Positions 1 to 64,000 of a DNA stretch of 64,000 bases are shown here, piece by piece. Within the stretch, counting starts at the first letter, position 1. Every line of letters starts with the position of its first letter. Source of the DNA: Fidelibacterota bacterium. Lineage in GTDB: Bacteria; Fidelibacterota; UBA2242. The notes beneath the pieces were generated by a model. The model was not told the DNA's origin. It did not search any database and saw nothing but the letters and a program-made list of their open reading frames with translations. The translations under genes were made by a program, and so were the position numbers. The stretch is taken from assembly GCA_041645495.1 (NCBI GenBank), contig JBAZPZ010000001.1, positions 9,730 through 73,729 on the forward strand. The letters are read 5' to 3'.

Positions 1-256
1 TGTCGGCGATCTGGCGATGAATTTTCTCAGATGGACCGGCATTCGTTACCGTCCGATTTACTGCGAAAACATCGAACAGGTTTTCCTCAACTGGAAAAAG
101 GTCGTGGATGCGGGAGCATTGACGATCTATCCGTCACACGGTAAACCGTTTCCGGCAGTCAAACTCATCACATCGAAATGGTACAAACTATCCCAGAATC
201 AACCTGATAAAAAGAACGAATCGGCCGAGCAACAGACCGATCCGCTTATCCGGTAG
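1..256 (+). CDS. 3' end of a CDS running in from upstream of the window; possibly the C-terminus of an MBL-fold metallo-hydrolase
   Basis: The reading frame is open from base 2 with no upstream stop. The motif 'TIYPSHGKPF' resembles the C-terminal PxHG metal-ligand motif of MBL-fold proteins. It is partial, so the call is weak. Confidence 0.3.
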   Translation, partial: VGDLAMNFLRWTGIRYRPIYCENIEQVFLNWKKVVDAGALTIYPSHGKPFPAVKLITSKWYKLSQNQPDKKNESAEQQTDPLIR

Positions 257-264
257 ATGAATGA

Positions 265-1473
265 CTAACCTTCAGGATTTTCAGGAAGGAAAACTTTTCC
301 GCCTATAACCGTTTTCCAGACGGATAAGTCCGGATTCAACAAAACAAGGTCGGCGTCTTTTCCGGTTTCGAGTGAACCTTTCCGGTCGCTGATTCCCAGC
401 AATTTCGCCGGCTGGATCGTCACGGTGTCGATCGCCGTCTTCAGGTCGCAACCGGTAAACCGCAGGAATCTCTTCGCGATTTCCAGTACGCTCAGCGAAG
501 TACCGATGAGCGTTCCGTCGGGATAAGCGGCGGCGCCGTTCTTCGAGTCGTATTCTTTGCCATTGTAAATGTATCGGCCGTCCGGCAATCCCATCGCCTG
601 AATTCCGTCGGTGATACATATGCAACGTTCTTTGCCCAGAATTCTGTAGAGCATGTCGATGATTCCCGGGTGCAGATGAACGCCATCGCTGATAATCTGA
701 GCGGTGATGGTGTCAGATTCGAAAATCGCTGCCACCGGACCGGGAAACCGGTGATGCAGTGACGGCATGGCATTGAAAATGTGTGTGACATGGCTAATCC
801 CTATCCTAAATCCCGCCCGGGCTTCATCGTAGCTGGCGTTTGAATGTCCAAACGACGGAATGACGTTCGCGTCTATCAGTTGACAAACGACAGAATGATT
901 GCCTTTTATCTCAGGCGCGATAGTCATCATTTTAAGCGTATTGCCAGTAATGTCGAGAATTTCGTCAAGTGAGCCATCTTTCGGCGGATAAATGTTCTGA
1001 ATCGAAATCCCGCCGCATTTGACCGGATTGATGAATGGTCCTTCGAGATGAATACCGAGGACCATAGCTCCGCCGAGGTCTTTGCCGACTTCTTCGGTAA
1101 CGACGCGCAGGTGACGATTTTTTTCGGCCGGTTTCACGACGGTGGTCGCGAGGAAACCGGTGATTCCCAGCCGCGCTAACGTGTGCGACATCGTCGATAG
1201 CGCTTCTTCGGTTCCGTCCAAAACGTCCGCGCCGCCCGCGCCCTGAATGTGAATGTCGATCAATCCCGGAATCATCGTCCGACCGCCGGCATCGATTTCA
1301 TGCTGGAAACGTTCATTTTCTGAAAAATTACCGATCGACGCGATCTTCCCATCGGCGATGGTAACGTCGGTCATCGCGGCCGGATTTTCCGAGTTGTAAA
1401 GTTTACAATTGCGAATTAAAAGTTGATTTTTCATAATTCCTTGAGGTTTAGAACATTTCGTCGATTCTGACAA
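265..1473 (-). CDS. nagA: N-acetylglucosamine-6-phosphate deacetylase (amidohydrolase family)
   Basis: The 402-aa ORF carries the amidohydrolase metal motifs 'DIHIQGAGG' and 'HLEGPF', and the overall NagA architecture. Confidence 0.8.
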   Translation of the reverse strand: MSESTKCSKPQGIMKNQLLIRNCKLYNSENPAAMTDVTIADGKIASIGNFSENERFQHEIDAGGRTMIPGLIDIHIQGAGGADVLDGTEEALSTMSHTLARLGITGFLATTVVKPAEKNRHLRVVTEEVGKDLGGAMVLGIHLEGPFINPVKCGGISIQNIYPPKDGSLDEILDITGNTLKMMTIAPEIKGNHSVVCQLIDANVIPSFGHSNASYDEARAGFRIGISHVTHIFNAMPSLHHRFPGPVAAIFESDTITAQIISDGVHLHPGIIDMLYRILGKERCICITDGIQAMGLPDGRYIYNGKEYDSKNGAAAYPDGTLIGTSLSVLEIAKRFLRFTGCDLKTAIDTVTIQPAKLLGISDRKGSLETGKDADLVLLNPDLSVWKTVIGGKVFLPENPEG

Positions 1474-2245
1474 AGCGATATCCTTTCGAGATCAGGATAT
1501 CGAGCAATTCGCCGAGACGACGATAGAATTTATCCGTCCGTTCCGGATGCGTTCCGATGTGCGTCAACAGAAAGAAACCGTTCAGCCCGTTCGGATCTTT
1601 TTTCTCATAGTCCAGAATGCTTTGGAAAATGGCTTCGGTCGGTCGGTAATTTCTCTCCGACGGAATGGTATAATCGGCGCTGGAAAGCGTTCCCGGCGTG
1701 TAGTTGATCAACGTGACGTCCATCTGTTTGGCCCAGACAGTCACCGAATCGTTGTACCATTCGTAGGCCGGCATGAAATAGCGGGATTTTTCGTCGATGC
1801 CGAAACGTTTCATTTCCCGGTAATTAGCCAGAAGATCGGATTGAAACTGCGCCCGATCGACCAACAACGAATCGCGCTTTTCCCATGTGCAATAGAGCAA
1901 ATGTTTGTCCGAATGCGGCCCGAGATAATGTTCCGCCTGAACGAGTTTCGGAATTAATTCCAGTGTTCCGGCGTTCCGGTAAAAATCGCCCGTGAAAAAG
2001 AAAGTCGCCCGGATGTTTCGTTCCTTCAGCGTTTTTAAAATAATCTCGCCGCCGTCATAAAAATCGCCGCCGGTAAAAATCAGCGCAATGGTTTTCGCCG
2101 ACCTGTCGCCGCGCACGATTCCGCCGCAGGAGTAAGAATATTTTCCTCCTTTTTCAGGATTCTGTGCCAATAAAAAGGCTAAACTGCTGAGTGATAAGAC
2201 GATCAATCCAAGAGCCGTCAGGAAAATATTTCTGCCGAAATTCAT
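1448..2245 (-). CDS. Polysaccharide deacetylase (NodB/CE4-like) family protein with an N-terminal signal peptide
   Basis: The 265-aa ORF has a hydrophobic signal-like N-terminus. The 'FFFTGDF...HSDKH...LLTHIGTH' pattern is typical of divergent polysaccharide deacetylases. Its 3' end overlaps the nagA start. Confidence 0.65.
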   Translation of the reverse strand: MNFGRNIFLTALGLIVLSLSSLAFLLAQNPEKGGKYSYSCGGIVRGDRSAKTIALIFTGGDFYDGGEIILKTLKERNIRATFFFTGDFYRNAGTLELIPKLVQAEHYLGPHSDKHLLYCTWEKRDSLLVDRAQFQSDLLANYREMKRFGIDEKSRYFMPAYEWYNDSVTVWAKQMDVTLINYTPGTLSSADYTIPSERNYRPTEAIFQSILDYEKKDPNGLNGFFLLTHIGTHPERTDKFYRRLGELLDILISKGYRFVRIDEMF

Positions 2246-2319
2246 CGTTTATCTCTCTTAAATTCTGTTTGTATCGTGTGTGTCAGTGACATGCACATTT
2301 CTGCCAAATGTAATTAGTT

Positions 2320-4950
2320 TTGCGGTTTTTTCCCATCCCAACATCGCGCTCCGTTCGGGGAAAATTCCGTGAGACGGACAAAACCGTTCAGGCCGTTCGG
2401 AAAGACAACGAGCCAATCACGATCGATGGAAAATTGACCGAATCCGCATGGAATCTGGCACCGGAAGGCGAATCGTTCATTCAGCGCGATCCCGATGAAG
2501 GAAAACCAGCCACCGAAAGAACGATTTTCAAAGTGCTCTACGACGACAGGAATTTGTACATCTGCGTTCTGGCATACGATTCGGAACCAACCAAAATCCG
2601 CGGAATGCTGACGAGACGCGATAACGATTCACCCTCGGACTGGATCGGAATTTCGATCGACAGTTACAACGACAAACGGACGGCATTCGAGTTCGGAATA
2701 AACGCCGCCGGCGTCAAATACGACGTTTTGTGGTTCGACGACGATTCTCAGGATTTCAACTGGGATGCGATCTGGGATGGCGCCGTCCATATCGATTCGA
2801 CCGGCTGGATCGCCGAGTTCCGGATTCCATTTAAGGAACTCCGGTTTTCAGACGACAACAGTCACGGCTGGGGCTTCAACGTGACGCGCACAATCTCCCG
2901 AAAAAACGAAGAATCCTACTGGACGCCGATTCCAAAGAACGAACCGGGCTGGGTTTCACATTACGGCAGGTTGAACGGAATTACATTGGTTCCCAAGCAG
3001 AAACGGATTTACGTCGCGCCGTATCTGACCGCCGGATCGATGATATCTCAAGATCTGGTCACGGAAATTCATCCGGAAAAATACGATCGCGCCAGCAATA
3101 TCGGCGCCGACATCAAATATGGATTGACCAACAACCTGACGCTGGACATGACGATAAATCCGGATTTCGGACAGGTAGAAGCCGATCCGGGCGAATTCAA
3201 CCTGACCGCTTTCGAATCCTATCTGTCCGAGAAGCGGCCATTTTTTACCGAAGGTAGCAATATTTTCAATTCCGGTTTGGGTTTTGGAGATGGTGATGAA
3301 TCGATGACTTCTCTCTTTTATTCGCGGCGAATCGGCAGAGCGCCGCACCGCGTCCTCGACGATGAAGATGATAACGACACGACCTGGACTGAGGAGCCGA
3401 AAATGACAAGCATCCTCGGCGCCGCAAAGATCACCGGAAAAACCACGACCGGCTGGTCTATCGGATTGATCGATGCTCTCACCGAAGAGGAAACCGGGAA
3501 ATTCATCTACCAATCCGGACGAATCGAGACGGAAACCGTCGAACCGTTGACAAATTATTCCGTTTTACGGTTTCAAAAAGATTTCCGAAACGGGCAGACG
3601 ACGATCGGCGGAATGGCCACCGCAACACTACGAAAAATCGACGACCCGAATCTCGTATTTCTTCACGACAGGGCGTTGACATCCGGAATCGACCTCACTC
3701 ACCAATTCCTGAACCGCCGGTATATGATCGAAGCCGCGTTTGCCGTTTCCAACGTTCACGGCAGTCGCGAGGCGATTCTGGAAACACAGGAAAGTCCCCG
3801 GCGATATTTCCAGCGACCGGACGCGCGTCATGTGGGCATCGATAGTTCGCTGACTTCGCTGACAGGCACATGCTACAAATTCGTTCTGGAGAAAATCGGT
3901 GGAAAACACTGGGAATGGGCGACGGGTGTTTTATCTTACAGCCCGGAATTCGAGACCAACGACGTCGGTTATGTTCGACAGGTCGATGAAACACTGGAAT
4001 TTCAGTGGATCGGCTATTCCGAACGAACACCGGGCAGTTGGTATCGCAGTTACAACTTGAACACTGCTCATTGGAACATCTGGGATTACGAGCCGAAATA
4101 CTTAGGAAACGGATTCAGCACGAACGTTACTCTCAATTTTTTAAACTATTGGTCAATCCGGGGCGGCGTTCAACATAACAGTCAAGGAATTGCAAACAAT
4201 GTCCTTCGCGGCGGTCCCTCTTTCCAAATGCCGGGCAGAACCAATTTCTGGTGCGGCGTCAATTCCGACTCCCGGAAAAAAATCTTTGGGCAGATAAACC
4301 TTACCGGCTGGAGCAATGCCGACCAGTCGGTCGGAATGATCATCTCGCCTCAACTTCAAATTCGTCCGACGACAAACCTGAAAGTCTCTTTAACCCCGAC
4401 CTTCCGAAACGAATACGATTCATGGGGCTGGGTCGATGATGTCAAGGATGGCACAGGCGGCCATCATTACATTTTCGCGAATGTACACCAAAAGACATTT
4501 TCCTGCATTATCCGACTGGATTTTACATTGACGCCGAATTTATCCATTCAATTCTACGGCGAGCCTTTCCTGACGGCGGGCAAATATCGGCATTTCACCG
4601 AAGCCGCTTATCCGCGTGTCGGACGGTTTCGGGATCAATTCAGAGATTTTTCATCCGGCGAAGTCGATTATTTCCCCGAAAACGAACAATTTGGCGTCGA
4701 TACCAATACGGACGGCTCTTACGAATACTGGTTCGATCAGCCGGATTTCAACTATAAACAATTCCGGAGCAATCTGGTAATCCGCTGGGAATATCTTCCG
4801 GGATCGCTGATCTATTTGGTCTGGTCGAACGGTTATACGGATTCCAACAGCATCGGAACGTTTGATTTCCGGCACGACGTCCGCGACTTGTTTGCCGCTT
4901 CACCGGAAAATGTGCTGATGGTGAAACTGAGCTATTTGTTGAACCGATAA
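2320..4950 (+). CDS. DUF5916-family protein with an N-terminal CBM9-like domain (usually secreted or outer-membrane); here it uses a TTG start and has no signal peptide
   Basis: The 876-aa ORF begins 'ITIDGKLTESAW...RDPDEGKPATE...YDDRNLYI', matching the CBM9-like/DUF5916 N-terminus, and is followed by a long beta-rich region. In-frame stops lie immediately upstream, so the start cannot be extended. Confidence 0.55.
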   Translation: MRFFPIPTSRSVRGKFRETDKTVQAVRKDNEPITIDGKLTESAWNLAPEGESFIQRDPDEGKPATERTIFKVLYDDRNLYICVLAYDSEPTKIRGMLTRRDNDSPSDWIGISIDSYNDKRTAFEFGINAAGVKYDVLWFDDDSQDFNWDAIWDGAVHIDSTGWIAEFRIPFKELRFSDDNSHGWGFNVTRTISRKNEESYWTPIPKNEPGWVSHYGRLNGITLVPKQKRIYVAPYLTAGSMISQDLVTEIHPEKYDRASNIGADIKYGLTNNLTLDMTINPDFGQVEADPGEFNLTAFESYLSEKRPFFTEGSNIFNSGLGFGDGDESMTSLFYSRRIGRAPHRVLDDEDDNDTTWTEEPKMTSILGAAKITGKTTTGWSIGLIDALTEEETGKFIYQSGRIETETVEPLTNYSVLRFQKDFRNGQTTIGGMATATLRKIDDPNLVFLHDRALTSGIDLTHQFLNRRYMIEAAFAVSNVHGSREAILETQESPRRYFQRPDARHVGIDSSLTSLTGTCYKFVLEKIGGKHWEWATGVLSYSPEFETNDVGYVRQVDETLEFQWIGYSERTPGSWYRSYNLNTAHWNIWDYEPKYLGNGFSTNVTLNFLNYWSIRGGVQHNSQGIANNVLRGGPSFQMPGRTNFWCGVNSDSRKKIFGQINLTGWSNADQSVGMIISPQLQIRPTTNLKVSLTPTFRNEYDSWGWVDDVKDGTGGHHYIFANVHQKTFSCIIRLDFTLTPNLSIQFYGEPFLTAGKYRHFTEAAYPRVGRFRDQFRDFSSGEVDYFPENEQFGVDTNTDGSYEYWFDQPDFNYKQFRSNLVIRWEYLPGSLIYLVWSNGYTDSNSIGTFDFRHDVRDLFAASPENVLMVKLSYLLNR

Positions 4951-4975
4951 ACACGACACGACATACATCCCACAC

Positions 4976-5010
4976 TGGGTCCGGAGAAATTCGGACCCAT
5001 TCTACTTTCA
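4976..5010 (+). terminator. Rho-independent terminator downstream of the DUF5916 gene
   Basis: An 8-bp stem tgggtccg/cggaccca (4976-4983 and 4992-4999) is followed by a T-rich tract ttctactttc. Confidence 0.5.
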
Positions 5011-5157
5011 AATCCGGCGTTGTTTTTTTTCTGGAACGATTTTTCCCAAACGATCCGAACATTTGCATTCGGGAATCCGGTTTTTCCTCTTGAATATTTA
5101 TCGAAATATCGGTAGCATAGGCCGGTTCGTTTAAGAAGCCATGAAATCAGGAAAAAT

Positions 5158-6414
5158 ATGAAGATCGTTTCTCCGCTCACACCTCAGCCGCTCAGGCTGG
5201 TCAATTCTATCCAACATTATTCATGGGGCATGCGCGGAGAGTCCGCATTCATTCCGAAACTTCTCGGCATTCCCGCCGAACCGGACACGGCATACGCCGA
5301 ACTCTGGATGGGCGCGCATCCCGGCGCTCCTTCACAAGTTTTGCTGGGCAATTCCCAAATTCCGCTAACGGAGTTGATCCGTCAGCATCCGCAGGAAATT
5401 TTAGGATTGCAGGTGGTTTCGCACTTTGGAAAACAGTTGCCGTTTTTGTTCAAAATCCTTTCCGCCGGAGAGGTTCTGTCGATTCAGGTTCATCCGGATA
5501 AAAAACAGGCGATAGCGCTCCATCAATCCGATCCGAAACATTATCCCGACGAAACGCATAAACCCGAAATCGCCATCGCGCTGGACGAACTGACGGCACT
5601 GGTCGGTTTCAAAGATACGATCGGAACACTCGCTGCACTGAAGGATTACCCGGAAATCACAGATTTCATCGGGAACGAAACCGTATCGTCTTTTCAATCG
5701 AAACCGGACGGAACGAAAGCCAGACAACGGTTTTTTTCCGCCTTCTTCCGTTTTTCCATCAAAAAGCGGGACGAGTTGCAGAATTCGATCGATCGTCTCG
5801 AACGCCGCCTGCTGTCGCTTCCCGCGCCGACCGAAGCCGAATCCCTTTTTCTGGAATTGCGGAAGAAATATCCCGGCCCGGACATTGGATTGTTTGGGCT
5901 GTTTTTCCTGAATCTGATTCACCTGAAAACCGGTGAAGCGATCTTTTTACCGGCTGGCGTTCCGCACGCTTATGTCCATGGAAATATCATTGAATGTATG
6001 GCGAATTCCGACAATGTCGTCCGCGCCGGACTAACACCTAAGTTTCAGGATATTCCGACGCTGATCGACATACTCGATTATTCCGGAGAAAATCTTACGA
6101 TATTGACCGACGATGAAAACGCCGAACGCCTGGTTTACGCGACGGCCGCTGATGAGTTTGTCGTTCAACGGTATCGGCTCTCAGTTAAAAAACCGATGCT
6201 TATCCAAAAGTTCCAAACCCCGGAAATCCTGATCTGCGTCGAAGGTGAAGCCGATCTCATCTATCCGGTTGACGGCTCGACGCAAACGATTCGCCTCCGA
6301 GCCGGGGAATCGGTTCTTGTCCCGGCGATCTCGGAACACTATGAATTAAAGACAGAGGAGCGAGCGGTCGTCTTTTCAGCTTCGACGCCGTATCGATTTA
6401 CTCCGCAGTCATAA
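5158..6414 (+). CDS. manA: Mannose-6-phosphate isomerase, type I
   Basis: The 418-aa ORF carries the conserved 'LSIQVHPDKKQA' and 'KPEIAIALDELTALVGF' PMI type I motifs. Confidence 0.8.
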   Translation: MKIVSPLTPQPLRLVNSIQHYSWGMRGESAFIPKLLGIPAEPDTAYAELWMGAHPGAPSQVLLGNSQIPLTELIRQHPQEILGLQVVSHFGKQLPFLFKILSAGEVLSIQVHPDKKQAIALHQSDPKHYPDETHKPEIAIALDELTALVGFKDTIGTLAALKDYPEITDFIGNETVSSFQSKPDGTKARQRFFSAFFRFSIKKRDELQNSIDRLERRLLSLPAPTEAESLFLELRKKYPGPDIGLFGLFFLNLIHLKTGEAIFLPAGVPHAYVHGNIIECMANSDNVVRAGLTPKFQDIPTLIDILDYSGENLTILTDDENAERLVYATAADEFVVQRYRLSVKKPMLIQKFQTPEILICVEGEADLIYPVDGSTQTIRLRAGESVLVPAISEHYELKTEERAVVFSASTPYRFTPQS

Positions 6415-6425
6415 ATGGAGAAACC

Positions 6426-6716
6426 ATGTCCGCATATTTCATAACCCAGATCACTATCGATGACCCAATCGAATATGAAAAATATCTCGACGGCTTTGAC
6501 GACGTCTTCTCAAAATATCGCGGCGAAGTTCTCGCGGTTGACGACGAACCGGCGCTCCTTGAAGGCGATTTCCGTCATCATCGCGTCGTCCTGATTCGTT
6601 TTCAGGATGAAGCCGAGTTAAAACGCTGGTACGATTCCCCGGAATATCAACAATTAGCCAAATACCGGCATCGGTCTGCACGAGCCGATATTCTCCTGGT
6701 TCACGGATACGACTGA
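6426..6716 (+). CDS. DUF1330 domain protein
   Basis: The 96-aa ORF has the typical DUF1330 length and pattern (Y..Y.......G...A.DD.P..LEG). Confidence 0.6.
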   Translation: MSAYFITQITIDDPIEYEKYLDGFDDVFSKYRGEVLAVDDEPALLEGDFRHHRVVLIRFQDEAELKRWYDSPEYQQLAKYRHRSARADILLVHGYD

Positions 6717-6754
6717 TTCGGATGAATCTATCATAAAAATTCTAAGGATAATTC

Positions 6755-7615
6755 ATGTGGTATTTAATTTCTCTCCTTTCCGGTTTCTTCATGGCGACCG
6801 CGGATGCGTACACCAAAAAGGAATCCACCCGCACACAGGCTATCGTGTTGTCATGGATTCGCGAAGCCTATGCGCTTCCGTTTCTATTACCGATTCTCGC
6901 CTTTATCGATATTCCACCGATTGGCTGGACTTTCATCGGCGCTCTGGCGATTTGCGTCGTCGTCGATCTGATCACGACTTTTTTGTACATGCGCGCTCTT
7001 CAAATCGCTCCGCTTTCTCTGACGGTTCCGTACCTCGGATTATCGCCGTTATTTCTTCTCGTGATTCCAACAATCGTTTTGGGTGAAACTCTCTCGCTGG
7101 CAGGAATTATTGGCGTGATTCTTATCTCGATGGGAACGTATCTGTTACAAATCGACCGCGCAAAGTACGGAATATTCGAACCGTGGCTGGCTATTTTTAA
7201 AAACCGCGGTTCGTTATACATGTTCATCGTCGCAGTGTGCTACGCGGTGACAGCGACATTCGGCAAACTGGCGATCCAGCATTCGTCACCGCTTTTCTTT
7301 GCCATTATTTACTTTTTCCTGTTAGCTGTCGGATTCACGCCGTTCGCGCTGATTTCCACCAAAGGGAAAATCAAACCGTTGTTACAATTTCCGCGCGAGC
7401 GGATACGAATCGGTCTGACGATGGCATTGATGGCTGTCTTTCATTTCACCGCCATCGGAATGATTCAGGTCGCCTACATGATTTCCCTGAAACGACTCTC
7501 GTTGTTGTTCGCAATTTTATACGGATGGTGGTTTTTCCACGAGAAAAACATCCGGGCGCGACTATTCGGAGGGACGATCATTATTGTCGGCGCGGTGTGT
7601 ATCGCATTTGCTTAG
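6755..7615 (+). CDS. EamA/DMT-family transporter
   Basis: The 286-aa ORF has about 10 hydrophobic helices and a two-EamA-repeat organisation. Confidence 0.65.
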   Translation: MWYLISLLSGFFMATADAYTKKESTRTQAIVLSWIREAYALPFLLPILAFIDIPPIGWTFIGALAICVVVDLITTFLYMRALQIAPLSLTVPYLGLSPLFLLVIPTIVLGETLSLAGIIGVILISMGTYLLQIDRAKYGIFEPWLAIFKNRGSLYMFIVAVCYAVTATFGKLAIQHSSPLFFAIIYFFLLAVGFTPFALISTKGKIKPLLQFPRERIRIGLTMALMAVFHFTAIGMIQVAYMISLKRLSLLFAILYGWWFFHEKNIRARLFGGTIIIVGAVCIAFA

Positions 7616-7633
7616 CCGCATCGGAAAATATTT

Positions 7634-8716
7634 TTATATCGAAAAAATCGGAATTCTTCGCCCGACAACGACACTCACACCGAGTTCACGCGCCCGTTCA
7701 ACGAAGCCATGATAGATTTTATGTGAAACGAAGACAAATCCCTTGGCGTTCAGAAGTTTGATCGTTTGCTGAAAGGCTTTTAGTTCCGTGAACGAATCAT
7801 GCGTAATCGGATACGAAAAACACTGGAAAATATAGAGCGAACTTCCTTTCATCAGCGCAATATCGATCAGGCACTCGTTCTTGATCCCTTCCGGAACGGA
7901 GTCTCTGTCGAGCCGCACATCTAACCGGACGTCGTCGTACTGACTCTTGTGCACACGGAGGAAGACCATTTCCCGGAGCCAACCGCCGTTCAGCAGATAT
8001 TCATCAGGATTCGCGACGATTTCGACCATTTTCTGACTGGCGCCGCCGCCGAACTTGAATTTCATTCTGTCCTGTTCTGCTTCATATTCGATCTGGAGTT
8101 TAACCCTTCCGTCGTCATAATTCCATTTCGCGCTTTGTTTGACATTGCCCATTTTATTCCATTCGTCCCGGATTTTGTCGATAAACGGCATCAGATTGTC
8201 CATGTTGACTGCAATGAAATAGGTCAGCGGGCTTCTTCTGCCGATTTCCGGATCGAAGCGGGTTCCGGAGGTCATTTTGATTCCCTGTAGCGCGATGAAC
8301 TCGTTCACCGTCAGCGCAAGCTGGTAATATTTCGATTCACCCTGGCCGATATTGACAATCTTGGAATGATGCGTATCGATGTAGAAAACCTCTTTGTTGG
8401 CTTTTCGGAAAATGTCCACTGCCAAAGCCGCCTGCAGACGATCGCCGCCGGTAACATTCAACAAAATATCGTGTTCGGGATAATCGCGGAGAACGCCCTG
8501 ACAAAGTTTAACAAAGGAATCAACGTCGTCGCCGAGAATTTCACGCGTTTCGAACATGGGCGTCATATAAGTTGCAATGGCCGTTTCGATTTGTTGGGCG
8601 ATCGCTTTCTGCCGCGGCGTCCGAAGCCAGACGACGGCGTCCGGTTTTTTCAGTACCAAACCGAGAAAGCCATTGATCGGCGAATCATCAAGAAGGCAAA
8701 CTTCCAGTAAAGGCAT
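7634..8716 (-). CDS. DUF1887-family protein; candidate CARF domain plus PD-(D/E)xK nuclease (Card1/Can2-like cyclic-oligoadenylate effector), with no CRISPR nearby
   Basis: The N-terminal Rossmann-like region of the 360-aa ORF has a 'LLNVTGGDR' motif that resembles the CARF 'TGGTK' signature. The C-terminal region 'DVRLDRD...ECLIDIALMKG' is compatible with a restriction-endonuclease fold. This assignment is from memory of the family and has not been searched. Confidence 0.4.
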   Translation of the reverse strand: MPLLEVCLLDDSPINGFLGLVLKKPDAVVWLRTPRQKAIAQQIETAIATYMTPMFETREILGDDVDSFVKLCQGVLRDYPEHDILLNVTGGDRLQAALAVDIFRKANKEVFYIDTHHSKIVNIGQGESKYYQLALTVNEFIALQGIKMTSGTRFDPEIGRRSPLTYFIAVNMDNLMPFIDKIRDEWNKMGNVKQSAKWNYDDGRVKLQIEYEAEQDRMKFKFGGGASQKMVEIVANPDEYLLNGGWLREMVFLRVHKSQYDDVRLDVRLDRDSVPEGIKNECLIDIALMKGSSLYIFQCFSYPITHDSFTELKAFQQTIKLLNAKGFVFVSHKIYHGFVERARELGVSVVVGRRIPIFSI

Positions 8717-8897
8717 CTTCGACTCCTTTTTTTCCGTTTTTCATATTGTTCAAACGCCTTAAAACTTATTTACGCTTGAATTTACTAATAAATTTTTCTT
8801 TGTCAAGAACGGAATTTTATTTTTCCGGGAAAAGAAGTAAATAAGCAGTTCCCTAAATTGGAAACCGCTTATTTTGGAAATGATGTAGCCGGGATGT

Positions 8898-9944
8898 TTA
8901 TTTTATCGTCGGTTGCAGATAGTGGAATATCTTTCCTTCGTAATTCTTCAGGACGACTTCGTTTTCGTTGATTTCCTGCAAGTATTCGGGAAGAAGCGGA
9001 ATCTTTCCACCACCGCCAGGTGCATCTATGACAAACTGTGGAACGGCCATGCCGGATGTCCATCCGCGGATCGATTTGATGATCTCTAATCCTTTTTCGA
9101 CGCTGGTCCGAAAGTGTTCCGTCCCGTAAACCATGTCCGCCTGATAAATGTAGTAGGGTTTGACGCGGGCGGCCAGCAATTTCTGCATGAGTTTTTTCAT
9201 CACCACCGGATCATCGTTGACGCCTTTGAGCAGGACGGTCTGATCGCCCAACGGAATTCCTGCGTCGGCAAGTCGTCCCAGCGCCTTCACGGCGACCGGC
9301 GTCAGTTCATCCGGATGATTGAAATGCACGTTCATATAGAGCGGATGATATTTTTTCAGCATCTTGACGAGTTTGCTGGTGATTCGCTGGGGCAGGTAAC
9401 AAGGGACACGCGTGCCGATTCGGAGAATCTCGATGTGTTTGATCTTACGAAGCCTCGATAAGACGCTCTCGATCTGCTTATCGCTGAGAAGCAACGGATC
9501 GCCGCCCGAAATAATCACATCCCGGATTTCCGGATGGCTGGCAATGTACTTGATTCCCTGATCGATGAATTTCAGACTGATCTTGGTCGGGTCGCCGACT
9601 TTTCGCTTGCGGGTGCAAAACCGGCAGTACGAAGCGCAGTCGTGCGAAACCAAAAACAGGCATCTGTCGGGATACCGATGCACGATGCTGGGAACGGGCG
9701 AATCCTTTTCCTCGCAAAGCGGATCGGAAAATAGTTTATCCTGCTGAAGTTCCGCCAAGTCGGGAATGACCTGTTTATAGATCGGATCGCCTTTTTCCTT
9801 GATCAGCGATAAATAATACGGATTGATTTTGATATCGAATACCTTATCCAATCCTTTCAACTCTTCAATCGGAATGTTGAATTTTTCCGAGATTTCCTCG
9901 ATGGTCGTCAGACTTTTCTTTAATATTTTTTGCCACCGCTCCAT
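8898..9944 (-). CDS. Lysine 2,3-aminomutase family radical-SAM enzyme (KamA/AblA/EpmB-like)
   Basis: The 348-aa ORF has the CxxxCxxC radical-SAM motif 'CASYCRFCTRK' and KamA-family sequence throughout. Confidence 0.8.
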   Translation of the reverse strand: MERWQKILKKSLTTIEEISEKFNIPIEELKGLDKVFDIKINPYYLSLIKEKGDPIYKQVIPDLAELQQDKLFSDPLCEEKDSPVPSIVHRYPDRCLFLVSHDCASYCRFCTRKRKVGDPTKISLKFIDQGIKYIASHPEIRDVIISGGDPLLLSDKQIESVLSRLRKIKHIEILRIGTRVPCYLPQRITSKLVKMLKKYHPLYMNVHFNHPDELTPVAVKALGRLADAGIPLGDQTVLLKGVNDDPVVMKKLMQKLLAARVKPYYIYQADMVYGTEHFRTSVEKGLEIIKSIRGWTSGMAVPQFVIDAPGGGGKIPLLPEYLQEINENEVVLKNYEGKIFHYLQPTIK

Positions 9945-9958
9945 GGCTGATTCGACTC

Positions 9959-10453
9959 CTACTCTTTCTCTTTTGGTTTAAAATATTTGACAAAAATAAC
10001 ACGGTCATCGCCTTCACGGTAAAAATCCCTGATCTGCGCGGCGATCGTGTAACCGTTTCGTAAATAGAATCCGCGGGTCGGTAAGTATTTCTCGACCGAG
10101 GATGTTTCGATAATGATCAATCTGCCGACTTTTCGGGAAACCTCACCTTCGACAAATTGAAGCAATTGTTTGCCGATTCCCTGATTTTGGCAAACCACGT
10201 CCACGACGATCCAGTAAAGATCGAAGGTTCCGATTGTCGCCGGGGTCGGTCCGTAGCATACATAACCGACAATAGAATCCGTTTCGTCGGTTGCCACTTG
10301 AATGGTGTAATCCTTTTGTTCTTTTTGATTCAGGCAGACGTCGATGAGTTCCATCGCTACATCCACCTCCGCCGGAGAAAACATGCCAGTCTGCCTGATA
10401 ATCTGAAGGAGAACCGACCGGTCTTCCGGTTTGATTGAACGAATGTTAATCAT
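9959..10453 (-). CDS. GNAT-family N-acetyltransferase (AblB-like by context)
   Basis: The 164-aa ORF has the GNAT acetyl-CoA motif 'QNQGIGKQLL'. It lies 14 nt upstream of the kamA-like gene and overlaps the ATP-grasp stop. Confidence 0.7.
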   Translation of the reverse strand: MINIRSIKPEDRSVLLQIIRQTGMFSPAEVDVAMELIDVCLNQKEQKDYTIQVATDETDSIVGYVCYGPTPATIGTFDLYWIVVDVVCQNQGIGKQLLQFVEGEVSRKVGRLIIIETSSVEKYLPTRGFYLRNGYTIAAQIRDFYREGDDRVIFVKYFKPKEKE

Positions 10454-11468
10454 GATCCTTTCTTTGTAATGCCGTGATGATTTGTGTCGTCACGAATTCA
10501 TCGTATGAAATTCCCGCGGCTTTCAGCGCTTTGACATATCCCGCCGTGGGAGAGATATCGGGATTCGGATTGTATTCAAGAATGTAAATTTCACCGTGCT
10601 TATCCATCCGAAAATCGACTCGCCCATAACCGCTTCCGTTTAGCAATTCGTACACCCGAAGTGCAAGCGATTGGAGGCGGGCTTGCGTGGCGGAATCCAA
10701 CGTCGTCGGACAGACGGAAGGTGTCTTTTGATAAATGGGATCGTCTTCGCACCATTTCGCATCATAACTTGCGATGTGCGGCAAAGCGGCATCGAGCGCA
10801 TCGAACAGGATTTCCGATGGCGGCAGGGCAACCGGCGAACCGTTTTCCAGAATACCGACGGCAAATTCCCGTCCGTCAACAAACTGCTCGACCAAAATTT
10901 CCTGATGATATCGTTGCAATAACCGTTCGACCGAGGTTTTCAGTTCGGTCATATTCCGGATCACGGCGTTCCGGTCGATTCCGATACTTCCGTCTTCTCT
11001 TGAAGGTTTGGCGATCAACGGAAACCGTAAATGTGTTGCCGCCGGTACATCGGAAAAAGTCTCATAATCGGGAGTCGTTAAACCGGTCGCCCGAAGCATC
11101 TGCTTGGTCAGCACCTTATTCTGTGCGGTTCCAATTGTCAGCGCCGAATTCCCGGTGTACGGGATGTTCAGGAGTTCCCAGATTCCGGCAACGAACATTT
11201 CCTGCTGTGTGTTTCCGCGAAATCCTTCACACAGGTTGAAAATGACGTCAGGTTGAAACGAAACAATCATCTGAATATCTGAAGTCAGATTCTTCAACGG
11301 CAGAACGAGAAGTTGATATCCGAGTCGATCCAGCGACTGCGAAACGGCATCCGCCTCATCTTTAACGCCGGCTTCCGATAAAAATTCGGCATTCTCCGGA
11401 CTGGAGACGTCTTCGAAAGAATTATAGACGACTGCAACTTTTTTTCGTTGTTCTTCTTCGGCAGTCAT
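10446..11468 (-). CDS. ATP-grasp ligase, D-Ala-D-Ala ligase family (paralogue 2)
   Basis: The ORF track gives 10446..11663. The likely true start is 'MTAEEEQRKKVAVVYNSF' at 11468, which overlaps the stop of the upstream ATP-grasp gene in an ATGA arrangement. Ddl-like motifs are present. Confidence 0.7.
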   Translation of the reverse strand: MTAEEEQRKKVAVVYNSFEDVSSPENAEFLSEAGVKDEADAVSQSLDRLGYQLLVLPLKNLTSDIQMIVSFQPDVIFNLCEGFRGNTQQEMFVAGIWELLNIPYTGNSALTIGTAQNKVLTKQMLRATGLTTPDYETFSDVPAATHLRFPLIAKPSREDGSIGIDRNAVIRNMTELKTSVERLLQRYHQEILVEQFVDGREFAVGILENGSPVALPPSEILFDALDAALPHIASYDAKWCEDDPIYQKTPSVCPTTLDSATQARLQSLALRVYELLNGSGYGRVDFRMDKHGEIYILEYNPNPDISPTAGYVKALKAAGISYDEFVTTQIITALQRKDHD

Positions 11469-12517
11469 TATCGGAGGCCGCACCTCGCGGCAGATATGTC
11501 GAGGACTCGATTGAGCATTTGTGAATATGAATAGCCGGCTGTTCGCGCGGCTTTGGGGAAGCAGGAATTCTCGCGTGGATCGGGCAAGATTCCCGGAAGC
11601 GGGTTCAGTTCGAGAATATTTGGAACGCCGTCCGCATCCAAACGCACGTCGATCCGGCACCAATCGCGAATGTTCAGAACCTGATATGCGCGCTTGACCG
11701 TTTTTTCGATCGACGCTCTTAATTCAGGAGAAATCTTCGCCGGACAATCAAAAATATCCAGCGGCTTTTCGGTGGTATCCCACACCCATTTTGCTTCGAA
11801 GGAATAAATCGGTTGCGCGTCTTTCGGCAACTGAGAAAAATTCATCGAGATGATCGGCAGAACTTCGACTTCGGCGCCGTTTCCCCAGAGAGCGACGGTG
11901 AACTCGCGCCCCGGTAAAAACTCCTCAATGATCACCGGTTGCTGATATTTGTCGAAGTTTTCCCGCACAATTCGTTTCAACGATTCATAGTCTTTGACAA
12001 CGGAATTGTTAAAAATGCCTTTACTGCTTCCCTCCGAGATCGGCTTGACGATTGACGGAAATGGAGTGCCGCTTTCCGGAACTTCCTGATCGGGAAAAAT
12101 CATCCGGAACCGCGGATTCGGAACATCGTAATAACTTAAAATTTCCTTGGAACGGGCTTTATTCAGGCAAATCGCCAGCGTCAGCGGGCCCGAACCCGTA
12201 TACGGTAAACCTAAACGCTCGCACATCAACGGAACATAAGACTCGCGCAAGTCCCCAAATAATCCTTCGGCTACGTTAAAGACGATTTGCGGCCTGGCTT
12301 TTTCCAACCGCCGCATAATCGCATCATCGCCTTCGAAGCCGACGACCTCGTGCCCGTTTTCTTTGAATGAATTGATGATAGAATGTACCGTCCGAAGACT
12401 ATCGCCTTCGGCGAAAAGGTCGGGAGGAATATCTTCGTCATCCAGCTCGGAGGCGAAGCGTTTTTTATACTCCTTCACTAAACCTTTTTTCGTACTATAA
12501 GTGACAGCGATCTTCAT
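11468..12517 (-). CDS. ATP-grasp ligase, D-Ala-D-Ala ligase family (paralogue 1)
   Basis: The 349-aa ORF starts 'MKIAVTYSTKKG', a Ddl-like N-terminus. The pattern 'E.LPG.E...L.....L..LNP.PG' matches the ATP-grasp C-terminal region. Confidence 0.7.
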   Translation of the reverse strand: MKIAVTYSTKKGLVKEYKKRFASELDDEDIPPDLFAEGDSLRTVHSIINSFKENGHEVVGFEGDDAIMRRLEKARPQIVFNVAEGLFGDLRESYVPLMCERLGLPYTGSGPLTLAICLNKARSKEILSYYDVPNPRFRMIFPDQEVPESGTPFPSIVKPISEGSSKGIFNNSVVKDYESLKRIVRENFDKYQQPVIIEEFLPGREFTVALWGNGAEVEVLPIISMNFSQLPKDAQPIYSFEAKWVWDTTEKPLDIFDCPAKISPELRASIEKTVKRAYQVLNIRDWCRIDVRLDADGVPNILELNPLPGILPDPRENSCFPKAARTAGYSYSQMLNRVLDISAARCGLR

Positions 12518-12621
12518 TTTTGTCGCGGTGAATTTAAGTATATTTTCACAGAATAAAAGAAATATTTTTGGAAATTTTTAAAAAAATTTTGTGGCACTAT
12601 ATATACAACCGGAAGCGCAAA

Positions 12622-13272
12622 TTATTTCAGCGGTACAATATATTTGACCATCAGGATAAAATGGCAAACACTGCCCAGAATCACGAACAAGTGGAAAATT
12701 TCATGAAAACCAAAGACTGGCGGAAAGGGATTCGGCCATTTTTTTGAATAGATGACGGCGCCGATTGTATAAAAGAGTCCACCGGCCAGCAACCAGACCA
12801 ACGCTTCCCACCCAACTGCGCGAACGAGTGGAACCAGTGCGATCACTGCCAGCCAGCCCATCAAAACGTAAATTGCTGTCGCAAGCCGACGAGGCGCTTC
12901 CATCCAAACGGTTTTCAAGATGATTCCAATAAGCGCCGTTGCCCACACCAATCCAAACAAAGTCCAGCCCCATCCGCCCCGAATCGGGATCAGGCAGATG
13001 GGCGTATAGGTCGAGGCAATAAAGATGAAGATCATCATGTGGTCGATCCGTCGGAGTCGAAGCGTATTTTCCTCGGATAAATTTAACCAATGATAGACGG
13101 TGCTCGCTGTATAGGACAACAGCATTCCTGCCCCGTAAATCGAAAAACTGACGATATGCCACGGTTTTGCCGGATGGCTGGAACGAAGGATGAGAATGAC
13201 CAGCGCCGCGACTGACGCTAACACACCGAGAAAATGTATGAATCCGCTGACGGGATCTTTGAACTTTTTCAT
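12622..13272 (-). CDS. Hemolysin III / PAQR-family channel protein
   Basis: The 216-aa ORF has seven TM segments and the conserved HlyIII motifs 'YHW', 'RRIDH' and 'FHEIFH'. Confidence 0.8.
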   Translation of the reverse strand: MKKFKDPVSGFIHFLGVLASVAALVILILRSSHPAKPWHIVSFSIYGAGMLLSYTASTVYHWLNLSEENTLRLRRIDHMMIFIFIASTYTPICLIPIRGGWGWTLFGLVWATALIGIILKTVWMEAPRRLATAIYVLMGWLAVIALVPLVRAVGWEALVWLLAGGLFYTIGAVIYSKKWPNPFPPVFGFHEIFHLFVILGSVCHFILMVKYIVPLK

Positions 13273-13323
13273 TCTAAATATTCTTTCTTACAAGGGATGG
13301 TACCGGTACGCCGGACATCAGAA

Positions 13324-14502
13324 TCATTGTCCGATATTGAATGCCTTTTGCAGAGTGTTGAAATAAGACGGCTCGTCGGCAAACGTATCATAAGAAAAGA
13401 AAACCACATTGCGGAAGCCGCTCGATAGGCTGATCATCGTTTTTGCCATCGCATCGAATTTATTCTGGTTGTAAACGCCGATTCCCATCCAGATTCTACT
13501 TTTCGGGATGGACGGATCGATTTCCCGCGTGATGGTCTCAAACCTGTCGGCGTTTCTGGCATAATTCATCGGAACCGCGAAATCGATCCAATCGTTTTTC
13601 AGCCACGTTTCCCAATCCTGAAAGAAATGATTTTTCGCTTCGACCGGATCGGGTTTGACAGCGGTGCTAAGTTTAACAGGTTTCTGCGTGGCCGTCAGAG
13701 ATTCCCGAATACCGCGAATCAGTTCGTTGATGCCTTCTCTCCGGAATTCACTCCAGTCGTCCATGGTCTGTTCCAGCACCCGATCGTCCCATCCGGCATA
13801 GAACGATTTGTTGGAGATGGACAGAAGAATCGGATCGACACCACTTTTCTGTTTGAATCGAAACCGCGCCTGCTCGTTGAAGTCGTAGGTGTTTTTCGGA
13901 TACCGGACATAATCTAAATGCACACCGTCGATCGGATATTTCTGTACCAATTCGGAGACTATTTGAATGAGATGAAGCCGAACTTCCGGGACGAGCGGTG
14001 AGAGATAAATTCCTTCCGTTCCGTTCTTCCTGAATTCGTTGGCGGAGCGATCGATATCCCGGATTCCATTTGCATCGATCGCACACCATTCCGGATGTTT
14101 CCAAAAAAGATGTTCGCGGTTCTTCGGTCTGTCATCCGAAGACCACAATAAATAAACGTTCAGCCAGACGTGAACTTTCAACCCGTTGGCGTGAGCCATG
14201 ACGAGCGCATAGTCGAGCGGATCGAAATCGCTCCCGTTGAGTCGGTCGGCCATCGGCGCGATTTCCGAACGGTAATACGCATCGCCGCGACCTCTGACCT
14301 GAATGAAGAGATCAGTGAATCCGTTGAGTGACGCAAATTCGACAAAACGATCAATGTTCTTCTTGTCCGTCATCTGGTTGCGGACGATCCACAGACCAAG
14401 ATGGCGTTCCTGCGAAAAGAGTTCGGAGAAATTCATCAGGATAAAAAGAAAGAGGGCAGCGAATATCGCTGCCCAACGGTTATTTCGCCGATCGTTATGC
14501 AA
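13324..14502 (-). CDS. Glycoside-hydrolase-like GHL10 (DUF187/YngK) family protein, secreted
   Basis: The 392-aa ORF has a signal peptide and the motifs 'GFTDLFIQVRGRGDAYY' and 'DGVHLDYVRYP', typical of the GHL10 TIM-barrel family. Confidence 0.55.
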   Translation of the reverse strand: MHNDRRNNRWAAIFAALFLFILMNFSELFSQERHLGLWIVRNQMTDKKNIDRFVEFASLNGFTDLFIQVRGRGDAYYRSEIAPMADRLNGSDFDPLDYALVMAHANGLKVHVWLNVYLLWSSDDRPKNREHLFWKHPEWCAIDANGIRDIDRSANEFRKNGTEGIYLSPLVPEVRLHLIQIVSELVQKYPIDGVHLDYVRYPKNTYDFNEQARFRFKQKSGVDPILLSISNKSFYAGWDDRVLEQTMDDWSEFRREGINELIRGIRESLTATQKPVKLSTAVKPDPVEAKNHFFQDWETWLKNDWIDFAVPMNYARNADRFETITREIDPSIPKSRIWMGIGVYNQNKFDAMAKTMISLSSGFRNVVFFSYDTFADEPSYFNTLQKAFNIGQ

Positions 14503-14516
14503 TCGGAAGTTCGCTT

Positions 14517-15011
14517 TTATTCTCCCTTCTTCTCGGTTTTTGGAGCCGGAGTGGGAGCCTCGGTTTTTCCCTTGGCTTCGGTGGGAACTTCCTTCCCTTT
14601 TTCGGCGGATTCTTTTTTGGAAGGCTTTGCCGGTTTCTTTTCTTCGACCGGTTTTTTATAATCGACAAATTCGATGAGCGAAACCGCGGCGGCGTCGTTA
14701 TCCCGGAATCCTAATTTGACGATTCGCGTATATCCGCCGTTGCGCGTCGCATATTGCGGCGCGATGTGGTCGAATAACTGCTTGACGAGGGTTCTGTCAT
14801 TCAGAACTTTGTAAGCGAGTCTTCTGTGGTGAATCGTGCCTTTTTTCCCAAAGGTGATGAGACGTTCGACGACGCGTCTGAGTTCTTTCGCACGGGCGTC
14901 GGTCGTCTTGATTTTTCCATGTTGGATCAGCGAACCTGCCATATTGGATAACATCGCCTTTCGGTGACTGGCTACCATCCCAAGTTTCGCTACACGTTTC
15001 TGGTGGCGCAT
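14517..15011 (-). CDS. rplQ: 50S ribosomal protein L17 with a 45-aa Lys/Glu/Pro-rich C-terminal extension
   Basis: The L17 core is followed by a 'KKPVEEKKPAKPSKKESAEKGKE...' tail. Confidence 0.9.
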   Translation of the reverse strand: MRHQKRVAKLGMVASHRKAMLSNMAGSLIQHGKIKTTDARAKELRRVVERLITFGKKGTIHHRRLAYKVLNDRTLVKQLFDHIAPQYATRNGGYTRIVKLGFRDNDAAAVSLIEFVDYKKPVEEKKPAKPSKKESAEKGKEVPTEAKGKTEAPTPAPKTEKKGE

Positions 15012-15032
15012 TTCTACAAACTCCTATCGGTG

Positions 15033-16010
15033 TTAATCTTCTTTTTCAATTAAATATTTCTCGACATCGACTCCGAATTCGAGGTTCATGCTTTTGAGTT
15101 TCGCCATCAGCTCGTTCAACGATTTGCGTCCGAAATTCTTGAACTTCAGCATCTCCGACTCTTCTTTCGAAACCAGGTCGGCAATCGTCCTGATATTATT
15201 GGCTTTCAGGCAATTATACGAACGAACGGAAAGTTCCATCTCATCGACACTCTTCTTCAGCAGGTTCCGCACTTTGACGATATCCTCGTTAGGAATATCC
15301 TTCGGGAAATCGACCGGTTTAGATTCCACTTTGGAAAAGAGCGAGAAATATTCTTTCAGCAGATTCGAGGCAATGTCAATGGATTCTTCCGGCGTGATGC
15401 TTCCGTCGGTTTCGATTTCCAGCGTCATCTTTTCCAGAATTTCCCGGGACGTGCCTGGCAGGTTTTCGACCTGGAAAGAAACGTTGGTGATCGGCGAAAA
15501 GATGGAGTCGATGAAAATCGTGCCGATCGGGTAATCAATCGTCTTGTTTTTCTCGGCCGGCACCCAGCCGGTTCCGCGCGATATTTTCAATTCTATCGTG
15601 AAATCTGCTTTTTCGTTCAGCGTACAGATATGAATCTCTGGATTGAGAATCTTGAACTGCGTCGTGTCTTTGCCGATCTCGCCGGCGAGAAGTTCGCCTT
15701 CGCCTTTGCAGTGAAGATGAATTTTGTCCGGTTTCGGATCATACAATTTCAGACGCACCTGTTTGAAGTTGAGGATTATGTCCGCCACATCTTCCTTGAC
15801 GCCTGTAATGGAGGCAAATTCATGAAGAACGCCGTCTATTTTGATCGACGAGATTGCGGCGCCGGGAATCGAAGTCAACAGGACTCGTCGGAGCGCATTT
15901 CCGATCGTCGTTCCAAAACCGCGCTCCAACGGTTGTACGACATAAACGCCGTGCGTGGCTGTGGATTGTTCTTTTACAACTCTGGCTATGATTTGCTCTT
16001 GTGTGGTCAT
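15033..16010 (-). CDS. rpoA: DNA-directed RNA polymerase alpha subunit
   Basis: The 325-aa ORF has the RpoA NTD and CTD. Confidence 0.95.
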   Translation of the reverse strand: MTTQEQIIARVVKEQSTATHGVYVVQPLERGFGTTIGNALRRVLLTSIPGAAISSIKIDGVLHEFASITGVKEDVADIILNFKQVRLKLYDPKPDKIHLHCKGEGELLAGEIGKDTTQFKILNPEIHICTLNEKADFTIELKISRGTGWVPAEKNKTIDYPIGTIFIDSIFSPITNVSFQVENLPGTSREILEKMTLEIETDGSITPEESIDIASNLLKEYFSLFSKVESKPVDFPKDIPNEDIVKVRNLLKKSVDEMELSVRSYNCLKANNIRTIADLVSKEESEMLKFKNFGRKSLNELMAKLKSMNLEFGVDVEKYLIEKED

Positions 16011-16021
16011 TTATCTCCTCA

Positions 16022-16651
16022 CTATTTAGAATAGAGTTCAACGACTAATTGTTCGTTCACGTCCACACCCATTTGGTCTCTTTCGGGAACCTGAACAAAA
16101 ATGCCCTGCAGTTTGGCTTTGTCAAGGATCAGCCAGGAAAGTTCATGGTCGCCGTGAATTCGTTTCATGGATTCATGGATAGCGTCCATTTTCCGGCTTT
16201 TTTCTCTGACCTGAATGACGTCGTTTGATTTAACGAGATAGGAAGGAATGGTGACGATTTTCCCATTGACGGTAAAATGTCTGTGGCTGACCAACTCGCG
16301 CGCCATTTTCCTGGAGGATGCGAATCCAAGCCGATAGACGACATTGTCGAGGCGGGTTTCCAAAAGTTTCATCAGGTTGGTGCCTGTGATGCCTTTCTGT
16401 CCGGTCGCGATCTCGAAATAGCGTCTGAACTGCTTTTCAAATATCCCGTAAATTCTCTTGATTTTTTGTTTCTCTCTCAACTGCAAACCGTAGTTTGACA
16501 GCCGTCTGCGATTGGTCTGTCCATGTTGTCCCGGGACGTAGCTCTTTGTCTCGAAAGAGCATTTGGTGCCGTTGCACCGCTCGCCTTTCAGAAAGAGCTT
16601 CTTGCCTTCTCTGCGGCACAACTTACAAACCGGACCTGTATATCTTCCCAT
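16022..16651 (-). CDS. rpsD: 30S ribosomal protein S4
   Basis: The 209-aa ORF starts with the S4 N-terminus 'MGRYTGPVCKLCRREG'. Confidence 0.95.
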   Translation of the reverse strand: MGRYTGPVCKLCRREGKKLFLKGERCNGTKCSFETKSYVPGQHGQTNRRRLSNYGLQLREKQKIKRIYGIFEKQFRRYFEIATGQKGITGTNLMKLLETRLDNVVYRLGFASSRKMARELVSHRHFTVNGKIVTIPSYLVKSNDVIQVREKSRKMDAIHESMKRIHGDHELSWLILDKAKLQGIFVQVPERDQMGVDVNEQLVVELYSK

Positions 16652-16675
16652 CTATGATACTCCCAAGATTTGACT

Positions 16676-17068
16676 TTATACCCTTCTGCGTTTCGGAGGC
16701 CTGCATCCGTTATGCGGGATGGGCGTGACGTCTTTGATCGACATGATCTGGAGTCCTGCCAGATTCAGCGCGCGTATGGCGGCTTCTCTGCCAGCACCCG
16801 GGCCTTTGACCCGAACTTCGACGCGGCTCAATCCCAGTTCCATCGCTTCCTTTGCGGCTTTCGTGGATGCCAACTGAGCGGCAAACGGAGTGTTTTTCCG
16901 GGAGCCTTTGAAACCGGCGGCTCCCGCCGATGCCCACGAGATCACATTTCCGAAATTATCCGTGAGCGAAATGATTGTATTATTAAAGGTCGCCTTGACG
17001 GTCGCTATACCTTCGGCGTCCGCCCTAATTTTTTTCTTCTTCTTCGTTGCGGCACGTTTTTGTGGCAA
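16676..17068 (-). CDS. rpsK: 30S ribosomal protein S11
   Basis: 130 aa; S11 sequence. Confidence 0.95.
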
Positions 17069-17085
17069 TTCAGATACCTCCTTTA

Positions 17086-17472
17086 TTATCCTTTCTTACC
17101 GACTTTCGTCTTCTTCCTGCTGACCGTCCGTCTCGGACCTTTAGCGGTGCGGGCGTTGGTCTTCGTGCGCTGTCCTCTGACAGGCAATCCACGTCTGTGT
17201 CTAAGGCCCCGATAGCTTCCGATTTCCATCAGACGCTTGATATTCATCTGGTTTTCCGTTCGGAGCGCGCCTTCGACTTTTTCTTCGTTGCTGATCACGT
17301 TTCGTATGTCTTTGACCTGTTCTTCTGTCAGATTTTTCACACGGATTTCGGGATCGACATTCGCTTTCAGCAGAATATTCGTGGCTGTAGTTAGACCTAT
17401 ACCAAAGATATAGGTCAAAGCAATTTTTACTTTTTTATCATTAGGTAAATCTACACCGGCAATTCGAGCCAA
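17086..17472 (-). CDS. rpsM: 30S ribosomal protein S13
   Basis: The ORF starts '[10 protein letters not shown]', as S13 does. Confidence 0.95.
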
Positions 17473-17491
17473 AATTTCCTCCTACTACCTG

Positions 17492-17605
17492 TTAACCCTG
17501 GCGTTGTTTGTGCTTCGGGTTGCTACAAATGACTCTTACCACACCTTTGCGACGAATGATTTTGCATTTATCACAAATTTTCTTGACTGATGATCTCACT
17601 TTCAT
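17492..17605 (-). CDS. rpmJ: 50S ribosomal protein L36 (zinc-ribbon form)
   Basis: This gene is not in the ORF track. My own translation gives [37 protein letters not shown] (37 aa), with the L36 C-x2-C...C-x4-H pattern. Confidence 0.85.
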
Positions 17606-17617
17606 GGTCTGTCCACT

Positions 17618-17836
17618 TTATTTATATCTGTAAGTTATTCTTCCTTTGCTCAGGTCGTACGGCGAGAGCTCCAGCGTCACCTTGTCGCCCGGCAAAATCT
17701 TGATGAAATGCATCCTCATCTTGCCGGAAACATGTGCCAGAACCTCGTGCCCGTTTTCAAGGACAACCCTAAACGAAGCATTGGGCAAGTTCTCTTTGAT
17801 CGTTCCATCCACCTTGATTAGTTTTTCTTTCGTCAT
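17618..17836 (-). CDS. infA: Translation initiation factor IF-1
   Basis: The S1-like IF-1 sequence is present. The likely start is '[11 protein letters not shown]'; the track ORF extends to 17857 and would overlap map. Confidence 0.9.
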
Positions 17837-17849
17837 GCGTTCTGTTCTT

Positions 17850-18599
17850 TCATTCACTCACGGACAGAATAATCGGTCCGTTCTCGGTGATGGCAATTGT
17901 GTGTTCGTAATGTGCCGATGGTTGATGATCGACTGTGACGACCGTCCATCCATCGTTTAAAGCATAAACCTCGAATGTCCCGGCGTTTACCATCGGTTCG
18001 ATCGCCAGACACATTCCCGGTCTGAGAACCGGTCCTCTGCCGGGTTCGCCGTAATTCGGGACTTCCGGACTTTCATGAAGTCTCTGACCGATGCCGTGAC
18101 CGACCATGTCGCGCACGACCGAAAACCCATTCTCTTCGACAAAAAACTGAACGGCGTTTCCGATGTCGGACAGGTGCTTGCCCGGAAGCGCTTTTTCGAT
18201 TCCTTTGTATAAAGATTCCTTTGTGACCTGCATCAGGCGGGCTTTGGTTTCGCTGACTTCGCCGACGGCAAATGTGAAAGCGGCGTCACCGTAGTAACCA
18301 TCTTTCTCGACGCCAACGTCGATCCCGACGATCTGTCCTGCCAGCAGTTCTCTCTTTGACGGAATGCCGTGAACCACCTCTTCGTCGATGCTGATGCAAA
18401 TACTCGCCGGATACCCGCGATAACCCTTGAAGGCCGATTTAGCATGTTGACTATGAATATATTCTTCCGCAATCCTGTCGAGTTTCCTCGTCTGGACTCC
18501 GGGCTTCATCTCCAACCCGAGAACGTGAAGTGTTTCGGACACGATTCGGTTACTCTCGCGCATCTTCTCGATTTCTTCTTCTGAGCGAATATAGATCAT
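17850..18599 (-). CDS. map: Methionine aminopeptidase type I
   Basis: 249 aa; MetAP metal-ligand pattern. Confidence 0.9.
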
Positions 18600-18609
18600 A
18601 TGACGTCTT

Positions 18610-19947
18610 TTAATGACGACCTCTCAATTTGCCGCTTTTCAGAAATCCGTCGTAGTGCCGCATCAGCAAATGCGATTCGATTTGCTGAAGCGTGTCCAGC
18701 GCAACGCCGACAATAATCAACAAACTGGTACCGCCGAAAAAGGACGCCAGATCGTAGTTAATGTCCATGACGTTCATCAGGATATACGGAAAAACGGCGA
18801 TGAATGCGAGGAAAATAGAACCCGGCAGGGTCACTTTCGTCAGGATATTGTCGATGAATTCGGAGGTCTTTTTTCCGGGACGAATGCCGGGAATGAAACC
18901 GCCGTATTTCTTCATATTATCGGCAACCTCGATCGGATTGAAGGCGATCGCCGTATAAAAATAGGTAAAGAACACAATGAACAGGCCGTAAATCAACCAG
19001 TAAACCGGCGATTGCACGCTAAAGAACCGCATCATGCCTTGAATCGCATCGCTCTGCGGGAAAAATGTTGCGATCGTGCTGGGAATGAACATGATAGATT
19101 GCGCAAAAATGATCGGCATGACGCCTGCCGTATTGACCCGCAATGGAATATGCGTCGCCTGACCGCCATAGACTTTTCGTCCGACGACACGTTTGGCATA
19201 CTGAACCGGAATTTTCCGCTGTCCCTGCGTCAACAGTACCACAAATCCGACGATAGCGAACATCAACCCGACCAGGATGACTTCCGTAAATATCCCCCGG
19301 ACATCTTCCTTGATCAACGAGATTTCACTGACAAATACATTGGGCAGACGCGCGATGATACCGATCATGATGATCAGTGAAATTCCATTCCCGATACCGC
19401 GCTCTGTAATTTTCTCGCCGAGCCACATGATCAACACGGTTCCGGCGGTCAGAGTCACCATCGCTATCATCGTAAAACCAAATCCGGGATGCGGAACAAC
19501 CGGTAGAATCTGGTTGCCGATGCGGGCTGACATCTGCGGACTCATCAGGAACTGGGCAATACCGAACGCCTGAAGTGCCGAGATGAGGACCGTTCCGTAA
19601 CGGGTTAGTTGCGTAATTTTTTTCCGCCCCTCTTCGCCTTCCTTTTGAAGCTTCTGAAAATAGGGAATCACAGCGCCGAGTAACTGAATGATGATCGAAG
19701 CACTGATGTACGGCATGATGCCGAGAGCAAAGAGCGTTGCGCGCGAAAATGCACCGCCCGCGAAAAGATCATACAATCCGAACAGAGTATTAGAGAAATT
19801 CCGCATCGCCGCACCCATGACTTCGCTGTCGATGCCGGGGATGGGGATGTGCGAACCGATCCGGATAACGATGAGGATCGCTAAGGTGTAAAAAATACGT
19901 TTTCTTAGTTCGGGAATTCGAAAGATACTCTGGAATTGTTGTTTCAT
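18610..19947 (-). CDS. secY: Preprotein translocase subunit SecY
   Basis: 445 aa; 10 TM segments; SecY sequence. Confidence 0.95.
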   Translation of the reverse strand: MKQQFQSIFRIPELRKRIFYTLAILIVIRIGSHIPIPGIDSEVMGAAMRNFSNTLFGLYDLFAGGAFSRATLFALGIMPYISASIIIQLLGAVIPYFQKLQKEGEEGRKKITQLTRYGTVLISALQAFGIAQFLMSPQMSARIGNQILPVVPHPGFGFTMIAMVTLTAGTVLIMWLGEKITERGIGNGISLIIMIGIIARLPNVFVSEISLIKEDVRGIFTEVILVGLMFAIVGFVVLLTQGQRKIPVQYAKRVVGRKVYGGQATHIPLRVNTAGVMPIIFAQSIMFIPSTIATFFPQSDAIQGMMRFFSVQSPVYWLIYGLFIVFFTYFYTAIAFNPIEVADNMKKYGGFIPGIRPGKKTSEFIDNILTKVTLPGSIFLAFIAVFPYILMNVMDINYDLASFFGGTSLLIIVGVALDTLQQIESHLLMRHYDGFLKSGKLRGRH

Positions 19948-20381
19948 ATGATCTCAGCCTTTCCCCCAGACGCTTCGATTTTTGCTTTTGCAGTCTTGCT
20001 GAATGCGTTGGCGACGACGCGAACGGGTTCCGTAATCTCGCCATTTCCAAGAATCTTGACCGGTTTTGCCGATGTCTTGATATATCCTTTTTGAAGAAGG
20101 GTTTCGATGGTCACTTCCGGCAGTTGCAGACGCGCGATCACATCCAAATTGACGATCTGGACATCTTCTTTGAAAATATTGGTGAATCCGCGTTTCGGAA
20201 GCCTTCTGTAAATCGGCATCTGCCCGCCTTCGTGCCACGGACGAAATTTATTGCCGGCCCGGGAGCCTGCGCCTTTATTTCCGCGTCCGCTGGTGCCGCC
20301 GGTTCCGGAGGCGTTTCCTCTGCCCACTCTTTTTTCATTCTGTTTTGCGCCCTGCGCATATTTGAGGGAACCTAAATTCAT
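19944..20381 (-). CDS. rplO: 50S ribosomal protein L15
   Basis: 145 aa; Gly-rich L15 N-terminal region. Confidence 0.9.
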   Translation of the reverse strand: MNLGSLKYAQGAKQNEKRVGRGNASGTGGTSGRGNKGAGSRAGNKFRPWHEGGQMPIYRRLPKRGFTNIFKEDVQIVNLDVIARLQLPEVTIETLLQKGYIKTSAKPVKILGNGEITEPVRVVANAFSKTAKAKIEASGGKAEII

Positions 20382-20383
20382 AA

Positions 20384-20587
20384 CTATTCCTTGACTTCTT
20401 CAATTTTTAATAAATGTGAAATCGAATTGATCATGCCGCGAATCGCGGGATTGTCCTGCTGAACGACCGTCTGGTGCATCCGATGAAGTCCCAGTGCTTC
20501 CAGGGTCCGTTTGGTGCGCGCCCGATAATCGATTCCGCTTCTGATCTGGGTAATCTTCAACATTGTTTTTGCGCTTTCTTTTTTCAT
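20384..20587 (-). CDS. rpmD: 50S ribosomal protein L30
   Basis: The core '[10 protein letters not shown]...' is L30. Confidence 0.85.
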
Positions 20588-21090
20588 AATCCAAATATCT
20601 CCTGAATCGTCTTCTCGCGTTTATGAGCGATGAAATAAGGATCTCTCAGCTTTTCGAGAGCGACCATCGTCGCTTTCACGACATTGTGGGTGTTGTTGCT
20701 ACCGATCGATTTGGATAAAATATCTTTGATTCCCGCCTGCTCCATGATCGCACGAATTGCGCCGCCTGCGATGATCCCTGTTCCGGGCGTTGCCGGTTTG
20801 AGGAACACTTTCGACGCACCGAATTTAGCGGTGACCATGTGAGGAATGGTGCCGTTGATAACGGGTACTTTAACGATACTTTTTTTGGCGCTTTCTTTTC
20901 CTTTCGCCACGGCGGTTGTCACTTCCAGCGCCTTTCCGAGTCCGATTCCGACATGACCTTTTCCGTCGCCAACTGCAACGATGGCATTGAATCTGAACCG
21001 GCGACCTCCTGTGACCACCTTTGAGACTCTATTGATCTTTACGACTTTTTCTTCAAGCAGCTCAAGCTGTGTAGCATCGACTGTTTTCAA
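20584..21090 (-). CDS. rpsE: 30S ribosomal protein S5
   Basis: S5 sequence. The track ORF (to 21165) overlaps rplR by 55 nt. The likely start is the TTG at 21088-21090, preceded by the RBS GGGAGGAG. Confidence 0.85.
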
Positions 21091-21109
21091 ATCTTGACTC
21101 CTCCCGAGT

Positions 21110-21484
21110 TTAGAATTCCAATCCGGCTTTTCTGGCGGCGTCGGCCAAGGCTTTGACGCGACCATGGTATTTGTATCCGCCCCGGTCGAAAACTACTTTC
21201 GTTATTTTTTTCGATATTGCCTTTTCGGCTAAATACTGTCCGACGAGCGCACTCTTATCGATCTTCTTGGTATCCTTGGCGATCTTTTCTTTGACTTCGG
21301 GCGTCAGGTCCGAAACCGAGAAAAAAGATGTGTGGTTCGTATCGTCGATCAATTGCGCATAGATGTGGGTCAGACTGCGAAACACGGCGAGCCGGGGTCT
21401 TTCCGGAGTGCCATGGACATTTTTTCTGATCCGACGTCTTCTTTTATTCCGAGCGAATTCTTTTTCTTTCTTGATATTTTCCAT
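21110..21484 (-). CDS. rplR: 50S ribosomal protein L18
   Basis: 124 aa; L18. Confidence 0.9.
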
Positions 21485-21494
21485 TCCGTTACCC

Positions 21495-22037
21495 CTATTT
21501 CACTCCAACTTTCTTGCCGGCTTTTCTCCGGATATGTTCACCTTGATAACGAATACCAAAACCCTTGTACGGTTCCGGCGGGCAGATAAGGCGCAGTTTG
21601 GCGGCTACCTGTCCGACTTTTTGTTTATTGATGCCGGAAATCAGAATGTTGAGGTTTTTGGGCACCGAAAGCGTGATTTCTTCCGGAGGCGTAAACAAGA
21701 TCGGATGAGAAAGTCCGACGTTCATAAAGAGCGATTTTCCTCTTAATTCGACGGAGAAACCGATGCCTTCGATCTCCAGCAATTTCGTAAATCCGTTAGA
21801 AACGCCTTCGACCATGTTGGCGATCAGCATGCGAGTCAGGCCGTGTAAAGCCTTATGCGTCTTGCTGTCGCTGGAGCGGGTCACGACGATTTCATTTCCG
21901 GTTTTCGTTACGGTCATGTCCGTCGGGTATTGCCAATGCAGTTGTCCTTTCGGCCCCTTGACATCGACGGTGTTATTTTGAATTGAGATATCTACGCCTT
22001 TAGATATTTCAATAGGTTTTTTTCCGATTCGAGACAC
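21495..22037 (-). CDS. rplF: 50S ribosomal protein L6
   Basis: 180 aa; L6. Confidence 0.95.
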
Positions 22038-22060
22038 TGTTTACTCCTTACTACCTATCG

Positions 22061-22459
22061 TTACCATATATAGCAAAGCACTTCGCCGCCGACGTTGTTT
22101 CTCCGGGCGACTTTATCGGTGATGACGCCCAGCGGCGTGGAGAGGATGGCTATGCCTAATCCTCCGACAACGCGGGGAACCTTCGATGACGGCACATAGA
22201 AGCGTCTGCCGGGACGGCTGATTCTCTCAAGCCCTTCGATGACCGGTTCGCCCGTCTTCTGATATTTGAGATAGATACGAATCAGTCCCTGTCTGCCGTC
22301 TTTGACCAGAATAAAGTCCTTGATATAGTTCTCATATTTTAGGACCAGAGCGATTTTCTTCTTCAAATTGGACGCGGGAATATCCACCCAGCGATGATTG
22401 GCAACCTGAGCGTTTCTGACTCGTGTTAAAAAATCTGCTATTGGATCGGTTACTGGCAT
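22061..22459 (-). CDS. rpsH: 30S ribosomal protein S8
   Basis: 132 aa; S8. Confidence 0.95.
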   Translation of the reverse strand: MPVTDPIADFLTRVRNAQVANHRWVDIPASNLKKKIALVLKYENYIKDFILVKDGRQGLIRIYLKYQKTGEPVIEGLERISRPGRRFYVPSSKVPRVVGGLGIAILSTPLGVITDKVARRNNVGGEVLCYIW

Positions 22460-22477
22460 ATTAAAAATACTCCTGTT

Positions 22478-22663
22478 TTACCAGCTGGCTTTTGTGATAC
22501 CCGGAATCTCGCCCTTGAGCGCCAATTCCCTGAAACATAAGCGGCAAAGACCAAATTTGCGATAATATCCTCTCGGACGGCCGCAGATCGAGCACCGGTT
22601 GACGCTTCTTGTTGAAAACTTCGGTTTACGTTTTGCTTTCGCAATCAAAGATTTCTTTGCCAT
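22478..22663 (-). CDS. rpsZ: 30S ribosomal protein S14 type Z (zinc-binding, 61 aa)
   Basis: '[46 protein letters not shown]' carries four Cys. The track ORF is over-extended at its 5' end. Confidence 0.9.
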
Positions 22664-22664
22664 A

Positions 22665-23264
22665 TCAATTTCTCTCCCCAGAAGTCGATGCGGCGGCACG
22701 CTTCTTGAATGGGAAACCGAAGCAGGCCAAGAGTTCGTATGCCTCGGCATCCGTCTTTGCACTTGTCGTTATCGTTATATTCATTCCACGGACCTTGTCG
22801 ACTTTATCGTAGTCGATTTCCGGGAAAATGATCTGTTCTTTCAACCCCATCGAATAATTTCCGCGCCCGTCAAACGATTTGTCGGACAATCCCGAAAAAT
22901 CGCGAACGCGCGGGATGGCGGTCGAGATCAATCTATCTAAAAATTCGTACATTCTTTCGTGTCTGAGCGTCACACAGCATCCGACGGGGTCTCCGATGCG
23001 AATCTTGAAGTTCGAGATCGCTTTCTTCGCGCGGGTCGTGACCGGTTGCTGACCTGATATCGTGCGGATGTCCTCGATGGAACTCTTTAGGCTCGCCGGG
23101 TCTTCCTTGCTCTTGCCGATACCGACGTTGATCGTAATCTTGGTGAGTTTGGGAACCTGCATGATATTTTTGTACTCGAACTTTTTAACCAATGCCGGAA
23201 CGACCTCTTTTCCGTACAATTCGAGTAATCTGGATTTATATTCTGACTTTTTCGTCACTGACAA
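22665..23264 (-). CDS. rplE: 50S ribosomal protein L5
   Basis: The 199-aa ORF is L5 with a short C-terminal extension. Confidence 0.9.
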
Positions 23265-23268
23265 CTCC

Positions 23269-23586
23269 TTATGATATGCTGTCGATTACTTCGTCTGTTT
23301 TCTTGGAATAGCGCACTTTTTTGCCGTCCTTGAGGAAGCGGTAGCCAACCTTGGTAGGTTCGTCCGTATGAACCAGGACGACCTTGGAAACGTTGATCGC
23401 CGCCTCTTTTTCGATGATTCCGCCCTGCGGATTTTTCTGGCTCTTGCGCATGTGTCTCTTGATAAAATTGACGCCTTCAATGATGACCGTATTTTTATCG
23501 CGGAAAACCTTCAGCACTTTTCCGGTCTTTCCGCGGGATTCTCCTGTCGTCACTTTTACCATATCATTTTTCCGAATACGAAACAT
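23269..23586 (-). CDS. rplX: 50S ribosomal protein L24
   Basis: 105 aa; KOW motif. Confidence 0.9.
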
Positions 23587-23598
23587 TCTGATTCTCCT

Positions 23599-23967
23599 TT
23601 AAATCACTTCGGGCGCCATCGAGACGATTTTCATATAATTCTTTTCTCGCAGTTCTCTGGCGACGGGACCAAAAATGCGGGTGCCTTTTGGCTCTAAATT
23701 ATTGTCGATGAGGACGACCGCGTTGTCATCAAAGCGAATATAGGAACCGTCTTTTCGGCGAATTTCTTTCGTCGTGCGAACGACGACGGCCCGCGATTTG
23801 TCGCCTTTTTTCACCATTCCGCCGGGCGCCGCCTGCTTGACCGTTACGACAAGAACGTCGCCGACCGATCCGAATTTCCTTCCGGAACCGCCCAAAACCT
23901 GAATGCAAAGTACCTTTTTAGCACCGGTATTGTCTGCAACATTCAACCTTGTTTCTTGTTGTATCAT
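23599..23967 (-). CDS. rplN: 50S ribosomal protein L14
   Basis: 122 aa; the start '[17 protein letters not shown]' is L14. Confidence 0.95.
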
Positions 23968-23979
23968 TGGATCTTCACC

Positions 23980-24243
23980 CTACTCTTTCTCAGCGGATTT
24001 GACGATTTCCAACAAAGTCCATCTCTTCAGTCGGCTCAGCGGACGGGATTCCACGACTTTGACGACGTCGCCGATGGTGCATTTGTTTTCCGGATCATTG
24101 GCATAGAACTTGGATGTCCGTCTGACGTATTTTCCATAGGTCGCATGTTTTACGGTTCTTTCTACGGAAATGACGATTGTCTTGTCCATTTTATTGCTCA
24201 CCACAGTACCGATGAGAACTTTTCTTTTCTCTTGTGTCGTCAT
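23980..24243 (-). CDS. rpsQ: 30S ribosomal protein S17
   Basis: 87 aa; S17. Confidence 0.9.
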
Positions 24244-24479
24244 TTTTCACTTTCCTGCGTTTGTTTGCTCTTTTCGTCGGTTACTCGTTTGCCCAGTTCG
24301 AATTCGCGAAGAACCGTCTTGATTTGCGCGATCTCTTTCCGGACTTCCTTGATTTTCAGGGGATTCTCCAACTGCTGAAGCGCTTTTTGGAAACGAAGGT
24401 TTTCGAGAGCCGATATGTCGTCTTTCAGTTTCGTTTCCAGCTCGGCGACGGATAATTCCGATAGTTTATTTTTCTTCAC
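24240..24479 (-). CDS. rpmC: 50S ribosomal protein L29
   Basis: 79 aa; L29. Confidence 0.85.
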
Positions 24480-24480
24480 G

Positions 24481-24900
24481 TTACGCTCCTACCTCTCGTC
24501 GTGCGACAATCTTCGTCTTGATGGGCAATTTAAAAGCACCCGTCTCGAACGCCTCTTTGGCTTCCGCTTCATTGCCGACTTCTACTTCAAATAAAATTCT
24601 GCCCGGTTTGATAACGGCGACCCAAAACTCGGGTGCGCCTTTTCCTTTTCCCATACGGGTTTCTGCCGGTTTTTTAGTAACAGGTTTGTCGGGAAATATC
24701 CGAATCCACATCTTTCCGTGTTTTCTGACCTTTCTGGCGATTGCTACGCGGACGGCTTCGATCTGACGGGCGTCGATCCAACCACATTCCAGCGCTTTTA
24801 GACCGTAATGTCCGAAGCATACTTCACTGCCGCGGCTCGCGACGCCTTTCATTCTACCCCTGTGCTGTTTTCTATGTTTAGTTTTTCGAGGTGCCAGCAT
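24481..24900 (-). CDS. rplP: 50S ribosomal protein L16
   Basis: 139 aa; L16. Confidence 0.95.
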
Positions 24901-24912
24901 TGTTCAATTCCT

Positions 24913-25548
24913 TTATTGCTTTTTCTTAAAAGTTTCTCCGTTACAAATCCAAACCTTGATGCCAATACATCCATAAGTCGTATGAGCCGTAATCGAAGCA
25001 AAATCTATGTCGGCGCGTATTGTATGCAACGGAACGCGACCTTCTCGGGCTGTTTCCCTTCGCGCGATTTCCGAGCCACCGAGTCGTCCACTACACTGAA
25101 TACGAATGCCTTCCGCGCCCATCCGCATGGTTGCCTGAATGGCTTTTTTCATCGCTCTTCTGTAAGATACTTTCTTGACGATCTGTGCGGATATATTGTT
25201 GCCGACTAACACAGCGTTCAATTCAGGTCTCTTGATCTCATTGACATTGATCTGAACGTCCGTCTTGGTAATCTTTTGGAGTTCCAGCTTCAGCAGATCG
25301 ACTTCCTCGCCCTTCTTGCCGATAACGATGCCGGGGCGAGACGTATTGATCGTGATCGTGATCTTTTTCGAAGTCCGGTGAATGTCGATACTGGCGATTC
25401 CGGCGTTCGGGATCCTTTTTAATAAATACCGGCGAAGCGTTATATCTTCCGTCAGTTTGGCTGTAAAGTTTTTCTCATCGAACCAGTTACTGCTCCAATC
25501 TTTATTAAACCCCAGACGAAAACCTATTGGATGAGTTTTTTGACCCAA
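24913..25548 (-). CDS. rpsC: 30S ribosomal protein S3
   Basis: The start 'MGQKTHPIGFRLG' is the S3 N-terminus. Confidence 0.95.
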   Translation of the reverse strand: MGQKTHPIGFRLGFNKDWSSNWFDEKNFTAKLTEDITLRRYLLKRIPNAGIASIDIHRTSKKITITINTSRPGIVIGKKGEEVDLLKLELQKITKTDVQINVNEIKRPELNAVLVGNNISAQIVKKVSYRRAMKKAIQATMRMGAEGIRIQCSGRLGGSEIARRETAREGRVPLHTIRADIDFASITAHTTYGCIGIKVWICNGETFKKKQ

Positions 25549-25559
25549 GAAACCTCCGA

Positions 25560-25934
25560 TTATTTTTTCTTTTGATTCTTGCCGACTTTGTCTTTTTTCT
25601 CGGCAATGGTTACAGAAATGTGACTACTGCGCTTGCGGATGATCGACGCGCGCCCCATCGAACCGGCGCGAAAACGCTTGACCGTTGCGCCTGCATCGAC
25701 TAATATAGTTTTCACGAATAAATCTTCCGGATTGACGCTGGCTCCGCCTTCCAGTGTCATGAGATTTGAAACGGCGGATCGAACGGTTTTTTCAACCCAT
25801 TCCGACGCTTTCTTGTTGCTAAAATGCAACTGGTTCAGCGCCGTCTCGACGTCTTTCCCGCGAACAAGGTCTGCAACCATGCGAACTTTTCGCGGAGATT
25901 GTTTGATATGTCTGCTGATGGCTTTTGCTTCCAT
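25560..25934 (-). CDS. rplV: 50S ribosomal protein L22
   Basis: 124 aa; L22. Confidence 0.9.
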   Translation of the reverse strand: MEAKAISRHIKQSPRKVRMVADLVRGKDVETALNQLHFSNKKASEWVEKTVRSAVSNLMTLEGGASVNPEDLFVKTILVDAGATVKRFRAGSMGRASIIRKRSSHISVTIAEKKDKVGKNQKKK

Positions 25935-25939
25935 ATTCG

Positions 25940-26218
25940 TTACTTCGCACCCTTCTTTTCTGCTCCGGCATGTCCGCGGAATATTCTCGTGTGCGAAAAC
26001 TCGCCGAGTTTATGTCCTACCATGTTCTCCGTGACAAACACCGGGATAAACTTATTACCGTTATGAACGGCGATGGTTTGGCCGACAAATTCGGGAGAAA
26101 TCGTCGATCTTCTGGCCCAGGTCTTGATGACCTTTTTCTTGCCCGAAGCATTCATCTGCTCAATTTTCACCAGCAATTTGGCGTCAATGTATGGTCCTTT
26201 CTTCAGCGAACGACTCAT
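25940..26218 (-). CDS. rpsS: 30S ribosomal protein S19
   Basis: 92 aa; S19. Confidence 0.95.
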
Positions 26219-26230
26219 TCGTCTCTCTCC

Positions 26231-27058
26231 CTATTTAGCCCGTCTTTTTACAATGAATTTACTGCTCGGATTCCGTTTCTTACGCGTCCGGTATCCTTTT
26301 GTCGGTTTTCCCCAAGGCGTACAGGGATGTCTGCCGCCGGAACTCTTTCCTTCACCACCACCCATCGGATGATCGATCGGGTTCATCGCGACTCCTCTGA
26401 CCTTGGGTCTGCGACCTAACCAGCGGTTTCTTCCCGCTTTGCCTAAAGAAATATTCTCGTGCGTCTTGTTTCCTACGACGCCGACCGTGGCGTAACATTC
26501 TTCGAAAATCAAGCGCATCTCGCCGGAGGGCATTTTCAGCGTAACGTACTTGCCTTCCTTCGCCATGATCTGAGCGGAGGTACCGGCGCCGCGTGCGATC
26601 TGTCCGCCTGCTTTCGGTTTCATTTCGATATTGTGAATGAATGTGCCCGCCGGAATATTTTTCAACTGAAGCGTATTGCCGACTTTGATCGGTGCTTCGG
26701 AGCCGGATAAAATGACATTGCCGACTTCCAGTCCGTCCGGCGCGATGATATACCGTTTCTCGCCGTCTTTATAGCAGACCAAAGCGATACGCGAACTGCG
26801 GTTCGGATCGTATTCGATCGTTTTCACGGTGGCTTCGATGCCGTATTTATCGCGCTTGAAATCGATGATACGATAAGCGCGTTTGACGCCGCCGCCACGC
26901 CGACGCGAGGTCACGCGTCCCCGGTTATTTCTTCCGCCTGAACTCAGTTGCACGGCCAGTAAATTTTTTTCCGGCTTGGTCGTCGTGATCTCTTCGAACG
27001 TATCGACCGTTTTAAAGCGCTGTCCAGGTGTATTCGGTTTGATCTTTTTTATACCCAT
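26231..27058 (-). CDS. rplB: 50S ribosomal protein L2
   Basis: 275 aa; L2. Confidence 0.95.
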
Positions 27059-27062
27059 AGCT

Positions 27063-27386
27063 TTATACCGCGGTTACTCCCTGATAAAAATCTATTTTTT
27101 CACCTTCCTTAAGCGTCACGATGGCTTTCTTCCAGTTCGCACGTCTTCCGTTCGTCCGGATGACTCTGCCGCCGCTTCTGACCGTCATCTGTTTTTGCTT
27201 GCCGCCCATTTGAATGGTCGCAACCTTCTCGACTTTCACGCCGAAACGGTCTTCGACGGCTTTCTTGACTTCGATCTTGTTCGCTTTCGGATGGATGACG
27301 AAACCATATTTCCGTTCCTTTTCCTGAAGCGCATTCATCTTCTCTGTCAGGAGCGGTTTGATGATGATAATTTCCTTGATAGACAT
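27063..27386 (-). CDS. rplW: 50S ribosomal protein L23
   Basis: 107 aa; L23. Confidence 0.9.
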
Positions 27387-27396
27387 CGTTGATCCC

Positions 27397-28038
27397 TTAT
27401 TTATTCGCGAGGAGACGATTGTTTAATTTCTCGAAGCCTGCCCGGTCGATTAGCAAGACTTCGCAGTCCAATAAATCATAAGTGGATGCGCGTTCGGCTT
27501 CGACCAGCAGAACGTTGTAAAAATTGCGCGCCGCCAGCGAAAGGTTCTCGGTAATTTCCGTCGCCAGCATCGTGATTCGCTTTTCGGAGATATTGAACTT
27601 GTCCAGCAATTCACGGACATTTTTGGCTTTCGGATCGCTGAAATTGAAATCCTCAACGACGATGATGCCGCCGTTCTGATATTTATAAGCGAGAGCGCTC
27701 TGTCTGGCCAGACGTTTGACCTTCTGGTTTATCTTCACTCCATAAATTTTCGGTTTCGGTCCGAACGCCCTTCCACCGCCAACCCAGACCGGGCTGGTGT
27801 TGGAACCGGCGCGTGCTGTGCCGCGGCCTTTTTGCTTCCATGGTTTTCTACCGCCGCCGCGCACTTCCGCGCGCGTCTTGGTGGAAGCGGTTCCCTGACG
27901 GCTGTTTGTCATTTCCGCTTTCACAGCCAGCCAGATCGAGTGATCGTGCGGTTCGACGGTAAAAGAAGGTTGGTCAAATACCATCTTCTCGCCGGATTCC
28001 GATCCGTCTTTCTTAAAAATGGTGAATTCTATACTCAA
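27397..28038 (-). CDS. rplD: 50S ribosomal protein L4
   Basis: 213 aa; L4. Confidence 0.9.
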   Translation of the reverse strand: MSIEFTIFKKDGSESGEKMVFDQPSFTVEPHDHSIWLAVKAEMTNSRQGTASTKTRAEVRGGGRKPWKQKGRGTARAGSNTSPVWVGGGRAFGPKPKIYGVKINQKVKRLARQSALAYKYQNGGIIVVEDFNFSDPKAKNVRELLDKFNISEKRITMLATEITENLSLAARNFYNVLLVEAERASTYDLLDCEVLLIDRAGFEKLNNRLLANK

Positions 28039-28661
28039 CGTTCCTGCCTCCGAATAGTTACGATACCGCCGGTCGCTCCGGGAATGGCACCTTTTATATA
28101 CAATAAGTTATTGGCGGCGTCTATTTTGGCAATCTTGAGATTCCGAATCGTCGATTGTGTTCCGCCCATTCTGCCCGCCATCTTGACTCCCTTGATGACG
28201 CGCGACGGATAAGCCGACGCGCCAATCGCACCCGGCGCTCTCAATCGATCGCTCTGACCGTGCGTCTTCGGACCGCCTTTAAAACCATGGCGTTTGACGG
28301 TTCCCTGAAATCCTTTTCCTTTCGAGGTGCCGGTGACCTTGACGATATCGCCTTCCTTGAAAATTTCGACGGTAATGCTCTCGCCGGCTTTCGCAGTTGT
28401 CGGACCGAAATCCCGAATTTCCGCGACATAGCGAAGCGGCTCGACCTTGACGGCTTTAAAGCGACCGAGATCGGGTTTTTTCATCAGGCGTTCGACTTTT
28501 TTCTCGAACCCCAACTGCACCGCGACATATCCATCCGTCTTCTTCGACTTGACCTGAATGACCGGACAAGGACCGGCTTGAACGACCGTGACCGGCACGA
28601 TCTCGCCCGATTCCTTGAAAATCTGGCTCATTCCCAATTTTTTACCAATAATTCCAATCAT
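28035..28661 (-). CDS. rplC: 50S ribosomal protein L3
   Basis: 208 aa; L3. Confidence 0.95.
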   Translation of the reverse strand: MIGIIGKKLGMSQIFKESGEIVPVTVVQAGPCPVIQVKSKKTDGYVAVQLGFEKKVERLMKKPDLGRFKAVKVEPLRYVAEIRDFGPTTAKAGESITVEIFKEGDIVKVTGTSKGKGFQGTVKRHGFKGGPKTHGQSDRLRAPGAIGASAYPSRVIKGVKMAGRMGGTQSTIRNLKIAKIDAANNLLYIKGAIPGATGGIVTIRRQER

Positions 28662-28674
28662 AACCGTGTTTCCG

Positions 28675-28983
28675 TTATACCTTAATCTCGATATCGACGC
28701 CCGCCGGAAGGTCTAATTTCATCAAAGCATCGACCGTTTTCGACGTGGAATTCAAAATATCAATGAGTCTTTTATGGATTTTTGTTTGAAACTGTTCTCT
28801 GGACTTTTTATCCACGTGCGGCGACCGCAAAACGGTGTAAACCGTTCTCTGCGTGGGCAGTGGAATCGGACCCGAAACAAGGGCGCCTGTCGATTTCGCC
28901 GTTGCCACGATCTTCTTGGTACTCTTGTCCAAAAGATTGTGATCGTACGCTTTCAAACTGATTCTTATTCTTTGTCCTGGCAC
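28675..28983 (-). CDS. rpsJ: 30S ribosomal protein S10
   Basis: 102 aa; S10. Confidence 0.95.
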
Positions 28984-28994
28984 AGAATGCTCCT

Positions 28995-30185
28995 TTATTC
29001 CAATATTTCGGTTACGACGCCGGCACCGACCGTCCGTCCGCCTTCTCGAATCGCAAACCGCAACTCTTTTTCCATCGCGATCTCCGTGATCAATTCTACC
29101 GTCACGTTCACATTGTCACCCGGCATCACCATCTCGATGCCTTCCGGCAAGGTCACGACGCCCGTCACGTCGGTCGTCCGAAAGTAAAACTGCGGACGAT
29201 ATCCCTTGAAAAACGGCGTGTGGCGGCCGCCTTCTTCCTTCGTCAATACATAAACTTTACCCAAGAATTTCTTGTGGGGCGTGATGCTCTTCGGCGCCGC
29301 GACTACCATGCCTCTCTGCAGCCAATCTTTTTCGATTCCGCGCAGAAGCAAACCAACATTGTCCCCCGCTTGGCCGCGATCCAACAACTTGCGGAACATT
29401 TCAACGCCCGTCACGACCGTCTTCTTGTAGCCGCCCAGACCGATAATCTCAACTTCTTCACCAACCTTGATGACGCCCCGGTCGATTCTGCCCGTGCCTA
29501 CCGTTCCGCGTCCCGTGATCGAAAAGACGTCTTCGATCGGCATCAGAAACGGCTTCTCGATGTCGCGCTTCGGTTCCGGTATGAAACTGTCAACCGCATC
29601 GATCAATTCCATGATGCACTTCGTCTTCTCCGGATCATCCGGATTGTTCAACGCTTCCAATGCGCTTCCCCGAATGATCGGCGTTGTGTCGCCCGGAAAA
29701 TTGTACTTGTTCAGCAAGTCCCTTAATTCCATCTCCACCAAATCTATCAATTCAGGATCATCTACCAGATCTATCTTGTTCAAAAATACTACCATGCTCG
29801 GTACATTCACCTGGCGTGCCAATAATACGTGCTCTCGCGTCTGGGGCATCGGGCCGTCAAATGCCGACACAACCAATATCGCGCCGTCCATCTGTGCCGC
29901 ACCCGTAATCATGTTCTTGATGTAATCCGCGTGTCCCGGACAATCCACGTGCGCATAATGCCGCTTCGGCGACTCGTATTCCACGTGCGCCGTATTGATC
30001 GTGATCCCGCGCGCTTTCTCTTCCGGCGCGTTGTCAATACTGTCAAATGTCCGTACATCCGCAAATCCTTGCTTATGCAAAACAAATGTCATCGCCGCCG
30101 TCAACGTCGTCTTCCCGTGATCCACGTGGCCGATCGTCCCTACGTTTACATGCGGTTTCGTCCGCTTAAATTGTTGCTTTGCCAT
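28995..30185 (-). CDS. tuf: Elongation factor Tu, str-operon copy (tufA position)
   Basis: The 396-aa ORF has the GTPase G1-G4 motifs and is identical in sequence to the copy at 44543..45733. Confidence 0.97.
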
Positions 30186-30202
30186 CGGTGCTCCTTAAGT
30201 TT
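28996..30202. repeat. 1207-bp perfect direct repeat, copy A (tuf plus 17 bp of 5' leader)
   Basis: The sequence matches 44544..45750 exactly, judged from identical ORFs in all frames and identical flanks. The flanking sequences diverge at 28995/44543 and at 30203/45751. Confidence 0.85.
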
Positions 30203-32291
30203 TAAAAAAGTCCGGCACGAAGCCTCTGGTTTTCTCGATAATCGTTTTCTGAACCTTCTTATCACAAAAATCGTGATTCGAAAATTTCATCGTAAAATTC
30301 GCTCTGCCCTGTGTGATCGAGCGAAGATCTGTTGCATAACCGAACATCTCTCTGAGCGGCGTGGATGCGTCCACGATGTTGATGTTTCCGCGCTTGTTCA
30401 TACCCGTCACGTTGGCGCGCCGGGAGTTTAAATCGTTGATGACGTCGCCGAGATAAGTATCCGGAACGGTGACTTCGAGCGACATAATCGGTTCCAAAAT
30501 CGCCGGTTCGGTTTTCATCAGCGCCTCTTCCAGCGCCATCGAACCTGCGACTTCAAACGCCAGTTCGGTGGATTCGTCTTCGCGGTATTCGCCGCCGGTG
30601 ATCGTCACTTTGAGTTTCTGCAGCGGGTAACCGGCTAAGATTCCGCTTTTCAATCTATTGATAACGCCGCGCTTGATGGCGGGTATAAATTCTTTGGGTA
30701 AAACGTCGCCATTGAGTCGGTTCTCGACGATCGCGTCCTGAATGTTTCCGGCGGGTTCGACGAGCAATTCAACTTTGGCATACTGTCCTTTTCCGGTCGT
30801 TTGGCGATCGAACGTTGCGATTCCGACGGCAGATTTGGTAACGGTTTCACGATACGAAACCTGTGGTTTGCCGATATGCGCCTTGACGTTGAATTCGCGA
30901 AGCAGACGATCGATAAAAATTTCCAGATGAAGTTCACCCATTCCGGAAATGATTGTCTGTCCGCTCTCTTCGTCTATCTCAACGCGGAAGGTCGGATCTT
31001 CCGTCACCAATTTTTCCAGAGAAGCCTGTAATTGTTCCGAATCGGCTTTGCTTTTCGGCTCGATGGAAACGTGAACGACCGGTTCCGGAAAGACCATGGA
31101 TTCGAGGATGATCGGATTCTTGGAGTCACAAAGCGTATGACCCGTGATGCTGTCTTTCAAGCCGACGACCGCGCCGATTTCTCCCACAGTCAGCACGTCC
31201 TTTTCTTCGCGTTTGTTCGCGTGCATTAGCAAAAGTTTGGAAATCCGCTCTTTTTTCTGGATCGTCGAGTTGTAAACCAGCGTGCCTTTTTCGAGCATTC
31301 CCGAATAGACGCGGATAAAACTCAGACGTCCGACGTGCGGATCGGTCATGATTTTAAAAATGAGTGCCGAAAACGGATCGTCGATACTGGCCTTGCGCTC
31401 GATCGGCGTACCTTTCAGATTTATTCCCTGAATTGGCGGGACGTCAAAAGGTGAAGGCAGGTATTCCACGACGGCATTTAACAGCGGCTGAACGCCTTTG
31501 TTTTTGAAGGCGGAGCCACAAAAAACCGGAACGATCTTGTTTTGGAGCGTCCCGGTACGAATCGCGCGTCGGATTTCTTCGGGCTTAATCTCTTCGCCGT
31601 TCAGATATTTGGCAAAGACGACGTCGTCAAAGTTCGCGGCTTCTTCGATAAGAAGGCCTCTATATTTTTCCGCTTCTTCTTTTAAATCGTTCGGGATTTC
31701 GCCGTCGTAATAAACGGTTCCGAGTCCGTTGTGATCGTAAACGACGCTTTTTTTCTCGATGAGGTCGATGACGCCGTTGAACAGTTCGCCGGTTCCCAGC
31801 GGCAGATTGATCGCCACCGGTTTAGCTTTCAGCCGGTCTTTCATCATTTCGAGAACATTGAAAAAGTCCGCACCGGCTCTGTCCATTTTGTTGACAAACG
31901 CGATGCGCGGAATATGGTATTTGTCGGCTTGTCTCCAGACGGTTTCGCTCTGCGGTTCGACGCCGCCGACGGCGCAAAAGACGGCGATAGCGCCATCCAG
32001 AACTCTCAGCGAGCGTTCGACTTCCGCGGTAAAATCCACGTGTCCCGGCGTATCGATAATATTGATGCGATGTTCGTCCCAGTAACAGGTCGTTGCCGCT
32101 GAAGTAATCGTAATGCCGCGTTCTTTTTCCTGCGCCATCCAATCCATCGTCGCCGAGCCATCATGAACTTCGCCCATCCGATGAACCTTGCCGGTATAAA
32201 AGAGAATTCTCTCAGTCGTAGTGGTCTTTCCGGCGTCGATGTGCGCCATGATACCAATATTCCTTACGTTGCTGAGAGTTTCCTGCTTCAC
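30195..32291 (-). CDS. fusA: Elongation factor G
   Basis: 698 aa; EF-G. Confidence 0.97.
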
Positions 32292-32303
32292 AAATTTCCT
32301 GAT

Positions 32304-32774
32304 TTATTTGTAATGGGCAAACGCCTTGTTGGCTTCTGCCATTCGATGTGTATCTTCTTTTTTCTTGATGGAGCCGCCTTCGTTTCCGGCGGCGGCAATG
32401 ATTTCTGCAGAGAGTTTTTCCGCCATCGATTTTCCCGGTCTGGCTTTGGCAAACGTAATGATCCAGCGGGAAGCTAACGCAAACCGGCGTGAGGGTTTGA
32501 CTTCGATCGGGACCTGATATGTCGCGCCGCCGATGCGTCTGGATTTCACTTCCATGACCGGCGAAACGTTGTTGACGGCTTTGCGGAACACATCCAGACC
32601 ATTGGTTTTTTTCGTCTCTTCCACGATCTCGATCGCTTCGTAGAAAACGTTTTCGGCAATCGACTTTTTTCCTTTTCTCAGAAGATAACTAATGAACCGC
32701 GCCGCATCGATCGAATTATATTTCGGATCCGGCAATGTGTGACGAGTAATGACTTTTTTCCTACGAGACATACA
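32304..32774 (-). CDS. rpsG: 30S ribosomal protein S7
   Basis: S7. The likely start is 'MSRRKKVITRH'; the track ORF is over-extended to 32852. Confidence 0.9.
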   Translation of the reverse strand, partial: CMSRRKKVITRHTLPDPKYNSIDAARFISYLLRKGKKSIAENVFYEAIEIVEETKKTNGLDVFRKAVNNVSPVMEVKSRRIGGATYQVPIEVKPSRRFALASRWIITFAKARPGKSMAEKLSAEIIAAAGNEGGSIKKKEDTHRMAEANKAFAHYK

Positions 32775-32784
32775 TGAACCCCTA

Positions 32785-33156
32785 TTATGACGGACGCTTG
32801 GTGCCGTATCTGGATCGGCTATTTTTTCTATCGTTGACGCCGCTTGCATCAAGTGTGCCGCGGATAATGTGATAACGAACTCCCGGAAGGTCTTTTACAC
32901 GTCCGCCCTGCACGAGCACGATGGAATGCTCCTGAAGGTTATGACCTTCGCCCGGGATGTAGGCTGTTACTTCTATCCCGTTCGATAAACGGACACGAGC
33001 AACTTTTCGCAAGGCTGAGTTCGGTTTCTTGGGCGTTGTAGTATAAACGCGCGTGCATACACCTCTCTTCTGAGGGCAACTGCGAAGCGCGGGCGCCTTC
33101 TCCTTCTTGCTAACGATGTCTCTTCCTTTTCGAACTAACTGATTTATTGTCGGCAT
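32785..33156 (-). CDS. rpsL: 30S ribosomal protein S12
   Basis: S12. The likely start is '[12 protein letters not shown]'; the track ORF is over-extended to 33213. Confidence 0.9.
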
Positions 33157-33231
33157 ACTCTCTCCATTATAAAAGCCTGCAAAAATACAAAAAATTAATT
33201 TTTTAAACAACACCTTTCATAAAACGGAACG

Positions 33232-36200
33232 CTATTTTTGCAAAGCCGCGAGTTCATTTTCCTTGTTTCTTTCCTTTTCGCGGATGTTATCCCATTCCTG
33301 CAATTCTTCTTCCGGCTCCGTCACGAGGATGTTGTTGTACTTGCGTAAACCGGTTCCAGCGGGAATCAAACGTCCCATGATTACATTTTCTTTCAGACCG
33401 CGCAAATAATCGACTTTTCCGGCAACGGCCGCATCGGTCAAAACGCGTGTGGTTTCCTGGAACGACGCCGCCGAGATGAACGATTCCGTGTTCAGAGAAG
33501 CGCGGGTGATGCCCAGCAACATTTCGGTAAATTGAGCCGAATGCGCCGGCCGGGCTTTCGCAGGATTTTTTTCTTCTTCCTTCAACAACCGGTTGAACTT
33601 GGCGAATTCCTTCTTGGAAACGACATCGCCTTCATCCCAGTCGGAATCGCCGACGTTGGTAATGACGACGAAGCCTTTCATCCGCTCGTTCTCTTCGATC
33701 AGTTCGTTGCGGTTGACGCGATCTTTTTCCAGCAGGTTTGTATCGCCGGAGTCTTCGATGCGGACTTTCTGCATCATCTGCCGAACGATGACTTCGATGT
33801 GTTTATCGTTGATGCGAACGCCCTGGAGTCGATAGACTTCCTGTATCTCGTTCACGAGATATTCCTGAACTTTGCGCGGATCCTGAACGGTCAAGATGTC
33901 TTGAGGGGCGACCGGTCCTTCGCAGAGTCTGTCGCCGGCCTTTACGTCATCGCCCTGATTGACGAGTACGAAACGACCGTACGGAATTTTATATTTCTTG
34001 TTGGTGGAACCGTCATAACCGGAGACGATCATCTCGCGAACGCCTTTTTCGGTTTTCCCGAACGTGACGCGTCCGTCGATTTCCGTGATGACCGCCGGGT
34101 CTTTCGGTCTTCTCGCTTCAAAGAGTTCCGCAACGCGCGGCAGACCGCCGGTAATATCACTGGTCTTTCCGGTTTCTTTCGGAATCTTCGCAAGCACGTC
34201 GCCCTGCGCAACCTTGTCGCCGTCTTTGACGACCAGAATCGCGCGAATCGGCAGGACAAATCCCGGATAGACGACCTCTTTGCCGTTCTCTTTACCGACA
34301 ATATCGATCCTCGGTTCTTTATTGCGGTCTTTCGATTCGATGACCGTTACGGACTTGTGACCGGATTCATCGGCTTCGATGCTGTACGTCTGATTTTCGT
34401 CCAGATCGTGGAACTGTACCTTACCGGTCTCCAGCGCTAAAATCTGGTCCATGTAAACATCCCACTTGAACAACGTGTCGCCGATGGTGACGTAATCGCC
34501 CTCTTTGACGAACATCAGAGCGCCGTACGGAACGTTGTAGGTGGAAGTGACGCGATTGTTGTCATCGACAATGCTCATTAGGGAATTGCGGGACAGGACG
34601 ACCCAGTGTTCGCCGGATTTGTGCGGCACCGCATGATATTTCCCTTCTTCAAACTTGATCCGACCTTTGCTCTTCGCTTCGGTCTCGGACTCTTCGACAA
34701 TTCTTGCCGCAGTACCACCGTAGTGGAAGGTTCTCAGTGTCAGCTGAGTGCCCGGCTCGCCGATAGATTGCGCCGCCATGATTCCGACCGATTCGCCGAT
34801 CGTGACGAGGCGCCCGTTGGCAAGGTTTCTTCCGTAACACATCGCGCACAAACCGCGATGCGATTCGCAGGTCAAAACGGAGCGGATACGGACTTTTTCA
34901 ATGCCTGATTCCTGAATCCGTTTCGCCATCTTATCAGTAATTTCCCGTCCGGACTCAACGAGAATCTCGTTTTCGTCATCCGGGTTATAAATATCTTCCT
35001 GCGCGGTACGACCGACGATACGATCCGACAGGTTCTCGATCACGTTTTCCTCTTTTTTCAGAGCCGTGACTTCGATGCCGTTGATCGTATGGCAATCCAG
35101 TTCGGTAATGACCATGTCGTGCGCAACATCAACCAATCTGCGCGTTAAATATCCGGCGTCGGCGGTTTTGAGAGCCGTATCAGCCAAACCTTTACGTGCG
35201 CCGTGCGTGGAAATGAAGTATTCGAGTACTGTCAAACCTTCCTTGAAGTTTGACGTGATCGGCGTTTCGATAATTTCGCCGACCTGACCGGTCATCGATT
35301 TCTGTGGCTTCGCCATTAGACCGCGCATGGCGGCTAATTGTTTGATCTGCTCACTGCTTCCTCTTGCGCCGGAGTCAGCCATGATGTAAACCGGATTGAA
35401 TCCCTGACGATCCTGCGACAGGTGTTCGATCATTTCCTTGGTCAGTTCGTTCGTTGTATGCGTCCATTCGTCGATCACTTTATTATAGCGCTCGCCTTCC
35501 GTCAAAATTCCGTTCTGGAATTTCTTCTGGATTTCTTCGACGCGGTCGAATGACTGACTGAGAATTTCGCCTTTCCTTTCCGGAATCTGGATGTCGGAAA
35601 GTGAAATGGATACGCCGGCTTTCGTCGCAAAGTAAAAGCCGAGGTCTTTCAGAGCATCGAGAAATTTTACCGTTTCGTAGTTACCGACGTCCTGGAACAC
35701 GGTTGAAACGATTCGTTCGACGCTTTTTTTGCTGATTAGTTCGTTGATATAAGGCATCTTCTCTGGCAGAAGCGAATTGAAAAGTGCCCGGCCGATCGTC
35801 GTATCGTGTTTCGCGCCTTTCATCCGAATCTTGACTTTGGCGTGAATGTCCACTTCGCCGATTTCGTAGGCCAGCATCGCTTCGCGGAACGAACTGAATG
35901 ACTTTCCTTCGCCCGGAACGCCTGTTTTCTGGCGGGTGATGTAATAAACGCCGAGCACCATGTCCTGTGAAGGAATGGAGATCGGGAATCCGTGGGCAGG
36001 ATGTAAAATATTATGGCTGGAAAGTGCGAGAATCCGGCATTCCATTTGCGCTTCGAACGAAAGCGGGACGTGGACAGCCATCTGGTCGCCGTCGAAGTCC
36101 GCGTTAAAAGCGGCGCAAACCAGCGGATGAATTTGAATCGCCTTTCCATTAATCAGGACAGGTTGAAAGGCCTGAATGCCGAGTCGATGCAGCGTCGGCG

Positions 36201-37512
36201 CACGGTTGAGGAGAATAGGATGATCTTTCACCACATATTCCAGAACGCGATAAACTTCGTTGTCCTTGCGTTCGACCATCATCTTAGCGGATTTCGGCGT
36301 CTTTGCAAGACGACGACGGATGAGTTGATGGATGATATGCGGTTTGAACAGTTCGATCGCCATTTCTTTCGGTAATCCGCATTGATTCAGTTTCAATGTC
36401 GGGCCAACGACGATTACCGAACGACCGCTGTAATCGACGCGTTTTCCAAGCAGGTTCTGCCGGAAGCGCCCTTCCTTGCCTTTCAGCATGTCGCTGAGGC
36501 TCTTGAGCGGACGACGCGTGCCACTTCGGACTTCCGTTCGTCTGCGACTGTTGTCGAACAACGAATCGACGGCTTCCTGCAACATTCTCTTTTCGTTCCG
36601 AAGAATGACGTCAGGCGCCTTGATCTCGATCAGCTGTTTCAGGCGGTTGTTTCGAATAATGACGCGCCGGTAGAGATCGTTCAGATCGCTCGCGGCAAAT
36701 CGACCGCCTTCCAACGGCACCAACGGTCTCAAATCCGGGGGAATGACCGGCAGGACGGTGATAATCATCCATTCCGGTTTATTCACGGGTTTCGCTTCGC
36801 TGGGCAGGAATGCCTGAACGACTTTGAGACGTTTCAGGATTTCCGCCTTTTGTGTCGCGGATTTCTTAGATTTCAGTTCCGCTTTCAGGTCGCGGACCAG
36901 GACTTCTGTATCGACTTTCTGCAGGAGTTCGCGAATCGCTTCACCGCCGGTTTTGGCGATGAAGTAGCCCTGCGCTTCATCCTCGTCAAAAAGTTCAGCT
37001 TTCGGTCCGAATTTTATCGTGTTCTCGAAAAATTCCTCTTCGGAGATGACCGACTTGTACGGCAGTTTCGACTGTCCCTGATTGAGGACGACGTACTTCT
37101 CGTAATAGACGATCTCTTCAAGGTTTTTCGTCGGAATGTTTAGCAGGTAGTACAGTTTGCTGGGAATCGAGCGAAGAAACCAGATATGAACGACGGGAAC
37201 GGCTAACGTGATGTGTCCCATGCGCTCGCGTCTGACCTTTTTCCGGGCGACTTCGACGCCGCACCGGTCGCAGATGATTCCTTTGTAGCGAATGCGTTTG
37301 TACTTTCCGCAATGACATTCCCAGTCCTTGATCGGGCCGAAAATCTTCTCACAGAACAACCCGTCTTTCTCCGGCTTGTAACTGCGGTAGTTGATGGTTT
37401 CCGGTTTGAGAACCTCGCCATGCGACCGGGTTAAAATATTTTCAGGAGAAGAGACATGTATTGTGATCTTTTCAAACTCTGTACGATGACTAAAAGGTTT
37501 TGAAAAATTCAT
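33232..37512 (-). CDS. rpoC: DNA-directed RNA polymerase beta' subunit
   Basis: The 1426-aa ORF has the zinc-binding CHCGKY...CDRCGVEV motif and the NADFDGD catalytic motif. Confidence 0.97.
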
Positions 37513-37547
37513 ATTGACCTTTATTCCTCCAGTCCCGGAATTCGGGG

Positions 37548-40500
37548 CTAACTAATATCCATTTCTATACAAAGACCTTGTAATTCCTTGAGGAGAACGT
37601 TGAAAGATTCCGGCACGCCGAAATCAGAAAAGTTCTCGCCTTTTACAATGGCATTGTACACTTTCGCGCGGCCATCGACGTCATCGGACTTAACGGTCAG
37701 GATTTCCTGAAGAGTATAGGCGGCGCCATAGGCTTCAAGCGCCCATACTTCCATTTCTCCGAATCGCTGTCCGCCGAACTGCGCTTTTCCGCCGAGCGGC
37801 TGTTGCGTGACCAAAGAGTAAGGTCCAGTGGATCGGGCATGCATCTTGTCTTCGACTAAATGCGACAATTTCATCATATAGATGCATCCAACCGTAACAG
37901 GATTATCGAACGCTTCGCCGGTTCGGCCATCGTACAACGAGACTTTTCCGGTCTGCGGTAAACCGGCGACACGAAGTTCTTCCGTGACTTCCTTTTCGGT
38001 TGCGCCGTTAAAAACCGGCGTTTCGTAATAAACACCGAGTTCTTTACCCGCCCATCCAAGCATCGTTTCGTACAATTGTCCGAGGTTCATACGTGAAGGA
38101 ACGCCCAGCGGATTCAGGACGATGTCCACCGGCGTGCCGTCTTCGAGGAACGGCATGTCTTCCTGTGGAACGATAATAGAAACGACGCCTTTGTTTCCGT
38201 GGCGTCCTGCCATTTTATCGCCGACCTGAACCTTGCGTTTGTTCGCAACGTAAACCTTAGCGAGTTGAAGAACGCCAGGCTGAAGATCGTCGCCGACCTT
38301 GATCTTGTAGATGCTTTGTTCCAGATCCTCGTCGATCTTTTGGGACAGCAGGATAAAATCCTTGATGACCATTTCGATCTTGACGTTGGTTTCCGGATCG
38401 GTCGTCCACGATTCCTCGACGCTCAGCGTGTCGAATTTTAGTTCAGCAATCTTCTCTTCGGTTAAAACGGTGCCCGCCTTGAGAACTGTCTTGTTTTTGG
38501 ACATTTCCTTCATAACGGCAACGGTCTTGTCTTTCAGGAATCTTGCCAAAAGCGCATCGCGCCGTTCTCTCAATGAACGGTGTTTCTGGATGCTAAGACT
38601 CGTTTCCTCGTCGATGTGGCGTTTTTCCTCGAGTTTGCTGGTCTTGTTCTTTCTCTGGAAAAGTTTCGTCTCCACGGCGACGCCCTTGATGCCGGGGTCT
38701 GCGCGTTTGGAGGCGTCTTTCACGTCGCTGGCTTTCTCGCCGAAAATCGCCCGTAGCAATTTCTCTTCGGGTGTCGGATCGGTTTCGCCTTTCGGTGTGA
38801 CTTTACCGATCAAAATGTCGCCGGTTTCAACTTCGGCGCCGACGCGAATGATACCATTGGCGTCTAAATTACGAGTCGCTTCTTCGCTGACATTCGGAAT
38901 TTCACGCGTCAATTCTTCGTTGCCGCGTTTGGTGTCCCGAACTTCGAGTTCAAATTCTTTGATATGAACCGACGTGAAGACGTCGTCGCGTACGACGCGT
39001 TCGTTGAGGATGATCGCGTCTTCAAAATTATATCCACGCCATGGCATGAATGCGACCATGACATTTCGTCCCAGCGCCAATTCGCCCTTGTCCGTCGAAC
39101 AACCGTCGGCGATGGGCTCGCCCGTCTTGACGACGTCGCCCTTATTGACCAGCGGTCGCTGATTGATGGCGGTATCCTGATTGGTGCGTAAAAACTTGGC
39201 CAGATCGACGCGGATTTTGCCTTGATTTTCGTCCAAAAGAATCTCTTTTTCCGTATCGGTGCGAACGACGATGTATTCCGAACAGACCTCATCAATCACG
39301 CCGTCTGCGGGTGAAAGAACGGTCGAGCGTGAATCTCTCGCCACCGCTTTTTCCAATCCCGTGCCGACGATCGGCACTTCCGGTTTCAACAGCGGCACAG
39401 ATTGCCTCTGCATGTTGGAACCCATCAGGGCGCGGTTAGCGTCGTCATGTTCCAGGAACGGAATCAACGCGGCGGATACCGAAACGATCTGATCCGGCGA
39501 AAAATCCATGTAGCGGATTTGCGATGGTGGTGCAATCGGAAATTCACCTCTGATCCGGGCGCGAACGCGCGGCATGGTGAAATGACCGGCTTCATCGATA
39601 GCGGCGTTTGCCTGCGCGATGAGTTCGCGGTCTTCATCGTCAGCCGACAGAAAATCCACTTTGTTGGTAACTGTTGGAAGACCTTCGATTATTTCGACGC
39701 GGCGATACGGCGTCTCGATAAATCCTAATTTATTGACGTAAGCATAGGTCGCGAGCGAGGCGATCAATCCGATGTTCGGACCTTCCGGCGTCTCGATCGG
39801 GCACAGGCGTCCGTAGTGCGTATAATGCACGTCGCGGACTTCGAATCCTGCCCGGTCGCGTGTCAAACCGCCGGGTCCCAAAGATGAGACGCGCCGTTTG
39901 TGCGTGATCTCCGCCAGCGGATTCGTCTGATCCATGAACTGAGACAGCTGGCTGGTACCGTAAAACGAATTGATGACCGACGTGATGATTCGCGAATTGA
40001 TCAGGTCCTGAGGTGTTAGATTTTCCGACTCCCGCAGGTTCATGCGTTCCTTGATCGTGCGCGACATCCGGGTGAAAGCGAGATTGAACTGATTCGTCAG
40101 CTGTTCGCCGACGGTTCTCACGCGCCGGTTTCCCAGATGATCGATATCGTCCGGGCCGATCAGACCTTTTTTCATCTGGACGATGCGTTTCATCAACTCG
40201 ACGATGTCTTCCTTCGTCAGGACGGTCAGTTCCAACGGCACTTTCAGATTGAATTTCTTATTGATGCGGTAGCGACCGACCCGTCCCAGATCGTATTTCT
40301 TGGGACTGAAGAAAAGCCGTTCGACGAATTTTTTCGCCGTATCCAGATTCGGCGGCTCTCCGGTGCGTAGGCTTCGGTACAGAAAATAGAGCGCGGATTC
40401 TTCGTCCGAGGTTGCCGTATCTTTGCGGAAAGTATTCAGGAAAATATTTCTCTCGATTTCGTCCTCGGTTGTAAAGACCAAGAGCGAATTAATCTTGTGC

Positions 40501-41330
40501 TTTTTCAGTTCCTGAAGCATTTCTTTATCGACGACGAGTTGGTCTTTGAGCTCGTGTAGAACTTCGCCGGTTTCCGGATCGATGATGTTCTCGGCCACGA
40601 TTTTGCCCATGGCTTCTTTGGCGGAGCCGGGAAATGTATATCGTGTGCCGATGCCGAAGAGGTTTAGAATATTTTCGTTCGTCGGATAGCCGAATGCTCT
40701 CAGCAGGATAGTAGCGGGGAATTTACGTCTCCGGTCCACAACGGCGCTGAGGACATCGCGCGTATCGATGATAAAGTCAACCCACGAACCGCGAAATGGA
40801 ATAACACGCGCCGTGTATATTTTCATTCCGTTGGTATGTTCGCTTTCGTCGAAGAAAACGCCCGGTGAACGCTGGAGTTGACTGACGATGACCCTTTCGG
40901 CGCCATTGATGATAAAGGTGCCTTTCTCGGTCATGTACGGTATATTTCCGAAGAAAATATCCTGTTCGATACCCGCGGAATAATCTCCCTTGTTCGCGCC
41001 CTCTTCACTGATATGAAGAACCAGACGGACTTTTAACGGAACGGCATAGCTGACGCCGCGCTCGAGACATTCCTTGATAGTATAGCGCGGTTCGCCGACC
41101 GTATAATATTTGTATTCCAGAAGATAATTGCCATGTGTGTCTTCTACTGGAAAAATATTGCGGAAAGCCGATTCGAGCCCTTTGTTCTCCCGCTTGTCAG
41201 GTAAAACGTTCTTCTGCAGGAATTCTTCAAACGACTTAGTCTGAACTTCCAGCAGATTCGGCATTGCCTGAATGGAAATAACCTTTGCGAATGTTTTTCG
41301 CGCAATGATTTTAGGGGGAGTATTACTCAA
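37548..41330 (-). CDS. rpoB: DNA-directed RNA polymerase beta subunit
   Basis: 1260 aa; RpoB. Confidence 0.97.
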   Translation of the reverse strand: MSNTPPKIIARKTFAKVISIQAMPNLLEVQTKSFEEFLQKNVLPDKRENKGLESAFRNIFPVEDTHGNYLLEYKYYTVGEPRYTIKECLERGVSYAVPLKVRLVLHISEEGANKGDYSAGIEQDIFFGNIPYMTEKGTFIINGAERVIVSQLQRSPGVFFDESEHTNGMKIYTARVIPFRGSWVDFIIDTRDVLSAVVDRRRKFPATILLRAFGYPTNENILNLFGIGTRYTFPGSAKEAMGKIVAENIIDPETGEVLHELKDQLVVDKEMLQELKKHKINSLLVFTTEDEIERNIFLNTFRKDTATSDEESALYFLYRSLRTGEPPNLDTAKKFVERLFFSPKKYDLGRVGRYRINKKFNLKVPLELTVLTKEDIVELMKRIVQMKKGLIGPDDIDHLGNRRVRTVGEQLTNQFNLAFTRMSRTIKERMNLRESENLTPQDLINSRIITSVINSFYGTSQLSQFMDQTNPLAEITHKRRVSSLGPGGLTRDRAGFEVRDVHYTHYGRLCPIETPEGPNIGLIASLATYAYVNKLGFIETPYRRVEIIEGLPTVTNKVDFLSADDEDRELIAQANAAIDEAGHFTMPRVRARIRGEFPIAPPSQIRYMDFSPDQIVSVSAALIPFLEHDDANRALMGSNMQRQSVPLLKPEVPIVGTGLEKAVARDSRSTVLSPADGVIDEVCSEYIVVRTDTEKEILLDENQGKIRVDLAKFLRTNQDTAINQRPLVNKGDVVKTGEPIADGCSTDKGELALGRNVMVAFMPWRGYNFEDAIILNERVVRDDVFTSVHIKEFELEVRDTKRGNEELTREIPNVSEEATRNLDANGIIRVGAEVETGDILIGKVTPKGETDPTPEEKLLRAIFGEKASDVKDASKRADPGIKGVAVETKLFQRKNKTSKLEEKRHIDEETSLSIQKHRSLRERRDALLARFLKDKTVAVMKEMSKNKTVLKAGTVLTEEKIAELKFDTLSVEESWTTDPETNVKIEMVIKDFILLSQKIDEDLEQSIYKIKVGDDLQPGVLQLAKVYVANKRKVQVGDKMAGRHGNKGVVSIIVPQEDMPFLEDGTPVDIVLNPLGVPSRMNLGQLYETMLGWAGKELGVYYETPVFNGATEKEVTEELRVAGLPQTGKVSLYDGRTGEAFDNPVTVGCIYMMKLSHLVEDKMHARSTGPYSLVTQQPLGGKAQFGGQRFGEMEVWALEAYGAAYTLQEILTVKSDDVDGRAKVYNAIVKGENFSDFGVPESFNVLLKELQGLCIEMDIS

Positions 41331-41440
41331 AAGTATCCCTCCTTTTCACGTTTTTGCAGCTTCCCAATAATTAGGGAAGCTTTGAATTGTTGAAAAAGCG
41401 CTGTCATGCACGTTGTAAGCGAGAATTGAATAGCGGAAGG

Positions 41441-41833
41441 CTATTTAATTTCGACTTTAGCCCCTGCTTCTTCCAATTGCTTCTTCAGGCTTTCTGCGTC
41501 TTCCTTCGATATGCCTTCTTTAACTGTGCTCGGTGCACCGTCAACTAAATCTTTCGCTTCTTTCAGTCCGAGATTGGTGACGGCTCTGACGACTTTGATG
41601 ACATTGATCTTCTGGGCGCCGATTTCTTTCAGTACGACGTCAAATTCGGTCTGTTCTTCTACTTTGGGCGCTTCGGCGACTTCGGCGGCTACTGCCACGG
41701 CGGCAACGGGTGCGGCGGCCTTGACATCAAATTTCTTTTCGATCTCTTTGATGAGCTCGGAGATCTCCAGCATATTTGCTTTTTCTAAATATTCGAGAAC
41801 GTCTGCTCTTGTTATGTCTGCCATTTCTAACAT
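41441..41833 (-). CDS. rplL: 50S ribosomal protein L7/L12
   Basis: The 130-aa ORF has the Ala-rich hinge and the conserved CTD. Confidence 0.95.
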
Positions 41834-41853
41834 ACCTCCTTGTTATATAACTA

Positions 41854-42375
41854 TTATGTTTTTGTTTCGTTAAGTGATTTGAGCGTCCCGACCAGCTGTC
41901 CCATCGCGGCATTCAAAACGCCGACGAGGTTGCTCATGGGAATCGCAAGTGTGCCAACAAAACTGGCGATCAGATCTTTCTTCGACGGTAGATTGATGAT
42001 GGTTTCGATGCTTTCGGCGCCATACGCTTCTCCTTCGAAGATACAACCGGTGATGCTCAGTTTTTCTAATTTATTCTTTTTAATAAACGCGCTGATGATT
42101 TTGCCCGGAGCCGCGGGATCTCCGTATGAAAACGCCATTCCTATCTGCCCTTCGAGTAGCCGATCGATGGCGGGTTTGCCCGTCTCCTTCGCGGCGATTT
42201 TGGCAAGCGTCTTCTTGGCGATTTTGTAATCGATATTTGCCTCGAACAGTTCCCTGCGTAACGTGTTCATTTGCTGAACGGTCATTCCTTTGTAATTGGT
42301 AAAGAAAATGCCCTTGGCTCGGGAAAATTTATCCGTTACGTCTTGAACTATTTCGGTTTTCTTCAGATTCGGCAT
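41854..42375 (-). CDS. rplJ: 50S ribosomal protein L10
   Basis: 173 aa; L10. Confidence 0.9.
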   Translation of the reverse strand: MPNLKKTEIVQDVTDKFSRAKGIFFTNYKGMTVQQMNTLRRELFEANIDYKIAKKTLAKIAAKETGKPAIDRLLEGQIGMAFSYGDPAAPGKIISAFIKKNKLEKLSITGCIFEGEAYGAESIETIINLPSKKDLIASFVGTLAIPMSNLVGVLNAAMGQLVGTLKSLNETKT

Positions 42376-42390
42376 GCTTTCTCCTATTCC

Positions 42391-43077
42391 TTATATAACC
42401 GTAGATTTATCGACGCGGATGCCGGGACCCATCGTCGTGGTGAGGGTCATTTTCTGGAAATAGATGCCTTTGGCTGACGTCGGACGCAAACGCATGAGCG
42501 TGCTCATCAACGCCTTGATATTCTCTTCCAGACTTTCTTGCGCGAAACTCCGCTTGCCGACCGGCGAGTGAATCAGTCCGTTCTTATCGACGCGTACTTC
42601 AACGCGCCCGGCTTTGACTTCCCTGACCGCGGAGGCAACATCGTTGGTAACTGTTCCGCTCTTAGGATTCGGCATCAGGCCTTTAGGACCGAGAATTTTA
42701 CCGAGTTTTCCAACTTGTGCCATGACATCCGGTGTGGAAATGATCACATCCACGTCCGTCCAGCCGCCCTGAATTTTGGCTACGTATTCTTCAAGTCCAA
42801 CGAATTCGGCGCCGGCTTGCATGGCCTCATCGACTTTCGATTTTGTCAAAACGAGAACCCGAATCTTCTTGCCCGTTCCAAACGGATAAAGGACGGTTCC
42901 GCGGATATTTTGATCGGCGTGTCTCGGATCGACGCCCAGATTGATATGAGCCTCAACCGTCTCGTCGAATTTCGCGCCTTGAATATCTTTCAGGATGGAA
43001 ACCGCTTCTTTAAGAGAATATTCCTTTCTCCGATCGATTTTTGAATAGTTTGTTTCTACCCGTTTTGAGATTTTCAT
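42391..43077 (-). CDS. rplA: 50S ribosomal protein L1
   Basis: 228 aa; L1. Confidence 0.95.
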   Translation of the reverse strand: MKISKRVETNYSKIDRRKEYSLKEAVSILKDIQGAKFDETVEAHINLGVDPRHADQNIRGTVLYPFGTGKKIRVLVLTKSKVDEAMQAGAEFVGLEEYVAKIQGGWTDVDVIISTPDVMAQVGKLGKILGPKGLMPNPKSGTVTNDVASAVREVKAGRVEVRVDKNGLIHSPVGKRSFAQESLEENIKALMSTLMRLRPTSAKGIYFQKMTLTTTMGPGIRVDKSTVI

Positions 43078-43090
43078 AAAACTGAATCCT

Positions 43091-43516
43091 CTATTCTTTT
43101 ACCGTGATGCCCATGCTTTGGGCGGTTCCTTTGATCATGGCCATTGCTTGTTCGACCGTGTGCGCGTTCAGGTCCGGCATTTTCATTTTGGCAATCTCTC
43201 TGACCTGATCGATCGTGATTATTGCTACTTTCGTTTTATTCGGTTCACCGGAGCCTTTTTCTAGCTTCGCGGCTTTGAGCAGAAGCACGGATGCCGGCGG
43301 CGTCTTGGTGATAAATGTAAACGATCTGTCGGAATAGATCGTGATGACGACTGGAATCAGATAACCGATTTTGTCCTGTGTGCGCGCATTGAACGCCTTG
43401 CAGAATTCCATTATATTTACGCCATGCTGTCCTAAAGCCGGTCCAACCGGCGGGGACGGATTTGCTTTTCCGGCCTCAATATGTAACTTTACCGATGCTA
43501 AAACTTTTTTTGCCAT
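43091..43516 (-). CDS. rplK: 50S ribosomal protein L11
   Basis: 141 aa; L11. Confidence 0.95.
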
Positions 43517-43523
43517 TGTTCAC

Positions 43524-44051
43524 CTATTTTTCCAATTCAACTTGTAAAATATCTAACTCTACGGGAGTCGGACGGCCAAAAATGCTGACCATGACTTTCA
43601 ATTTCTTCTTGTCTTCATTGATTTCCTGAACGATTCCTCTGAAATCGATAAACGGTCCATCAGCTACCTTGACCGGATCGCCCAACTTGAACGGAATCGC
43701 AAGTACTTCCCGACCGTCTTTTTTCTCGACTTCGCCCAAAACCCGTTTCACCTCTTCCGGTTTCAGCGGAATCGGCTTTCCCAACGCACCGACAAAACTC
43801 ATGACACCGGGGACATTTTCAACGAGATATTGAGATTCTTTGGTTATCTCCATCTTCACCAACACGTAACCGGGAAAAAATACTTTGTTACGCACGCGTT
43901 TCTTCCCCTCGCGCATCTCCATGATGTTTTCCGATGGAACGAGAACATCCTCGATGTACTTCTGCATACCGGCATGTTCAGCCTCGTGCATGATAGCCTC
44001 TCGGATCTTTTTTTCCTTGCCGGAAAATATTTTTAAAACATACCATTCCAT
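43524..44051 (-). CDS. nusG: Transcription termination/antitermination factor NusG
   Basis: NGN and KOW domains are present. The likely start is 'MEWYVLKIFSGKEKK'; the track ORF extends to 44105 and would overlap secE. Confidence 0.9.
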   Translation of the reverse strand: MEWYVLKIFSGKEKKIREAIMHEAEHAGMQKYIEDVLVPSENIMEMREGKKRVRNKVFFPGYVLVKMEITKESQYLVENVPGVMSFVGALGKPIPLKPEEVKRVLGEVEKKDGREVLAIPFKLGDPVKVADGPFIDFRGIVQEINEDKKKLKVMVSIFGRPTPVELDILQVELEK

Positions 44052-44058
44052 AGCGGCA

Positions 44059-44241
44059 CTACAATATGAGGTTGACGATTTTCGATAACAGCAAATCGAC
44101 GACAAACAGAAAGATCGACAAGATGAGCGAAAGCGCTAAAACGATGACCGTCGAACCTTTCAGCTCGTTCCAGGACGGCCAGGAGACTTTCTTCATCTCG
44201 AAAACGACCCCGTCGATGAATTCCCTGATCTTCTTAAACAT
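44059..44241 (-). CDS. secE: Preprotein translocase subunit SecE
   Basis: The 60-aa ORF has a single C-terminal TM segment; the SecE position between tRNA-Trp and nusG is conserved. Confidence 0.85.
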   Translation of the reverse strand: MFKKIREFIDGVVFEMKKVSWPSWNELKGSTVIVLALSLILSIFLFVVDLLLSKIVNLIL

Positions 44242-44294
44242 ACTCTATTCCCCTTTGTGAGGTGACATAAGCGATTCTGTCCAAAATTCGATTG

Positions 44295-44367
44295 CAGGTG
44301 AGGCAGGAATTGAACCCGCAACCCCCGGTTTTGGAGACCGGTGCTCTACCAATTGAGCTACTCACCT
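44295..44367 (-). tRNA. trpT: tRNA-Trp (anticodon CCA)
   Basis: Folded by hand. The acceptor is AGGTGAG/CTCACCT, the anticodon loop is CTCCAAA, the T-loop is TTCAATT, and the length is 73 nt. Confidence 0.85.
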
Positions 44368-44377
44368 TCATTGCCAT

Positions 44378-44527
44378 CTATCTGGTTTCCTTATGGACCG
44401 TATGTTTCTTACACCAACGACAATATTTCTTGTGTTCGACACGGTTCGGATGCAGTTTCTTATTCTTATCGGTCGAATAATTCCGCCGCTTGCAAACCGT
44501 ACATTCAAGGGTGATAATATCACGCAT
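44378..44527 (-). CDS. rpmG: 50S ribosomal protein L33 (zinc-ribbon form)
   Basis: This gene is not in the ORF track. My own translation gives [49 protein letters not shown] (49 aa), with four Cys. Confidence 0.85.
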
Positions 44528-44542
44528 CTTCGTTACCTTTGT

Positions 44543-45733
44543 CTATTCCAATATTTCGGTTACGACGCCGGCACCGACCGTCCGTCCGCCTTCTCGAATC
44601 GCAAACCGCAACTCTTTTTCCATCGCGATCTCCGTGATCAATTCTACCGTCACGTTCACATTGTCACCCGGCATCACCATCTCGATGCCTTCCGGCAAGG
44701 TCACGACGCCCGTCACGTCGGTCGTCCGAAAGTAAAACTGCGGACGATATCCCTTGAAAAACGGCGTGTGGCGGCCGCCTTCTTCCTTCGTCAATACATA
44801 AACTTTACCCAAGAATTTCTTGTGGGGCGTGATGCTCTTCGGCGCCGCGACTACCATGCCTCTCTGCAGCCAATCTTTTTCGATTCCGCGCAGAAGCAAA
44901 CCAACATTGTCCCCCGCTTGGCCGCGATCCAACAACTTGCGGAACATTTCAACGCCCGTCACGACCGTCTTCTTGTAGCCGCCCAGACCGATAATCTCAA
45001 CTTCTTCACCAACCTTGATGACGCCCCGGTCGATTCTGCCCGTGCCTACCGTTCCGCGTCCCGTGATCGAAAAGACGTCTTCGATCGGCATCAGAAACGG
45101 CTTCTCGATGTCGCGCTTCGGTTCCGGTATGAAACTGTCAACCGCATCGATCAATTCCATGATGCACTTCGTCTTCTCCGGATCATCCGGATTGTTCAAC
45201 GCTTCCAATGCGCTTCCCCGAATGATCGGCGTTGTGTCGCCCGGAAAATTGTACTTGTTCAGCAAGTCCCTTAATTCCATCTCCACCAAATCTATCAATT
45301 CAGGATCATCTACCAGATCTATCTTGTTCAAAAATACTACCATGCTCGGTACATTCACCTGGCGTGCCAATAATACGTGCTCTCGCGTCTGGGGCATCGG
45401 GCCGTCAAATGCCGACACAACCAATATCGCGCCGTCCATCTGTGCCGCACCCGTAATCATGTTCTTGATGTAATCCGCGTGTCCCGGACAATCCACGTGC
45501 GCATAATGCCGCTTCGGCGACTCGTATTCCACGTGCGCCGTATTGATCGTGATCCCGCGCGCTTTCTCTTCCGGCGCGTTGTCAATACTGTCAAATGTCC
45601 GTACATCCGCAAATCCTTGCTTATGCAAAACAAATGTCATCGCCGCCGTCAACGTCGTCTTCCCGTGATCCACGTGGCCGATCGTCCCTACGTTTACATG
45701 CGGTTTCGTCCGCTTAAATTGTTGCTTTGCCAT
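44543..45733 (-). CDS. tuf: Elongation factor Tu, second copy (tufB position, downstream of the tRNA array)
   Basis: The 396-aa ORF is 100% identical to the 28995..30185 copy. The antisense frames are identical too, so the nucleotide sequences are identical. Confidence 0.97.
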
Positions 45734-45750
45734 CGGTGCTCCTTAAGTTT
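44544..45750. repeat. 1207-bp perfect direct repeat, copy B
   Basis: See copy A; the offset between copies is 15548 bp. Confidence 0.85.
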
Positions 45751-45799
45751 TTATTTCTTCTCATTTTTTCTATTTGACGATTACTCCAAGTTTTCCATG

Positions 45800-45872
<73 letters not shown>

Positions 45873-45906
45873 ATTCAGTCTCAAATTCTCTCGTTTTCAA
45901 TGACCT

Positions 45907-45948
45907 TCCCGAAGCCTCGGGACGCTCTACCAACTGAGCTACTTGGGC
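45907..45948 (-). pseudogene. Truncated duplicate of the tRNA-Thr(GGT) 5' half (26 nt identical), followed by a GC-rich tetraloop hairpin; not a functional tRNA
   Basis: On the minus strand, GCCCAAGTAGCTCAGTTGGTAGAGCG is identical to nt 1-26 of thrT. It is followed by TCCCGAGGCTTCGGGA (a 6-bp stem with a GGCT loop). There is no anticodon arm or T-arm. Confidence 0.7.
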
Positions 45949-46027
45949 AACGAGTTCCAAGTTTTGGGTTTTGGATTCGGATAAAATCAGTGAACCTAAT
46001 CAACCATTCAACCCAATTTCTCAATCA

Positions 46028-46098
46028 ACTTTTTTGACCAGGCTGAGCGGGTGAAGGGGATCGGACCCTCGTAGCCAGCTTGGAAGGCTGGAGCTTTA
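46028..46098 (-). tRNA. glyT: tRNA-Gly (anticodon TCC)
   Basis: The acceptor is GCGGGTG/CACCCGC, the anticodon loop is CTTCCAA, and the length is 71 nt. Confidence 0.85.
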
Positions 46099-46106
46099 CC
46101 ACTAAG

Positions 46107-46189
46107 CTACACCCGCAAAAGAAGAGTGGGCCGGGATGGGTTCGAACCACCGTAGGCATTCACCGGCAGATTTACAGTCTGCTGCCATT
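46107..46189 (-). tRNA. tyrU: tRNA-Tyr (anticodon GTA), with a long variable arm
   Basis: The acceptor is GGGTCGG/CCGGCCC, the anticodon loop is CTGTAAA, and there is a 13-nt variable arm. The length is 83 nt. Confidence 0.85.
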
Positions 46190-46370
46190 AACCACTCGGC
46201 CACCGACCCACTAAGTATTTTTTGTTGATTTTTTTAGAAGAGGATTTTGAAAATTGTTTGAATCTTCAATCTGACACCTTCGAAAGCGTTTACTCTCTCC
46301 CAAAAAACCCGTCAGTCACGAGCATTGGTAACCGTCAAATCTCTATTTCAAATATCTTCATTTCAAACGT

Positions 46371-46443
46371 CGAGCCACCAGTAGGATTTGAACCCACGAC
46401 CCGCTGATTACAAATCAGCTGCTCTACCAACTGAGCTATGGTG
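46371..46443 (-). tRNA. thrU: tRNA-Thr (anticodon TGT)
   Basis: The acceptor is GCCACCA/TGGTGGC, the anticodon loop is TTTGTAA, and the length is 73 nt. Confidence 0.85.
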
Positions 46444-46740
46444 GCATTCATTTGTCAAACATTTCACCCGTCAGTTCCATCGGTCGCATCTCAACTGTCC
46501 GCGCTTTCCGGGCTACGGTAGCTATCAGTCTGCATTTAAAAAAGCCACGAAATTTACAAATAATTTTTCCCATAACAACAATATTTTTTCACTTCAAGAT
46601 CATTTTTTTGAGGACTTAACCGTCTCCAAACAATTTTTCAGTTCATTTTACTGATTACTGTCTATCGCTGAATCTTGATAATCCGCACGCCTTTGCTTTG
46701 ATGCCGCTGTCTATGCGTTTGAGAATATTTTCGATGGTTA

Positions 46741-47223
46741 TTAAAACGATTCCTTCCAAATCAAACGTGCCAGGAAATTGGCTATGTGTCCTTTAGTTTC
46801 GATTCCACGGTAATCATCGCGAAATCCGACTTGAATATTGACTGCATTACTCTGGTCTGGAGTGATGGAACCGATATACGTTGGGCTGAGCGAGTGCCAA
46901 AAGTTCAGATAGAATAATCGTTCGGATTGTCGCCCGCAAATCATTTTATCTGTCCTCAAACCGAGTTGGCGGAACAGTTCGCTGAACAGAATTCCGGTAC
47001 AGAAAACCTTGCTTTGTTTGCAGGTTTTGTACAAATCCTTGTAAGAACGGGAAAGTTTTGTTTTGACTTCATCCAGACGAAAGTCGGATTGATCGAAAAC
47101 AAATGCGAGCGCTTTTTCGTATCCCATCACTCCCAGCGGTTCAAGTTCAAACAATGCCCGAGTTCGATCAGTCTCGGTTTTCAGACTTTCAATCATCGTC
47201 CGAAAAAGAAGCCCGATTTCCAT
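46741..47223 (-). CDS. Hypothetical 160-aa protein; a standalone paralogue of the C-terminal domain of the REC-fusion protein at 50111..51652
   Basis: The motifs 'MGYEKALAFVF', 'LFYLNFWHSLSP', 'NIQ' and 'FLARLIWKESF' align with 'MPYEKMLATLF', 'RYFYQNLWHSIFP', 'NIQ' and 'FLARLIWNESFT' of the 513-aa protein. Confidence 0.6.
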   Translation of the reverse strand: MEIGLLFRTMIESLKTETDRTRALFELEPLGVMGYEKALAFVFDQSDFRLDEVKTKLSRSYKDLYKTCKQSKVFCTGILFSELFRQLGLRTDKMICGRQSERLFYLNFWHSLSPTYIGSITPDQSNAVNIQVGFRDDYRGIETKGHIANFLARLIWKESF

Positions 47224-47241
47224 GCTTAAACCCGATTAACC

Positions 47242-49542
47242 TTACCCGAGTCTTACATCTTCCATCTGGATTTGATAATACTCAAGAAACCGTCTCGCTT
47301 TATCCGCAAGAAACGCCCATTCTGATTCGAACTCTTCGAAGCGTTCTTCGAGAATCTTTAGCGCGATTGCTGTTGCGACGATATCTTTTGCATTTACCAA
47401 ACGCTCATGGATTTCATGGATGGCGGTCAGAACTGTTGCCGTGTCAATTTTTGAAATAACTAGCAGATCATTATTCAACTCCCAGTGCCCGTCGGCTTTC
47501 TGAGACTGAATAAGTCTCATCATTTCCTCGTGGTTTTCATTAACAATTGAAGGAGTAGGAGATGCCATTCGTTTTCTTGAAAATTTTGGTATATCGGGTG
47601 TATGTGAGCACAGATTACTTATCGCGTCGAAAGCGACATCGTGGTCTTCTATTACTAATGGACGATAAACAGATTCCATTTTTTTTCTAATGAATGTGGG
47701 CATTTTTGTTTCCTCGACTGCTCCATAGTTTTTTGTCAGTTCTATGGGAACTCGGCGGAGTTCAGGTTGAGTCGAGGCAACTGCGGCTTTACGCCTCTCG
47801 ATGCCAATAAAACTAGTTAGCGAATTGACTAAATTGTACTGACGTCCAAGTTCTATAATTTGTTGGTTGATCATCTTATCCGTTCTATCAGATTGGCTTG
47901 AGCCTCGATGCGCAGAAGCAGGATTTTCCTCCAAATCCCGGACTAGTCGGCGCGCCATCAAAGTCGGAACCGCTGAGTGTTCTTGGACAGTATCCGGTGA
48001 GATGGTGAACTGCCAGTCAAAAGTACATTCTCCGGATTTTGCCTGCAGATGAACATCAGCCTCAATAAGTTCGTTCAATCTGGCAAACATGGTTAGGCGG
48101 TCACCTGAGAAAAGATTGTCGATCTGAGTTGGTGTCTGGCGTATAGGTTCCATCGGGGACCAATCAAGTTTGATAGATTCAAAATGAGGCGAACGGGTTC
48201 GTTGAAAATGGCGCAGGATTTTCGGTTCAATGCGTTCACCCGGAAAAATAAACTCAGCGAAATCACCGGTGGATCGTGCCAACCCTTTAAGGAAATATTG
48301 ATTCACACCGCGACCGATACCGACCGGAAACAGATGACATGAATTCCGATATTTATTGACAAGACTGATGACTTCCGGCTCATTTCCGATCTCACCATCG
48401 GTAATCAGCAAGATCGCTTTGGATGCGTCGCTTTCCTTCTTCAATATATGCTCCAAGGGGGAGAATACTTCTGTGCCGCCCAGGTCCGCCTTAATACTCT
48501 GTGTATGCGAAATTGCCATATCGAGATTTTTCTGAGTATAATCAACCGCTGAATGAAACAATGACCGATAGGAACTCCCGAACTCGATCACTTGGAACCG
48601 GTCACCTTCCCGCAAAGAATGCAGACAGATTTGAAGCGCGTTTTGTGCTTGAGCGATACTTTCGCCAATCATCGACCCGGAACAATCGAGCAGAAAAATG
48701 ACTGTCCGGTTTGCTTTGAGCAGTACGTCGATCTGAGGGGTAAAATTCATCATCGCGACGAAGCCGGAATCGACGTCTTTCGCTAAAACGACAGAAGGCT
48801 CCTCTGGATCCTTTTTTCTGAGAACCAACACAAAATCCTGATTCAACTGAGTCGTTTCAGTTCCAAGAGAAATGACGGCTTCGTTATGAATCGTTTCAAT
48901 ACATATTGGATGTGAGGGTGACTGAAAGGACTGGAATTTATCTGCCTGCCGGACATGAATCTTCAGTTTCAAACCATAAGGCAATTCGCCAGCCACTGTT
49001 GGCGGGGATATATGGTCGATGAGCGCCGGGTCGCTTTCCGAAAGGGTTTTAGTCGGGAGATAACGCGGTGATATAGTTGTTGGCAAGAAAAAGCGAATGC
49101 CATCTCCTTCGGAATCTAATTCCATGACGTATTTGATTTTAACGAGCACAGATTGTTTCGGTAACAAATTGCCGATGCTGGCGGTGAAAATGTTCGGCCT
49201 GTCCTGGTCCAGTAAAAATGCACCCCAGCCTTTGGAAATTGATTCGTCGTATTTTTCAAATGCCGCTTCTTTCTCATCGACTTTTGCGACGATAGTCTTA
49301 TCGTCGGTTTCCACATCGAAACCGCAGACGGCGGCAGATTCGGGAAGTGGAAACGAATACACTGCTTCAATCGCTTTTTCTTCGATGTTCTGATAGCGCT
49401 GCTGTACCTCGACTTCTGCGGAAAAGTCGTCGATATGCGCTTCGACACTGACACCGCGCAGGGGAACTGGTGTCGCGTTATCTGCCTGAAACACGCCGAA
49501 ATACTTTTCATCGTTGGAAAGATGAGAACTCTTATTCAACAC
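47242..49542 (-). CDS. Cytoplasmic VIT (vault/inter-alpha-trypsin) plus von Willebrand factor A domain protein, with a ~300-aa C-terminal region of unknown function
   Basis: The 766-aa ORF has no signal peptide. It has an N-terminal VIT pattern, and a vWA domain with the MIDAS motif 'LLDCSGSM' and 'LITDGE'. Confidence 0.7.
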   Translation of the reverse strand: MLNKSSHLSNDEKYFGVFQADNATPVPLRGVSVEAHIDDFSAEVEVQQRYQNIEEKAIEAVYSFPLPESAAVCGFDVETDDKTIVAKVDEKEAAFEKYDESISKGWGAFLLDQDRPNIFTASIGNLLPKQSVLVKIKYVMELDSEGDGIRFFLPTTISPRYLPTKTLSESDPALIDHISPPTVAGELPYGLKLKIHVRQADKFQSFQSPSHPICIETIHNEAVISLGTETTQLNQDFVLVLRKKDPEEPSVVLAKDVDSGFVAMMNFTPQIDVLLKANRTVIFLLDCSGSMIGESIAQAQNALQICLHSLREGDRFQVIEFGSSYRSLFHSAVDYTQKNLDMAISHTQSIKADLGGTEVFSPLEHILKKESDASKAILLITDGEIGNEPEVISLVNKYRNSCHLFPVGIGRGVNQYFLKGLARSTGDFAEFIFPGERIEPKILRHFQRTRSPHFESIKLDWSPMEPIRQTPTQIDNLFSGDRLTMFARLNELIEADVHLQAKSGECTFDWQFTISPDTVQEHSAVPTLMARRLVRDLEENPASAHRGSSQSDRTDKMINQQIIELGRQYNLVNSLTSFIGIERRKAAVASTQPELRRVPIELTKNYGAVEETKMPTFIRKKMESVYRPLVIEDHDVAFDAISNLCSHTPDIPKFSRKRMASPTPSIVNENHEEMMRLIQSQKADGHWELNNDLLVISKIDTATVLTAIHEIHERLVNAKDIVATAIALKILEERFEEFESEWAFLADKARRFLEYYQIQMEDVRLG

Positions 49543-49993
49543 GGTTTTTCTCCTTTATTGGGTTTATAAATATTATTCCTAATTGATTCTTGAGATAGGT
49601 TGAGATTTCAATCAACACCGACGGCGCTGGGACTTTGACAGGGTGCGAAAATTCCAGTGTGAGTCCTTCGGTGATGCGGACACGCGTGACGATTTCCCGC
49701 GTCGGAGTTTCGATAATTGGTTCCGGCTGTTCCGAATTCAAATGCACGGCCTGTCGGAGCAAAATTCCCTGCTTCTGAAGATCGCGCAAGCGGGCGATCT
49801 GCGTCAAATGCTCGTCTGTGTAATAACTACCCCGTCCAAGTCCAACCGGGGGTGACATCAAGGCGTTCTGCACGTAAAAACGCACGGTGCGGCGACTGAC
49901 TCCCGCCAGCTCCGCCAATTCTCCGATCTTGTACTGTTTTTCTTCTTTCATGGCTTGAATATAACACTTGACTGTCGCATTGTCAAGTGTCAT
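49532..49993 (-). CDS. MerR-family transcriptional regulator
   Basis: The 153-aa ORF has the N-terminal HTH 'YKIGELAELAGVSRRTVRFY'. It overlaps the start of the VIT-vWA gene by 11 nt. Confidence 0.7.
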   Translation of the reverse strand: MTLDNATVKCYIQAMKEEKQYKIGELAELAGVSRRTVRFYVQNALMSPPVGLGRGSYYTDEHLTQIARLRDLQKQGILLRQAVHLNSEQPEPIIETPTREIVTRVRITEGLTLEFSHPVKVPAPSVLIEISTYLKNQLGIIFINPIKEKNRVE

Positions 49994-50110
49994 ATTAAAA
50001 ATATTTATTTGTGGATACTGGCTTAGGAGAATTCTTAGTGAGGATATTTAATTGTACTGGCGGTTTGTCCAGATCGCTGGTATTGATGAGTTTGAGAATA
50101 CCGTTGTCGG

Positions 50111-51652
50111 TTACGTAAACGATTCGTTCCAAATCAAACGTGCCAGAAAATAGGGAAACGAATTGTCCTGTATATTTACCCGTTCGAATTTAACAAGCAT
50201 CAGAATCGAATCTTTTCCTTCCATCGGATCTTTCACACATAGCTTAGCAGGGAAAATGCTGTGCCAAAGATTTTGATAGAAATATCTCTTTGCGTTTTGG
50301 GCGACAATATTTTTTAAATCCGGATCGGATTCTCTTCTCAAAGAGTTACCAATACCCTCAAGCAATTGATTGAAAAAGTTACCGTCCGGATAAATTTTAT
50401 TATCTTCTAAAAAACGTTTTAAATCACAATATGATTGCAGAATGGCTTTTCTGATTTGGTTATCATCAAGAACTTCAACAGGTTCAAAGAGCGTAGCCAA
50501 CATTTTTTCATAAGGCATTCTTTGGTTGAATTCAAGATTGAACCAGGCGCGCATCGCAATCATAAAAAAGAACGCTGCGTCCTTCGGACACAAATCGTCC
50601 GCGATCTGGCCATGAGACGACCAGTTTCGCAATAATTTCATCTGCCGCTCATAGTTGTTCTTGAAACGGTATTCAATGTCAAAGTTTGATAAATGCTCAA
50701 TAAAATGACCGGCGCTCATTTCCCATTCGGCGGATAGTTCTTTGATGAACTGATAATAGAGTGACTCAGCGTTTTCCGGCGGATTCAGCGGGAAAAAATT
50801 CTCCAGCTTTGACAGATAATCGCGGATATATTCCTTTTCAATTTTTGAATCTGTTGTTCTGTTGAAAAGAATCCACTCAGCGATTTCTTTTTCCAGCCGG
50901 TCTTTTAAATAACGGCAGGCATTGATGATTCCCCTTCTCAGTGCAATGTACGGAAAGTGCGCTCCGCGTTTAGTCAGGCGATTGTCGAGCCAGGCATGGA
51001 AATTCGCGACGTCGCTCTTGTGAATCGAAGGTGCCAATTCGGATAAAGCATCACAAAATTTTTCCTCAAAACGGTCATAAAGGTCTTTATTGGTTTCTCC
51101 GGCTTTCATCTTCCGAATGACTTCGGTTAGAAACTCATTTATCCGCTGAATATTGCCCATCGTCTGATATTCCTGCAATATTTCATCAAACGCCTCGTTG
51201 TCCGGGTCAGAAAGCAACTCTCTGATTTTTGCGATAATACCTATAAAATGCTCGGGATTTTTTGTTTCCAGCAGACGGTCTTTATAGGTTTTGACCCGGT
51301 AACCATTGGAAGCATGTCCTGTCAGGAAAACAATCCGGTCGTTATGAAATCCTTGCCGTATTAGCTGCTGATAGAGATAAAATCCGGACTCCTCGAGAAA
51401 CTCTGTATTTTTTCGCCCAAATTCATGGGCAATTTTTCTCACCAATTCCGTTTCCGGAAAATCTTTCAGATTAAGGTCGAATACGACAAGATCATATTCC
51501 GAAGTCGCTCTATGAATAGCGGCGTAACAGTCATCAAAATTGCGGGGAATATCCAGCCGGTTTACTTCGTCGGTGAAAAAACCGCTTTCCTGAAAGAGGA
51601 TACGGTCTCTTTGATCACCCTGCGGGGCGTCTTCGATCCAGAGAATGTTCAT
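50111..51652 (-). CDS. Response-regulator receiver (REC) domain protein fused to a ~400-aa domain of unknown function
   Basis: The N-terminus 'MNILWIEDA...DLVVFDLNLKD' is a CheY-like acidic pocket and phospho-acceptor Asp pattern. Its start overlaps the upstream kinase gene in an ATGA arrangement. Its C-terminus is paralogous to the 160-aa protein. Confidence 0.6.
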   Translation of the reverse strand: MNILWIEDAPQGDQRDRILFQESGFFTDEVNRLDIPRNFDDCYAAIHRATSEYDLVVFDLNLKDFPETELVRKIAHEFGRKNTEFLEESGFYLYQQLIRQGFHNDRIVFLTGHASNGYRVKTYKDRLLETKNPEHFIGIIAKIRELLSDPDNEAFDEILQEYQTMGNIQRINEFLTEVIRKMKAGETNKDLYDRFEEKFCDALSELAPSIHKSDVANFHAWLDNRLTKRGAHFPYIALRRGIINACRYLKDRLEKEIAEWILFNRTTDSKIEKEYIRDYLSKLENFFPLNPPENAESLYYQFIKELSAEWEMSAGHFIEHLSNFDIEYRFKNNYERQMKLLRNWSSHGQIADDLCPKDAAFFFMIAMRAWFNLEFNQRMPYEKMLATLFEPVEVLDDNQIRKAILQSYCDLKRFLEDNKIYPDGNFFNQLLEGIGNSLRRESDPDLKNIVAQNAKRYFYQNLWHSIFPAKLCVKDPMEGKDSILMLVKFERVNIQDNSFPYFLARLIWNESFT

Positions 51653-54153
51653 TGCTCTTTCTCCTTGTTGAGTTGTTTTGCCAGAAGCTCAAAATCCAAT
51701 TCCGTTTTTGGTTTATATGGCACGAAAATATCTTTCAGAAAACGAAACGTCACCTGGAATTTTCCGTTTTCTTCACGCCAGGTAAAGACTTTGTCTTTTT
51801 CCCGAATGTCATTCAGCATTTCAAGGTCGTTTTGAATTCCCTCCAACCCTTTTCCAGTACTAATCGATACGTTTTGTGTGTAGGGATTTTCCCACTCGCA
51901 TACCAGGAACGTCCGGTTTTCGATTTCCTCTTCGTGAAATCTAACATCAATCCAGATATCTTGTTCAATATCACGGTATTTCAGCGCATTGAACAGCAAT
52001 TCCTGAAAATAGCCCTGAAGCAAGGCTTCCGAGTAGCCGTCACGCCGCAGACGAATCGCATTCCAGAGCGGACTCAGCGTACAATCAATCCTGCCAATGT
52101 TGGCACTCGCCCATTCGATGGCACTGCGGTTGGGATTGAAGAAGACGTTCTCTTCAAAATCCACTCTTAGCTGGTCTAAAGTTGTTCCCCGCCGGGCGCA
52201 GATTTGCGTGCGAATTGGGTCTAATTTCCGGTAATCCGCATTCAGGAAGCGGGCGACGATGCGTTGAACAGAACTATTCAGGATTTCCTTTATGCTGATT
52301 GCCTTTTCCGTCATGTCTTCTGGCAGACGATCACCGCGGATCAACTGCTGAAATTCCGCTGGATTGCCGGTATTACGTGCCTGCAGAAGCAAACCCTGAT
52401 TTCGAATAATCGTCTCGGCGAGGTAAGCGTCGGTCAATATCCGAGCATCGCGACGGAATTCGATGTGACTCTTGAGGCGATTGGCAACCTCGTAAATCGC
52501 ATTCGGATAAAGCGTATTCGCTAACGTATGCGAATACTGTTGGATCATGCGCTCTTTTTCGCGACGATGATGCTCTGCTTGCCGTGCTAATTCTTCTTTT
52601 TTTTCATCCTCATCAGACCTTCTCTTTTCCTCCGTAATCTGAAAAATTCGTTCATTCAGTTTCACTAAAATACCGATATATAATTTAGACTTTAGAATAA
52701 CATCTGAAGTGTTCGCACTTTTAGGTTTTTGATATTCGTATATAGTATTGTCCACCCCATCCGGTAGAACTTCATTTCCAGATCGATCAAGTTCTCCCGC
52801 TGGTTCAAGCTTAGACGGAATTATTGAGTCGCCGAAGAAATTTTCCAGAATGAGTGATTTAATATTAAGCGTATAGAGTTCTCGTCCCTTGTTACCAAAG
52901 TGCTGAAGATACTCATCCAGGATAAAATCCAAATTTTGGCTGAATTTATATTGTGGGAATTTCAACTCTAATAGAAAATCCAGTTCTCCAAAATCTTCGG
53001 TTGGTTTTAACTCACCACCAGGGTTAACTAAATATTTAATAATGCTGTCTTCATCTCCGAGTCCTTGAACTTCCAAAGATGAAAAACCGAATATTTTGTT
53101 GCATATCGAATAGAACTGTTCAAGCGAAGCGAACAAACAAGAGTCACCAATGGCTCCAATTATATCAGGTAATATTTGTGGCAATGGTGAGATAAAATTT
53201 TCCGAAAATAAAGCAACCTCAATAGATAAAAAATCTTTAGGCTTATTAGGTATATTGCTGATAAAAGCCTTCAAATTATTTTCATAGAGATCTTTTTCTC
53301 TGTTTCGCAAATAAATGTATGAAAGGTAAGCAGGAACAGCCCACTTGACATACATCATATAAACTTGGGGCATACTTTCTGCTACCTTTAAATCTTTTAG
53401 AAAGGATTGCAATTGCAGAAAATCACTTAAGGCTAAGTTGAAATTTTCTGCTTTCAAATAGCACTTGGCTCGATTATAGAGAACTTCTGGTTTAAATTTA
53501 TCCTTTAAAATTATTGAAAAATCTTTACCGGCTTTTTCATACTCATCTAAAATAAAAAATAATTTTGCTCTTTTTTCATAGGAAATTGAATCAGGTTCAA
53601 TTTCAATAGCTTTTGTGTAGGCTTCCACCGCCTTGCTATATTCTCCTCTAATTCTATTTTGATCTCCAAGTTTTATCCAACCGGATTTCAATTTTGGATC
53701 AATTTTTACAGCATTAGAAAAATCATTTAATATCTCATTATCTGGCATTTCCATCGGATCCAGCAAAGCATTTCTGACACTTCCTCGAAAGTAATAGTAT
53801 TTGGCAACATTCGGATTCAATTCTATTGCCTTATTAAAACTATTTATCATACAGCCATATTCATCCTTATCCCTCCAAAGCCAAAACAAATCCTTTGGTC
53901 TATCACACCAAAGGATCAATCCTTTTAAAAAGTAATATTCTGCATAATTGGGATTTAAACTGATAGCCTGATCTATATCTCCATGCGCCTCATCAAACAT
54001 TCCTTTATCTTTGTAAGCAATCGCCCTCATGTAATAGTTGTCAGGATTTTTACTGTCTTTTTCAATGAGTTTGCTCAATTCCTCAATTGAAAGATTTTTC
54101 ATGCCATCACTTTTCATTTTTTTATCTCCGCCATTGGATTGCAATTTTCCCAC
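51649..54153 (-). CDS. Cytoplasmic TPR-repeat protein fused to an atypical histidine-kinase-like (GHKL) ATPase domain
   Basis: The 834-aa ORF has ~400 aa of N-terminal TPR repeats and a coiled coil. It has a candidate H-box 'QQYSHTLANTLY', an N-box 'ELLFNALKY' and a G-box 'STGKGLEG'. No TM segments are present. The TPR-encoding half is AT-rich. Confidence 0.55.
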   Translation of the reverse strand: MGKLQSNGGDKKMKSDGMKNLSIEELSKLIEKDSKNPDNYYMRAIAYKDKGMFDEAHGDIDQAISLNPNYAEYYFLKGLILWCDRPKDLFWLWRDKDEYGCMINSFNKAIELNPNVAKYYYFRGSVRNALLDPMEMPDNEILNDFSNAVKIDPKLKSGWIKLGDQNRIRGEYSKAVEAYTKAIEIEPDSISYEKRAKLFFILDEYEKAGKDFSIILKDKFKPEVLYNRAKCYLKAENFNLALSDFLQLQSFLKDLKVAESMPQVYMMYVKWAVPAYLSYIYLRNREKDLYENNLKAFISNIPNKPKDFLSIEVALFSENFISPLPQILPDIIGAIGDSCLFASLEQFYSICNKIFGFSSLEVQGLGDEDSIIKYLVNPGGELKPTEDFGELDFLLELKFPQYKFSQNLDFILDEYLQHFGNKGRELYTLNIKSLILENFFGDSIIPSKLEPAGELDRSGNEVLPDGVDNTIYEYQKPKSANTSDVILKSKLYIGILVKLNERIFQITEEKRRSDEDEKKEELARQAEHHRREKERMIQQYSHTLANTLYPNAIYEVANRLKSHIEFRRDARILTDAYLAETIIRNQGLLLQARNTGNPAEFQQLIRGDRLPEDMTEKAISIKEILNSSVQRIVARFLNADYRKLDPIRTQICARRGTTLDQLRVDFEENVFFNPNRSAIEWASANIGRIDCTLSPLWNAIRLRRDGYSEALLQGYFQELLFNALKYRDIEQDIWIDVRFHEEEIENRTFLVCEWENPYTQNVSISTGKGLEGIQNDLEMLNDIREKDKVFTWREENGKFQVTFRFLKDIFVPYKPKTELDFELLAKQLNKEKEQ

Positions 54154-54320
54154 CTAACCAGCACAACACCGACTTCGAAAGATGTGATGCCGGCACTTAA
54201 TGTAATCCTTACCCCAAATAAATAGTTTATAATCAAAGCAAAATAGAGAAAACCGAAAATTCTGAGTTCTCCCGACCAGGTCGTTTCTGTCTGTTCTGTT
54301 TCAATTTTCAGGATTTTCAT
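54114..54320 (-). CDS. Possible small membrane protein (68 aa) upstream of the TPR-kinase gene; could be spurious
   Basis: It has one hydrophobic segment. It overlaps the annotated kinase start by 40 nt, but does not overlap if the kinase starts at the internal Met codons at 54117 or 54102. Confidence 0.2.
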   Translation of the reverse strand: MKILKIETEQTETTWSGELRIFGFLYFALIINYLFGVRITLSAGITSFEVGVVLVRWENCNPMAEIKK

Positions 54321-54540
54321 GTTTTCTTCTTTTTGCTACTTTTGCTTCATGTTTTCAAATGTCGATCTCACTTATGCAATTAATAAACCAAAACCAAATT
54401 TCATGTCCCTGACGTACAATTTTCCCGATTCGCCCGATAGAAAAAATGAAATGTAATGGTTATATCCAAGAAGTCGGTAGTTCTGAACCGGTAAAAATCT
54501 TTACTTTCATCTGTCAAAATTTTTTCAACCCAAATTGTCT

Positions 54541-55701
54541 TTATCTTTCCTCCACTATCTTCCCAATTTCCTCCACCGGTAGTGCTATAACCTGCTCACT
54601 AACCGGATAGGTTTCTTTACCGGGATAGACGACGAAACCACGTTTGCATTCAAGGTCAGCGAAGCCGGTATGGAAACCACGCGAGAGTTGCGGGGTGGAA
54701 GTGAATTTAACTTCAATAGCGATCCGTTCGCCGGATGATTTAACGATGACCAAATCTATTTCAACTCCGGTGTTGGTACGGTAAAAATATTTTTCCCAAT
54801 GAGCAGGTAGAAGATTGATAATTTGCTCGATAACGAATCCTTCCCATGAATGACAAAGAATTGGATGTCCATAAAGTTCATCAGACGTGGACAAATTGAG
54901 AAGCGCATGAAGCAAACCGGTATCGCGAAAATAAATCTTCGGAGACTTAATTAGTCGCTTTTTCAAATTGAGATGATATGGTTGAATCTGCCGAACAACA
55001 AATGCGCTTTCCAGAATATTCAAATAATGAACTGCGGTCGGTTGTGAAATTCCGAGACTGGAAGCGATTTGGCTACCATTCCACAGTTGTCCATGCGTGT
55101 GGGCAATCATTTGCCAGAATTTACGAAGCTGAAGAGCAGGAATTCGAATACCTAACTGAGGAATATCTCTTTCTAAAAAAGTTCGGATATAAGCGCTGCG
55201 CCAAATCAGACTATTAGAATCTGAATCCGCCAGAAAGCTATCAGGCAACCCTCCGCGAAACCATAATCTTTGGATAGAATCGGTTTGATTACCGATTTCT
55301 TCCGTCTGAAACGACGGTAATTCATGATAGATAATCCGGCCGGCTAAACTTTCGGAAGATTGTTTTAGCAGGGCGGGCGAAGCCGAACCAAGAATGAGGA
55401 AACGTCCCGGAACCCGATTTTGGTCAACGAGCGTGCGGAGAATTGCGAAGAGTTCAGGAAATTTCTGGACCTCATCAATAATCACGAGCGAATTTTGATA
55501 TTGGTTCAAATAGAGTTCCGGATCCGTAAGTTTGGCGAAATCCGACGGTAATTCTAAGTCAAGGTAGCAAGCGCCAGTGTAATTTTTGAAAATTTTGCGT
55601 GCCAAAGTTGTCTTTCCAACCTGCCGGGCGCCAAGGATTCCCACGACCGGGAACTGTTTGAGAGAATCCAACACGATGTTTTGTAGTTTACGCTGTATCA
55701 T
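54541..55701 (-). CDS. AAA+ ATPase with a DUF4143 C-terminal domain (AAA_14/DUF4143 family)
   Basis: The 386-aa ORF has the Walker A motif 'GARQVGKTTL'. Its architecture is typical of the DUF4143 ATPases common in variable regions. Confidence 0.7.
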   Translation of the reverse strand: MIQRKLQNIVLDSLKQFPVVGILGARQVGKTTLARKIFKNYTGACYLDLELPSDFAKLTDPELYLNQYQNSLVIIDEVQKFPELFAILRTLVDQNRVPGRFLILGSASPALLKQSSESLAGRIIYHELPSFQTEEIGNQTDSIQRLWFRGGLPDSFLADSDSNSLIWRSAYIRTFLERDIPQLGIRIPALQLRKFWQMIAHTHGQLWNGSQIASSLGISQPTAVHYLNILESAFVVRQIQPYHLNLKKRLIKSPKIYFRDTGLLHALLNLSTSDELYGHPILCHSWEGFVIEQIINLLPAHWEKYFYRTNTGVEIDLVIVKSSGERIAIEVKFTSTPQLSRGFHTGFADLECKRGFVVYPGKETYPVSEQVIALPVEEIGKIVEER

Positions 55702-55801
55702 GGTTGCAAATTAAAAGATAGCCTTTCAATTTGCAAGGTTAATTTTTATTGTGGTCATACCGGTAATACCGTATATTACCACCAATGAAAATGGAGCCAA
55801 T

Positions 55802-56017
55802 ATGAAACCTGTAACATTCAAAATTGACGATGAATTGATTAACGAAATCGATGCGCTCGCGCAAGAACTGCATGAAAACCGGAGTTCATTGATTAAAAAA
55901 GCGTTGAACTTTTACCTTGACAATTATGACGGTATTGTTGCCAAGACTCGGCAGGATGACCCGGAAAGAGTCATGATTCCGCATGAAGACGTGTTAAAAG
56001 AATATGGCCTCTTGTAA
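55802..56017 (+). CDS. Ribbon-helix-helix (CopG/RelB/ParD-like) antitoxin
   Basis: The start is 'MKPVTFKIDDELINEIDALA...RSSLIKKALNFYL'. A GGAG RBS lies upstream. It overlaps the toxin gene by 14 nt. Confidence 0.7.
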   Translation: MKPVTFKIDDELINEIDALAQELHENRSSLIKKALNFYLDNYDGIVAKTRQDDPERVMIPHEDVLKEYGLL

Positions 56018-56264
56018 AATCCAGTGGGATACTCGCGCGCTTAAAGAATTGCGCAAAATTCCCAAAGAATCAGCCACTCGTATTCTCATCGCCGTCAAAT
56101 CTTTAGCGGAAAATCCTTTACTAGGACAACCGCTCAAAGGTGCATTTCAAGGATTTCGAAAATTACGCGTTGGTGAATTCCGCGTGATCTATTCGTTTCT
56201 TAAGGACATTGCAATAATTCAAATATTGCGGGTAGCCCACCGACGTGAGGTCTATCGTTCCTGA
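56004..56264 (+). CDS. RelE/ParE-family type II toxin
   Basis: The 86-aa ORF has the RelE/ParE signature 'LRVGEFRVIYSF...IIQILRVAHRREVY'. Confidence 0.8.
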   Translation: MASCKIQWDTRALKELRKIPKESATRILIAVKSLAENPLLGQPLKGAFQGFRKLRVGEFRVIYSFLKDIAIIQILRVAHRREVYRS

Positions 56265-56299
56265 TTACAAAATAGTCTAAATGACAACAACCGGGGAAA

Positions 56300-57760
56300 T
56301 TAATTTCCTGTCATTCCCAGTTTTCTTAATCTTGCCCGGAAGGTTGCTGACGGAATGTTCAGTAATTGCGCCGCGGCGCCTGCATTGCCATTGGTCTGTT
56401 TGAGCGCCGCGCGGTAATAGTCCGGAATTAATCCATTATCGAAATCGATTCCCTCGGCAGGAATGACAATTCCCGTAGGTGAATCCGTCAGTTCGACGAT
56501 GTGCAAATGTTCGGCGGTTATTTCTTCGCCGGGATAGACGAACGCGGCGGAGATGGAACTTTTCAACTGCCGGACATTTCCAGGCCAATGATAGCACTGA
56601 ATCTTGGCAATTGCCGACTGTGTCAGGCTTTTGCGCTTGTCCTGCAGGTGATTGAGCAAATCCACGAGGTGTTGGGTGATCAATATTCTGTCTTCGCCGC
56701 GTTCGCGCAAAGGCGGAAGATAAATTTCCGTCTGAACCAACCGAAAGAACAGGTCTTTGCGGAATTGACGGTCTTTGACCAATTGACGAAGGTCGCGATT
56801 GGTAGCAGATATGATACGAACGTCCACCTTTTCTTCTTTTCCACCGACGACCTGAATCGTTCCTTGGTCCAAAAAGCGGAGCAGTTTGACCTGCATATCC
56901 GGTGGCAGGTCGCCGATTTCATCGAGGAAAATGGAACCACCGTCGGCGAGTTTGAATTTGCCTTCTTTATCCGAAATTGCACCGGTAAAACTGCCTTTTT
57001 TGTGTCCGAAAAACTCGCTCTCAAACAACTGCGGACTGATCGCTCCACAATTGATTTGGATGAAAGGCTGTTGGTTACGCAGGCTGGTAAAATGAATCGC
57101 GCTGGCGACAAGCTCTTTGCCGACGCCGGTCTCACCGCTGATAAAAATCGGCAGATCGCTTTCGGCAAACAGGCGAATTTTCTCTTTAACATTTCGGATA
57201 GCTGCAGATTCGCCGATGATCGCATCCAAACTGGTTGAAACCTGCTGGCGAAGCAGTTTGTTTTCGCGGGAAAGTTGGGTTAACGCGGCTTTCGCTTCGC
57301 TGACGTTTTGGATTTTCGGAAAGTCATCTAAGTTAAAATTGATTTCTGAGAGGCCGGTCTCGCGGTGGATTTGAATCAATTTTGCATTGATGACGCCGCC
57401 CTGTCGCAGAAAAATCCAGCAGGCGTGCATGGTTGGCGTCCCGGACGTGACGGAAATGGTAAATTTTGCATTCGAGTTCTCTTTGATGATCGTCTTGACT
57501 GCCTGATACATTGCTGGATAAACAGTGTTATAGTCAGTTGGATTGGCGGAAAGCGCTGGTTGATAACGAACCTGCAAAGTGGGAAAATTTAGACGACAAT
57601 ATTCCAGAATGGCAGAAGCTGGTTTTAAATAGGATTCGTCATTGTACAGCAGATAGAGGCGATCGAAAACGCGCTGATGCAGAGCGGCGATGATCGCGCC
57701 GGGCTTTTCGGGCAACTGGCAGTCATTGTTACCAACGAAGGATAGAAGGACACGATTCAT
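56300..57760 (-). CDS. RtcR-like sigma-54-dependent transcriptional activator (N-terminal CARF-like domain, AAA+ sigma-54 interaction domain, Fis-type HTH)
   Basis: The 486-aa ORF has the GAFTGA-type motif 'GSFTGA' and the Walker A 'GETGVGKE'. The N-terminal 'KFTISVTSGTPTMHACWIFL' is similar to E. coli RtcR 'HITTGTHVAQICWFLL'. The C-terminal HTH is 'AAAQLLNIPSATFRARLRKLG'. Confidence 0.7.
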   Translation of the reverse strand: MNRVLLSFVGNNDCQLPEKPGAIIAALHQRVFDRLYLLYNDESYLKPASAILEYCRLNFPTLQVRYQPALSANPTDYNTVYPAMYQAVKTIIKENSNAKFTISVTSGTPTMHACWIFLRQGGVINAKLIQIHRETGLSEINFNLDDFPKIQNVSEAKAALTQLSRENKLLRQQVSTSLDAIIGESAAIRNVKEKIRLFAESDLPIFISGETGVGKELVASAIHFTSLRNQQPFIQINCGAISPQLFESEFFGHKKGSFTGAISDKEGKFKLADGGSIFLDEIGDLPPDMQVKLLRFLDQGTIQVVGGKEEKVDVRIISATNRDLRQLVKDRQFRKDLFFRLVQTEIYLPPLRERGEDRILITQHLVDLLNHLQDKRKSLTQSAIAKIQCYHWPGNVRQLKSSISAAFVYPGEEITAEHLHIVELTDSPTGIVIPAEGIDFDNGLIPDYYRAALKQTNGNAGAAAQLLNIPSATFRARLRKLGMTGN

Positions 57761-57921
57761 GCCGAAAATTACGGCAAATCGGCGTTTGGGAAAAGATGAT
57801 TTATCTGGATCTTTCCATTTGATTCCTGATTCTGCGGCTGGCTTCTTTTAATTTCCCCTACATTCTTGCCGCTCTGCAAAATTTACATTAAGTTTCTTCC
57901 GATTATTTTTCAGGAGAAGGA

Positions 57922-58875
57922 ATGGCAATTTTAGTCACCGGCGCCGCCGGATTCATCGGTTTTCATCTTGCAAAATACCTGCTCGACGACGGACAAGAAG
58001 TCGTTGGCTACGACAACGTCAACGATTACTACGATCCCGCTCTCAAGCACGCGCGGCTCGAAATCCTGAAAAAATCCGACCGGTTTCACTTCTCTCACTC
58101 CGACCTCTGCGATTTACCAGCATTAGAATCGGTTTTTCAGCGTCACTCGATTCAAAAGGTTGTCCATTTGGCGGCGCAAGCGGGCGTCCGTTACTCGCTC
58201 ATCAATCCGTTTGCCTATCAAAAATCCAATCTGGAAGGTTTCCTGAACATTATCGAATGCGCCAAACGTGCTTCCGTTAAAAATTTCATCTACGCCTCGA
58301 GTTCCAGCGTTTACGGTAATAACACGAAACTGCCATTCGCCGTCGAAGATAATGTCGATCATCCGATTTCACTTTACGCCGCCACGAAAAAAGCCGACGA
58401 ACTCATCGCACATACTTACGCGCATCTGTACAAATTACCATGTACAGGATTCCGCTTTTTCACGGTTTACGGTCCGTACGGCAGACCAGACATGGCGCTG
58501 TTCATTTTTACGAAAAATATTCTCGAAGGAAAACCGATCGACGTCTATAACTTCGGTAAGATGAAACGCGATTTTACTTATATCGACGACATCGTTTCCG
58601 GGTTGATATCCGCTCTGAACAAGCCCTTTTCCTATGAAGTTTTCAATCTCGGCAATCACAAGAGCGAAGACCTGATGGACTTTATTCGACTGATCGAAGA
58701 TTATCTTGGGAAAAGAGCGATTATTAATTTTCAACCAATCCAGCCGGGCGACGTGCCGGAAACCTTTGCAGATATTTCCGCCACGACCGAAAAACTTGGA
58801 TTTTTCCCGACAACTTCGATCGATGTCGGCGTTCGGAAGTTTTTAGATTGGTATATGGATTTTTATCGAATATAA
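57922..58875 (+). CDS. NAD-dependent epimerase/dehydratase (UDP-glucuronate 4-epimerase-like)
   Basis: The 317-aa ORF has the Rossmann motif 'GAAGFIGFHL' and a YxxxK catalytic dyad. Confidence 0.75.
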   Translation: MAILVTGAAGFIGFHLAKYLLDDGQEVVGYDNVNDYYDPALKHARLEILKKSDRFHFSHSDLCDLPALESVFQRHSIQKVVHLAAQAGVRYSLINPFAYQKSNLEGFLNIIECAKRASVKNFIYASSSSVYGNNTKLPFAVEDNVDHPISLYAATKKADELIAHTYAHLYKLPCTGFRFFTVYGPYGRPDMALFIFTKNILEGKPIDVYNFGKMKRDFTYIDDIVSGLISALNKPFSYEVFNLGNHKSEDLMDFIRLIEDYLGKRAIINFQPIQPGDVPETFADISATTEKLGFFPTTSIDVGVRKFLDWYMDFYRI

Positions 58876-58884
58876 TCGGAAAAT

Positions 58885-59850
58885 ATGACTATGAAAGAAC
58901 TCTTTCAAAATTTTAAAAACCTCAACATTCTCGTCGTCGGCGACCTGATCCTCGACAACTATATCTGGGGAAACGTCAAGCGGATTTCGCCCGAAGCGCC
59001 GGTGCCGGTCGTCAGCGTCAATCACCGGGAAAATCGAATCGGCGGCGCGGGAAACGTCGCGGCAAATCTCGCTTCGCTGAATGTCAACGTGACGATCGCC
59101 GGTGTTTGCGGCGAAGATAAAAACGCCGAACTTCTTTCGGATCTATTCGACCGGGGAAAAATCCAGCAGTTCCTGATTCAAACACCGAGCCGGAAAACGA
59201 CGACGAAATCCCGCATTATCGCCCAGCGTCAGCAATTGCTCCGCATCGACGAAGAAGATACGGAACCTGTAAAGAAAGATGTTGCCCGGAAACTGATTTC
59301 ACAGATTTCTTCGGCAAAAGAGATTTTCGACGGCGTTATCCTTTCCGATTATGCCAAAGGATTGTTGTCGGAAGATTTTATTCAGGAAATGCTGACATTG
59401 TTCAGCGGCAAGCCGGTCATCATCGATCCGAAAGGCTTTAATTATCGGAAATATCACGGCGCAACGACGATCAAACCGAATTTCCGGGAATTCGCCGCCG
59501 CCGTCCGCCATCCCGAACTGACAAAAGACGAGATGGATGATTATGCGCGAAAACTTGTGAAAGATCTCGGTTTGAAAGGAATAGTCGTCACGCTTGGCGA
59601 AGACGGCGTTTACATTTTGAACGATAAATCGGAAAGCCTCCGGATTCCAACGAAGGCCAAAGAAGTCTATGATGTCAGCGGCGCAGGCGACACGTTCATC
59701 GCCTCTTTCACCGCCGGGCTTATTCTATCCGGCGATTGGTTCGTCGCCGCCAAAGCAGGCAACCTCGCTTCCGGGATTGTCGTCGGAAAAATCGGCACCG
59801 CGACGGCCACGATCGAAGAAATGTTCAATCACATCGATTTACACGGTTAG
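58885..59850 (+). CDS. D-glycero-beta-D-manno-heptose-7-phosphate kinase (HldE domain I / RfaE-like, pfkB family)
   Basis: The 321-aa ORF has the pfkB carbohydrate-kinase motifs, including 'DVSGAGDTF'. Confidence 0.7.
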   Translation: MTMKELFQNFKNLNILVVGDLILDNYIWGNVKRISPEAPVPVVSVNHRENRIGGAGNVAANLASLNVNVTIAGVCGEDKNAELLSDLFDRGKIQQFLIQTPSRKTTTKSRIIAQRQQLLRIDEEDTEPVKKDVARKLISQISSAKEIFDGVILSDYAKGLLSEDFIQEMLTLFSGKPVIIDPKGFNYRKYHGATTIKPNFREFAAAVRHPELTKDEMDDYARKLVKDLGLKGIVVTLGEDGVYILNDKSESLRIPTKAKEVYDVSGAGDTFIASFTAGLILSGDWFVAAKAGNLASGIVVGKIGTATATIEEMFNHIDLHG

Positions 59851-59872
59851 GATTCGGTGTTTACCGACGCCG

Positions 59873-61333
59873 TCAGGTTTTTAGAAGATCTTCGTACACT
59901 TTCAGATATTCATCCGCGGATTTGTCCCATGAGAAATCCTCAACCATTCCGTTCGTCATGAGCGTTTTCCAGTCGGGCTTATTCCTAAAAACGTTGAACG
60001 CATTTCCGAGTGACGCCAACAGCGAATCGATCGAATAATTGTCGAATAAGAATCCATTTCCTGTCTGACCATCCCATTGCCTGACGGTATCGACAAGCCC
60101 GCCGGTTTTGTGAACGACCGGAACCGCTCCGTATTTGAGCGCCAGCATCTGAGTAATACCGCAAGGTTCATAACGGGACGGCATGAGAAAAATATCGGCG
60201 CCCGCGAGAATTTTATGACACATCGGATTGTTGTATCCGAAATTGACTGACACTCTGCCGGAAAATCGCGCCGCGATGTCTTTGAACGCGGTATGATATT
60301 TTTCCTCGCCGCTTCCCAGCAGGATCAATCCGACATCCATTGCCATCATCCGGTCGATGCCTTCAAGAATCAGGTCGATGCCTTTCTGCTCGACGAGCCG
60401 CGAGACAATGCCGATCAACGGCTTTTCGATAATGAAATCCTTTAAATCCGTTCCGAGAATCAGCGCCTGTTTGTTCTTCCGCTTTCCGGCAAGATTTTCA
60501 GGACTGTAATTGATGGCGATTTCAGGATCCGATGCAGGATTCCATTTCGAATAATCTACGCCATTCAGAATGCCGATGACCGGTTTCTTTCGATTTATCA
60601 TCACGCCTTTTAATCCGGCGCTGATGGCGGTATTCGTCGTCAATTCCTGAGCGTGCGTTTTGCTGACCGTTGTGACGACGTCGGCAAAGATGATCCCGGC
60701 TTTCAACGGATTGATCTGGTCGTACCACTCCATCGGCTCGGTCGGCGCAAAGAGATAACTCGGAAGACCGAAAACATATTTTTTATCGAAAGATGTGACG
60801 CTTTGGTAAGCGATATTGTGAATCGTCAGAACGGTTTTAATGGATTTATAAATCGGTTCGTCCGCGTAGGTAGTTTTTAGATAGACGGGAATCAGCGCGG
60901 CGTGATTATCGTGACAGTGAATGATGTCCGGAATCCAGTTCAGTTCGGCAATAAGTTTCAATGCGCATTTTTGCAGAAGCACGAATCTTTCCGGATTATT
61001 GATGTAAGGATTTCCGCGCTTATCGGTATAGACGCCTTTGCAGGAGTAAAATTCATCGTTTTCGATAAAATAGATTTCGAGATTTTCTTGCTCCGGAAGA
61101 GTCCATTTCAGCAACGAACATTTCGTCGGGATGCCGCCGATTTCGATTTCAAAGGCCAGCGACGTTTCCTGAAAAACGAATTTTGTTCGGTCGATAGCGC
61201 CGTAAGCAGGCGTGATGATTTTCACCGAGACGCCTTTTTTGACTAATGCCGCCGGCAACGCGCCAATGACATCGCCGAGCCCGCCAACTTTCGAGAACGG
61301 ACTGACTTCCGCCGCAACAAACAGAACGTTCAT
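59873..61333 (-). CDS. glgA: Glycogen synthase (ADP-glucose type)
   Basis: The 486-aa ORF has the GlgA N-terminus 'EVSPFSKVGGLGDV'. Confidence 0.85.
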   Translation of the reverse strand: MNVLFVAAEVSPFSKVGGLGDVIGALPAALVKKGVSVKIITPAYGAIDRTKFVFQETSLAFEIEIGGIPTKCSLLKWTLPEQENLEIYFIENDEFYSCKGVYTDKRGNPYINNPERFVLLQKCALKLIAELNWIPDIIHCHDNHAALIPVYLKTTYADEPIYKSIKTVLTIHNIAYQSVTSFDKKYVFGLPSYLFAPTEPMEWYDQINPLKAGIIFADVVTTVSKTHAQELTTNTAISAGLKGVMINRKKPVIGILNGVDYSKWNPASDPEIAINYSPENLAGKRKNKQALILGTDLKDFIIEKPLIGIVSRLVEQKGIDLILEGIDRMMAMDVGLILLGSGEEKYHTAFKDIAARFSGRVSVNFGYNNPMCHKILAGADIFLMPSRYEPCGITQMLALKYGAVPVVHKTGGLVDTVRQWDGQTGNGFLFDNYSIDSLLASLGNAFNVFRNKPDWKTLMTNGMVEDFSWDKSADEYLKVYEDLLKT

Positions 61334-61350
61334 CGTTACCTTCTAATTCT

Positions 61351-63084
61351 CTATTTCACGACTTCCGTTTCCCGGGGTTTCAGCGAGCGCCAATAAGTAA
61401 AATCGATATCTGGAAAAACGTCGTCAACCTCTTCGATCTTCGCCAGATAAACCTGCTCTCGTTCGGTCAGGAGTTTGTTGTGATCGTAGCTGATTAAAAT
61501 TTTCGCGAGGCGTTTGATATGTTCGGCATGAACCGTCAGACGGCTTTCGGCGTAATCGCGCGCACTCCACGTGCTGATCAGGAATTGCCAATCGGAACTC
61601 TCGATGAGTAAAACCTCGCGCGCCAACTGATTCAAAATGCGGCGAATGACGTCGTCTTTGGTTTCGGCATACTTATTTGCCAGTTCGACCATTTGATCTT
61701 CGGCGGCATAGACATGCTTCCAAGTCCATTCGGTCCATTCGTTGAGCCAGATGTAATGAAATCCGCCCTGTCCCCACGAACCTTCGGGCATCGAAATAAC
61801 CGTTTGTGGGCGGCTTTTTTCCAAATGGTTTCCGAGCGTAATGACCTGAACGCCGCCATTTTTGTTCAATTTCCTCAACACTTTCCCGATGAAGCGCGGC
61901 CCTTCATGCCACCAGTGACCGAACAACTCCGTATCGAACGGCGCGGTCAGGATTCCGACCTTTCCACTTTCGCGGTGGTAATTGTCAATGTAGGAACCCA
62001 ACAGTTCGACGAAGTGAGTCGCCTGATTTTCCAGCGCGTCTTCGACGTCTTCGGGATAATATTCCTGTTTGTCGGCGAGATCGGCTTTCGCGCTGGTCAC
62101 CTTCCAGTAGCGATGACCGCCCGGAAAATGCTTCTTGTGAAAATCCAGATAACGACCGTCGCCGGGATAACCATACTCGCCGCTCCAAACCTGCAGCGAG
62201 GATTCTTCGTGCCGTCCGTACACGACTGCCGCGCGGCTGGTTCCTGTCGATGACACGAGATAATTTTCGTAGATCGATCGCTCTTTTTCTTCGTCGAGCG
62301 GTTTCCAGTTCTTCTCGAATTGTTTCCAGAGCGCCTTGAGCGAGTCGAACCGGTCTAAATAGACACCGCGGTTTTTCCCGCCGAGAATCAAATGTTTATC
62401 GACAATAAAATACTGGATATCGTATTTAAACAGGAATTCTTCGACGCCTCTTCTGTAAATTTTCTTCGGATATTCCGCAATCGGCGAAGTCCATTCATAG
62501 CTCGGACGGTAGGCGCATTCCGGCAACCAGATTCCTTTCGGATCGCGTCCGAAATGTCTGCGGTAAGTTTCCTTTCCGACATGAACCTGTGCGTCGATGG
62601 ATTCGTCCGTTCCCAGCAAAGGAAAATAACCATGCGTCGCGGCGCAAGTGATGATTTCCAGATGTCCGCCGTCCTGCATTTTTTTAAAGGCCATAACGAT
62701 GTTTCGGTCAATTTGCGATAGAAAATAGGATTTGGTCCGGCTGTACTTGCCTTTCCACATGTCAGCCAACTGCTTGAGATGTTCCTGCCCCTGATTTTCA
62801 AATTCGGCGAGATTTTCCTCGGCGGCAGCGATTTTCTGATCGAGATAATGAACGAAACCGTGCTTGAACTTCTCGGATGCCAGTTGTTCCGTTAATATCG
62901 GCGTCAGTCCGATTGTGACATTGGGAGAAATTCCTTCGGAAATGAGCGATTGAAATTCGCTCAACAGGGGAATGTAGGTTTCTGCGGCGGCTTCATACAA
63001 CCAGTCCATTCCGTGCGGCCATTCACCGTGATTGATGACATACGGCAAGTGACTGTGAAGGACTAAACTAAAGTATCCTTTCAT
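61351..63084 (-). CDS. GH57-family 1,4-alpha-glucan branching enzyme
   Basis: The 577-aa ORF starts 'LVLHSHLPYV', the GH57 N-terminal signature, and has the branching-enzyme-like C-terminal domain. Confidence 0.75.
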   Translation of the reverse strand: MKGYFSLVLHSHLPYVINHGEWPHGMDWLYEAAAETYIPLLSEFQSLISEGISPNVTIGLTPILTEQLASEKFKHGFVHYLDQKIAAAEENLAEFENQGQEHLKQLADMWKGKYSRTKSYFLSQIDRNIVMAFKKMQDGGHLEIITCAATHGYFPLLGTDESIDAQVHVGKETYRRHFGRDPKGIWLPECAYRPSYEWTSPIAEYPKKIYRRGVEEFLFKYDIQYFIVDKHLILGGKNRGVYLDRFDSLKALWKQFEKNWKPLDEEKERSIYENYLVSSTGTSRAAVVYGRHEESSLQVWSGEYGYPGDGRYLDFHKKHFPGGHRYWKVTSAKADLADKQEYYPEDVEDALENQATHFVELLGSYIDNYHRESGKVGILTAPFDTELFGHWWHEGPRFIGKVLRKLNKNGGVQVITLGNHLEKSRPQTVISMPEGSWGQGGFHYIWLNEWTEWTWKHVYAAEDQMVELANKYAETKDDVIRRILNQLAREVLLIESSDWQFLISTWSARDYAESRLTVHAEHIKRLAKILISYDHNKLLTEREQVYLAKIEEVDDVFPDIDFTYWRSLKPRETEVVK

Positions 63085-63245
63085 ATCTGAATCCTTTTAT
63101 TATTTTCTCTTGAATACACATGAACAAAATACGACACCGCGGGAAAATTTCAAACGCTTATGAAAAAAATATGGCTGGAATCGTCGTGGCTCTGATGATT
63201 AAATATTTAACATCAGATAGAATTATTCGACCGATTTTAAAACTC

Positions 63246-63277
63246 AAACGGGACAGTCCCTAAGGAGTGTCCCGTTT
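63246..63277 (-). terminator. Rho-independent terminator of the RRM gene (minus strand)
   Basis: The near-perfect 32-nt palindrome aaacgggaca...tgtcccgttt is followed, on the minus strand, by TTTGAGTTTTAAAAT. Confidence 0.55.
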
Positions 63278-63311
63278 AGTTTATATGGACGTTTATTTCG
63301 TCGAAAACGAC

Positions 63312-63671
63312 TTAGAAACGGCCGCCGCGTCTGGGCCCGCTGGAGTTTCTGCTGCCGCCGCCGCCACCGGGACGACCACCGCCGAAACCACCGCCAAAAC
63401 TTCTGCCACCGCCGCTATGACCGCCTTCACTGCGCGGACGAGCTTCATTGACAGAAAGAGCGCGATTGCTGAACTCTTTACCATTCATATTGCTGATTGC
63501 CGCTTGCGCTTCGCCAGTCGTCGGCATTTCAACAAATGCAAATCCTCTCGGATCTCCGGAAAATTTGTCTTTAATGATAGAAACGGTTGAGACCTGTCCA
63601 AACGCTTCGAAAGCGCTTCTCAGTTCTTCTTCACTGACATTGGGTGATAAGTTCCCTACATAGATATTCAT
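63312..63671 (-). CDS. RRM-domain RNA-binding protein with a Gly/Arg-rich C-terminal tail
   Basis: The 119-aa ORF has RNP-2 'IYVGNL' and RNP-1 'RGFAFVEM', followed by a GGGRSFGGGFGGGRPGGGGG tail. Confidence 0.85.
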   Translation of the reverse strand: MNIYVGNLSPNVSEEELRSAFEAFGQVSTVSIIKDKFSGDPRGFAFVEMPTTGEAQAAISNMNGKEFSNRALSVNEARPRSEGGHSGGGRSFGGGFGGGRPGGGGGSRNSSGPRRGGRF

Positions 63672-64000
63672 GTTGACCTCCTTTTGTGATCTTGAACATT
63701 TTACTTCTTCTTACTAAAACCTGGGCTAAATTGCCAATCGCCATCCGGGCTCCATGTCCAACACCAAAAAGAAAGTCCTACACATCGCCGACCTGATTCA
63801 GAGAATCAAGTGGCCTTTCGGATTTCTCAGGCGGAATGTTTCCTTGTCGATTAGTTTCCACTGGTTAAGTCACTTATCAAATAACTGTGAAATAACCTAC
63901 TGGTACTTTTCCACATAAACAAGATTTAATTTCCGGGCGGTTTTAATTTTAATCATTCAGTTTGTTGATTTTCATTATTTACAAATTTAAACCTAACAGC

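What the first reader, a model, noticed from the sequence alone, without database searches (positions are those of the whole stretch)
7634..8716. Orphan Card1/Can2-like CARF-nuclease (DUF1887) without any CRISPR-Cas locus in the window
The 360-aa protein has a Rossmann-like N-terminal half with a TGG(D)R motif reminiscent of CARF ligand-binding loops, and a C-terminal half compatible with a PD-(D/E)xK nuclease. This matches the Card1/DUF1887 architecture.

It lies among metabolic genes, away from any cas or CRISPR element. If the family call is correct, it could be a standalone cyclic-nucleotide-activated nuclease.
Basis: inference. Interest (0 to 1): 0.5.

Follow-up and report, generated by a model that had tools for sequence, protein, structure and literature searches.

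The report
Catalytically dead, domesticated Can2/Card1 homologue
The gene does encode a Card1/Can2-type protein (a CRISPR helper nuclease fold), but in this Marinimicrobia lineage it has lost four of the five nuclease catalytic residues and most of its cyclic-tetra-adenylate contacts, yet is strongly conserved at a fixed housekeeping spot in the chromosome, so it looks like an immune nuclease re-used for a non-cutting job.

Summary
The ORF (7634-8716, minus strand, 360 aa) is real. It belongs to the Card1/Can2 (DUF1887) family by sequence and by fold: both Pfam domains score above their cutoffs, PADLOC gives 1e-33, and an AlphaFold model (pLDDT 91.5) matches Can2, VC1899 and Card1 at TM about 0.7. 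No CRISPR array or cas gene is present in the window.

The "standalone cyclic-nucleotide-activated nuclease" reading is not supported. In 134 outgroup representatives the Can2 motif E-ExD-(E/S)xK is nearly invariant, with Lys in 134/134. In this clade it reads R-(L/M/I)xD-QxF, invariant across 40 relatives. The cA4-contact tetrad S-T-K-Y is also not kept, and the CARF domain is more acidic.

The gene is not decaying: dN/dS is 0.07 overall and 0.04 in the nuclease-like domain. It has its own conserved promoter-like element. It sits at the same position (rpoA-rplQ-GHL10 ... gene, convergent with EamA) in about 31 Marinimicrobia/Fidelibacterota species. The five nearest outgroup relatives all lie in type III CRISPR or CRISPR-associated loci.

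Best reading: an exapted Can2-derived pseudonuclease, probably a ligand-sensing, nucleic-acid-binding protein that does not cut. Its actual function is inferred, not shown. Novelty: a new variant of a known kind.

The parts
7634..8716 (-). Gene for the 360-aa Can2/Card1-like protein (stop codon at 7634-7636)
   Evidence: ORF list; Pfam, PADLOC and PDB hits; 100% identical protein P0001 in public data
8267..8716 (-). N-terminal CARF domain (residues 1-150)
   Evidence: PF23400 matches aa 29-139. SthCan2 CARF aligns to aa 6-155. The model shows Rossmann-like alternating strands and helices. Median net charge is -6 in the clade versus -1 in the outgroup.
8438..8458 (-). CARF signature loop NVTGGDR (residues 87-93). 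N87, T/S89, G90, G91 and R93 are 90-98% conserved. R93 replaces the cA4-phosphate-binding Lys99 of SthCan2, and position 92 (Thr in Can2/Card1) is variable.
   Evidence: Can2 contacts from PMC7969007
8684..8689 (-). Residues D10-D11 after strand 1. D10 occupies the position of the cA4 contact Ser19 of SthCan2 (clade: D21/N9/G5/S4/A1), as Asp9 does in VC1899.
8012..8266 (-). Middle subdomain (residues 151-235), including the clade-specific, near-invariant block GTRFDPEIGKRS directly after the CARF domain
7637..8011 (-). C-terminal restriction-endonuclease-like (PD-(D/E)xK fold) domain, residues 236-360. It is the most constrained part of the protein.
   Evidence: PF09002 matches aa 241-350; fold match to Can2, VC1899 and Card1; lowest column entropy; dN/dS 0.041
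7970..7987 (-). Helix motif GGWLRE (residues 244-249). R248 is invariant and occupies the position of the motif-I Glu (E in 132/134 outgroup representatives).
7862..7876 (-). ECLID (residues 281-285). D285 is retained (the ExD Asp, 134/134 in the outgroup). L283 (L/M/I in the clade) occupies the position of the ExD Glu (131/134 in the outgroup), an inner-sphere metal ligand in TbrCan2.
7817..7825 (-). QCF (residues 298-300) in place of the catalytic (E/S)-C-K. Q298 and C299 are invariant and F300 is present in 39/40. The outgroup has Lys in 134/134.
8779..8806 (-). The gene's own sigma-70-type promoter-like element, TTGACA-16 nt-TAAATT, ending 62 nt before the ATG. A GGAG ribosome-binding site follows.
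   Evidence: Scanner hit, 10 of 12 matches. The same element with the same 16-nt spacer and TAAATT occurs in about 22 of 28 orthologous loci. Function not tested.
8839..8874 (-). Terminator-like hairpin (15-bp stem) closing the upstream aminomutase operon, which makes the CARF gene a separate transcription unit
6755..7615 (+). Convergent EamA-family transporter gene (stop codons 18 bp apart). It is a conserved syntenic neighbour. No functional link is shown.
   Evidence: Pfam EamA. Adjacent in 33 of 37 CARF-anchored loci, three of the other four extending well past the gene (L017, L033, L035) and one ending 268 bp after it (L021), and in 14 of 18 EamA-anchored loci.

Best explanation
[quoted passage not shown] It keeps the two-domain fold (CARF sensor plus restriction-endonuclease-like domain) but no longer has the metal-dependent nuclease site. 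It also no longer has the conserved cA4-contact residues, so it is not a cOA-activated nuclease. The gene is transcribed on its own from a conserved promoter-like element, at a fixed core-chromosome position.

Most likely mechanism (inferred, not shown): a homodimer, like Can2, whose remodelled CARF pocket binds a phosphate-containing ligand other than cA4. The pocket keeps the conserved (T/S)GGxR loop but is otherwise acidic. The C-terminal domains are basic and now rich in invariant Arg and His residues. They would bind, but not cleave, nucleic acid or another phosphorylated partner. That would make the protein a ligand-gated binding or regulatory protein with a housekeeping role.

Shown here: homology, fold, loss of the catalytic and cA4-contact residues, purifying selection, synteny, and the absence of cas genes and arrays in the DNA examined. 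Inferred: dimerisation, ligand binding, nucleic-acid binding, and the cellular role.
For: Homology and fold.

Catalytic motif: the outgroup of 134 full-length representatives has helix-E 132/134, ExD-E 131/134, D 134/134, E/S 133/134 and K 134/134. The clade has R248, L/M/I283, D285, Q298 and F300, invariant or nearly so across 40 relatives. Three independent alignments agree, anchored by the shared D285 and C299. TbrCan2 E341A, SthCan2 E276A/D278A and TsuCan2 E302A/K304A are used as nuclease-dead variants in PMC7969007 and PMC10783487.

cA4 pocket: the outgroup tetrad is S/G-T/S-K-Y in about 90% of representatives. The clade has D/N/G at position 10, Thr in only 20/40 at position 33, Arg at 93, and Y/F/L at 112. 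The CARF domain has a net charge of -6 versus -1. VC1899, with a similar Asp/Arg pocket, is reported not to be regulated by cA4.

Selection: dN/dS is 0.070 overall and 0.041 in the nuclease-like domain. All 40 relatives are 356-367 aa with no truncation.

Domestication: the clade is isolated, scoring 649-166 bits before a gap to 114 bits or less. Thirty-one species genomes carry it, and all the named ones are Neomarinimicrobiota or Fidelibacterota. Synteny is rpoA-rplQ-GHL10-(optional cassette)-gene, convergent with EamA. The gene has its own conserved promoter-like element and an upstream terminator. There is no CRISPR array or cas gene in the window or in 576 kb of loci. In contrast, 5 of 5 nearest outgroup relatives lie in type III or CRISPR-associated loci.

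Against: No biochemical data exist. Loss of canonical residues does not prove loss of all catalysis. The clade gained invariant R248, R254, H256, R264 and H332, and it keeps E249, D262 and D285, which could form a different active site. I could not inspect model coordinates, so the geometry around D285, including any R248-D285 pairing, is unverified. The CARF loop with T/S89, G90, G91 and R93 is still conserved, so binding of cA4 or another cyclic oligoadenylate is not excluded. Whole genomes could not be scanned, so a type III system, CBASS or another cyclase elsewhere in these genomes is not excluded. Nucleic-acid binding is inferred only from ancestry and from a basic domain (pI 9.0, net +3). 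Adjacency to EamA is not universal (14 of 18 loci in the EamA-anchored sample).
Confidence: 0.62

Rival explanations
1. The protein is still an enzyme, with a rebuilt active site. The clade-specific invariant residues in the old nuclease cleft (R248, E249, R254, H256, D261/D262, R264, D285, Q298, H332) would form a new catalytic centre. This could be a metal-independent His/Arg-based RNase or phosphodiesterase, possibly acting on RNA ends or on a nucleotide messenger.
For: The nuclease-like domain is the most constrained part of the protein: dN/dS 0.041, lowest column entropy, 14% invariant columns. Several polar or charged residues are invariant in the clade but variable in the outgroup (R254, H256, R264, H332). 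The E-to-S variant at the (E/S)xK position is active in TbrCan2, so that position tolerates change. [quoted passage not shown]
Against: Four of the five canonical positions are replaced, two of them by hydrophobic residues (L/M/I283 and F300) that would occupy the old site. No invariant Lys exists anywhere in residues 236-360. No match to a known His-based nuclease motif was found by inspection. Strong conservation fits a binding surface equally well.
Confidence: 0.2
2. One reading: an orphan but functional Card1/Can2 nuclease, activated by cyclic oligoadenylate made by a type III CRISPR-Cas or other cyclase encoded elsewhere in the genome.
For: Clear Card1/Can2 homology and fold. The GG loop and a basic residue at the Lys99 position are conserved. 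Whole genomes were not scanned, so a distant cyclase cannot be excluded.
Against: The catalytic Lys is replaced by Phe, the motif-I Glu by Arg, the ExD Glu by Leu/Met/Ile, and the E/S position by Gln. All are fixed in the clade, whereas the outgroup has Lys in 134/134. The cA4 contacts Ser19, Thr42 and Tyr118 are not conserved and the pocket is acidic. The gene sits at a fixed core-genome position across about 31 species, unlike patchy defence genes. The nearest relatives with intact motifs sit inside type III loci, and this clade never does.
Confidence: 0.06
3. A cOA sponge or ring nuclease: a non-cutting CARF protein that buffers or degrades cyclic oligoadenylates to damp type III signalling.
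For: The CARF fold also resembles the ring nucleases Sso2081/Crn1 and Sis0455 in the fold search (TM about 0.25-0.28 over the CARF domain only). A dead effector domain fits a decoy role.
Against: The cA4 contacts are not conserved and the pocket is acidic. No cas or cOA context was found in any of the 57 clade loci examined. The strongest constraint is on the C-terminal domain and not on the CARF pocket, the opposite of what a sponge or ring nuclease would show.
Confidence: 0.06
4. A decaying relic: a former defence gene 'cast adrift' and on its way to loss, with no current function.
For: Zhu et al. suggested this for the orphan VC1899. The catalytic and ligand residues are lost here.
Against: dN/dS is 0.07 with dS near 0.95, so substitutions are near saturation and still the protein is held. 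Forty relatives down to 38% identity keep the same length and 31 invariant residues. A conserved promoter-like element and conserved synteny are present.
Confidence: 0.02

Closest known systems
Can2 / Card1 (DUF1887; type III CRISPR ancillary CARF + PD-(D/E)xK nucleases: SthCan2 7BDV, TbrCan2 8Q3Z, Card1 6WXW, Can2 8BAO, Cdn1 9U49)
   Same: The same two-domain architecture, length and fold (TM 0.6-0.74). Both Pfam domains score above cutoff. Shared motifs include the CARF (T/S)GG loop, the LTVNEY linker, the GGW helix start, and the Asp and Cys of the D...xCx strands.
   Different: The catalytic motif E-ExD-(E/S)xK reads R-(L/M/I)xD-QxF. The cA4-contact tetrad S-T-K-Y is not conserved. The CARF domain is more acidic. 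The gene is never in a CRISPR-cas locus, it sits at a fixed core-genome position, and it is restricted to a single phylum.
VC1899 of Vibrio cholerae (PDB 1XMX), the orphan founding member of DUF1887
   Same: It is an orphan (not CRISPR-associated). Its pocket has Asp at the Ser19 position and Arg at the Lys99 position, and it is reported not to be regulated by cA4 (PMC7969007). It also shares an (F/H)RP motif after strand 4.
   Different: VC1899 keeps the nuclease residues (E291/D293 and IIECK). This clade has lost them. VC1899 was discussed as a possibly degenerate enzyme, whereas this clade is a strongly constrained, phylum-wide orthologue.
Can1 N-terminal nuclease-like domain (PDB 6SCE)
   Same: A PD-(D/E)xK-fold domain within the same superfamily that lacks the canonical active-site residues and serves a non-catalytic role. 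Can1 is a fold hit at 1.3e-11.
   Different: Can1 still carries a second, active nuclease domain and is a cA4-activated CRISPR effector. Here the only nuclease-like domain is the degenerate one.
RtcR / Csa3 (CARF domains re-used as sensors for regulators)
   Same: CARF used as a sensor outside, or at the edge of, type III immunity. RtcR is a housekeeping CARF protein proposed to sense tRNA halves with 2',3'-cyclic phosphate ends (PMC10159003). An RtcR-like gene is present in this same window.
   Different: Those proteins have HTH or AAA+ output domains. This protein has none: the Csa3_N hit is only 13 bits against a cutoff of 27. Its output domain is a dead nuclease fold.

Membership tests
Can2/Card1 (DUF1887) homologous family | N-terminal CARF domain of the Card1 type | tested here: met
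   PF23400 25.3 bits against cutoff 24.6; profile versus SthCan2 CARF 1.5e-20; fold match
Can2/Card1 (DUF1887) homologous family | C-terminal Card1-like restriction-endonuclease fold domain | tested here: met
   PF09002 32.1 bits against cutoff 26.4; full-length Foldseek hits to Can2, VC1899 and Card1, TM 0.6-0.74
Can2/Card1 as functional cOA-activated nucleases | Catalytic motif E-ExD-(E/S)xK (metal ligands plus Lys) | tested here: not met
   The clade has R248, L/M/I283, D285, Q298 and F300. The outgroup has E 132/134, E 131/134, D 134/134, E/S 133/134 and K 134/134.
Can2/Card1 as functional cOA-activated nucleases | Conserved cA4 contacts (SthCan2 Ser19, Thr42, Lys99, Tyr118) | tested here: not met
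   Position 10: D21/N9/G5/S4/A1. Position 33: Thr in 20/40. Position 93: Arg in 36/40. Position 112: Y17/F11/L9/I2/A1. The outgroup keeps S/G-T/S-K-Y in about 90%.
Can2/Card1 as functional cOA-activated nucleases | Genomic association with a type III CRISPR-Cas locus (Cas10 cyclase) | tested here: not met
   No array or cas gene in the 64-kb window. No CRISPR-like array in the window plus the first 37 related loci, 576 kb. None of the 57 clade loci shows a cas neighbourhood: neighbours were identified with the window's own proteins and with Pfam for L001-L006. Whole genomes could not be scanned. Five of five nearest outgroup relatives are in such loci.
Can2/Card1 as functional cOA-activated nucleases | cA4-dependent DNase/RNase activity; homodimer with a cA4 site at the CARF dimer interface | not testable with these tools
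   Needs biochemistry or a multimer prediction. Only single-chain prediction was available.
VC1899-like orphan DUF1887 | Orphan context, with an acidic or hydrophobic pocket and Arg at the Lys99 position | tested here: met
   D10/D11 and R93; CARF net charge -6; VC1899 residues from PMC7969007
VC1899-like orphan DUF1887 | Retained nuclease residues (ExD and ECK) | tested here: not met
   VC1899 has LDVATVVNNKLHIIECKT, aligned to IDIAMMKGCKFYIFQCFS in the clade profile.
CARF ring nucleases (Crn1/Sso2081, Sis0455) | Stand-alone CARF with ring-nuclease catalytic residues; cA4 binding | tested here: inconclusive
   Only weak, CARF-only fold similarity (TM 0.25-0.28, E about 1e-3 to 1e-4). Catalytic residues were not mapped. 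The pocket contacts are not conserved.
CARF transcription regulators (Csa3, RtcR) | CARF fused to an HTH or AAA+ output domain | tested here: not met
   No HTH or AAA+ domain found. Csa3_N scores 13 bits against cutoff 27, and TIGR01884 scores 17.5 against 60.2.

The most novel reading that the evidence does not exclude
A CRISPR ancillary nuclease was captured early in Marinimicrobia evolution and turned into a core, phylum-wide housekeeping receptor. Its CARF domain now senses an endogenous ligand, such as an RNA-damage product or a nucleotide messenger other than cA4. Its dead or rebuilt nuclease domain acts on nucleic acid without the canonical chemistry. This would be a new functional class, a 'CARF-pseudonuclease', and a second example after RtcR of CARF signalling outside immunity.
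Probability: 0.3. Interest if true: 0.7.

Novelty: new variant of a known kind. Interest (0 to 1): 0.5.

Why it matters
Can2/Card1 proteins are studied as cOA-activated immune nucleases, and genome annotation labels this clade simply as "DUF1887 family CARF protein". Defence-system finders such as PADLOC score it strongly (1e-33), so a tool of that kind could count it as a defence effector. The clade has lost the nuclease chemistry and the conserved cA4 contacts, yet it is held under strong selection at a housekeeping locus across a major marine phylum. That has two consequences. It warns against inferring cOA signalling or defence from CARF-nuclease homology alone. It also offers a clean natural case for studying how an immune effector is re-used, and what ligands CARF domains can evolve to sense. 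Marinimicrobia (SAR406) are abundant and mostly uncultured ocean bacteria, so a lineage-defining conserved gene of unknown role is also of ecological interest.

Tried and rejected
- The Makarova et al. 2020 CARF classification could not be read (DOI and PMC7498327 are not held). I therefore could not check whether an inactivated CARF4/DUF1887 branch is mentioned there.
- A full-text search for Marinimicrobia plus CARF found nothing. The CARF effector review does not mention VC1899 or orphan forms.
- One paper search and one read failed on term syntax.
- Model coordinates are not exposed to the scripting machine. I could not measure distances around D285 or check for an R248-D285 salt bridge.
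The 1.67-Mb contig carrying P0010 could be read only within ±10 kb of the gene.
- "Csx1/Csm6 CARF+HEPN" PADLOC hits in the window looked like a possible hidden effector. They belong to the CARF domain of the RtcR-like sigma-54 activator.
- I looked for a conserved divergent partner or operon that would suggest a regulatory target. None exists: the upstream neighbour varies (aminomutase cassette, GHL10 or orf216), and the only constant neighbour, EamA, is convergent.
- The pseudogene and relic idea was rejected on dN/dS.
Full report
**1. Observation**

An ATG-initiated ORF of 360 aa lies exactly at 7634..8716 on the minus strand.
- Pfam Card1_endonuc (PF09002) scores 32.1 bits against a cutoff of 26.4, over aa 241-350.
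- Pfam CARF_Card1 (PF23400) scores 25.3 bits against a cutoff of 24.6, over aa 29-139.
- PADLOC CARF4--CARF_PDDEXK gives 1.3e-33 over the full length.
- The PDB sequence hits are Can2 (7bdv, 1.8e-16), Card1 (6wxw/6xl1, about 4e-7) and VC1899.

An AlphaFold2 model built on 40 homologues is confident (pLDDT 91.5, pTM 0.86). Its best PDB matches are full-length Can2 8bao (E 1.8e-23, TM 0.72), SthCan2 7bdv, VC1899 1xmx, Card1 6xl1, Cdn1 9u49 and Can1 6sce. The "TGG(D)R" loop is NVTGGDR at residues 87-93 and aligns with NVTGGTK and NITGGTK of Can2 and Card1. The window has no CRISPR array. A PADLOC scan of 56 window proteins found no Cas10 or core cas protein. So the observation, the architecture and the "orphan" status are all confirmed.

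**2. What the sequence says about function**

The alignments to Card1 and Can2 showed that the catalytic strand "(V/I)IECK(S/T)" reads "YIFQCFS" here.

In an alignment of 40 relatives (38-100% identity, all 356-367 aa), Q298 and C299 are invariant and F300 is present in 39/40. D285 and the GGWLRE helix are also invariant.

Jungfer et al. define the Can2 motif as E-ExD-(S/E)x..K. The ExD Glu and Asp are inner-sphere metal ligands, and E341A is a dead enzyme (PMC10783487). Zhu et al. used E276A/D278A (SthCan2) and E302A/K304A (TsuCan2) as nuclease-dead variants (PMC7969007).

A HMMER search of 1.84 billion representative proteins with the clade profile returned 1049 family members. I aligned the 134 full-length outgroup proteins among the best 150 with clade representatives.

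| Motif position | Outgroup (134) | This clade |
|---|---|---|
| Helix Glu (GxWxE) | E 132/134 | R248, invariant in 40/40 |
| Glu of ExD | E 131/134 | L/M/I283 |
| Asp of ExD | D 134/134 | D285 |
| (E/S) of (E/S)xK | E 82, S 51 | Q298 |
| Lys of (E/S)xK | K 134/134 | F300 |

Four of the five catalytic positions are therefore replaced, two of them by hydrophobic residues. No invariant Lys exists anywhere in residues 236-360.

The ligand pocket is also changed. The four cA4 contacts conserved between Can1 and Can2 are Ser19, Thr42, Lys99 and Tyr118 in SthCan2 (PMC7969007). They appear as S/G-T/S-K-Y in about 90% of the outgroup. In the clade they are D/N/G/S (Ser in only 4/40), Thr in 20/40, Arg in 36/40, and Y/F/L/I. 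The clade's CARF domain has a median net charge of -6 against -1 in the outgroup. The Asp/Arg pattern resembles VC1899, an orphan DUF1887 that Zhu et al. report is not regulated by cA4. The loop N87, T/S89, G90, G91 and R93, together with D114, remains 90-98% conserved. From this I infer that some phosphate-containing ligand is still bound.

**3. The gene is functional and domesticated**

- **Selection.** Nei-Gojobori dN/dS between the window gene and its 88%-identical orthologue (L007) is 0.070 overall. By domain it is 0.087 (CARF), 0.071 (middle) and 0.041 (nuclease-like), with dS about 0.95. The degenerate domain is the most constrained.
- **Isolation.** The clade scores 649-166 bits, then there is a gap to 114 bits or less.
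- **Taxonomy.** A scan of species-representative genomes found the gene in 31 genomes. All the named ones are Candidatus Neomarinimicrobiota/Marinimicrobia or Fidelibacterota. This is a lower bound, because the scan depends on two peptide patterns.
- **Synteny.** The order is ribosomal spc/alpha operon ... rpoA-rplQ-GHL10-(optional orf216)-(optional 2x ATP-grasp-GNAT-lysine-2,3-aminomutase-like cassette)-CARF gene, then a convergent EamA transporter. EamA is adjacent in 33 of 37 CARF-anchored loci. Of the other four, L017, L033 and L035 extend well beyond the gene without an EamA, and L021 ends 268 bp after the gene. In a sample anchored on EamA instead, 14 of 18 loci with enough DNA carry the gene, and four do not.
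- **Transcription.** The gene has its own promoter-like element, TTGACA-16-TAAATT at 8806..8779, 62 nt before the ATG. The same element with the same spacer occurs in about 22 of 28 loci. A 15-bp hairpin terminator precedes it and ends the upstream operon.
- **CRISPR context.** No CRISPR-like array occurs in 576 kb of window plus loci. In contrast, the five nearest outgroup relatives I could look up (P0046, P0047, P0049, P0050, P0055; motifs DSCK or DECK) all lie inside type III loci or next to CRISPR-associated genes: Cas10-Csm2-RAMPs, Cmr5-RAMP, Csx3, Cas_NE0113, Cas_APE2256, Cas6, Cas1/Cas2.

**4. Mechanism**

Shown:
- Can2/Card1 homology and fold.
- Loss of the canonical metal and Lys site.
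- Loss of the conserved cA4 contacts.
- Strong purifying selection.
- Independent transcription signals.
- Vertical inheritance at a core locus without a cas context.

Inferred: the protein forms a Can2-like dimer. Its remodelled CARF pocket senses a ligand other than cA4. Its basic, Arg/His-rich nuclease-like domains (pI 9.0) bind nucleic acid or another phosphorylated partner without cutting it. The clade-specific invariants in that domain are R248, R254, H256, R264 and H332.

Precedents are the catalytically empty nuclease-like domain of Can1 and the housekeeping CARF sensor RtcR. An RtcR-like protein is encoded in this same window.

The main rival is a rebuilt, non-canonical active site formed from those same invariant residues. 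The active-orphan-nuclease, sponge/ring-nuclease and decaying-relic readings are each disfavoured by the data above.

**5. Comparison and novelty**

The protein is a member of the DUF1887/Can2/Card1 homologous family, and public annotation already calls its relatives "DUF1887 family CARF protein". It fails the defining functional features of Can2/Card1 effectors: the catalytic motif, the cA4 contacts and the type III association. It differs from the known orphan VC1899, which keeps ExD and ECK.

I found no description of such a clade in the searchable literature. The key CARF classification paper could not be read. I rate it a new variant of a known kind: a phylum-restricted, conserved pseudonuclease branch of Can2/Card1.

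**6. Verdict**

Interest is 0.5. Exaptation of CARF domains and dead nuclease domains both have precedents. A core-genome, phylum-wide, strongly constrained dead Can2 is unexpected, can be tested directly, and is a caution for defence-system annotation.

Noticed in passing
window 56300-57760 (-): A second CARF protein in the window: an RtcR-like CARF + sigma-54 AAA+ activator of 486 aa (PADLOC RtcR_PspF2 5.6e-128; Pfam Sigma54_activat 5e-65 and RtcR 2.7e-8). No rtcA or rtcB is seen next to it. Its neighbours are an AAA_14/DUF4143 ATPase and an NAD-dependent epimerase, so its regulatory target is unclear.
   Followed up: partly
window ~50000-56000: A low-GC stretch (0.39-0.41 against about 0.49 elsewhere). 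It holds a 513-aa ORF with no Pfam or PADLOC hit (50111-51652), an 834-aa TPR protein (51649-54153), and an AAA_14-DUF4143 ATPase that matches the candidate defence family PDC-S01 (54541-55701, 3.6e-96). It may be an acquired island.
   Followed up: partly
window 8898-12517 (-): A cassette of two D-Ala-D-Ala-ligase-like ATP-grasp enzymes, a GNAT acetyltransferase and a lysine-2,3-aminomutase-like radical SAM enzyme. It is present between GHL10 and the CARF gene in some lineages and absent in others (for example L005, L011, L023). The aminomutase plus GNAT pair recalls ablA/ablB, the N-epsilon-acetyl-beta-lysine osmolyte pathway. That is my recollection and was not tested.
   Followed up: partly
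L043-L047 (outgroup type III loci): In the Can2 loci of the outgroup, a small MJ1673-family gene (PF27247, about 125 aa) abuts or overlaps the Can2 start or stop, and in L043, L044, L046 and L047 a Cas_NE0113 CARF gene follows; in L045 it lies upstream. This is a recurrent MJ1673-Can2-NE0113 module that is absent from the Marinimicrobia clade.
   Followed up: no
L060, L061, L065, L067; L017: Four EamA-anchored metagenome loci lack the CARF gene next to EamA. Conversely, L017 has the CARF gene followed by an 804-aa gene in place of EamA. The adjacency is therefore broken in some lineages, by rearrangement or by loss; which one was not resolved.
   Followed up: partly
window 44295-46445 (-): A cluster of five tRNA genes, including two tandem copies that share a 41-nt repeat (45847-45963, 85% identity). 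This is the only direct repeat found in the window. Two 396-aa ORFs of equal length (28995-30185 and 44543-45733) flank the rpoBC/ribosomal region. They look like duplicated elongation-factor genes but were not checked.
   Followed up: no
window 8839-8874 (-): An unusually long (15-bp stem) terminator-like hairpin directly after the aminomutase gene and just upstream of the CARF gene's promoter-like element.
   Followed up: partly

Follow-up and report, generated by a model that had tools for sequence, protein, structure and literature searches.

The AblA/AblB system of methanogens and some Chlorobi is a cytoplasmic small-molecule pathway from lysine to N-epsilon-acetyl-beta-lysine; a single operon encodes its lysine 2,3-aminomutase, from the AblA/KamA branch, and its N-acetyltransferase, which depends on acetyl-CoA. 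Among bacteria, short KamA homologues are best known from EF-P beta-lysylation, in which EpmB, an aminomutase of ~340–350 aa without the C-terminal zinc domain, is paired with the LysRS paralogue EpmA and beta-lysine is amide-bonded to an amine. Acetylation and ligation are combined in Ngg, a single protein in which an acetyltransferase is fused to an ATP-grasp peptide ligase and which makes an N-acetylated dipeptide solute; Ngg/AsnO is reportedly the N-acetylglutaminylglutamine amide pathway of Sinorhizobium and Pseudomonas. Among other ATP-grasp enzymes, carnosine synthase and the bacterial L-amino-acid ligases make free dipeptides, the acyl donor of the former being a beta-amino acid; RimK, LysX and D-aspartate ligase act on proteins or murein precursors; and the enzyme set of microviridin clusters consists of two paralogous ATP-grasp ligases and a GNAT. 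In a protecting-group logic, ArgA/ArgE (arginine synthesis, acetyl) and BtrJ/BtrG (butirosin, gamma-glutamyl) put on an acyl group and later take it off, sparing an amine during carboxylate activation.

We analyzed a window of 64,000 nucleotides from a Fidelibacterota bacterium. Direct reading confirmed the four minus-strand ORFs of a previous sequence-only reading, which form a tightly packed operon in the order AG1–AG2–GNAT–KamA (Table 1). The start of AG2 was read as the ATG at 11468..11466; its mechanical ORF reaches farther upstream, to a TTG at 11663. A 4-nt ATGA stop/start overlap of AG1 and AG2 had been described at 11468; these letters are present, but the real junction is TAATG, a 1-nt overlap with the AG1 stop TAA at 11470..11468. 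The 8-nt GNAT/AG2 overlap at 10446–10453 (ATGATTAA) and the 14-nt gap before kamA, which contains GGAG, were read from the sequence as described earlier. The terminator-like hairpin starts 24 nt past the KamA stop. The gene that follows encodes a Card1-like nuclease and comes with a TTGACA-16-TAAATT site of its own (8806..8779). Neither a sigma-54 consensus nor a sigma-70-like site lying wholly inside was found in the region 5' of AG1, and the consensus match nearest to the AG1 leader (12650..12621) begins within the trhA coding sequence; the promoter presumed in this region was assigned from position alone.

Table 1. Features of the operon and its flanks (positions in the window)
Feature	Coordinates	Strand	Description
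AG1	11468..12517	-	type-a Ddl-like ATP-grasp ligase, 349 aa
AG2	10446..11468	-	type-b Ddl-like ATP-grasp ligase, 340 aa from ATG
GNAT	9959..10453	-	N-acetyltransferase, 2R7H family, 164 aa
KamA homologue	8898..9944	-	short-form lysine 2,3-aminomutase, radical SAM + PLP enzyme, 348 aa
Terminator-like hairpin	8839..8874	-	operon end; 15-pair stem, 6-nt loop, T-rich tail
AT-rich intergenic region	12518..12621	-	5' of AG1, presumed promoter and leader, 104 nt

Pfam searches agreed with the earlier domain calls, matching Radical_SAM and LAM_C in KamA, Dala_Dala_lig_C in both ligases (AG1, E=1e-32; AG2, E=2e-35) and Acetyltransf_7/1/10 in GNAT. KamA passed the generic NCBIfam KamA family model (302 bits, cut-off 199) and failed the EpmB model (231 bits, cut-off 369). 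Its best NCBIfam model was AblA, as it was for the archaeal and Desulfovibrio KamA versions, but the score of 468 bits lay below the cut-off of 525; as a control, E. coli EpmB scored 220 bits with the AblA model and 534 bits with the EpmB model. KamA is 52% identical to the C. subterminale lysine 2,3-aminomutase (LAM) and 32% identical to EpmB, and its closest structure is PDB 2A5H (E=3e-113). KamA retains every residue that serves substrate or cofactor binding in the solved LAM enzyme; C125/C129/C132 (Fe-S cysteines), R134, D293, D330 and K337 are present in 79 of 79 cassette orthologues, and KamA follows LAM rather than EpmB at D330 and in the GGGG loop. KamA is a short form that lacks the zinc site: in place of the ligand C268 stands D or N, and there is no C-terminal Cys cluster. 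The assignment of KamA as a lysine-type 2,3-aminomutase is well supported, and its conserved residues predict conversion of L-lysine to beta-lysine; another basic amino acid as substrate would be formally compatible with D293/D330.

AG1 and AG2 share 32% identity, and both fell below the cut-off of the NCBIfam Ddl subfamily model (179 and 150 bits, respectively; cut-off 243). The best matches of an AF2 model of AG1 (pLDDT 86, pTM 0.88) were E. coli DdlB structures (TM 0.74/0.84). The L-amino-acid ligase BL00235 is a weak PDB hit for AG1; a three-domain Ddl fold is predicted for both ligases, by modelling for AG1. The residues for ATP, Mg and acyl-phosphate are identical to those of Ddl/VanA. 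E15, K97, K144, E180, E187, K215, R255, D257, E270 and N272 of AG1 are invariant across 73 orthologues, as are K97, K144, E187, K215, R255, D257 and N272 of AG2 across 72, of which 64–71 retain E15, E180 and E270. Unlike Ddl, both ligases carry an insertion of ~20–25 residues ahead of the E15 equivalent and the pocket changes H63→E, Y216→W and M259→R. AG1 retains S150, G276 and S281, whereas the acceptor site of AG2 is remodelled (G149→D, S150→A/G, G276→D, S281→A, L282→G); we take these pocket residues to play the roles of their DdlB counterparts, an analogy that draws in part on the Ddl literature. With catalytic residues mostly invariant and pocket residues systematically changed, AG1 and AG2 look like active enzymes but not true Ddl. 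Nor do they share the dcw or mur gene context of Ddl/VanA, occurring instead as a type-a/type-b pair with KamA. Carnosine synthase and the L-amino-acid ligases are distant in sequence and are single enzymes without aminomutase, acetyltransferase or deacetylase partners.

The structure closest to GNAT is PDB 2R7H (E=2.5e-38 over residues 5–154), an uncharacterised entry titled 'putative D-alanine N-acetyltransferase'. No AblB-named NCBIfam model matched, and RimI/AAC(6') matches were weak; judged by sequence, GNAT is a 2R7H orthologue, not AblB. The family comprises 131 representative clusters at E<=1e-30, and in 24 of the best 150 matches GNAT is the C-terminal domain of an ATP-grasp~GNAT fusion of ~500–560 aa. 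Such cooperation recalls Ngg, but the ATP-grasp types differ (Ddl-like in the cassette) and the domain order is opposite; no Ngg-type NCBIfam model was matched, no AsnO-like amidotransferase was found in the neighbourhoods examined, and the building block here would be beta-lysine made in situ.

The full ordered cassette was found in 70 of 80 related loci (59 of the 64 whose sequence extends 3.3 kb or more upstream of KamA), with median intergenic gaps of about -4, -8 and +6 nt. It is spread over more than ten bacterial phyla, with hosts in Marinimicrobia, Calditrichota, KSB1, Lentisphaerota, Kiritimatiellae, Aminicenantes/Acidobacteriota, Gemmatimonadota and Desulfobacterota, an arrangement far beyond chance. 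The same components occur in two further orders, one in Desulfovibrio and one in Gammaproteobacteria, and as natural AG2~GNAT fusion proteins, one of them within an AG1-[AG2~GNAT]-KamA locus. The conserved order, the overlapping or abutting genes, the recurrence in other orders and the fusions together indicate that the cassette genes are functionally coupled. Two archaeal loci carry AG1-AG2-KamA without GNAT and some Victivallales loci AG2-GNAT-KamA; therefore, KamA and the ligase(s), which had been regarded as 'extra', constitute the core. In the archaeal variant, GNAT is replaced by a LysA/FslC-like PLP decarboxylase and a weak MurL-like protein, which points to an amino-acid-type intermediate and would suit a polyamine-like end product. 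Full-text searching of the published literature found no description of the module, in keeping with the earlier reading, which knew of no such described pathway.

As a ligase pair and a GNAT with a radical SAM enzyme alongside match the microviridin enzyme set, a graspetide-type RiPP cluster (MdnB/MdnC/MdnD-like) acting on a ribosomal precursor peptide was considered. However, the ligases are full-length and Ddl-type rather than RimK-like, the radical SAM member of the set belongs to the PLP aminomutases and retains free-lysine binding residues, gaps of -8 to +14 nt cannot accommodate a precursor gene, and no conservation between phyla is seen in the flanking genes (ORFs >=70 aa), which leaves this origin scarcely credible.

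Several other genes recur beside the cassette. In a GNAT-like~HDAC fusion, the HDAC domain is closest to acetylpolyamine amidohydrolases (6PHR, E=8e-69). This APAH-like deacetylase adjoins the cassette in 14 loci; in Gammaproteobacteria its gene overlaps the GNAT start, and one operon unites GNAT, deacetylase and ligases. Most loci, this window's included, have no deacetylase within ±8 kb. A third ATP-grasp gene (AG3), present in 14 loci, may make the cassette chemistry more complex. At least 13 loci, and Desulfovibrio, have sigma-54 (NtrC-type) regulators adjoining the cassette; sigma-54 promoter-like sites lie upstream in only 3 of the 16 loci with an adjacent sigma-54 activator. Na+/Ca2+-exchanger genes are neighbours in several lineages.

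The sequence-only reading had taken KamA and GNAT for the ablA/ablB pairing. An ordinary N-epsilon-acetyl-beta-lysine osmolyte pathway of this kind, with the ligases as unrelated passengers (e.g. spare cell-wall Ddl paralogues), would agree with the top score of the AblA model, with a GNAT preceding or following KamA in nearly all bacterial loci, and with an acetyl-lysine/acetylpolyamine-type deacetylase partner, which fits a side-chain N-acetyl group. Against this, GNAT lacks an AblB match, and KamA is short, lacks the zinc site and scores under the AblA cut-off; its steadier partners are the ligases, which are translationally coupled to it, miss the Ddl cut-offs, have remodelled D-Ala sites and, for AG2, are sometimes fused to GNAT. 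The APAH-like partner, missed by the earlier reading, argues against plain N-acetyl-beta-lysine as end product, since an operon that encodes a deacetylase as well as an acetyltransferase is ill-suited to an acetylated monomer. We therefore regard the osmolyte pathway as quite unlikely.

Modification of a macromolecule is somewhat less improbable, though still doubtful. The ATP-grasps would attach beta-lysine to a protein (EF-P/EpmA-like or RimK-like) or to a peptidoglycan or envelope precursor, with GNAT as the capping enzyme, in line with the EF-P role of short KamA homologues, the macromolecular targets of other ATP-grasps, the Ddl fold of the ligases and the frequency of protein lysines as targets of HDAC/GNAT pairs. 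But KamA lies clearly outside the EpmB clade, the ligases are ATP-grasps rather than a LysRS paralogue, and no conserved efp, epmA, mur or carrier-protein gene was found near the cassette in any lineage examined; moreover, the deacetylase domain is nearer to small-molecule acetylpolyamine amidohydrolases than to protein deacetylases, and sigma-54/two-component and ion-transporter neighbours are unlike those of a housekeeping modification.

Alternatively, the ligases might build a polyamide resembling cyanophycin or poly-lysine from beta-lysine, with or without a second amino acid, to serve as a nitrogen store or as a polycation whose charge is controlled by acetylation and deacetylation. Cyanophycin synthetase likewise has two active sites, comparable to the two distinct amide-forming activities here, the extra invariant Glu (H63→E) could hold the second ammonium of a diamino-acid donor, and the NtrC-type regulators and the third ligase would also fit. 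Yet the conserved genes near the cassette include none for a depolymerase or a cyanophycinase-like protein, the sequences carry no sign of primer or polymer binding, an amino-acid decarboxylase in the archaeal variant better suits a small molecule, and no Ddl-type enzyme is known to act as a polymerase; we see a slim chance of such a polymer.

Because KamA falls outside the EpmB clade and the ATP-grasp genes are co-conserved with kamA-GNAT in many phyla and three gene orders, a peptide-bond-forming elaboration of beta-lysine, as first suggested, remains the best reading; the earlier interpretation is thus partly supported overall and its observation confirmed. We give an even chance to a self-contained cytoplasmic pathway from L-lysine to a small beta-lysine-containing amide, formed by acetylation and by ligation through the ATP-grasp pair, with a di- or tri-'peptide' or short oligoamide as end product. 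The product would be a small molecule, since the neighbourhoods of related loci hold no conserved exporter, peptidase, carrier-protein or efp gene adjoining the cassette. KamA would first form beta-lysine, and GNAT would acetylate one amine of it or of a ligation intermediate, most likely the side-chain epsilon-amine, a step we infer from the acetylpolyamine/acetyl-lysine-type deacetylase partner and the AG2~GNAT fusions. AG1 and AG2 would each make one amide bond via an acyl-phosphate. By analogy with DdlB, AG1 probably joins its substrate to an amino acid, since the Ddl residues that hold an incoming amino acid by its carboxylate are retained; AG2, in which these residues are lost and two invariant aspartates gained, probably accepts a positively charged amine (e.g. 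an amine of beta-lysine or another diamine).

In loci with the APAH-like deacetylase, acetylation probably serves only transiently, to protect an amine or mask its charge, and deacetylation would give a cationic, polyamine-like product. The likeness to ArgA/ArgE and BtrJ/BtrG is purely inferential: their deprotection enzymes belong to other families, and as the deacetylase is missing near most loci, a protecting-group step may not hold for all cassettes. In those with no deacetylase nearby, this window's among them, the product may remain N-acetylated and act as a zwitterionic solute. The sigma-54 two-component regulators and Na+/Ca2+-exchanger genes adjoining the cassette in several lineages suggest, weakly, a likely role in stress protection or cation/charge homeostasis; a purely osmotic role is weakened by the origin of many hosts in non-saline groundwater, hot springs or digesters. 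If this reading is true, the product of this recurrent cassette would be a small beta-lysine amide of an undescribed kind.

The cassette comprises four minus-strand genes, encoding two Ddl-like ATP-grasp ligases (AG1 of type a and AG2 of type b), a GNAT acetyltransferase and a short-form homologue of lysine 2,3-aminomutase (KamA). The gene junctions were read directly from the sequence. The AG1 stop codon, TAA at 11470..11468, shares 1 nt with the AG2 ATG, so the junction is a 1-nt TAATG overlap, a small correction to the ATGA overlap reported in the sequence-only reading. The same reading had described an 8-nt overlap between the AG2 stop and the GNAT start (ATGATTAA) and a 14-nt gap before KamA, and both were confirmed; this spacer, which separates the KamA ATG from the end of the GNAT gene, contains GGAG. 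A terminator-like hairpin follows KamA, and the gene downstream of it has a promoter-like site of its own. Therefore, the four genes look like a single transcription unit.

Positions of the cassette genes, their neighbours and a partner gene (window coordinates unless a related locus is named)
Feature	Position	Strand	Remarks
AG1	11468..12517	-	349 aa; ORF listing
AG2	ATG at 11468..11466	-	340 aa; start taken from the sequence
GNAT	9959..10453	-	164 aa; ORF listing
KamA homologue	8898..9944	-	348 aa; ORF listing
Terminator-like hairpin	8874..8839	-	15-pair stem and T-rich tail, 3' of KamA
Stand-alone Card1-like CARF plus PD-(D/E)xK nuclease	7634..8716	-	Pfam Card1_endonuc/CARF_Card1; PADLOC CARF4--CARF_PDDEXK, E=1e-33
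trhA (hemolysin III family), GHL10 glycosyl-hydrolase-like gene, rplQ-rpoA-rpsD-rpsK-rpsM	12622..17472	-	adjoin the cassette
RtcR-like sigma-54 activator with N-terminal CARF-type domain	56300..57760	-	Pfam Sigma54_activat, RtcR, weak Cas_Csm6_CARF
GNAT-like~HDAC fusion	L058 9404..11356 (and 13 other loci); L083 9629..11386; L087 6268..8004		59-64% identity

When one genome was scanned for each species, 80 loci had a KamA 60-97% identical to the window KamA. The 97% match, at L001, places the window in a relative of Marinimicrobia (Neomarinimicrobiota). The complete ordered AG1-AG2-GNAT-KamA cassette was present at 59 of the 64 loci with sufficient upstream sequence, with median gaps of about -4, -8 and +6 nt, and it is carried by, among others, Marinimicrobia, Calditrichota, KSB1, Zhuqueibacterota, Lentisphaerota, Kiritimatiellae, Aminicenantes/Acidobacteriota, Gemmatimonadota and Desulfobacterota. 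The GNAT is missing from two archaeal MAGs, which carry AG1-AG2-KamA, and a few Victivallales loci read AG2-GNAT-KamA. The neighbours of these reduced Victivallales loci, and of one with KamA alone, are unrelated genes (LacI, UvrD, DnaK) and give no functional clue.

Other gene orders were located starting from the sequence of PDB entry 2R7H. Desulfovibrio mangrovi and G20-like Oleidesulfovibrio contigs, the latter with a GNAT 99% identical to 2R7H, carry a sigma-54 activator followed by KamA-AGa-AGb-GNAT; a GNAT~HDAC gene comes after the GNAT in D. mangrovi (L083) and is absent from the G20-like contigs (L084, L085). In Gammaproteobacteria the order is KamA-AGa-AGb-(GNAT~HDAC)-GNAT. The type-b ligase gene of one Woeseia MAG (L086, 5180..6505) appears split over several frames, through either pseudogene formation or assembly error, and its pieces span residues 5-336 of one gammaproteobacterial orthologue by tblastn. 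The sequence-only reading had named a lack of co-conservation of the ligases with kamA-GNAT as evidence against its beta-lysine interpretation. No such lack was seen: the set is complete at 70 of all 80 loci and recurs in the other orders. AG1, AG2, GNAT and KamA are strongly co-inherited.

Among the NCBIfam models, the window KamA scored highest on AblA (468 bits), followed by glutamate 2,3-aminomutase (424), arginine 2,3-aminomutase (347) and EpmB (231). The AblA score is below the equivalog cut-off of TIGR03820 (525.4 bits). Archaeal and Desulfovibrio cassette KamAs reached 447-509 bits on this model, and they and the window KamA align to it only up to position ~360-374 of 417. The only cut-off passed by the window KamA was that of the generic KamA family TIGR00238 (302 vs 199 bits). 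With C. subterminale LAM (2A5H, E=3e-113), the solved structure whose numbering is used here, it shares 52% identity. C125, C129, C132, R134, D293, D330 and K337 are present in the window KamA and invariant in the alignment of 79/79 cassette orthologues, and R134, D293 and D330 are also kept in the Desulfovibrio KamAs. In C. subterminale LAM, the three cysteines are the radical-SAM CxxxCxxC Fe-S ligands and K337 binds PLP; R134 contacts the substrate alpha-carboxylate, and D293 and D330 the lysine epsilon-ammonium, with K/N at the positions equivalent to D293/D330 in glutamate 2,3-aminomutase. The zinc ligand C268 is replaced by D, N or E in the cassette orthologues. The window KamA terminates ~20 residues past the LAM_C core, and the C-terminal cluster Cys375/377/380 of the zinc site was found in none of the cassette orthologues, whose tails are variable.

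The sequence-only reading had named a place for KamA in the EpmB (EF-P modification) clade as evidence against its beta-lysine interpretation. The window protein is 32% identical to EpmB, and its score on the EpmB model falls short of the TIGR03821 cut-off of 369 bits; for the E. coli EpmB control, the two models gave 534 bits (EpmB) and 220 bits (AblA). Position 330 is E in EpmB, which also has EPS for GGG, where the cassette KamAs carry LAM residues, and no efp- or epmA-like gene was found when the conserved neighbours of the 80 loci were surveyed to 4 kb on either side. The EF-P route was rejected on these scores, residues and gene context. The 'clade' assignment draws on HMM scores, residue comparison and a pair of reference sequences, by which the cassette KamA is predicted to be a lysine-type short-form aminomutase.

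The pairing of KamA with the GNAT had been read as ablA/ablB, and this was not sustained for the GNAT. AblB is a larger, two-domain GNAT. The cassette GNAT is a single 164-aa domain with no match to any AblB-named NCBIfam model at E<=1e-3 and only weak matches to RimI (32 bits) and AAC(6'), and it is an orthologue of 2R7H (E=2.5e-38), which structural genomics deposited as a 'putative D-alanine N-acetyltransferase'. Among the 1.84 billion representative proteins searched, 131 clusters belonged to this family at E<=1e-30. Among the best 150 matches, 24 were proteins of ~500-560 aa with a C-terminal GNAT of this family; all six fusions examined had an N-terminal AG2-type ligase, and one of the six was located within an AG1-[AG2~GNAT]-KamA locus. 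Ngg likewise contains a GNAT and an ATP-grasp ligase in one polypeptide, yet the NCBIfam matches of the fusion P0243, in which the ligase precedes the GNAT, are to Ddl models only. Other architectures of the family, seen in the representative proteins P0277 and P0323, are a tandem double GNAT (330 aa) and a Cys-rich N-terminal domain fused to the GNAT (328 aa).

The two ligases, 32% identical to each other, had been assigned to the D-Ala-D-Ala-ligase family. The fold and the catalytic residues agree with this assignment; the scores and the altered D-Ala site do not. Both proteins match Pfam Dala_Dala_lig_C, and the AlphaFold2 (AF2) model of AG1 (pLDDT 86, pTM 0.88) superposed best on E. coli DdlB (TM 0.74/0.84), with the Foldseek search returning the Ddl fold only and suggesting no alternative function. 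The nine catalytic residues (E. coli DdlB numbering) K97, K144, E180, E187, K215, R255, D257, E270 and N272 are all invariant in 73 AG1 orthologues. Seven are invariant in 72 AG2 orthologues, in which E180 is kept in 64 and E270 in 71. Scores were below the Ddl cut-offs on both NF002378 (AG1 179 and AG2 150 bits; cut-off 243) and TIGR01205 (142 and 146 bits; cut-off 245.65).

The Ddl D-Ala site comprises the E15-S150-Y216 triad, and S281/L282 bind the carboxylate of D-Ala2. All AG1 orthologues have the E15 equivalent, which is kept in 64-72 of the 72 AG2 orthologues, and both types show H63->E, Y216->W and M259->R. AG1 retains S150, G276 and S281; AG2 has D149, A/G150, D276, A281 and G282. From these residue roles in Ddl, we infer that the AG1 acceptor site still binds an amino-acid carboxylate and that the AG2 site binds something cationic. 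The split into types a and b is repeated in the ligases of Desulfovibrio, of Gammaproteobacteria and of one archaeon. As far as residues and scores indicate, AG1 and AG2 are two conserved, catalytically intact ligase types distinct from Ddl.

Accessory genes, defined as same-strand neighbours in several lineages, were collected by neighbour clustering and tblastn. Genes for a histidine kinase and a response regulator of the sigma-54 type lie beside the cassette at no fewer than 13 loci. A third ATP-grasp gene, weakly similar to LysX/RimK, does so at 14, and a Na+/Ca2+-exchanger-family gene at six, one of them archaeal. The third ATP-grasp protein (L027 10875..11858 and 13 other loci) has ~300-330 aa, no Pfam match and weak LysX/RimK/Ddl matches; its gene is positioned upstream of the kinase/regulator genes or downstream of the deacetylase gene. 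Fourteen loci encode a ~580-650-aa fusion of an N-terminal GNAT-like domain to an HDAC domain. The fusion belongs to no NCBIfam family, and BLAST found no similarity between its N-terminal part and the cassette GNAT. The deacetylase part matches Pfam Hist_deacetyl (E=2e-71), contains HH, DxH and GGY motifs, and has as its best PDB matches the acetylpolyamine amidohydrolases (APAHs) 6PHR, 9GKZ, 3MEN and 3Q9B (E=8e-69 to 6e-61). By these matches, the partner deacetylase of the related loci is an HDAC-fold zinc enzyme closest to APAHs. None of the accessory genes of other lineages was found in the 64-kb window, where tblastn returned no copy of the deacetylase. A sigma-54 consensus site precedes the cassette at only 3 of the 16 loci with an adjacent activator (background 6%) and is absent upstream of it in the window; therefore, sigma-54 control is not established in the window.

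In a Methanosarcinales MAG (L079, 4959..7657), two genes stand between AG2 and KamA where the GNAT is missing. One encodes a 442-aa weakly MurL-epimerase-like protein (E=4e-6), the other a LysA/FslC-like PLP decarboxylase; they give a hint that the product may be epimerised and/or decarboxylated. The genes flanking this cassette encode a Na+/Ca2+ exchanger and a PEBP protein.

In the window, trhA, the GHL10 gene and the ribosomal genes beside the cassette are shared by L003, L005 and L014 only, indicating lineage synteny, not a functional link. The Card1-like gene directly downstream of KamA, with the promoter-like site of its own, has the same position at the Marinimicrobia-type loci L001, L003, L005 and L014. 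It was the only gene matched when a defence system was considered: it is unrelated to the cassette, whose four proteins had no PADLOC match, and this reading was rejected. With the RtcR-like activator, the window holds two orphan CARF proteins less than 50 kb apart, and no CRISPR arrays or tandem repeats were found in it. GC content is 0.39-0.41 across 50000..56000 and ~0.48 elsewhere; a possible acquired island, this stretch encodes a 513-aa protein without a Pfam match, a TPR protein of 834 aa and a DUF4143/AAA_14 ATPase.

By its scores, residues and domain content, the module falls outside AblB, Ddl, EpmB and Ngg. It would work similarly to AblAB, which makes N-acetyl-beta-lysine, but the cassette GNAT does not belong to AblB; Ngg/AsnO, which makes an acetylated dipeptide solute, follows a similar logic with a different family. 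Within the cassette, whose gaps measure -8 to +14 nt, there is no room for a graspetide precursor gene; in the flanks, no gene of at least 70 aa is conserved across phyla. Full-text literature searches returned no account of this gene set, in agreement with the earlier view that the pathway is not a described one, and we know of no beta-lysine amide of such a kind as a bacterial metabolite.

In the pathway that we propose, beta-lysine would be acetylated, and the two ATP-grasp ligases, acting one after the other, would incorporate it into a small amide. Where an APAH-like enzyme is co-encoded, the acetyl group would be transient, because an acetyltransferase and a deacetylase from one operon would otherwise form a futile pair. 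The product would remain cytoplasmic, because no exporter, peptidase, carrier protein, efp or mur gene is conserved among the cassette neighbours, and would serve stress or charge homeostasis. Tentatively, and with more doubt than confidence, the product may represent a new class of cytoplasmic metabolite, a beta-lysine cationic oligoamide or 'peptidic polyamine', in which two dedicated, Ddl-derived ligases build on N-acetyl-protected beta-lysine and an APAH-type deacetylase unmasks it. It would be used for charge, ion or stress homeostasis by hosts in over ten bacterial phyla and by some archaea, with uncultured anaerobes frequent among these hosts.

Thousands of 'D-alanine--D-alanine ligase' and 'RimI-like acetylase' labels would need correction, as would MAG-based claims of 'N-acetyl-beta-lysine osmolyte synthesis', and the orphan structure 2R7H would acquire a function. 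The module can be tested directly, as it is present in Desulfovibrio that grow in culture and are open to genetics (D. mangrovi and G20-like Oleidesulfovibrio). Given its tight conservation, three gene orders, natural fusions and spread over many bacterial phyla (Marinimicrobia, Calditrichota, KSB1, Lentisphaerota, Aminicenantes, Gemmatimonadota, Desulfobacterota and Gammaproteobacteria) and some archaea, this four-to-five-gene module almost certainly makes a physiologically important compound.

Follow-up and report, generated by a model that had tools for sequence, protein, structure and literature searches.

The question raised by this locus is whether a small open reading frame (ORF) beside a tRNA cluster encodes a stand-alone version of a domain that is also found fused to a receiver domain. 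The fused version is part of a 513-aa protein encoded elsewhere in the window, by which we mean the whole stretch of 64,000 nucleotides that was analyzed. A reading made from the sequence alone had proposed that the small protein and the C-terminal domain of the fusion are paralogues produced by a segmental duplication. It took a domain present both alone and fused to a receiver to be an effector or adaptor module with a regulated variant. The genes needed to follow the argument are listed below.

46372-46445, minus strand: tRNA-Thr(tgt), the first gene of a tRNA cluster that bounds a variable region
46741-47223, minus strand: the 160-aa ORF, with an ATG start and a TAA stop
47242-49542, minus strand: VIT + vWA protein of 766 aa, whose best homologue outside the population is only 44% identical
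49532-49993, minus strand: MerR-family HTH protein, overlapping the vWA gene
50111-51652, minus strand: the 513-aa fusion, a receiver domain with a helical insert followed by an all-helical C-terminal half
51649-54153, minus strand: 834-aa TPR protein, a conserved partner, whose stop codon overlaps the start codon of the fusion gene
56300-57760, minus strand: RtcR-like activator with CARF, sigma54-AAA+ and HTH domains (PADLOC RtcR_PspF2, E 6e-128)

The ATG of the 160-aa ORF lies 18 nt after the stop codon of the VIT-vWA gene, and tRNA-Thr(tgt) follows about 296-298 nt downstream of the ORF. The product of the ORF matched nothing in Pfam, NCBIfam or PADLOC, and the sole protein cluster containing its sequence comes from the same population as the window.

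Similarity between the small ORF and the fusion protein

We found that residues 22-160 of the small ORF align with residues 368-512 of the fusion (BLASTP), with 48 identities in 148 columns (32%; E 6e-17). This is significant similarity, and it bears out the proposed paralogy at the protein level. The shared blocks M(G/P)YEK.LA..F, FY.N.WHS..P and FLARLIW(K/N)ESF are in register, as had been described. The shared NIQ is coincidental, since AVNIQV of the small ORF aligns opposite SILMLV of the fusion. The common ending at the stop codon is exact for the small ORF (...ESF*), and the fusion has one residue more (...ESFT*).

Nucleotide similarity between the two genes does run past the stop codon, but for only about 30 nt. 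It takes the form of a gapless direct repeat of 69 nt, with copies that are 81% identical and 3373 nt apart.

46713-46781, minus strand: repeat copy A, comprising the final 13 codons of the small ORF, the stop codon and ~30 nt of 3' flank
50086-50154, minus strand: repeat copy B, the P0011-type tail of the fusion (LARLIWNESFT; P0011 is described below), the stop codon and ~25 nt of flank

The repeat begins with 38 coding nt, 35 of them identical, and continues through the stop codon into ~30 nt of 3' flank that includes TATTCTCAAAC. Its sole difference within the shared ten-residue motif is a non-synonymous K/N change. The 30-mer CTGGCACGTTTGATTTGGAASGAATCGTTT is present exactly twice in the window, with 0 occurrences expected from shuffles. 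Over the remaining ~400 nt of the shared domain, we detected no nucleotide similarity between the small ORF and the fusion gene.

Two possible functions of the 69-nt patch were considered and rejected. A functional RNA was not indicated by any Rfam family or by the folding z-scores (-1.0, +0.9 and +0.4). A sigma54 promoter was suggested by a TGGCACG element, and its -12 GC element is missing; matches to the sigma54 consensus over the whole window are at chance level (21 vs 20.2 expected).

The small ORF is collinear with the end of an intact gene in a related genome

The closest relative of the small ORF is not the resident fusion. P0011, a full-length family member of 506 aa, is encoded on a related Neomarinimicrobiota contig (L006) and has the C-terminus ...DEVKTKLSRSYMDLYKTCK...FYLNFWH...DDYRGIETKGHIANFLARLIWKESFT. 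Residues 22-160 of the small ORF align without gaps to residues 367-505 of P0011 at 75% amino acid identity, compared to 25-32% for every other family member. In a single alignment of ~1.56 kb, bases 1426-2938 of L006 match positions 47160-45612 of the window at 86% nucleotide identity. This alignment contains codons 22-160 of the ORF, the stop codon, the spacer of about 298 nt (89%), four tRNAs (96-100%) and the start of tuf. The intact P0011 gene is followed by genes for tRNA-Thr, tRNA-Tyr, tRNA-Gly and tRNA-Thr, as in the window (ARAGORN), and the homology between the two contigs ends sharply at 47160. The small ORF thus has two parts.

46744-47160, minus strand: codons 22-160, the putative in-place 3' remnant, corresponding to P0011 residues 367-505
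47161-47223, minus strand: codons 1-21 (MEIGLLFRTMIESLKTETDRT), upstream of the homology boundary

Codons 22-160 are therefore collinear with the 3' part and the downstream flank of an intact orthologue, and the searches made found no separate conserved gene of this kind elsewhere, as expected of a gene remnant. Because this collinearity with the intact L006 gene extends from the remnant into its downstream spacer, the remnant is part of the chromosome and not of an incoming element. We conclude that the 160-aa ORF is probably a leftover of an older, P0011-type receiver/HEPN-like allele, namely its 3' third, which was stranded at a locus rebuilt by recombination. The 32% protein similarity to the fusion would then be that of two diverged alleles and not that of a local duplication. 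The proposed segmental duplication holds for a short segment, the gene end with its downstream sequence. It does not hold for the small ORF as a whole, which is not a duplicate of the C-terminal domain of the resident fusion but sits at the ancestral position of a different family member, to which it is 75% (protein) and 86% (DNA) identical.

Similarity upstream of 47160 was no better than that of shuffled sequences. A local alignment of codons 1-21 with the P0011 gene scored 17, compared to a shuffle mean of 16.6, and a weak FFFMIAM-like match found within these codons by MAFFT was also not significant. We therefore regard codons 1-21, including the ATG, as junction sequence, and the start codon of the small ORF appears to have been supplied by chance. 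The same shuffle comparison gave no significant indication that the remnant reaches upstream of 47160, into the 21 codons or the 3' end of the vWA gene. Readthrough from the vWA gene was considered and set aside: the two frames are equal, yet two TAA stops lie between them. A resemblance of the vWA tail QIQMEDVRLG to QxQMKLLRNW of the family was judged to be chance, and the tail region of the window's vWA gene fits what we take to be native VIT-vWA C-termini.

A metagenome scan with the single ORF as query found nothing, and a scan with the two-sequence alignment found only contig L025, which is 98.6% identical to L006. The comparison set thus holds one independent P0011-type lineage (L006/L025). 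In L025 (552-2074), the insertion of 2 nt at codon 254 puts the P0011-type gene out of frame. Barring an error of assembly, intact and disrupted P0011-type alleles would coexist in close populations. We also looked elsewhere in the window for other remnants of the old allele (its N-terminal part, the end of its TPR partner) and found none.

The window has two other repeats near the tRNA cluster or tuf. In the first, 27 nt of the 5' part of the tRNA-Thr(ggt) gene are repeated without mismatch 76 nt upstream of the gene (45923-45949 vs 45847-45873; a longer match of 41 nt is 85% identical). Either a duplicated tRNA or a past insertion event may have left this copy. A stretch of 146 nt at or just upstream of the tuf start is found twice (~30058-30203 and 45606-45751; 100% identical, as judged via L004), which indicates that the window has a second tuf copy at a distance of about 15 kb.

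The resident operon is a mosaic of diverged alleles

The locus lies within a variable region of ~11 kb between tRNA-Thr and housekeeping genes. We compared the 3' ends of five genes and found that the fusion gene follows P0004 (L001) and P0006 (L007) up to the codons for FPYF. Beyond FPYF it is of the P0011 type: LARLIWNESFT, the stop codon and TAACCGAC...TATTCTCAAAC, after which unrelated sequence runs into the MerR gene. Orthologues of the fusion at 83-85% identity have other ends (FLGRLILNDAFGSQL and FLGKLIFNEAFVIH), and the tails of close orthologues read FLGRLILNDAF (P0003) and FLGKLIFNEAF (P0004).

Sliding identity along the operon gave a consistent picture. The closest sequence is L025 from 52180 to 51970 (78-88%), L001 from 51940 to 50770 (76-98%), L007 from 50770 to 50170 (mostly 81-93%, with a dip to 68% at 50500-50411), and L025 again from 50170 to 50081 (70-80%). 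The nearest relative of the operon therefore changes at about 51960, 50760 and 50160. The last change is in repeat copy B, where the gene switches from the L007/L001 type to the L025/L006 type, and the five-way alignment and sliding identity together place this breakpoint at about 50154-50147. In the 69-nt patch itself, copy A, copy B and L006 are roughly equidistant from one another (five-way alignment).

P0006 is also a mosaic, P0011-like over its first 240 residues and P0003-like from there on. Because the window operon and P0006 are independent mosaics, it is a habit of the family to recombine its diverged alleles, and the breakpoints fall in conserved motifs. The P0011-type tail of the resident gene appears to be one more recombined segment. 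Base composition also varies within the operon. The region 52500-54500, over the N-terminal TPR part of the 834-aa gene, has a GC content of 33-36% vs about 47% around it. Neither L001 nor L007 has a nucleotide counterpart of this part; their homology begins at 52560. The sensor half of the TPR partner may thus be exchangeable as well.

An imported gene pair lies between the repeat copies

The sequence between the remnant and repeat copy B was absent from all related loci examined.

47161-50085, minus strand: segment between remnant and repeat, with a promoter-like site, the MerR gene, the VIT-vWA gene and the junction

The overlapping MerR and VIT-vWA genes recur as a pair in a distant contig (L024), without a third gene and without the 69-nt repeat. 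Because the pair is absent from related loci, is found in distant L024, and has its nearest vWA homologue at only 44% identity, we regard it as an imported two-gene module. In L024 (1440-7409) the pair is near a Peptidase_C14 (caspase-like) gene and an AAA_15/21 ATPase gene, which hints that the MerR-vWA module itself perhaps belongs to conflict-type neighborhoods. In the window, a near-consensus sigma70 site (49958-49986, minus strand; TTGACA, 17 nt, TG-TATATT; 11 of 12 matches) is located inside the annotated 5' end of the MerR gene. The Met at codon 15 (MKEEKQYKIGELA...) is probably where MerR really begins.

Direct repeats flanking a segment of 3.37 kb that is missing from L006, together with a MerR-VIT/vWA pair that is portable and found in distant genomes, could also be explained by a site-specific cassette. 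The 69-nt repeats would then be the attL and attR sites of an element (MerR, VIT-vWA and the small ORF) that targets the 3' ends of family genes and brings a replacement gene end. We consider such an element highly unlikely: the genes of 46.4-57.8 kb include no integrase or recombinase, identity between the repeats is only 81%, and the MerR-vWA pair in L024 has neither the third gene nor such a repeat.

Stand-alone versions of the domain do not recur

We searched 1.84 billion protein representatives with a profile of the shared domain (E ≤ 0.001) and obtained 190 cluster representatives. In almost all of them the domain is at the C-terminus of a protein of 450-540 aa. The short matches begin at an internal Met of the conserved FFFMIAMR helix or slightly upstream of it, and five of them were checked: P0047, P0033, P0063, P0048 and the window ORF itself. 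Three are cut by contig ends (L010, L026, L027): P0047 is read from base 17 of a 650-nt contig, P0033, on a contig of 698 nt, begins at base 20 after an in-frame stop, and the reading frame of P0063 is open to the start of its contig. P0048 comes from a full-length gene on L008 that has been broken into parts of 322 and 172 aa by the frameshift of a 4-nt deletion.

The split in L008 (2691-4174 and 4190-4615) is due to a deletion in a run of TTTATTTA, at the helix where the small ORF of the window begins. The split gene is followed by csm2 (type III-A CRISPR-Cas), and the same split is present in contigs of two sequencing runs.

With tblastn, a second copy of the domain was found in none of the fetched loci except in the window's own population, and there was no conserved stand-alone domain in the 1.84 billion representatives or in 20 distinct related contigs. 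Because the other short matches checked are artefacts and other loci have no second copies, the combination of a solo and a fused domain is not a recurrent design. The effector or adaptor pattern that had been expected from the window was thus not found among the 190 representatives or the related loci, and the window's own small ORF is without the R-N-x3-H motif described below.

The mosaic nature of the family, with its breakpoints at conserved motifs, raises another explanation. The fragment could be an orphan C-terminal cassette, a silent module available for recombination with the expressed gene, whose C-terminal domain it would change, as in the Rhs/CdiA toxin orphans. The fragment and the expressed gene share a near-identical 3' anchor, the fragment starts near the conserved MRAWF helix, and its C-terminal domain is of a type unlike the expressed one. 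A swap would need a second crossover, and there is no nucleotide homology on the 5' side for it; because the repeats are direct, a single crossover at the 3' anchor deletes the cassette. In addition, no cognate partner gene lies downstream, where the next feature is tRNA-Thr, and orphan arrays were absent from all other loci examined. For these reasons we think an orphan cassette very unlikely.

Coding state of the remnant

The frame of the 160-aa ORF is open throughout, and the residues of this region that are invariant in the family (R22, E36, L39, Y61, H110, I155 and F160) are all kept. The dN/dS of the remnant vs P0011 is 0.30 (dS 0.50), only mildly higher than the 0.19 of an intact pair (the fusion and P0004) over the same region; being pairwise, the estimate covers both the branch of P0011, which is constrained, and that of the window, and cannot isolate the latter. 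The spacer beside the remnant has only two indel events in ~300 nt, so the lack of a frameshift in the 417 nt of the remnant is not significant. We looked for signs of decay in the remnant (stops, frameshifts, dN/dS near 1) and found none. The intact frame, the kept residues and the dN/dS fit a young remnant or constraint on the P0011 branch only; they also fit a retained function.

The small ORF has no receiver domain, and the motif R-x4-6-H is absent from all its 160 residues. It lacks the receiver and the putative catalytic motif because the shared region begins ~20 residues past that motif. The first helices of the helical domain are missing as well. Taken with the comparisons above, this suggests that the remnant probably has no independent function, and it may be co-transcribed with the MerR and vWA genes. 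That it does something is, in our judgment, doubtful.

Several of these properties are those expected if a local segmental duplication had made a stand-alone paralogue, an unregulated effector or adaptor beside the receiver-regulated version: significant paralogy, an intact frame with all conserved residues of the region, a dN/dS of 0.30, operon-like spacing after the vWA gene, and a promoter-like site upstream of MerR that could drive transcription. We consider this origin quite unlikely because the ORF is far closer to P0011 than to the resident gene, has no DNA similarity to the latter outside the 69-nt patch, occupies the ancestral position of a full-length gene, and is missing R-N-x3-H and the first helices of the domain, and because the solo architecture did not recur in the searches.

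It is also possible, and in our view unlikely, that the fragment has been retained as a catalytically dead module co-transcribed with MerR and VIT-vWA. Such a module would either (a) modulate the receiver/HEPN-like protein by binding it at a dimer interface, as a decoy or antitoxin-like partner, or (b) act as a reservoir from which recombination switches the C-terminal domain of the effector, and it would be part of an undescribed RtcR-controlled two-component RNA-targeting system.

Two histories that would leave a stranded gene end

If the ORF is the end of an older allele, a full-length P0011-type gene would once have occupied the site beside the tRNA-Thr cluster, and everything upstream of codon ~367 would have been replaced as diverged alleles of the operon for the TPR and receiver/HEPN-like proteins recombined at the locus. 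The order that would result is the present one: an operon with a P0011-type tail, the MerR and VIT-vWA cassette, and the old gene from codon ~367 onward with its own 69 nt.

We can envision two ways of reaching this order. In history (a), the cassette would have been inserted downstream of an intact P0011-type gene, with a flanking duplication of ~450 bp of the gene end. The upstream copy would then have been overwritten from ~51960 to ~50155 by homologous recombination with DNA of the present-fusion type (02-type), ending in the 69-nt tail. In history (b), a donor would already have carried the 02-type gene, the P0011-type tail and MerR-vWA. A donor fragment anchored by homology in the TPR gene would then have been joined illegitimately at codon 367 of the resident gene. 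Both histories fit the data, including the equidistance of copy A, copy B and L006, and under either one the 69-nt repeat would be a recombination scar.

The parent family: a divergent receiver fused to a HEPN-like domain

The whole 513-aa fusion matched nothing in Pfam, NCBIfam or PADLOC. A word-indexed search placed its family in 28 clusters, named only 'hypothetical protein', from Candidatus Neomarinimicrobiota and a few other metagenome-assembled genomes (MAGs). One member, P0008 (523 aa, 47% identical), is labelled Promethearchaeota archaeon; its contig is 4.6 kb long, and either transfer between domains of life or mis-binning could explain the label.

The N-terminus of the fusion has the (beta/alpha)5 fold of receivers. 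Residues E7-D8, D59 and T111 are invariant in the 28 sequences, and in the window protein K212 follows a strand at 209-211. Pfam Response_reg scored 16.8 bits on the N-terminal 205 aa (E 0.0077), below the gathering score of 30.2. The receiver domain is a divergent one, with a helical insert of ~90 aa. In the C-terminal half, R342-N343-x3-H347 is invariant in the 28 members and conforms to the R-x4-6-H pattern of HEPN domains; Foldseek found no significant match of this half in the PDB.

The fusion is always paired with the TPR/kinase-like partner. The C-terminal 310 aa of this partner are conserved in six loci (54-77% identity in four close relatives, 38% in L020), with an invariant His in QQY[ST]HTL and the motifs NAxKY and GKG. 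These motifs suggest that the domain is histidine-kinase-like; it had no profile match and no match to PDB sequences. An RtcR-like activator gene is upstream of the pair, on the same strand, in seven loci (the window, L001, L011, L014, L017, L019 and L020) from Neomarinimicrobiota, Cloacimonadota and unclassified MAGs.

Other genes were observed near the pair. Between the RtcR-like and TPR genes of the window there is an AAA_14/DUF4143 ATPase gene (54541-55701; PADLOC candidate PDC-S01, E 4e-96), and a ParE/RHH toxin-antitoxin pair lies at ~55.7-56.3 kb, where L001 has only the RHH gene. In L008 the TPR/fusion pair abuts csm2.

This arrangement suggests how the system might work. The CARF regulator would switch on the operon, the TPR/kinase-like partner would control phosphorylation of D59, and the receiver domain would gate the HEPN-like RNase. 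The trio of RtcR-like, TPR and receiver/HEPN-like proteins looks like an undescribed CARF-regulated two-component system for RNA targeting. The alleles of the family recombine freely, as is typical of genes involved in conflict or defense. The mosaic alleles, the frameshifted copies (L008, L025) and the putative relic fit the turnover usual in conflict genes.

Relation to known systems

The locus resembles gene relics left by allelic replacement or by homology-facilitated illegitimate recombination in variable, defense-type islands beside tRNA genes. It shares with them a collinear 3' fragment with a sharp boundary, foreign genes upstream, a short direct repeat at the junction, a mosaic neighboring gene and a site at a tRNA cluster. 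It differs in that the window relic keeps a frame of 160 codons with its own ATG and a moderate dN/dS, and no integrase is present. Orphan modules of Rhs and CdiA are similar in having a C-terminal fragment of another type downstream of a full-length gene, and in modular recombination. In contrast, the shared sequence in the window is at the 3' end and not at a 5' junction, there is no immunity-like gene, and the fragment is single-copy and does not recur in other loci.

The parent family can be compared with HEPN RNases that are regulated by sensor domains (CARF-HEPN Csm6/Csx1; CBS-HEPN DS-11, PMC13092281). As in those, an all-helical domain with R-N-x3-H is fused to a domain that receives a signal, and the family is found beside a CARF-domain regulator and, in L008, beside csm2. 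RtcR-like regulators have been described upstream of putative RNA-targeting defense operons (PMC11090510). The CoCoNuT superoperons of that study likewise have an RtcR-like CARF-sigma54 activator upstream, on the same strand, of a putative RNA-targeting operon, and a RelE/ParE-type toxin gene nearby. The window operon differs in consisting of a TPR/kinase-like and a receiver/HEPN-like protein and not of McrBC-type components.

We suggest that annotation treat the 160-aa ORF as probably the relic of a gene and mark the repeat as a junction left by recombination; a new solo domain family should be defined from neither of them. Analysis of the ORF uncovered a rare, uncharacterized family (about 190 clusters, formed at 50% identity, in a set of 1.84 billion representatives) that usually follows an RtcR-like CARF-sigma54 activator in Neomarinimicrobiota, Cloacimonadota and unclassified MAGs. 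This RtcR-associated, receiver/HEPN-like family is a more worthwhile lead than the relic. If the HEPN assignment and control by phosphorylation are true, its members would be phosphorelay-gated RNases under CARF-dependent transcription.

Follow-up and report, generated by a model that had tools for sequence, protein, structure and literature searches.

A candidate Detocs-like sensor-kinase/receiver-effector pair with a HEPN-like effector domain in a composite island beside a tRNA array

In this study we analysed a 64-kb stretch of DNA from a Fidelibacterota bacterium (the window; 64,000 nucleotides), in which five genes beside a tRNA had been proposed to form one novel signalling/conflict module. 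All five ORFs were recovered from the ORF list and lie co-oriented on the minus strand. The neighbouring thrU tRNA was likewise found by ARAGORN as tRNA-Thr(TGT) (46372-46445, minus strand), 295 nt from the outermost, 160-aa ORF. It is the first in a Thr-Tyr-Gly-Thr-tuf-Trp array and represents the fixed edge of a variable island. On the other side, a run of housekeeping sugar genes begins with the gene at 57922, past the start of an RtcR-like gene and on the strand opposite to it. The block is a composite island of ~11 kb between these two borders, and its content comprises three separate things, namely a module of two genes (here genes i and ii), a MerR/VIT-vWA pair and a 160-aa remnant. As predicted, the block is partly AT-rich, with a GC content of 0.31-0.37 in the TPR-coding part (about 52750-54250) and 0.37-0.39 at the 3' end of gene ii, compared to 0.45-0.50 elsewhere. 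No Cas10/Csm homologues or other cas genes were detected within the 64-kb window.

Gene i (minus strand; ORF 51649-54153, or 51649-54117 from its probable start at ATG 54117) encodes a TPR region, a linker region and a histidine-kinase module. The TPR sensor region at about aa 20-260 gives direct Pfam matches (1e-20). The GHKL/histidine-kinase-like ATPase also expected in this protein was supported indirectly: Pfam did not detect GHKL in the window protein, and hhalign aligned its kinase region to the HATPase_c_5 region of the relative P0032 with 96.3% probability (E 1.7e-9). Both P0032, in which Pfam recognises HATPase_c_5, and P0031 carry the same TPR sensor with the kinase module at the same position, and within the gene i family HATPase_c and HATPase_c_5 are found by Pfam in 3/15 and 2/15 members, respectively. 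The kinase module (aa about 480-822) contains an H-box with the predicted phospho-accepting H530 (YSHTLAN), and sequence profiles assign to the GHKL domain an N-box with E706/N710 (ELLFNALKY), N744 and a G-box with G757. Partners of gene ii relatives share H530, E706, N710 and G757 without exception (46/46), and T531 and N534 of the H-box are nearly invariant. While the C-terminal ~340 aa are kept in these partners, their N-termini are unrelated; gene i is a variable sensor, here TPR, joined to a conserved histidine-kinase module.

Gene ii (50111-51652, minus strand) encodes a protein in which a receiver domain is joined to a helical effector domain of 288 aa. The receiver (aa 1-225) has a ~90-aa helical insert between beta4 and beta5, and its closest structures are the LytTR-family regulators ComE and LytR. 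Although Pfam does not detect REC in the window protein, the receiver that had been proposed was upheld by indirect evidence. The fold carries the complete phospho-acceptor set of acidic pair (E/D), Asp, Thr/Ser and Lys, with D59 as the predicted phospho-acceptor, and five catalytic positions are conserved in 51/51 gene ii relatives. The effector fold is helical and appears HEPN-like, with an extra C-terminal subdomain containing a beta-hairpin. It displays an invariant LRRG (238-241) and K339-x2-R342-N343-x3-H347; all 51 relatives keep R342 and H347, and at position 343, 49 of them have N and two have H. R342-N343-x3-H347 follows the HEPN rule, in which the R of Rx4-6H is followed by a polar residue. 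No counterpart of Ex3[KR], the second HEPN motif, was seen in the effector. The effector has no Pfam match; no HEPN Pfam model matches any family member, and a Foldseek search against the PDB found nothing. Judged by its R-N-x3-H motif, the effector is probably a HEPN-like RNase, and most likely a metal-independent one with R342-N343-x3-H347 as the putative active site.

Genes i and ii overlap by ATGA, and this predicted translational coupling was read directly in the sequence (gagcaATGAacattc, with AAGGAG upstream). In every locus with upstream sequence, a same-strand partner with a kinase-like C-terminus directly precedes the gene ii relative, so that the two genes are always adjacent across about 60 distinct related loci; 31/68 pair junctions have a 4-nt overlap and most others are <=24 nt. 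Adjacency and 4-nt overlaps support, at the level of gene order, the assignment of genes i and ii as a cognate kinase/receiver pair. The pair of sensor kinase and receiver-effector is strictly conserved and translationally coupled. No family in Pfam, NCBIfam or PADLOC matches the pair as a unit, and no PADLOC v2.0.0 model matches either gene. The distribution of the pair is rare and patchy: a word-indexed search of 5.8 billion sequences gave 28 matches, a profile search 422 clusters (50% identity) among 1.84 billion representatives, and 2.9 million viral contigs contained no relatives. The pair sits in conflict-type neighbourhoods that include RtcR-like CARF, type III CRISPR, toxin-antitoxin, caspase, NUDIX and PIN genes. 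One pair is embedded among csm genes (L008) and another is directly followed by them (L029); further neighbours include HNH and S1-TPR genes. Most loci of the pair have neither cas nor CARF genes.

Upstream of the module in the window lies an RtcR-like regulator (56300-57760, minus strand) with a CARF domain, a sigma-54 AAA+ domain (GSFTGA loop) and a Fis-type HTH. It was matched by Pfam (RtcR 2.7e-8, Sigma54_activat 5e-65, HTH_8) and, over its full length, by the PADLOC model RtcR_PspF2 CARF_AAA_HTH (5.6e-128). Such a CARF/sigma-54 AAA+/HTH activator is found upstream of the pair in 11 distinct loci, i.e. the window and ten others in which it is co-oriented (L001, L003, L006, L009, L011, L017, L019, L020, L022, L057); most of the short-form relatives lack such a gene in their vicinity. 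We propose that it is the transcriptional activator of the downstream module. The interval between them holds an opposite-strand toxin-antitoxin pair (ParE toxin, RHH antitoxin) and a co-oriented AAA_14/DUF4143 ATPase (54541-55701, minus strand; Pfam DUF4143 3.1e-48, AAA_14 1.3e-26; PADLOC PDC-S01 3.6e-96). This ATPase is probably a separate defence-candidate gene; DUF4143 fragments occupy the same relative position in L019. A 68-aa small ORF with one hydrophobic helix (54114-54320, minus strand) ends in a TGA that overlaps the ATG of gene i (ATGA). It was seen in two loci only, the window and L012, where the protein is retained (56% identity over 59 aa by tblastn, E 1.4e-17) at a DNA identity of about 68%. 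The small ORF has no Pfam match and is possibly the first gene of the gene i/ii operon. About 55 nt upstream of it lies a weak sigma-54-type -24/-12 candidate (TGGTTTATTAATTGCA, 54375-54390, minus strand), which agrees with 8/12 consensus positions and is by itself not significant. Between RtcR and operon in relatives, sites with 11/12 positions are present in L009 and L022 (TGGCACAGCACTTGCA) and in L057 (TGGCATGTTCTTTGCT), against a background of 0.022 per kb.

The 160-aa ORF (46741-47223, minus strand) had been described as a standalone paralogue of the gene ii C-terminus. Paralogy to gene ii holds (32% identity to residues 368-512 over 148 aa, E 6e-17), whereas its standalone nature does not, since the ORF is a displaced 3' fragment of a P0010-type gene ii allele. 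It shares 75% identity over 139 aa with the C-terminus of the 506-aa P0010, and homology begins only at 47160 (codon 22). In a related contig (L024), an intact P0010-type effector gene lies next to tRNA-Thr/Tyr/Gly in the same tRNA order, and L024:1652-2924 matches window 47160-45854 at 85.5%. DNA identity between the window and this contig falls from about 83% to about 55% at ~51950 and is back to 85% from 47160. Fragment-sized matches make up ~13% of the 150 representatives listed, and most of them align residue 1 to mid-profile. The ORF is the leftover 3' end of a second, older effector allele and is probably not functional. A divergent cassette replaced this allele and displaced the 160-aa remnant; the cassette brought the final ~100 kinase codons along with the entire receiver-effector gene.

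The MerR regulator (49532-49993, minus strand) and the cytoplasmic VIT-vWA protein (47242-49542, minus strand) were both correctly named from the sequence, with direct Pfam matches to MerR_1 (4.7e-15) and to VIT (1.3e-33) and VWA_3 (8.7e-17). The MerR protein likely starts at ATG 49951 (139 aa), and the 11-nt overlap between the two genes holds with GTG 49542 as vWA start after AAGGAG. In the VIT-vWA protein, the MIDAS motif (DCSGS) is intact and the C-terminal region is conserved. We found 1443 full-length homologues in many phyla (E<=1e-30), and a MerR gene directly precedes the vWA gene in 5/6 sampled loci (44-50% identity to the window MerR in L075, L076 and L078; MerR genes also in L103 and L104). 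MerR is their only constant neighbour; the other neighbours differ, and vWA homologues were never found beside gene i or ii relatives. A 117-nt gap and a predicted promoter (49958-49990, minus strand) separate gene ii from MerR. The promoter consists of TTGACA (49986-49981), 17 nt and TATATT (49963-49958), has a TG extension and reaches 11/12 in a promoter scan. An inverted repeat of 9 bp (ACACTTGAC/GTCAAGTGT), read from the sequence, spans the -35 element and the spacer. In the MerR family, the classical operator is placed between -35 and -10. MerR/VIT-vWA is an independent, widespread and, by this arrangement, autoregulated pair with a promoter and operator of its own, which came to lie between genes i/ii and the tRNA array.

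The closest parallel to genes i and ii is Detocs, a defensive two-component system composed of DtcA, DtcB and DtcC (Rousset et al. 2023, bioRxiv 10.1101/2023.01.24.525353). Detocs is detected by a sensor kinase (DtcA), a receiver-only protein (DtcB) and a receiver-effector (DtcC), all three being needed; its effectors are PNP ATP nucleosidases in 80% of cases and otherwise REase, TOPRIM or membrane/hydrolase domains, and defence depends on the kinase histidine and the receiver aspartate (bioRxiv 10.1101/2023.01.24.525353). Genes i and ii share with it the cytoplasmic TPR sensor kinase, the operon arrangement, the replacement of the DNA-binding output of the response regulator by an exchangeable effector, which damages the cell in Detocs and would do so here, and both phosphorelay residues, which are invariant in the gene i/ii family. 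In contrast to Detocs, neither the window block nor the contexts examined beside the pair contain a receiver-only 'buffer' (DtcB), and the effector is a HEPN-like helical domain instead of one of the listed effectors. Furthermore, the H-box is HTLxN, the receiver is nearest to ComE/LytR with its ~90-aa helical insert, and many loci are headed by an RtcR-like activator. The likeness is one of architecture and conserved residues.

HEPN RNases comprise Csm6/Csx1, RnlA/LsoA, Cas13 and Abi2/AbiD and follow the Rx4-6H rule (Anantharaman et al. 2013, PMC3710099). The gene ii effector resembles them in its all-helical make-up, its invariant R-N-x3-H and its fusion to a regulatory sensor domain, as with CARF-HEPN in Csm6; it differs in its lack of HEPN profile matches, its length of 288 aa, its additional C-terminal subdomain with beta-hairpin and its phospho-receiver in place of CARF. 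Similarly, the nearness of the receiver to ComE/LytR and the alignment of the kinase profile to HATPase_c_5 recall LytS/LytR and AgrC/ComD systems, from which the pair is distinguished by a cytoplasmic kinase with TPR or other soluble sensors, without membrane sensor domains, and by the missing LytTR DNA-binding output. RtcR-headed defence superoperons are known as type II/III-A CoCoNuTs (Bell et al. 2024, PMC11090510). They also place an RtcR-like CARF/sigma-54 activator at the 5' end of co-oriented defence genes, with HEPN RNases in the cargo, ancillary defence genes between RtcR and cargo and RelE-family toxins nearby; in the window, this position is taken by the PDC-S01 ATPase and by an RHH antitoxin and its ParE toxin, which belongs to the related RelE/ParE type. 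Unlike in CoCoNuTs, the cargo is a kinase/receiver-effector pair and not McrBC-type GTPase/nuclease tandems, the toxin-antitoxin pair lies on the opposite strand, and good sigma-54 promoters occur only in some relatives.

Taken together, genes i and ii likely represent a new relative of the Detocs phage-defence system, for which we infer both the defence role and the RNase activity. With moderate confidence, we favour the reading of the whole locus as a composite island, in which a Detocs-like two-gene module with a HEPN-like effector lies together with the independent MerR/vWA pair and the effector-allele remnant. No such module with a HEPN-like effector was found in the literature and libraries searched. 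In the favoured scheme, the variable N-terminus of gene i would sense a trigger, e.g. a phage component, upon which the kinase would autophosphorylate on H530 and pass the phosphate to D59 of gene ii. Phosphorylation of D59 may then switch on the R342-N343-x3-H347 site, and the activated effector would cause RNA cleavage and growth arrest, as in Detocs but with a different effector. The upstream RtcR-like activator probably arms transcription of the module, potentially in response to a nucleotide or RNA-end signal such as cyclic oligoadenylate or 2',3'-cyclic-phosphate RNA ends.

It is tempting to speculate further that the pair belongs to a family of defensive two-component systems not described so far, which would combine a two-tier immune circuit with product feedback and cassette exchange; we regard this reading as tentative. 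In the first tier, the RtcR-like activator would sense a nucleotide or damaged-RNA signal and transcribe the module; in the second, the kinase with its variable N-terminus would phosphorylate the receiver and thereby set free a novel kind of HEPN-like RNase. The CARF sensor could in turn respond to products of this RNase that carry cyclic-phosphate ends, and cassettes of kinase tail plus effector might be swapped at the tRNA hot spot with 3' remnants left behind, as in polymorphic toxin loci.

Alternatively, genes i and ii might constitute an ordinary regulatory two-component system whose output domain would bind RNA or protein without catalysis, like the HEPN-fold regulator MtlR, and would adjust an RtcR-controlled response to RNA damage or stress. 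RNA repair as the classical target of RtcR homologues (PMC7790460) would agree with this. However, non-catalytic HEPN families typically lose the catalytic motif (PMC3710099), whereas its R, N/H and H are invariant in all 51 relatives; the rare and patchy distribution, the tRNA hot spot with allelic cassette replacement and the type III CRISPR, toxin-antitoxin, caspase and NUDIX neighbours also argue against it, and we consider such a role rather unlikely.

A further possibility is that the receiver is a nucleotide sensor and the pair an ancillary effector of cyclic-oligoadenylate signalling, with the GHKL partner acting as ATPase or adaptor and not as kinase. The REC domain of Cam2 in type III CRISPR loci, which has no kinase, was proposed to be a nucleotide sensor (PMC11229360), and the csm genes in L008 and L029 and the adjacent CARF-containing RtcR-like genes would fit. 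Adjacency to cas10/csm-cmr genes, as in type III CRISPR ancillary modules, is nevertheless confined to these two loci and absent from the window, neither cas nor CARF genes occur at most loci, the phospho-acceptor set is complete and, in contrast to Cam2, the receiver gene always has beside it a partner whose H-box histidine is invariant, which makes this explanation quite improbable.

The original prediction of one NTP-dependent conflict system of all five genes (vWA, TPR sensor, REC switch, fused and solo effector) agrees with the co-orientation, tight spacing and overlaps (i/ii and iii/iv) and with domain types that recur in conflict systems (Kaur et al. 2020, PMC7159879), but is very improbable given the MerR/vWA pair with its own promoter and operator in unrelated contexts, the gap and promoter after gene ii, the remnant nature of the 160-aa ORF and zero co-occurrence in about 60 distinct loci. 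The sample comprised 63 metagenome loci and 10 others (about 60 distinct), each with a gene ii relative, and MerR, vWA or the 160-aa ORF was present in none; by the prediction's own standard that homologues of a real system should co-occur, the single five-gene system was rejected. Membership in the vWA-based class (Kaur et al. 2020) fails because the vWA gene belongs to an independent pair with different neighbours in many phyla, and vWA homologues show no NTPase partner and effectors coupled across genomes. The supposed solo copy of the effector is the displaced 3' fragment of another allele. What stands of a novel signalling/conflict module is the gene i/ii pair, without the MerR, vWA and 160-aa genes.

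For genome scans, the locus illustrates that co-oriented, overlapping genes beside a tRNA can be a patchwork and need not form a single system. It also shows clearly how the replacement of a cassette leaves a displaced gene fragment behind, and MerR/VIT-vWA emerged as a deeply conserved, apparently autoregulated pair that often lies in variable regions. To our knowledge, Detocs is the only validated two-component phosphorelay used directly as immunity so far. If the module is a defence system, it would be a second, independent lineage of phosphorelay immunity that differs in its kinase type and uses an RNase-like effector, and would link phosphorelay immunity to CARF/sigma-54 control and type III CRISPR loci. 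It would also add a new effector family of about 420 clusters at 50% identity, for which Pfam, NCBIfam and PADLOC hold no model. Since the kinase core is conserved and the sensors (TPR or other) are swappable, it is directly testable what such kinases sense.

The five reading frames named in the original prediction are all present in the ORF list, all on the minus strand: gene i (51649-54153; 834 aa as listed, with a likely start at ATG 54117 that gives 822 aa), gene ii (50111-51652; 513 aa), the MerR gene iii (49532-49993; 153 aa as listed, 139 aa from the likely start ATG 49951), the VIT-vWA gene iv (47242-49542; 766 aa) and gene v (46741-47223; 160 aa). The ATGA overlap between genes i and ii and the 11-nt overlap between genes iii and iv were found as described, and the partial AT-richness of the block was borne out, GC being lowest across the TPR-coding part of gene i (0.31-0.37), 0.37-0.39 at the 3′ end of gene ii and 0.45-0.50 elsewhere. 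Pfam recognised TPR repeats in gene i, MerR in gene iii, and VIT and VWA in gene iv; it returned no kinase or receiver domain for genes i and ii and nothing for gene v. PADLOC and NCBIfam likewise gave no match for gene i beyond TPR, for gene ii or for gene v. A 100% match to a named protein identifies the source as a Candidatus Neomarinimicrobiota (Marinimicrobia) MAG. The adjoining array begins with tRNA-Thr(TGT) (46372-46445), followed by Tyr, Gly, Thr(GGT), tuf, Trp, secE and nusG. A second copy of tuf (EF-Tu) lies 15.5 kb away, with at least 300 nt at 100% identity (28996-29295 and 44544-44843); the identity reaches about 1 kb, since sigma-54 pattern matches occur in pairs at 29060/44608, 29807/45355 and 30077/45625. 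Between tRNA-Thr(GGT) and tRNA-Gly, 45923-45963 is an 85% copy of a 41-nt segment (45847-45887) that covers one end of tRNA-Thr(GGT) plus a few bases next to it. This copy is not called as a tRNA, has a matching segment in the related locus L024, and could be an old integration-site remnant.

A word-indexed search of 5.8 billion proteins recovered only 28 relatives of gene ii, a full profile search with its effector domain gave 422 cluster representatives among 1.84 billion, and a pattern scan of metagenome contigs for gene ii relatives recovered 63 loci. Among the 150 profile matches listed, most are 420-555 aa long and carry the effector domain after a receiver-sized N-terminus. All loci were annotated with the window proteins and with neighbours from related loci, and the flanking ORFs were then clustered. 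Generic TPR proteins dominated a whole-protein search with gene i, in which just four matches were true full-length relatives; the homology of the partner genes was therefore taken from the loci. In every locus with upstream sequence, a partner lies directly 5′ of the gene ii relative on the same strand, and its C-terminal ~340 residues are homologous to the gene i C-terminus. The partner N-termini vary, with TPR in the window, L003 and L012 and other sequences in L001 and L009. Of 68 pair junctions, 31 are 4-nt overlaps. No gene ii relative was found in 2.9 million viral contigs. One full-length relative (P0007, 47% identity) is annotated from a MAG of Promethearchaeota, an Asgard archaeon, which would imply cross-domain transfer or a binning error. 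Several loci carry tandem kinase/receiver pairs (L006 11457-13943, L019 5700-8337, L038 5880-8541, L041 1920-10434). In L041 there are two complete pairs of the gene i/gene ii type, and in L006, L019 and L038 a protein of ~355-380 aa comes after a TPR protein akin to the kinase partners; in L019 this protein starts with the same receiver-like motif, LWVEDD, and ends in a different C-terminal domain.

The sequences of the partners indicate that gene i ends in a histidine-kinase module. H530 (H-box, YSHTLAN), E706 and N710 (N-box, ELLFNALKY) and G757 (G-box) are invariant in 46/46 partners of both subfamilies, and N744 is kept in 45/46. The kinase-region profile aligned with the HATPase_c_5 domain of the related protein P0032 (probability 96.3%, E 1.7e-9), by which the GHKL relationship is shown, and the TPR plus GHKL/histidine-kinase-like architecture originally proposed is thereby upheld. 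Among family members, Pfam reported HATPase_c in 3/15 and HATPase_c_5 in 2/15; the kinase-region profile had no significant match among PDB sequences. P0031 and P0032 share a TPR/linker region of ~500 aa, identical or nearly so, with a third relative, P0030, and in both a Pfam-recognised kinase module (HATPase_c_5 being recorded for P0032) replaces the divergent module that P0030 has in common with the window. The two modules stand in the same place and are therefore positionally equivalent, and the comparison indicates recent module swapping.

The N-terminus of gene ii has a receiver fold with intact catalytic residues. The AlphaFold model of the whole protein reached a pLDDT of 91 and a pTM of 0.89, and across 51 full-length relatives E7, D8, D59 and K212 are present in 51/51, with T111 as T in 47 and S in 4. 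Long forms bear a helical insert of ~90 residues between beta4 and beta5, which the short forms lack. The C-terminal domain (residues 226-513), modelled alone, gave a pLDDT of 93.2 and is mainly helical with a small C-terminal beta-hairpin. A REC domain fused to a large uncharacterised domain was correctly anticipated, the effector having no library match: Foldseek against the PDB returned nothing at E<=0.001 for the effector domain, PDB sequence searches with gene ii and the effector-domain profile gave nothing significant, and Pfam at E<=1 reported no HEPN family for any of the 26 family members. The invariant residues of the effector include L238-R239-R240-G241, W310, K339, R342, N343 (N or H), H347 and R368. 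The HEPN motif is Rx4-6H, usually with a polar residue after the arginine (PMC3710099), and R-N-x3-H of the effector fits this rule. We regard the effector as a putative and likely HEPN-type RNase.

Taken together, the best-supported reading of our analysis is that genes i and ii form a Detocs-like phosphorelay with a presumed role in defence. The variable cytoplasmic sensor would control autophosphorylation at H530, the phosphate would pass from H530 to D59, and the receiver would then activate the HEPN-like domain, whose RNase activity, like the trigger, we infer. The phosphorelay logic is common to the pair and Detocs (DtcA/DtcB/DtcC; 10.1101/2023.01.24.525353), as is, in the window, the TPR sensor; however, the pair has no DtcB-like receiver and its effector differs. 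It thus falls outside Detocs, to which it is likened by its logic. That the pair is an ordinary two-component regulator whose output domain is non-catalytic is less likely, as the catalytic motif of the effector is invariant, the distribution of the family is patchy and the locus turns over at a hot spot. Also less likely is a nucleotide-sensing receiver like that of Cam2, the REC protein of type III CRISPR loci; against it stand the constant presence of a kinase partner and a phospho-acceptor set that is complete. That genes i-v are one system, as in the original prediction, is refuted, since the families fail to co-occur: in the neighbourhood survey MerR, vWA and gene v were found in none of the loci carrying gene ii relatives, including the 63 from the metagenome scan.

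MerR and VIT-vWA, whose domains are both real by Pfam, are not components of the module, being absent beside gene ii relatives, but an independent unit of two genes that is deeply conserved in many phyla. Homologues of the vWA protein at E<=1e-30 number 1443, are full length and come from many phyla. A MerR gene lies directly 5′ of vWA in 5/6 sampled loci (L075, L076, L078, L103, L104); the remaining neighbours all differ between these loci. For distant VIT-vWA genes, a MerR-like gene is immediately 5′ on 14/24 other contigs (14 loci among L083-L101). Defence-like genes (caspase, MmeI, NERD, Schlafen-type helicase, toxin-antitoxin) are frequent among the varying neighbours of the unit. A scan of genome contigs with the single vWA protein yielded one irrelevant haloarchaeal vWA only, the vWA profile matched only distant VIT-vWA proteins (22-29% identity) among viral contigs, and no description of the MerR/VIT-vWA pair was found in the literature searched. 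The unit has a near-consensus sigma-70 promoter on the minus strand (49986-49958; TTGACA, 17 nt, TATATT), and a 9-bp perfect inverted repeat, ACACTTGAC/GTCAAGTGT, spans the -35 element and spacer (palindrome at 49964-49990; promoter and repeat together, 49958-49990). A palindrome in this position is the classical MerR operator arrangement. Promoter and repeat fall within the 5′ part of the MerR ORF as annotated, which implies a shorter MerR (start 49951) and autoregulation; the transcript is possibly leaderless.

Gene v had been taken for a standalone paralogue of the gene ii C-terminus. The similarity is there (32% identity to gene ii residues 368-512, E 6e-17), but over 139 aa gene v shares 75% identity with the C-terminus of the 506-aa full-length family member P0010, and is the displaced 3′ end of an older P0010-type allele rather than a solo family. 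Homology to the intact allele starts at codon 22, the first 21 codons lying outside it. In L024, from a related organism, an intact P0010-type gene directly follows a kinase gene and adjoins the same tRNAs, and from 47160 across the tRNA-Thr/Tyr/Gly genes L024 and the window are 85.5% identical. L024 also resembles the window kinase gene, at ~83% identity up to ~51950, beyond which identity drops to ~55%. From this pattern the window holds, relative to L024, a divergent cassette, which comprises the last ~100 kinase codons, a different receiver-effector allele and MerR/vWA. A 69-nt repeat, covering the 3′ ends of genes ii and v and 28 nt downstream, is a trace of the relationship between the two genes. 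No N-terminal remains of a P0010-type gene were found in or around the vWA gene. A solo effector family represented by gene v was considered and rejected: about 20 of the 150 matches listed are fragment-sized, most of these align residue 1 to mid-profile, which is what truncation of ORFs at contig ends would produce, and gene v shows no homology to the intact allele before codon 22. The locus has a mosaic history.

Upstream of the module and co-oriented with it lies an RtcR-like CARF/sigma-54 activator gene (56300-57760; PADLOC RtcR_PspF2, 5.6e-128). Ten further distinct loci have such a gene in the same position and orientation, and it is present in 8/8 long-form loci with enough upstream sequence. 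In L009, L022 and L057 the stretch from this gene to the operon contains near-consensus -24/-12 sites (11/12), against a background rate of 0.022 such sites per kb. The window candidates score only 8/12, the better placed one at 54390-54375, ~55 nt before a small ORF, and a sigma-54 consensus scan of the window gave a site count not above chance. The RtcR-like activator would arm transcription of the module in many lineages, and may do so in this genome. The small ORF (54320-54114, minus strand; 68 aa, one hydrophobic helix) is ATGA-coupled to gene i and kept at the protein level in L012 (56% identity; two loci only), possibly as a small membrane protein at the operon head. Between the RtcR-like gene and the module (54541-56264) sit a DUF4143/AAA_14 ATPase (PADLOC PDC-S01, 3.6e-96) and an RHH/ParE toxin-antitoxin pair, the latter on the strand opposite to the module; because of these, the whole of 46.4-57.9 kb resembles a small defence island next to the tRNA genes. 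In CoCoNuT superoperons ancillary genes are placed between RtcR and cargo, a pattern matched by the window insertions (PMC11090510). Elsewhere, the pair is flanked within a type III-A locus by the csm genes on one side and cas6 on the other (L008), or csm2 and csm3 directly follow it (L029). Short-form loci recurrently carry NUDIX, S1-TPR, caspase, PIN and HNH genes. A NUDIX-domain protein of ~560 aa is the recurrent third gene of this subfamily (15 loci, L037-L066), usually just downstream of the pair and upstream in L046 (223-1992), and a ~190-aa protein of no assigned family is often upstream in the NUDIX-bearing loci. These additional genes point to a form of the system with three or four genes.

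The literature searched yielded no account of a system that joins a kinase to a receiver-HEPN protein; a figure legend in DefensePredictor names a system, predicted and unvalidated, that bears TPR, HATPase and REC labels. The two-gene module is credible as a novel variant among defensive two-component systems, and no description of it was found in the literature and libraries searched. It is not categorically new; it brings an uncharacterised effector family, a link to RtcR and type III loci, and testable mutants.
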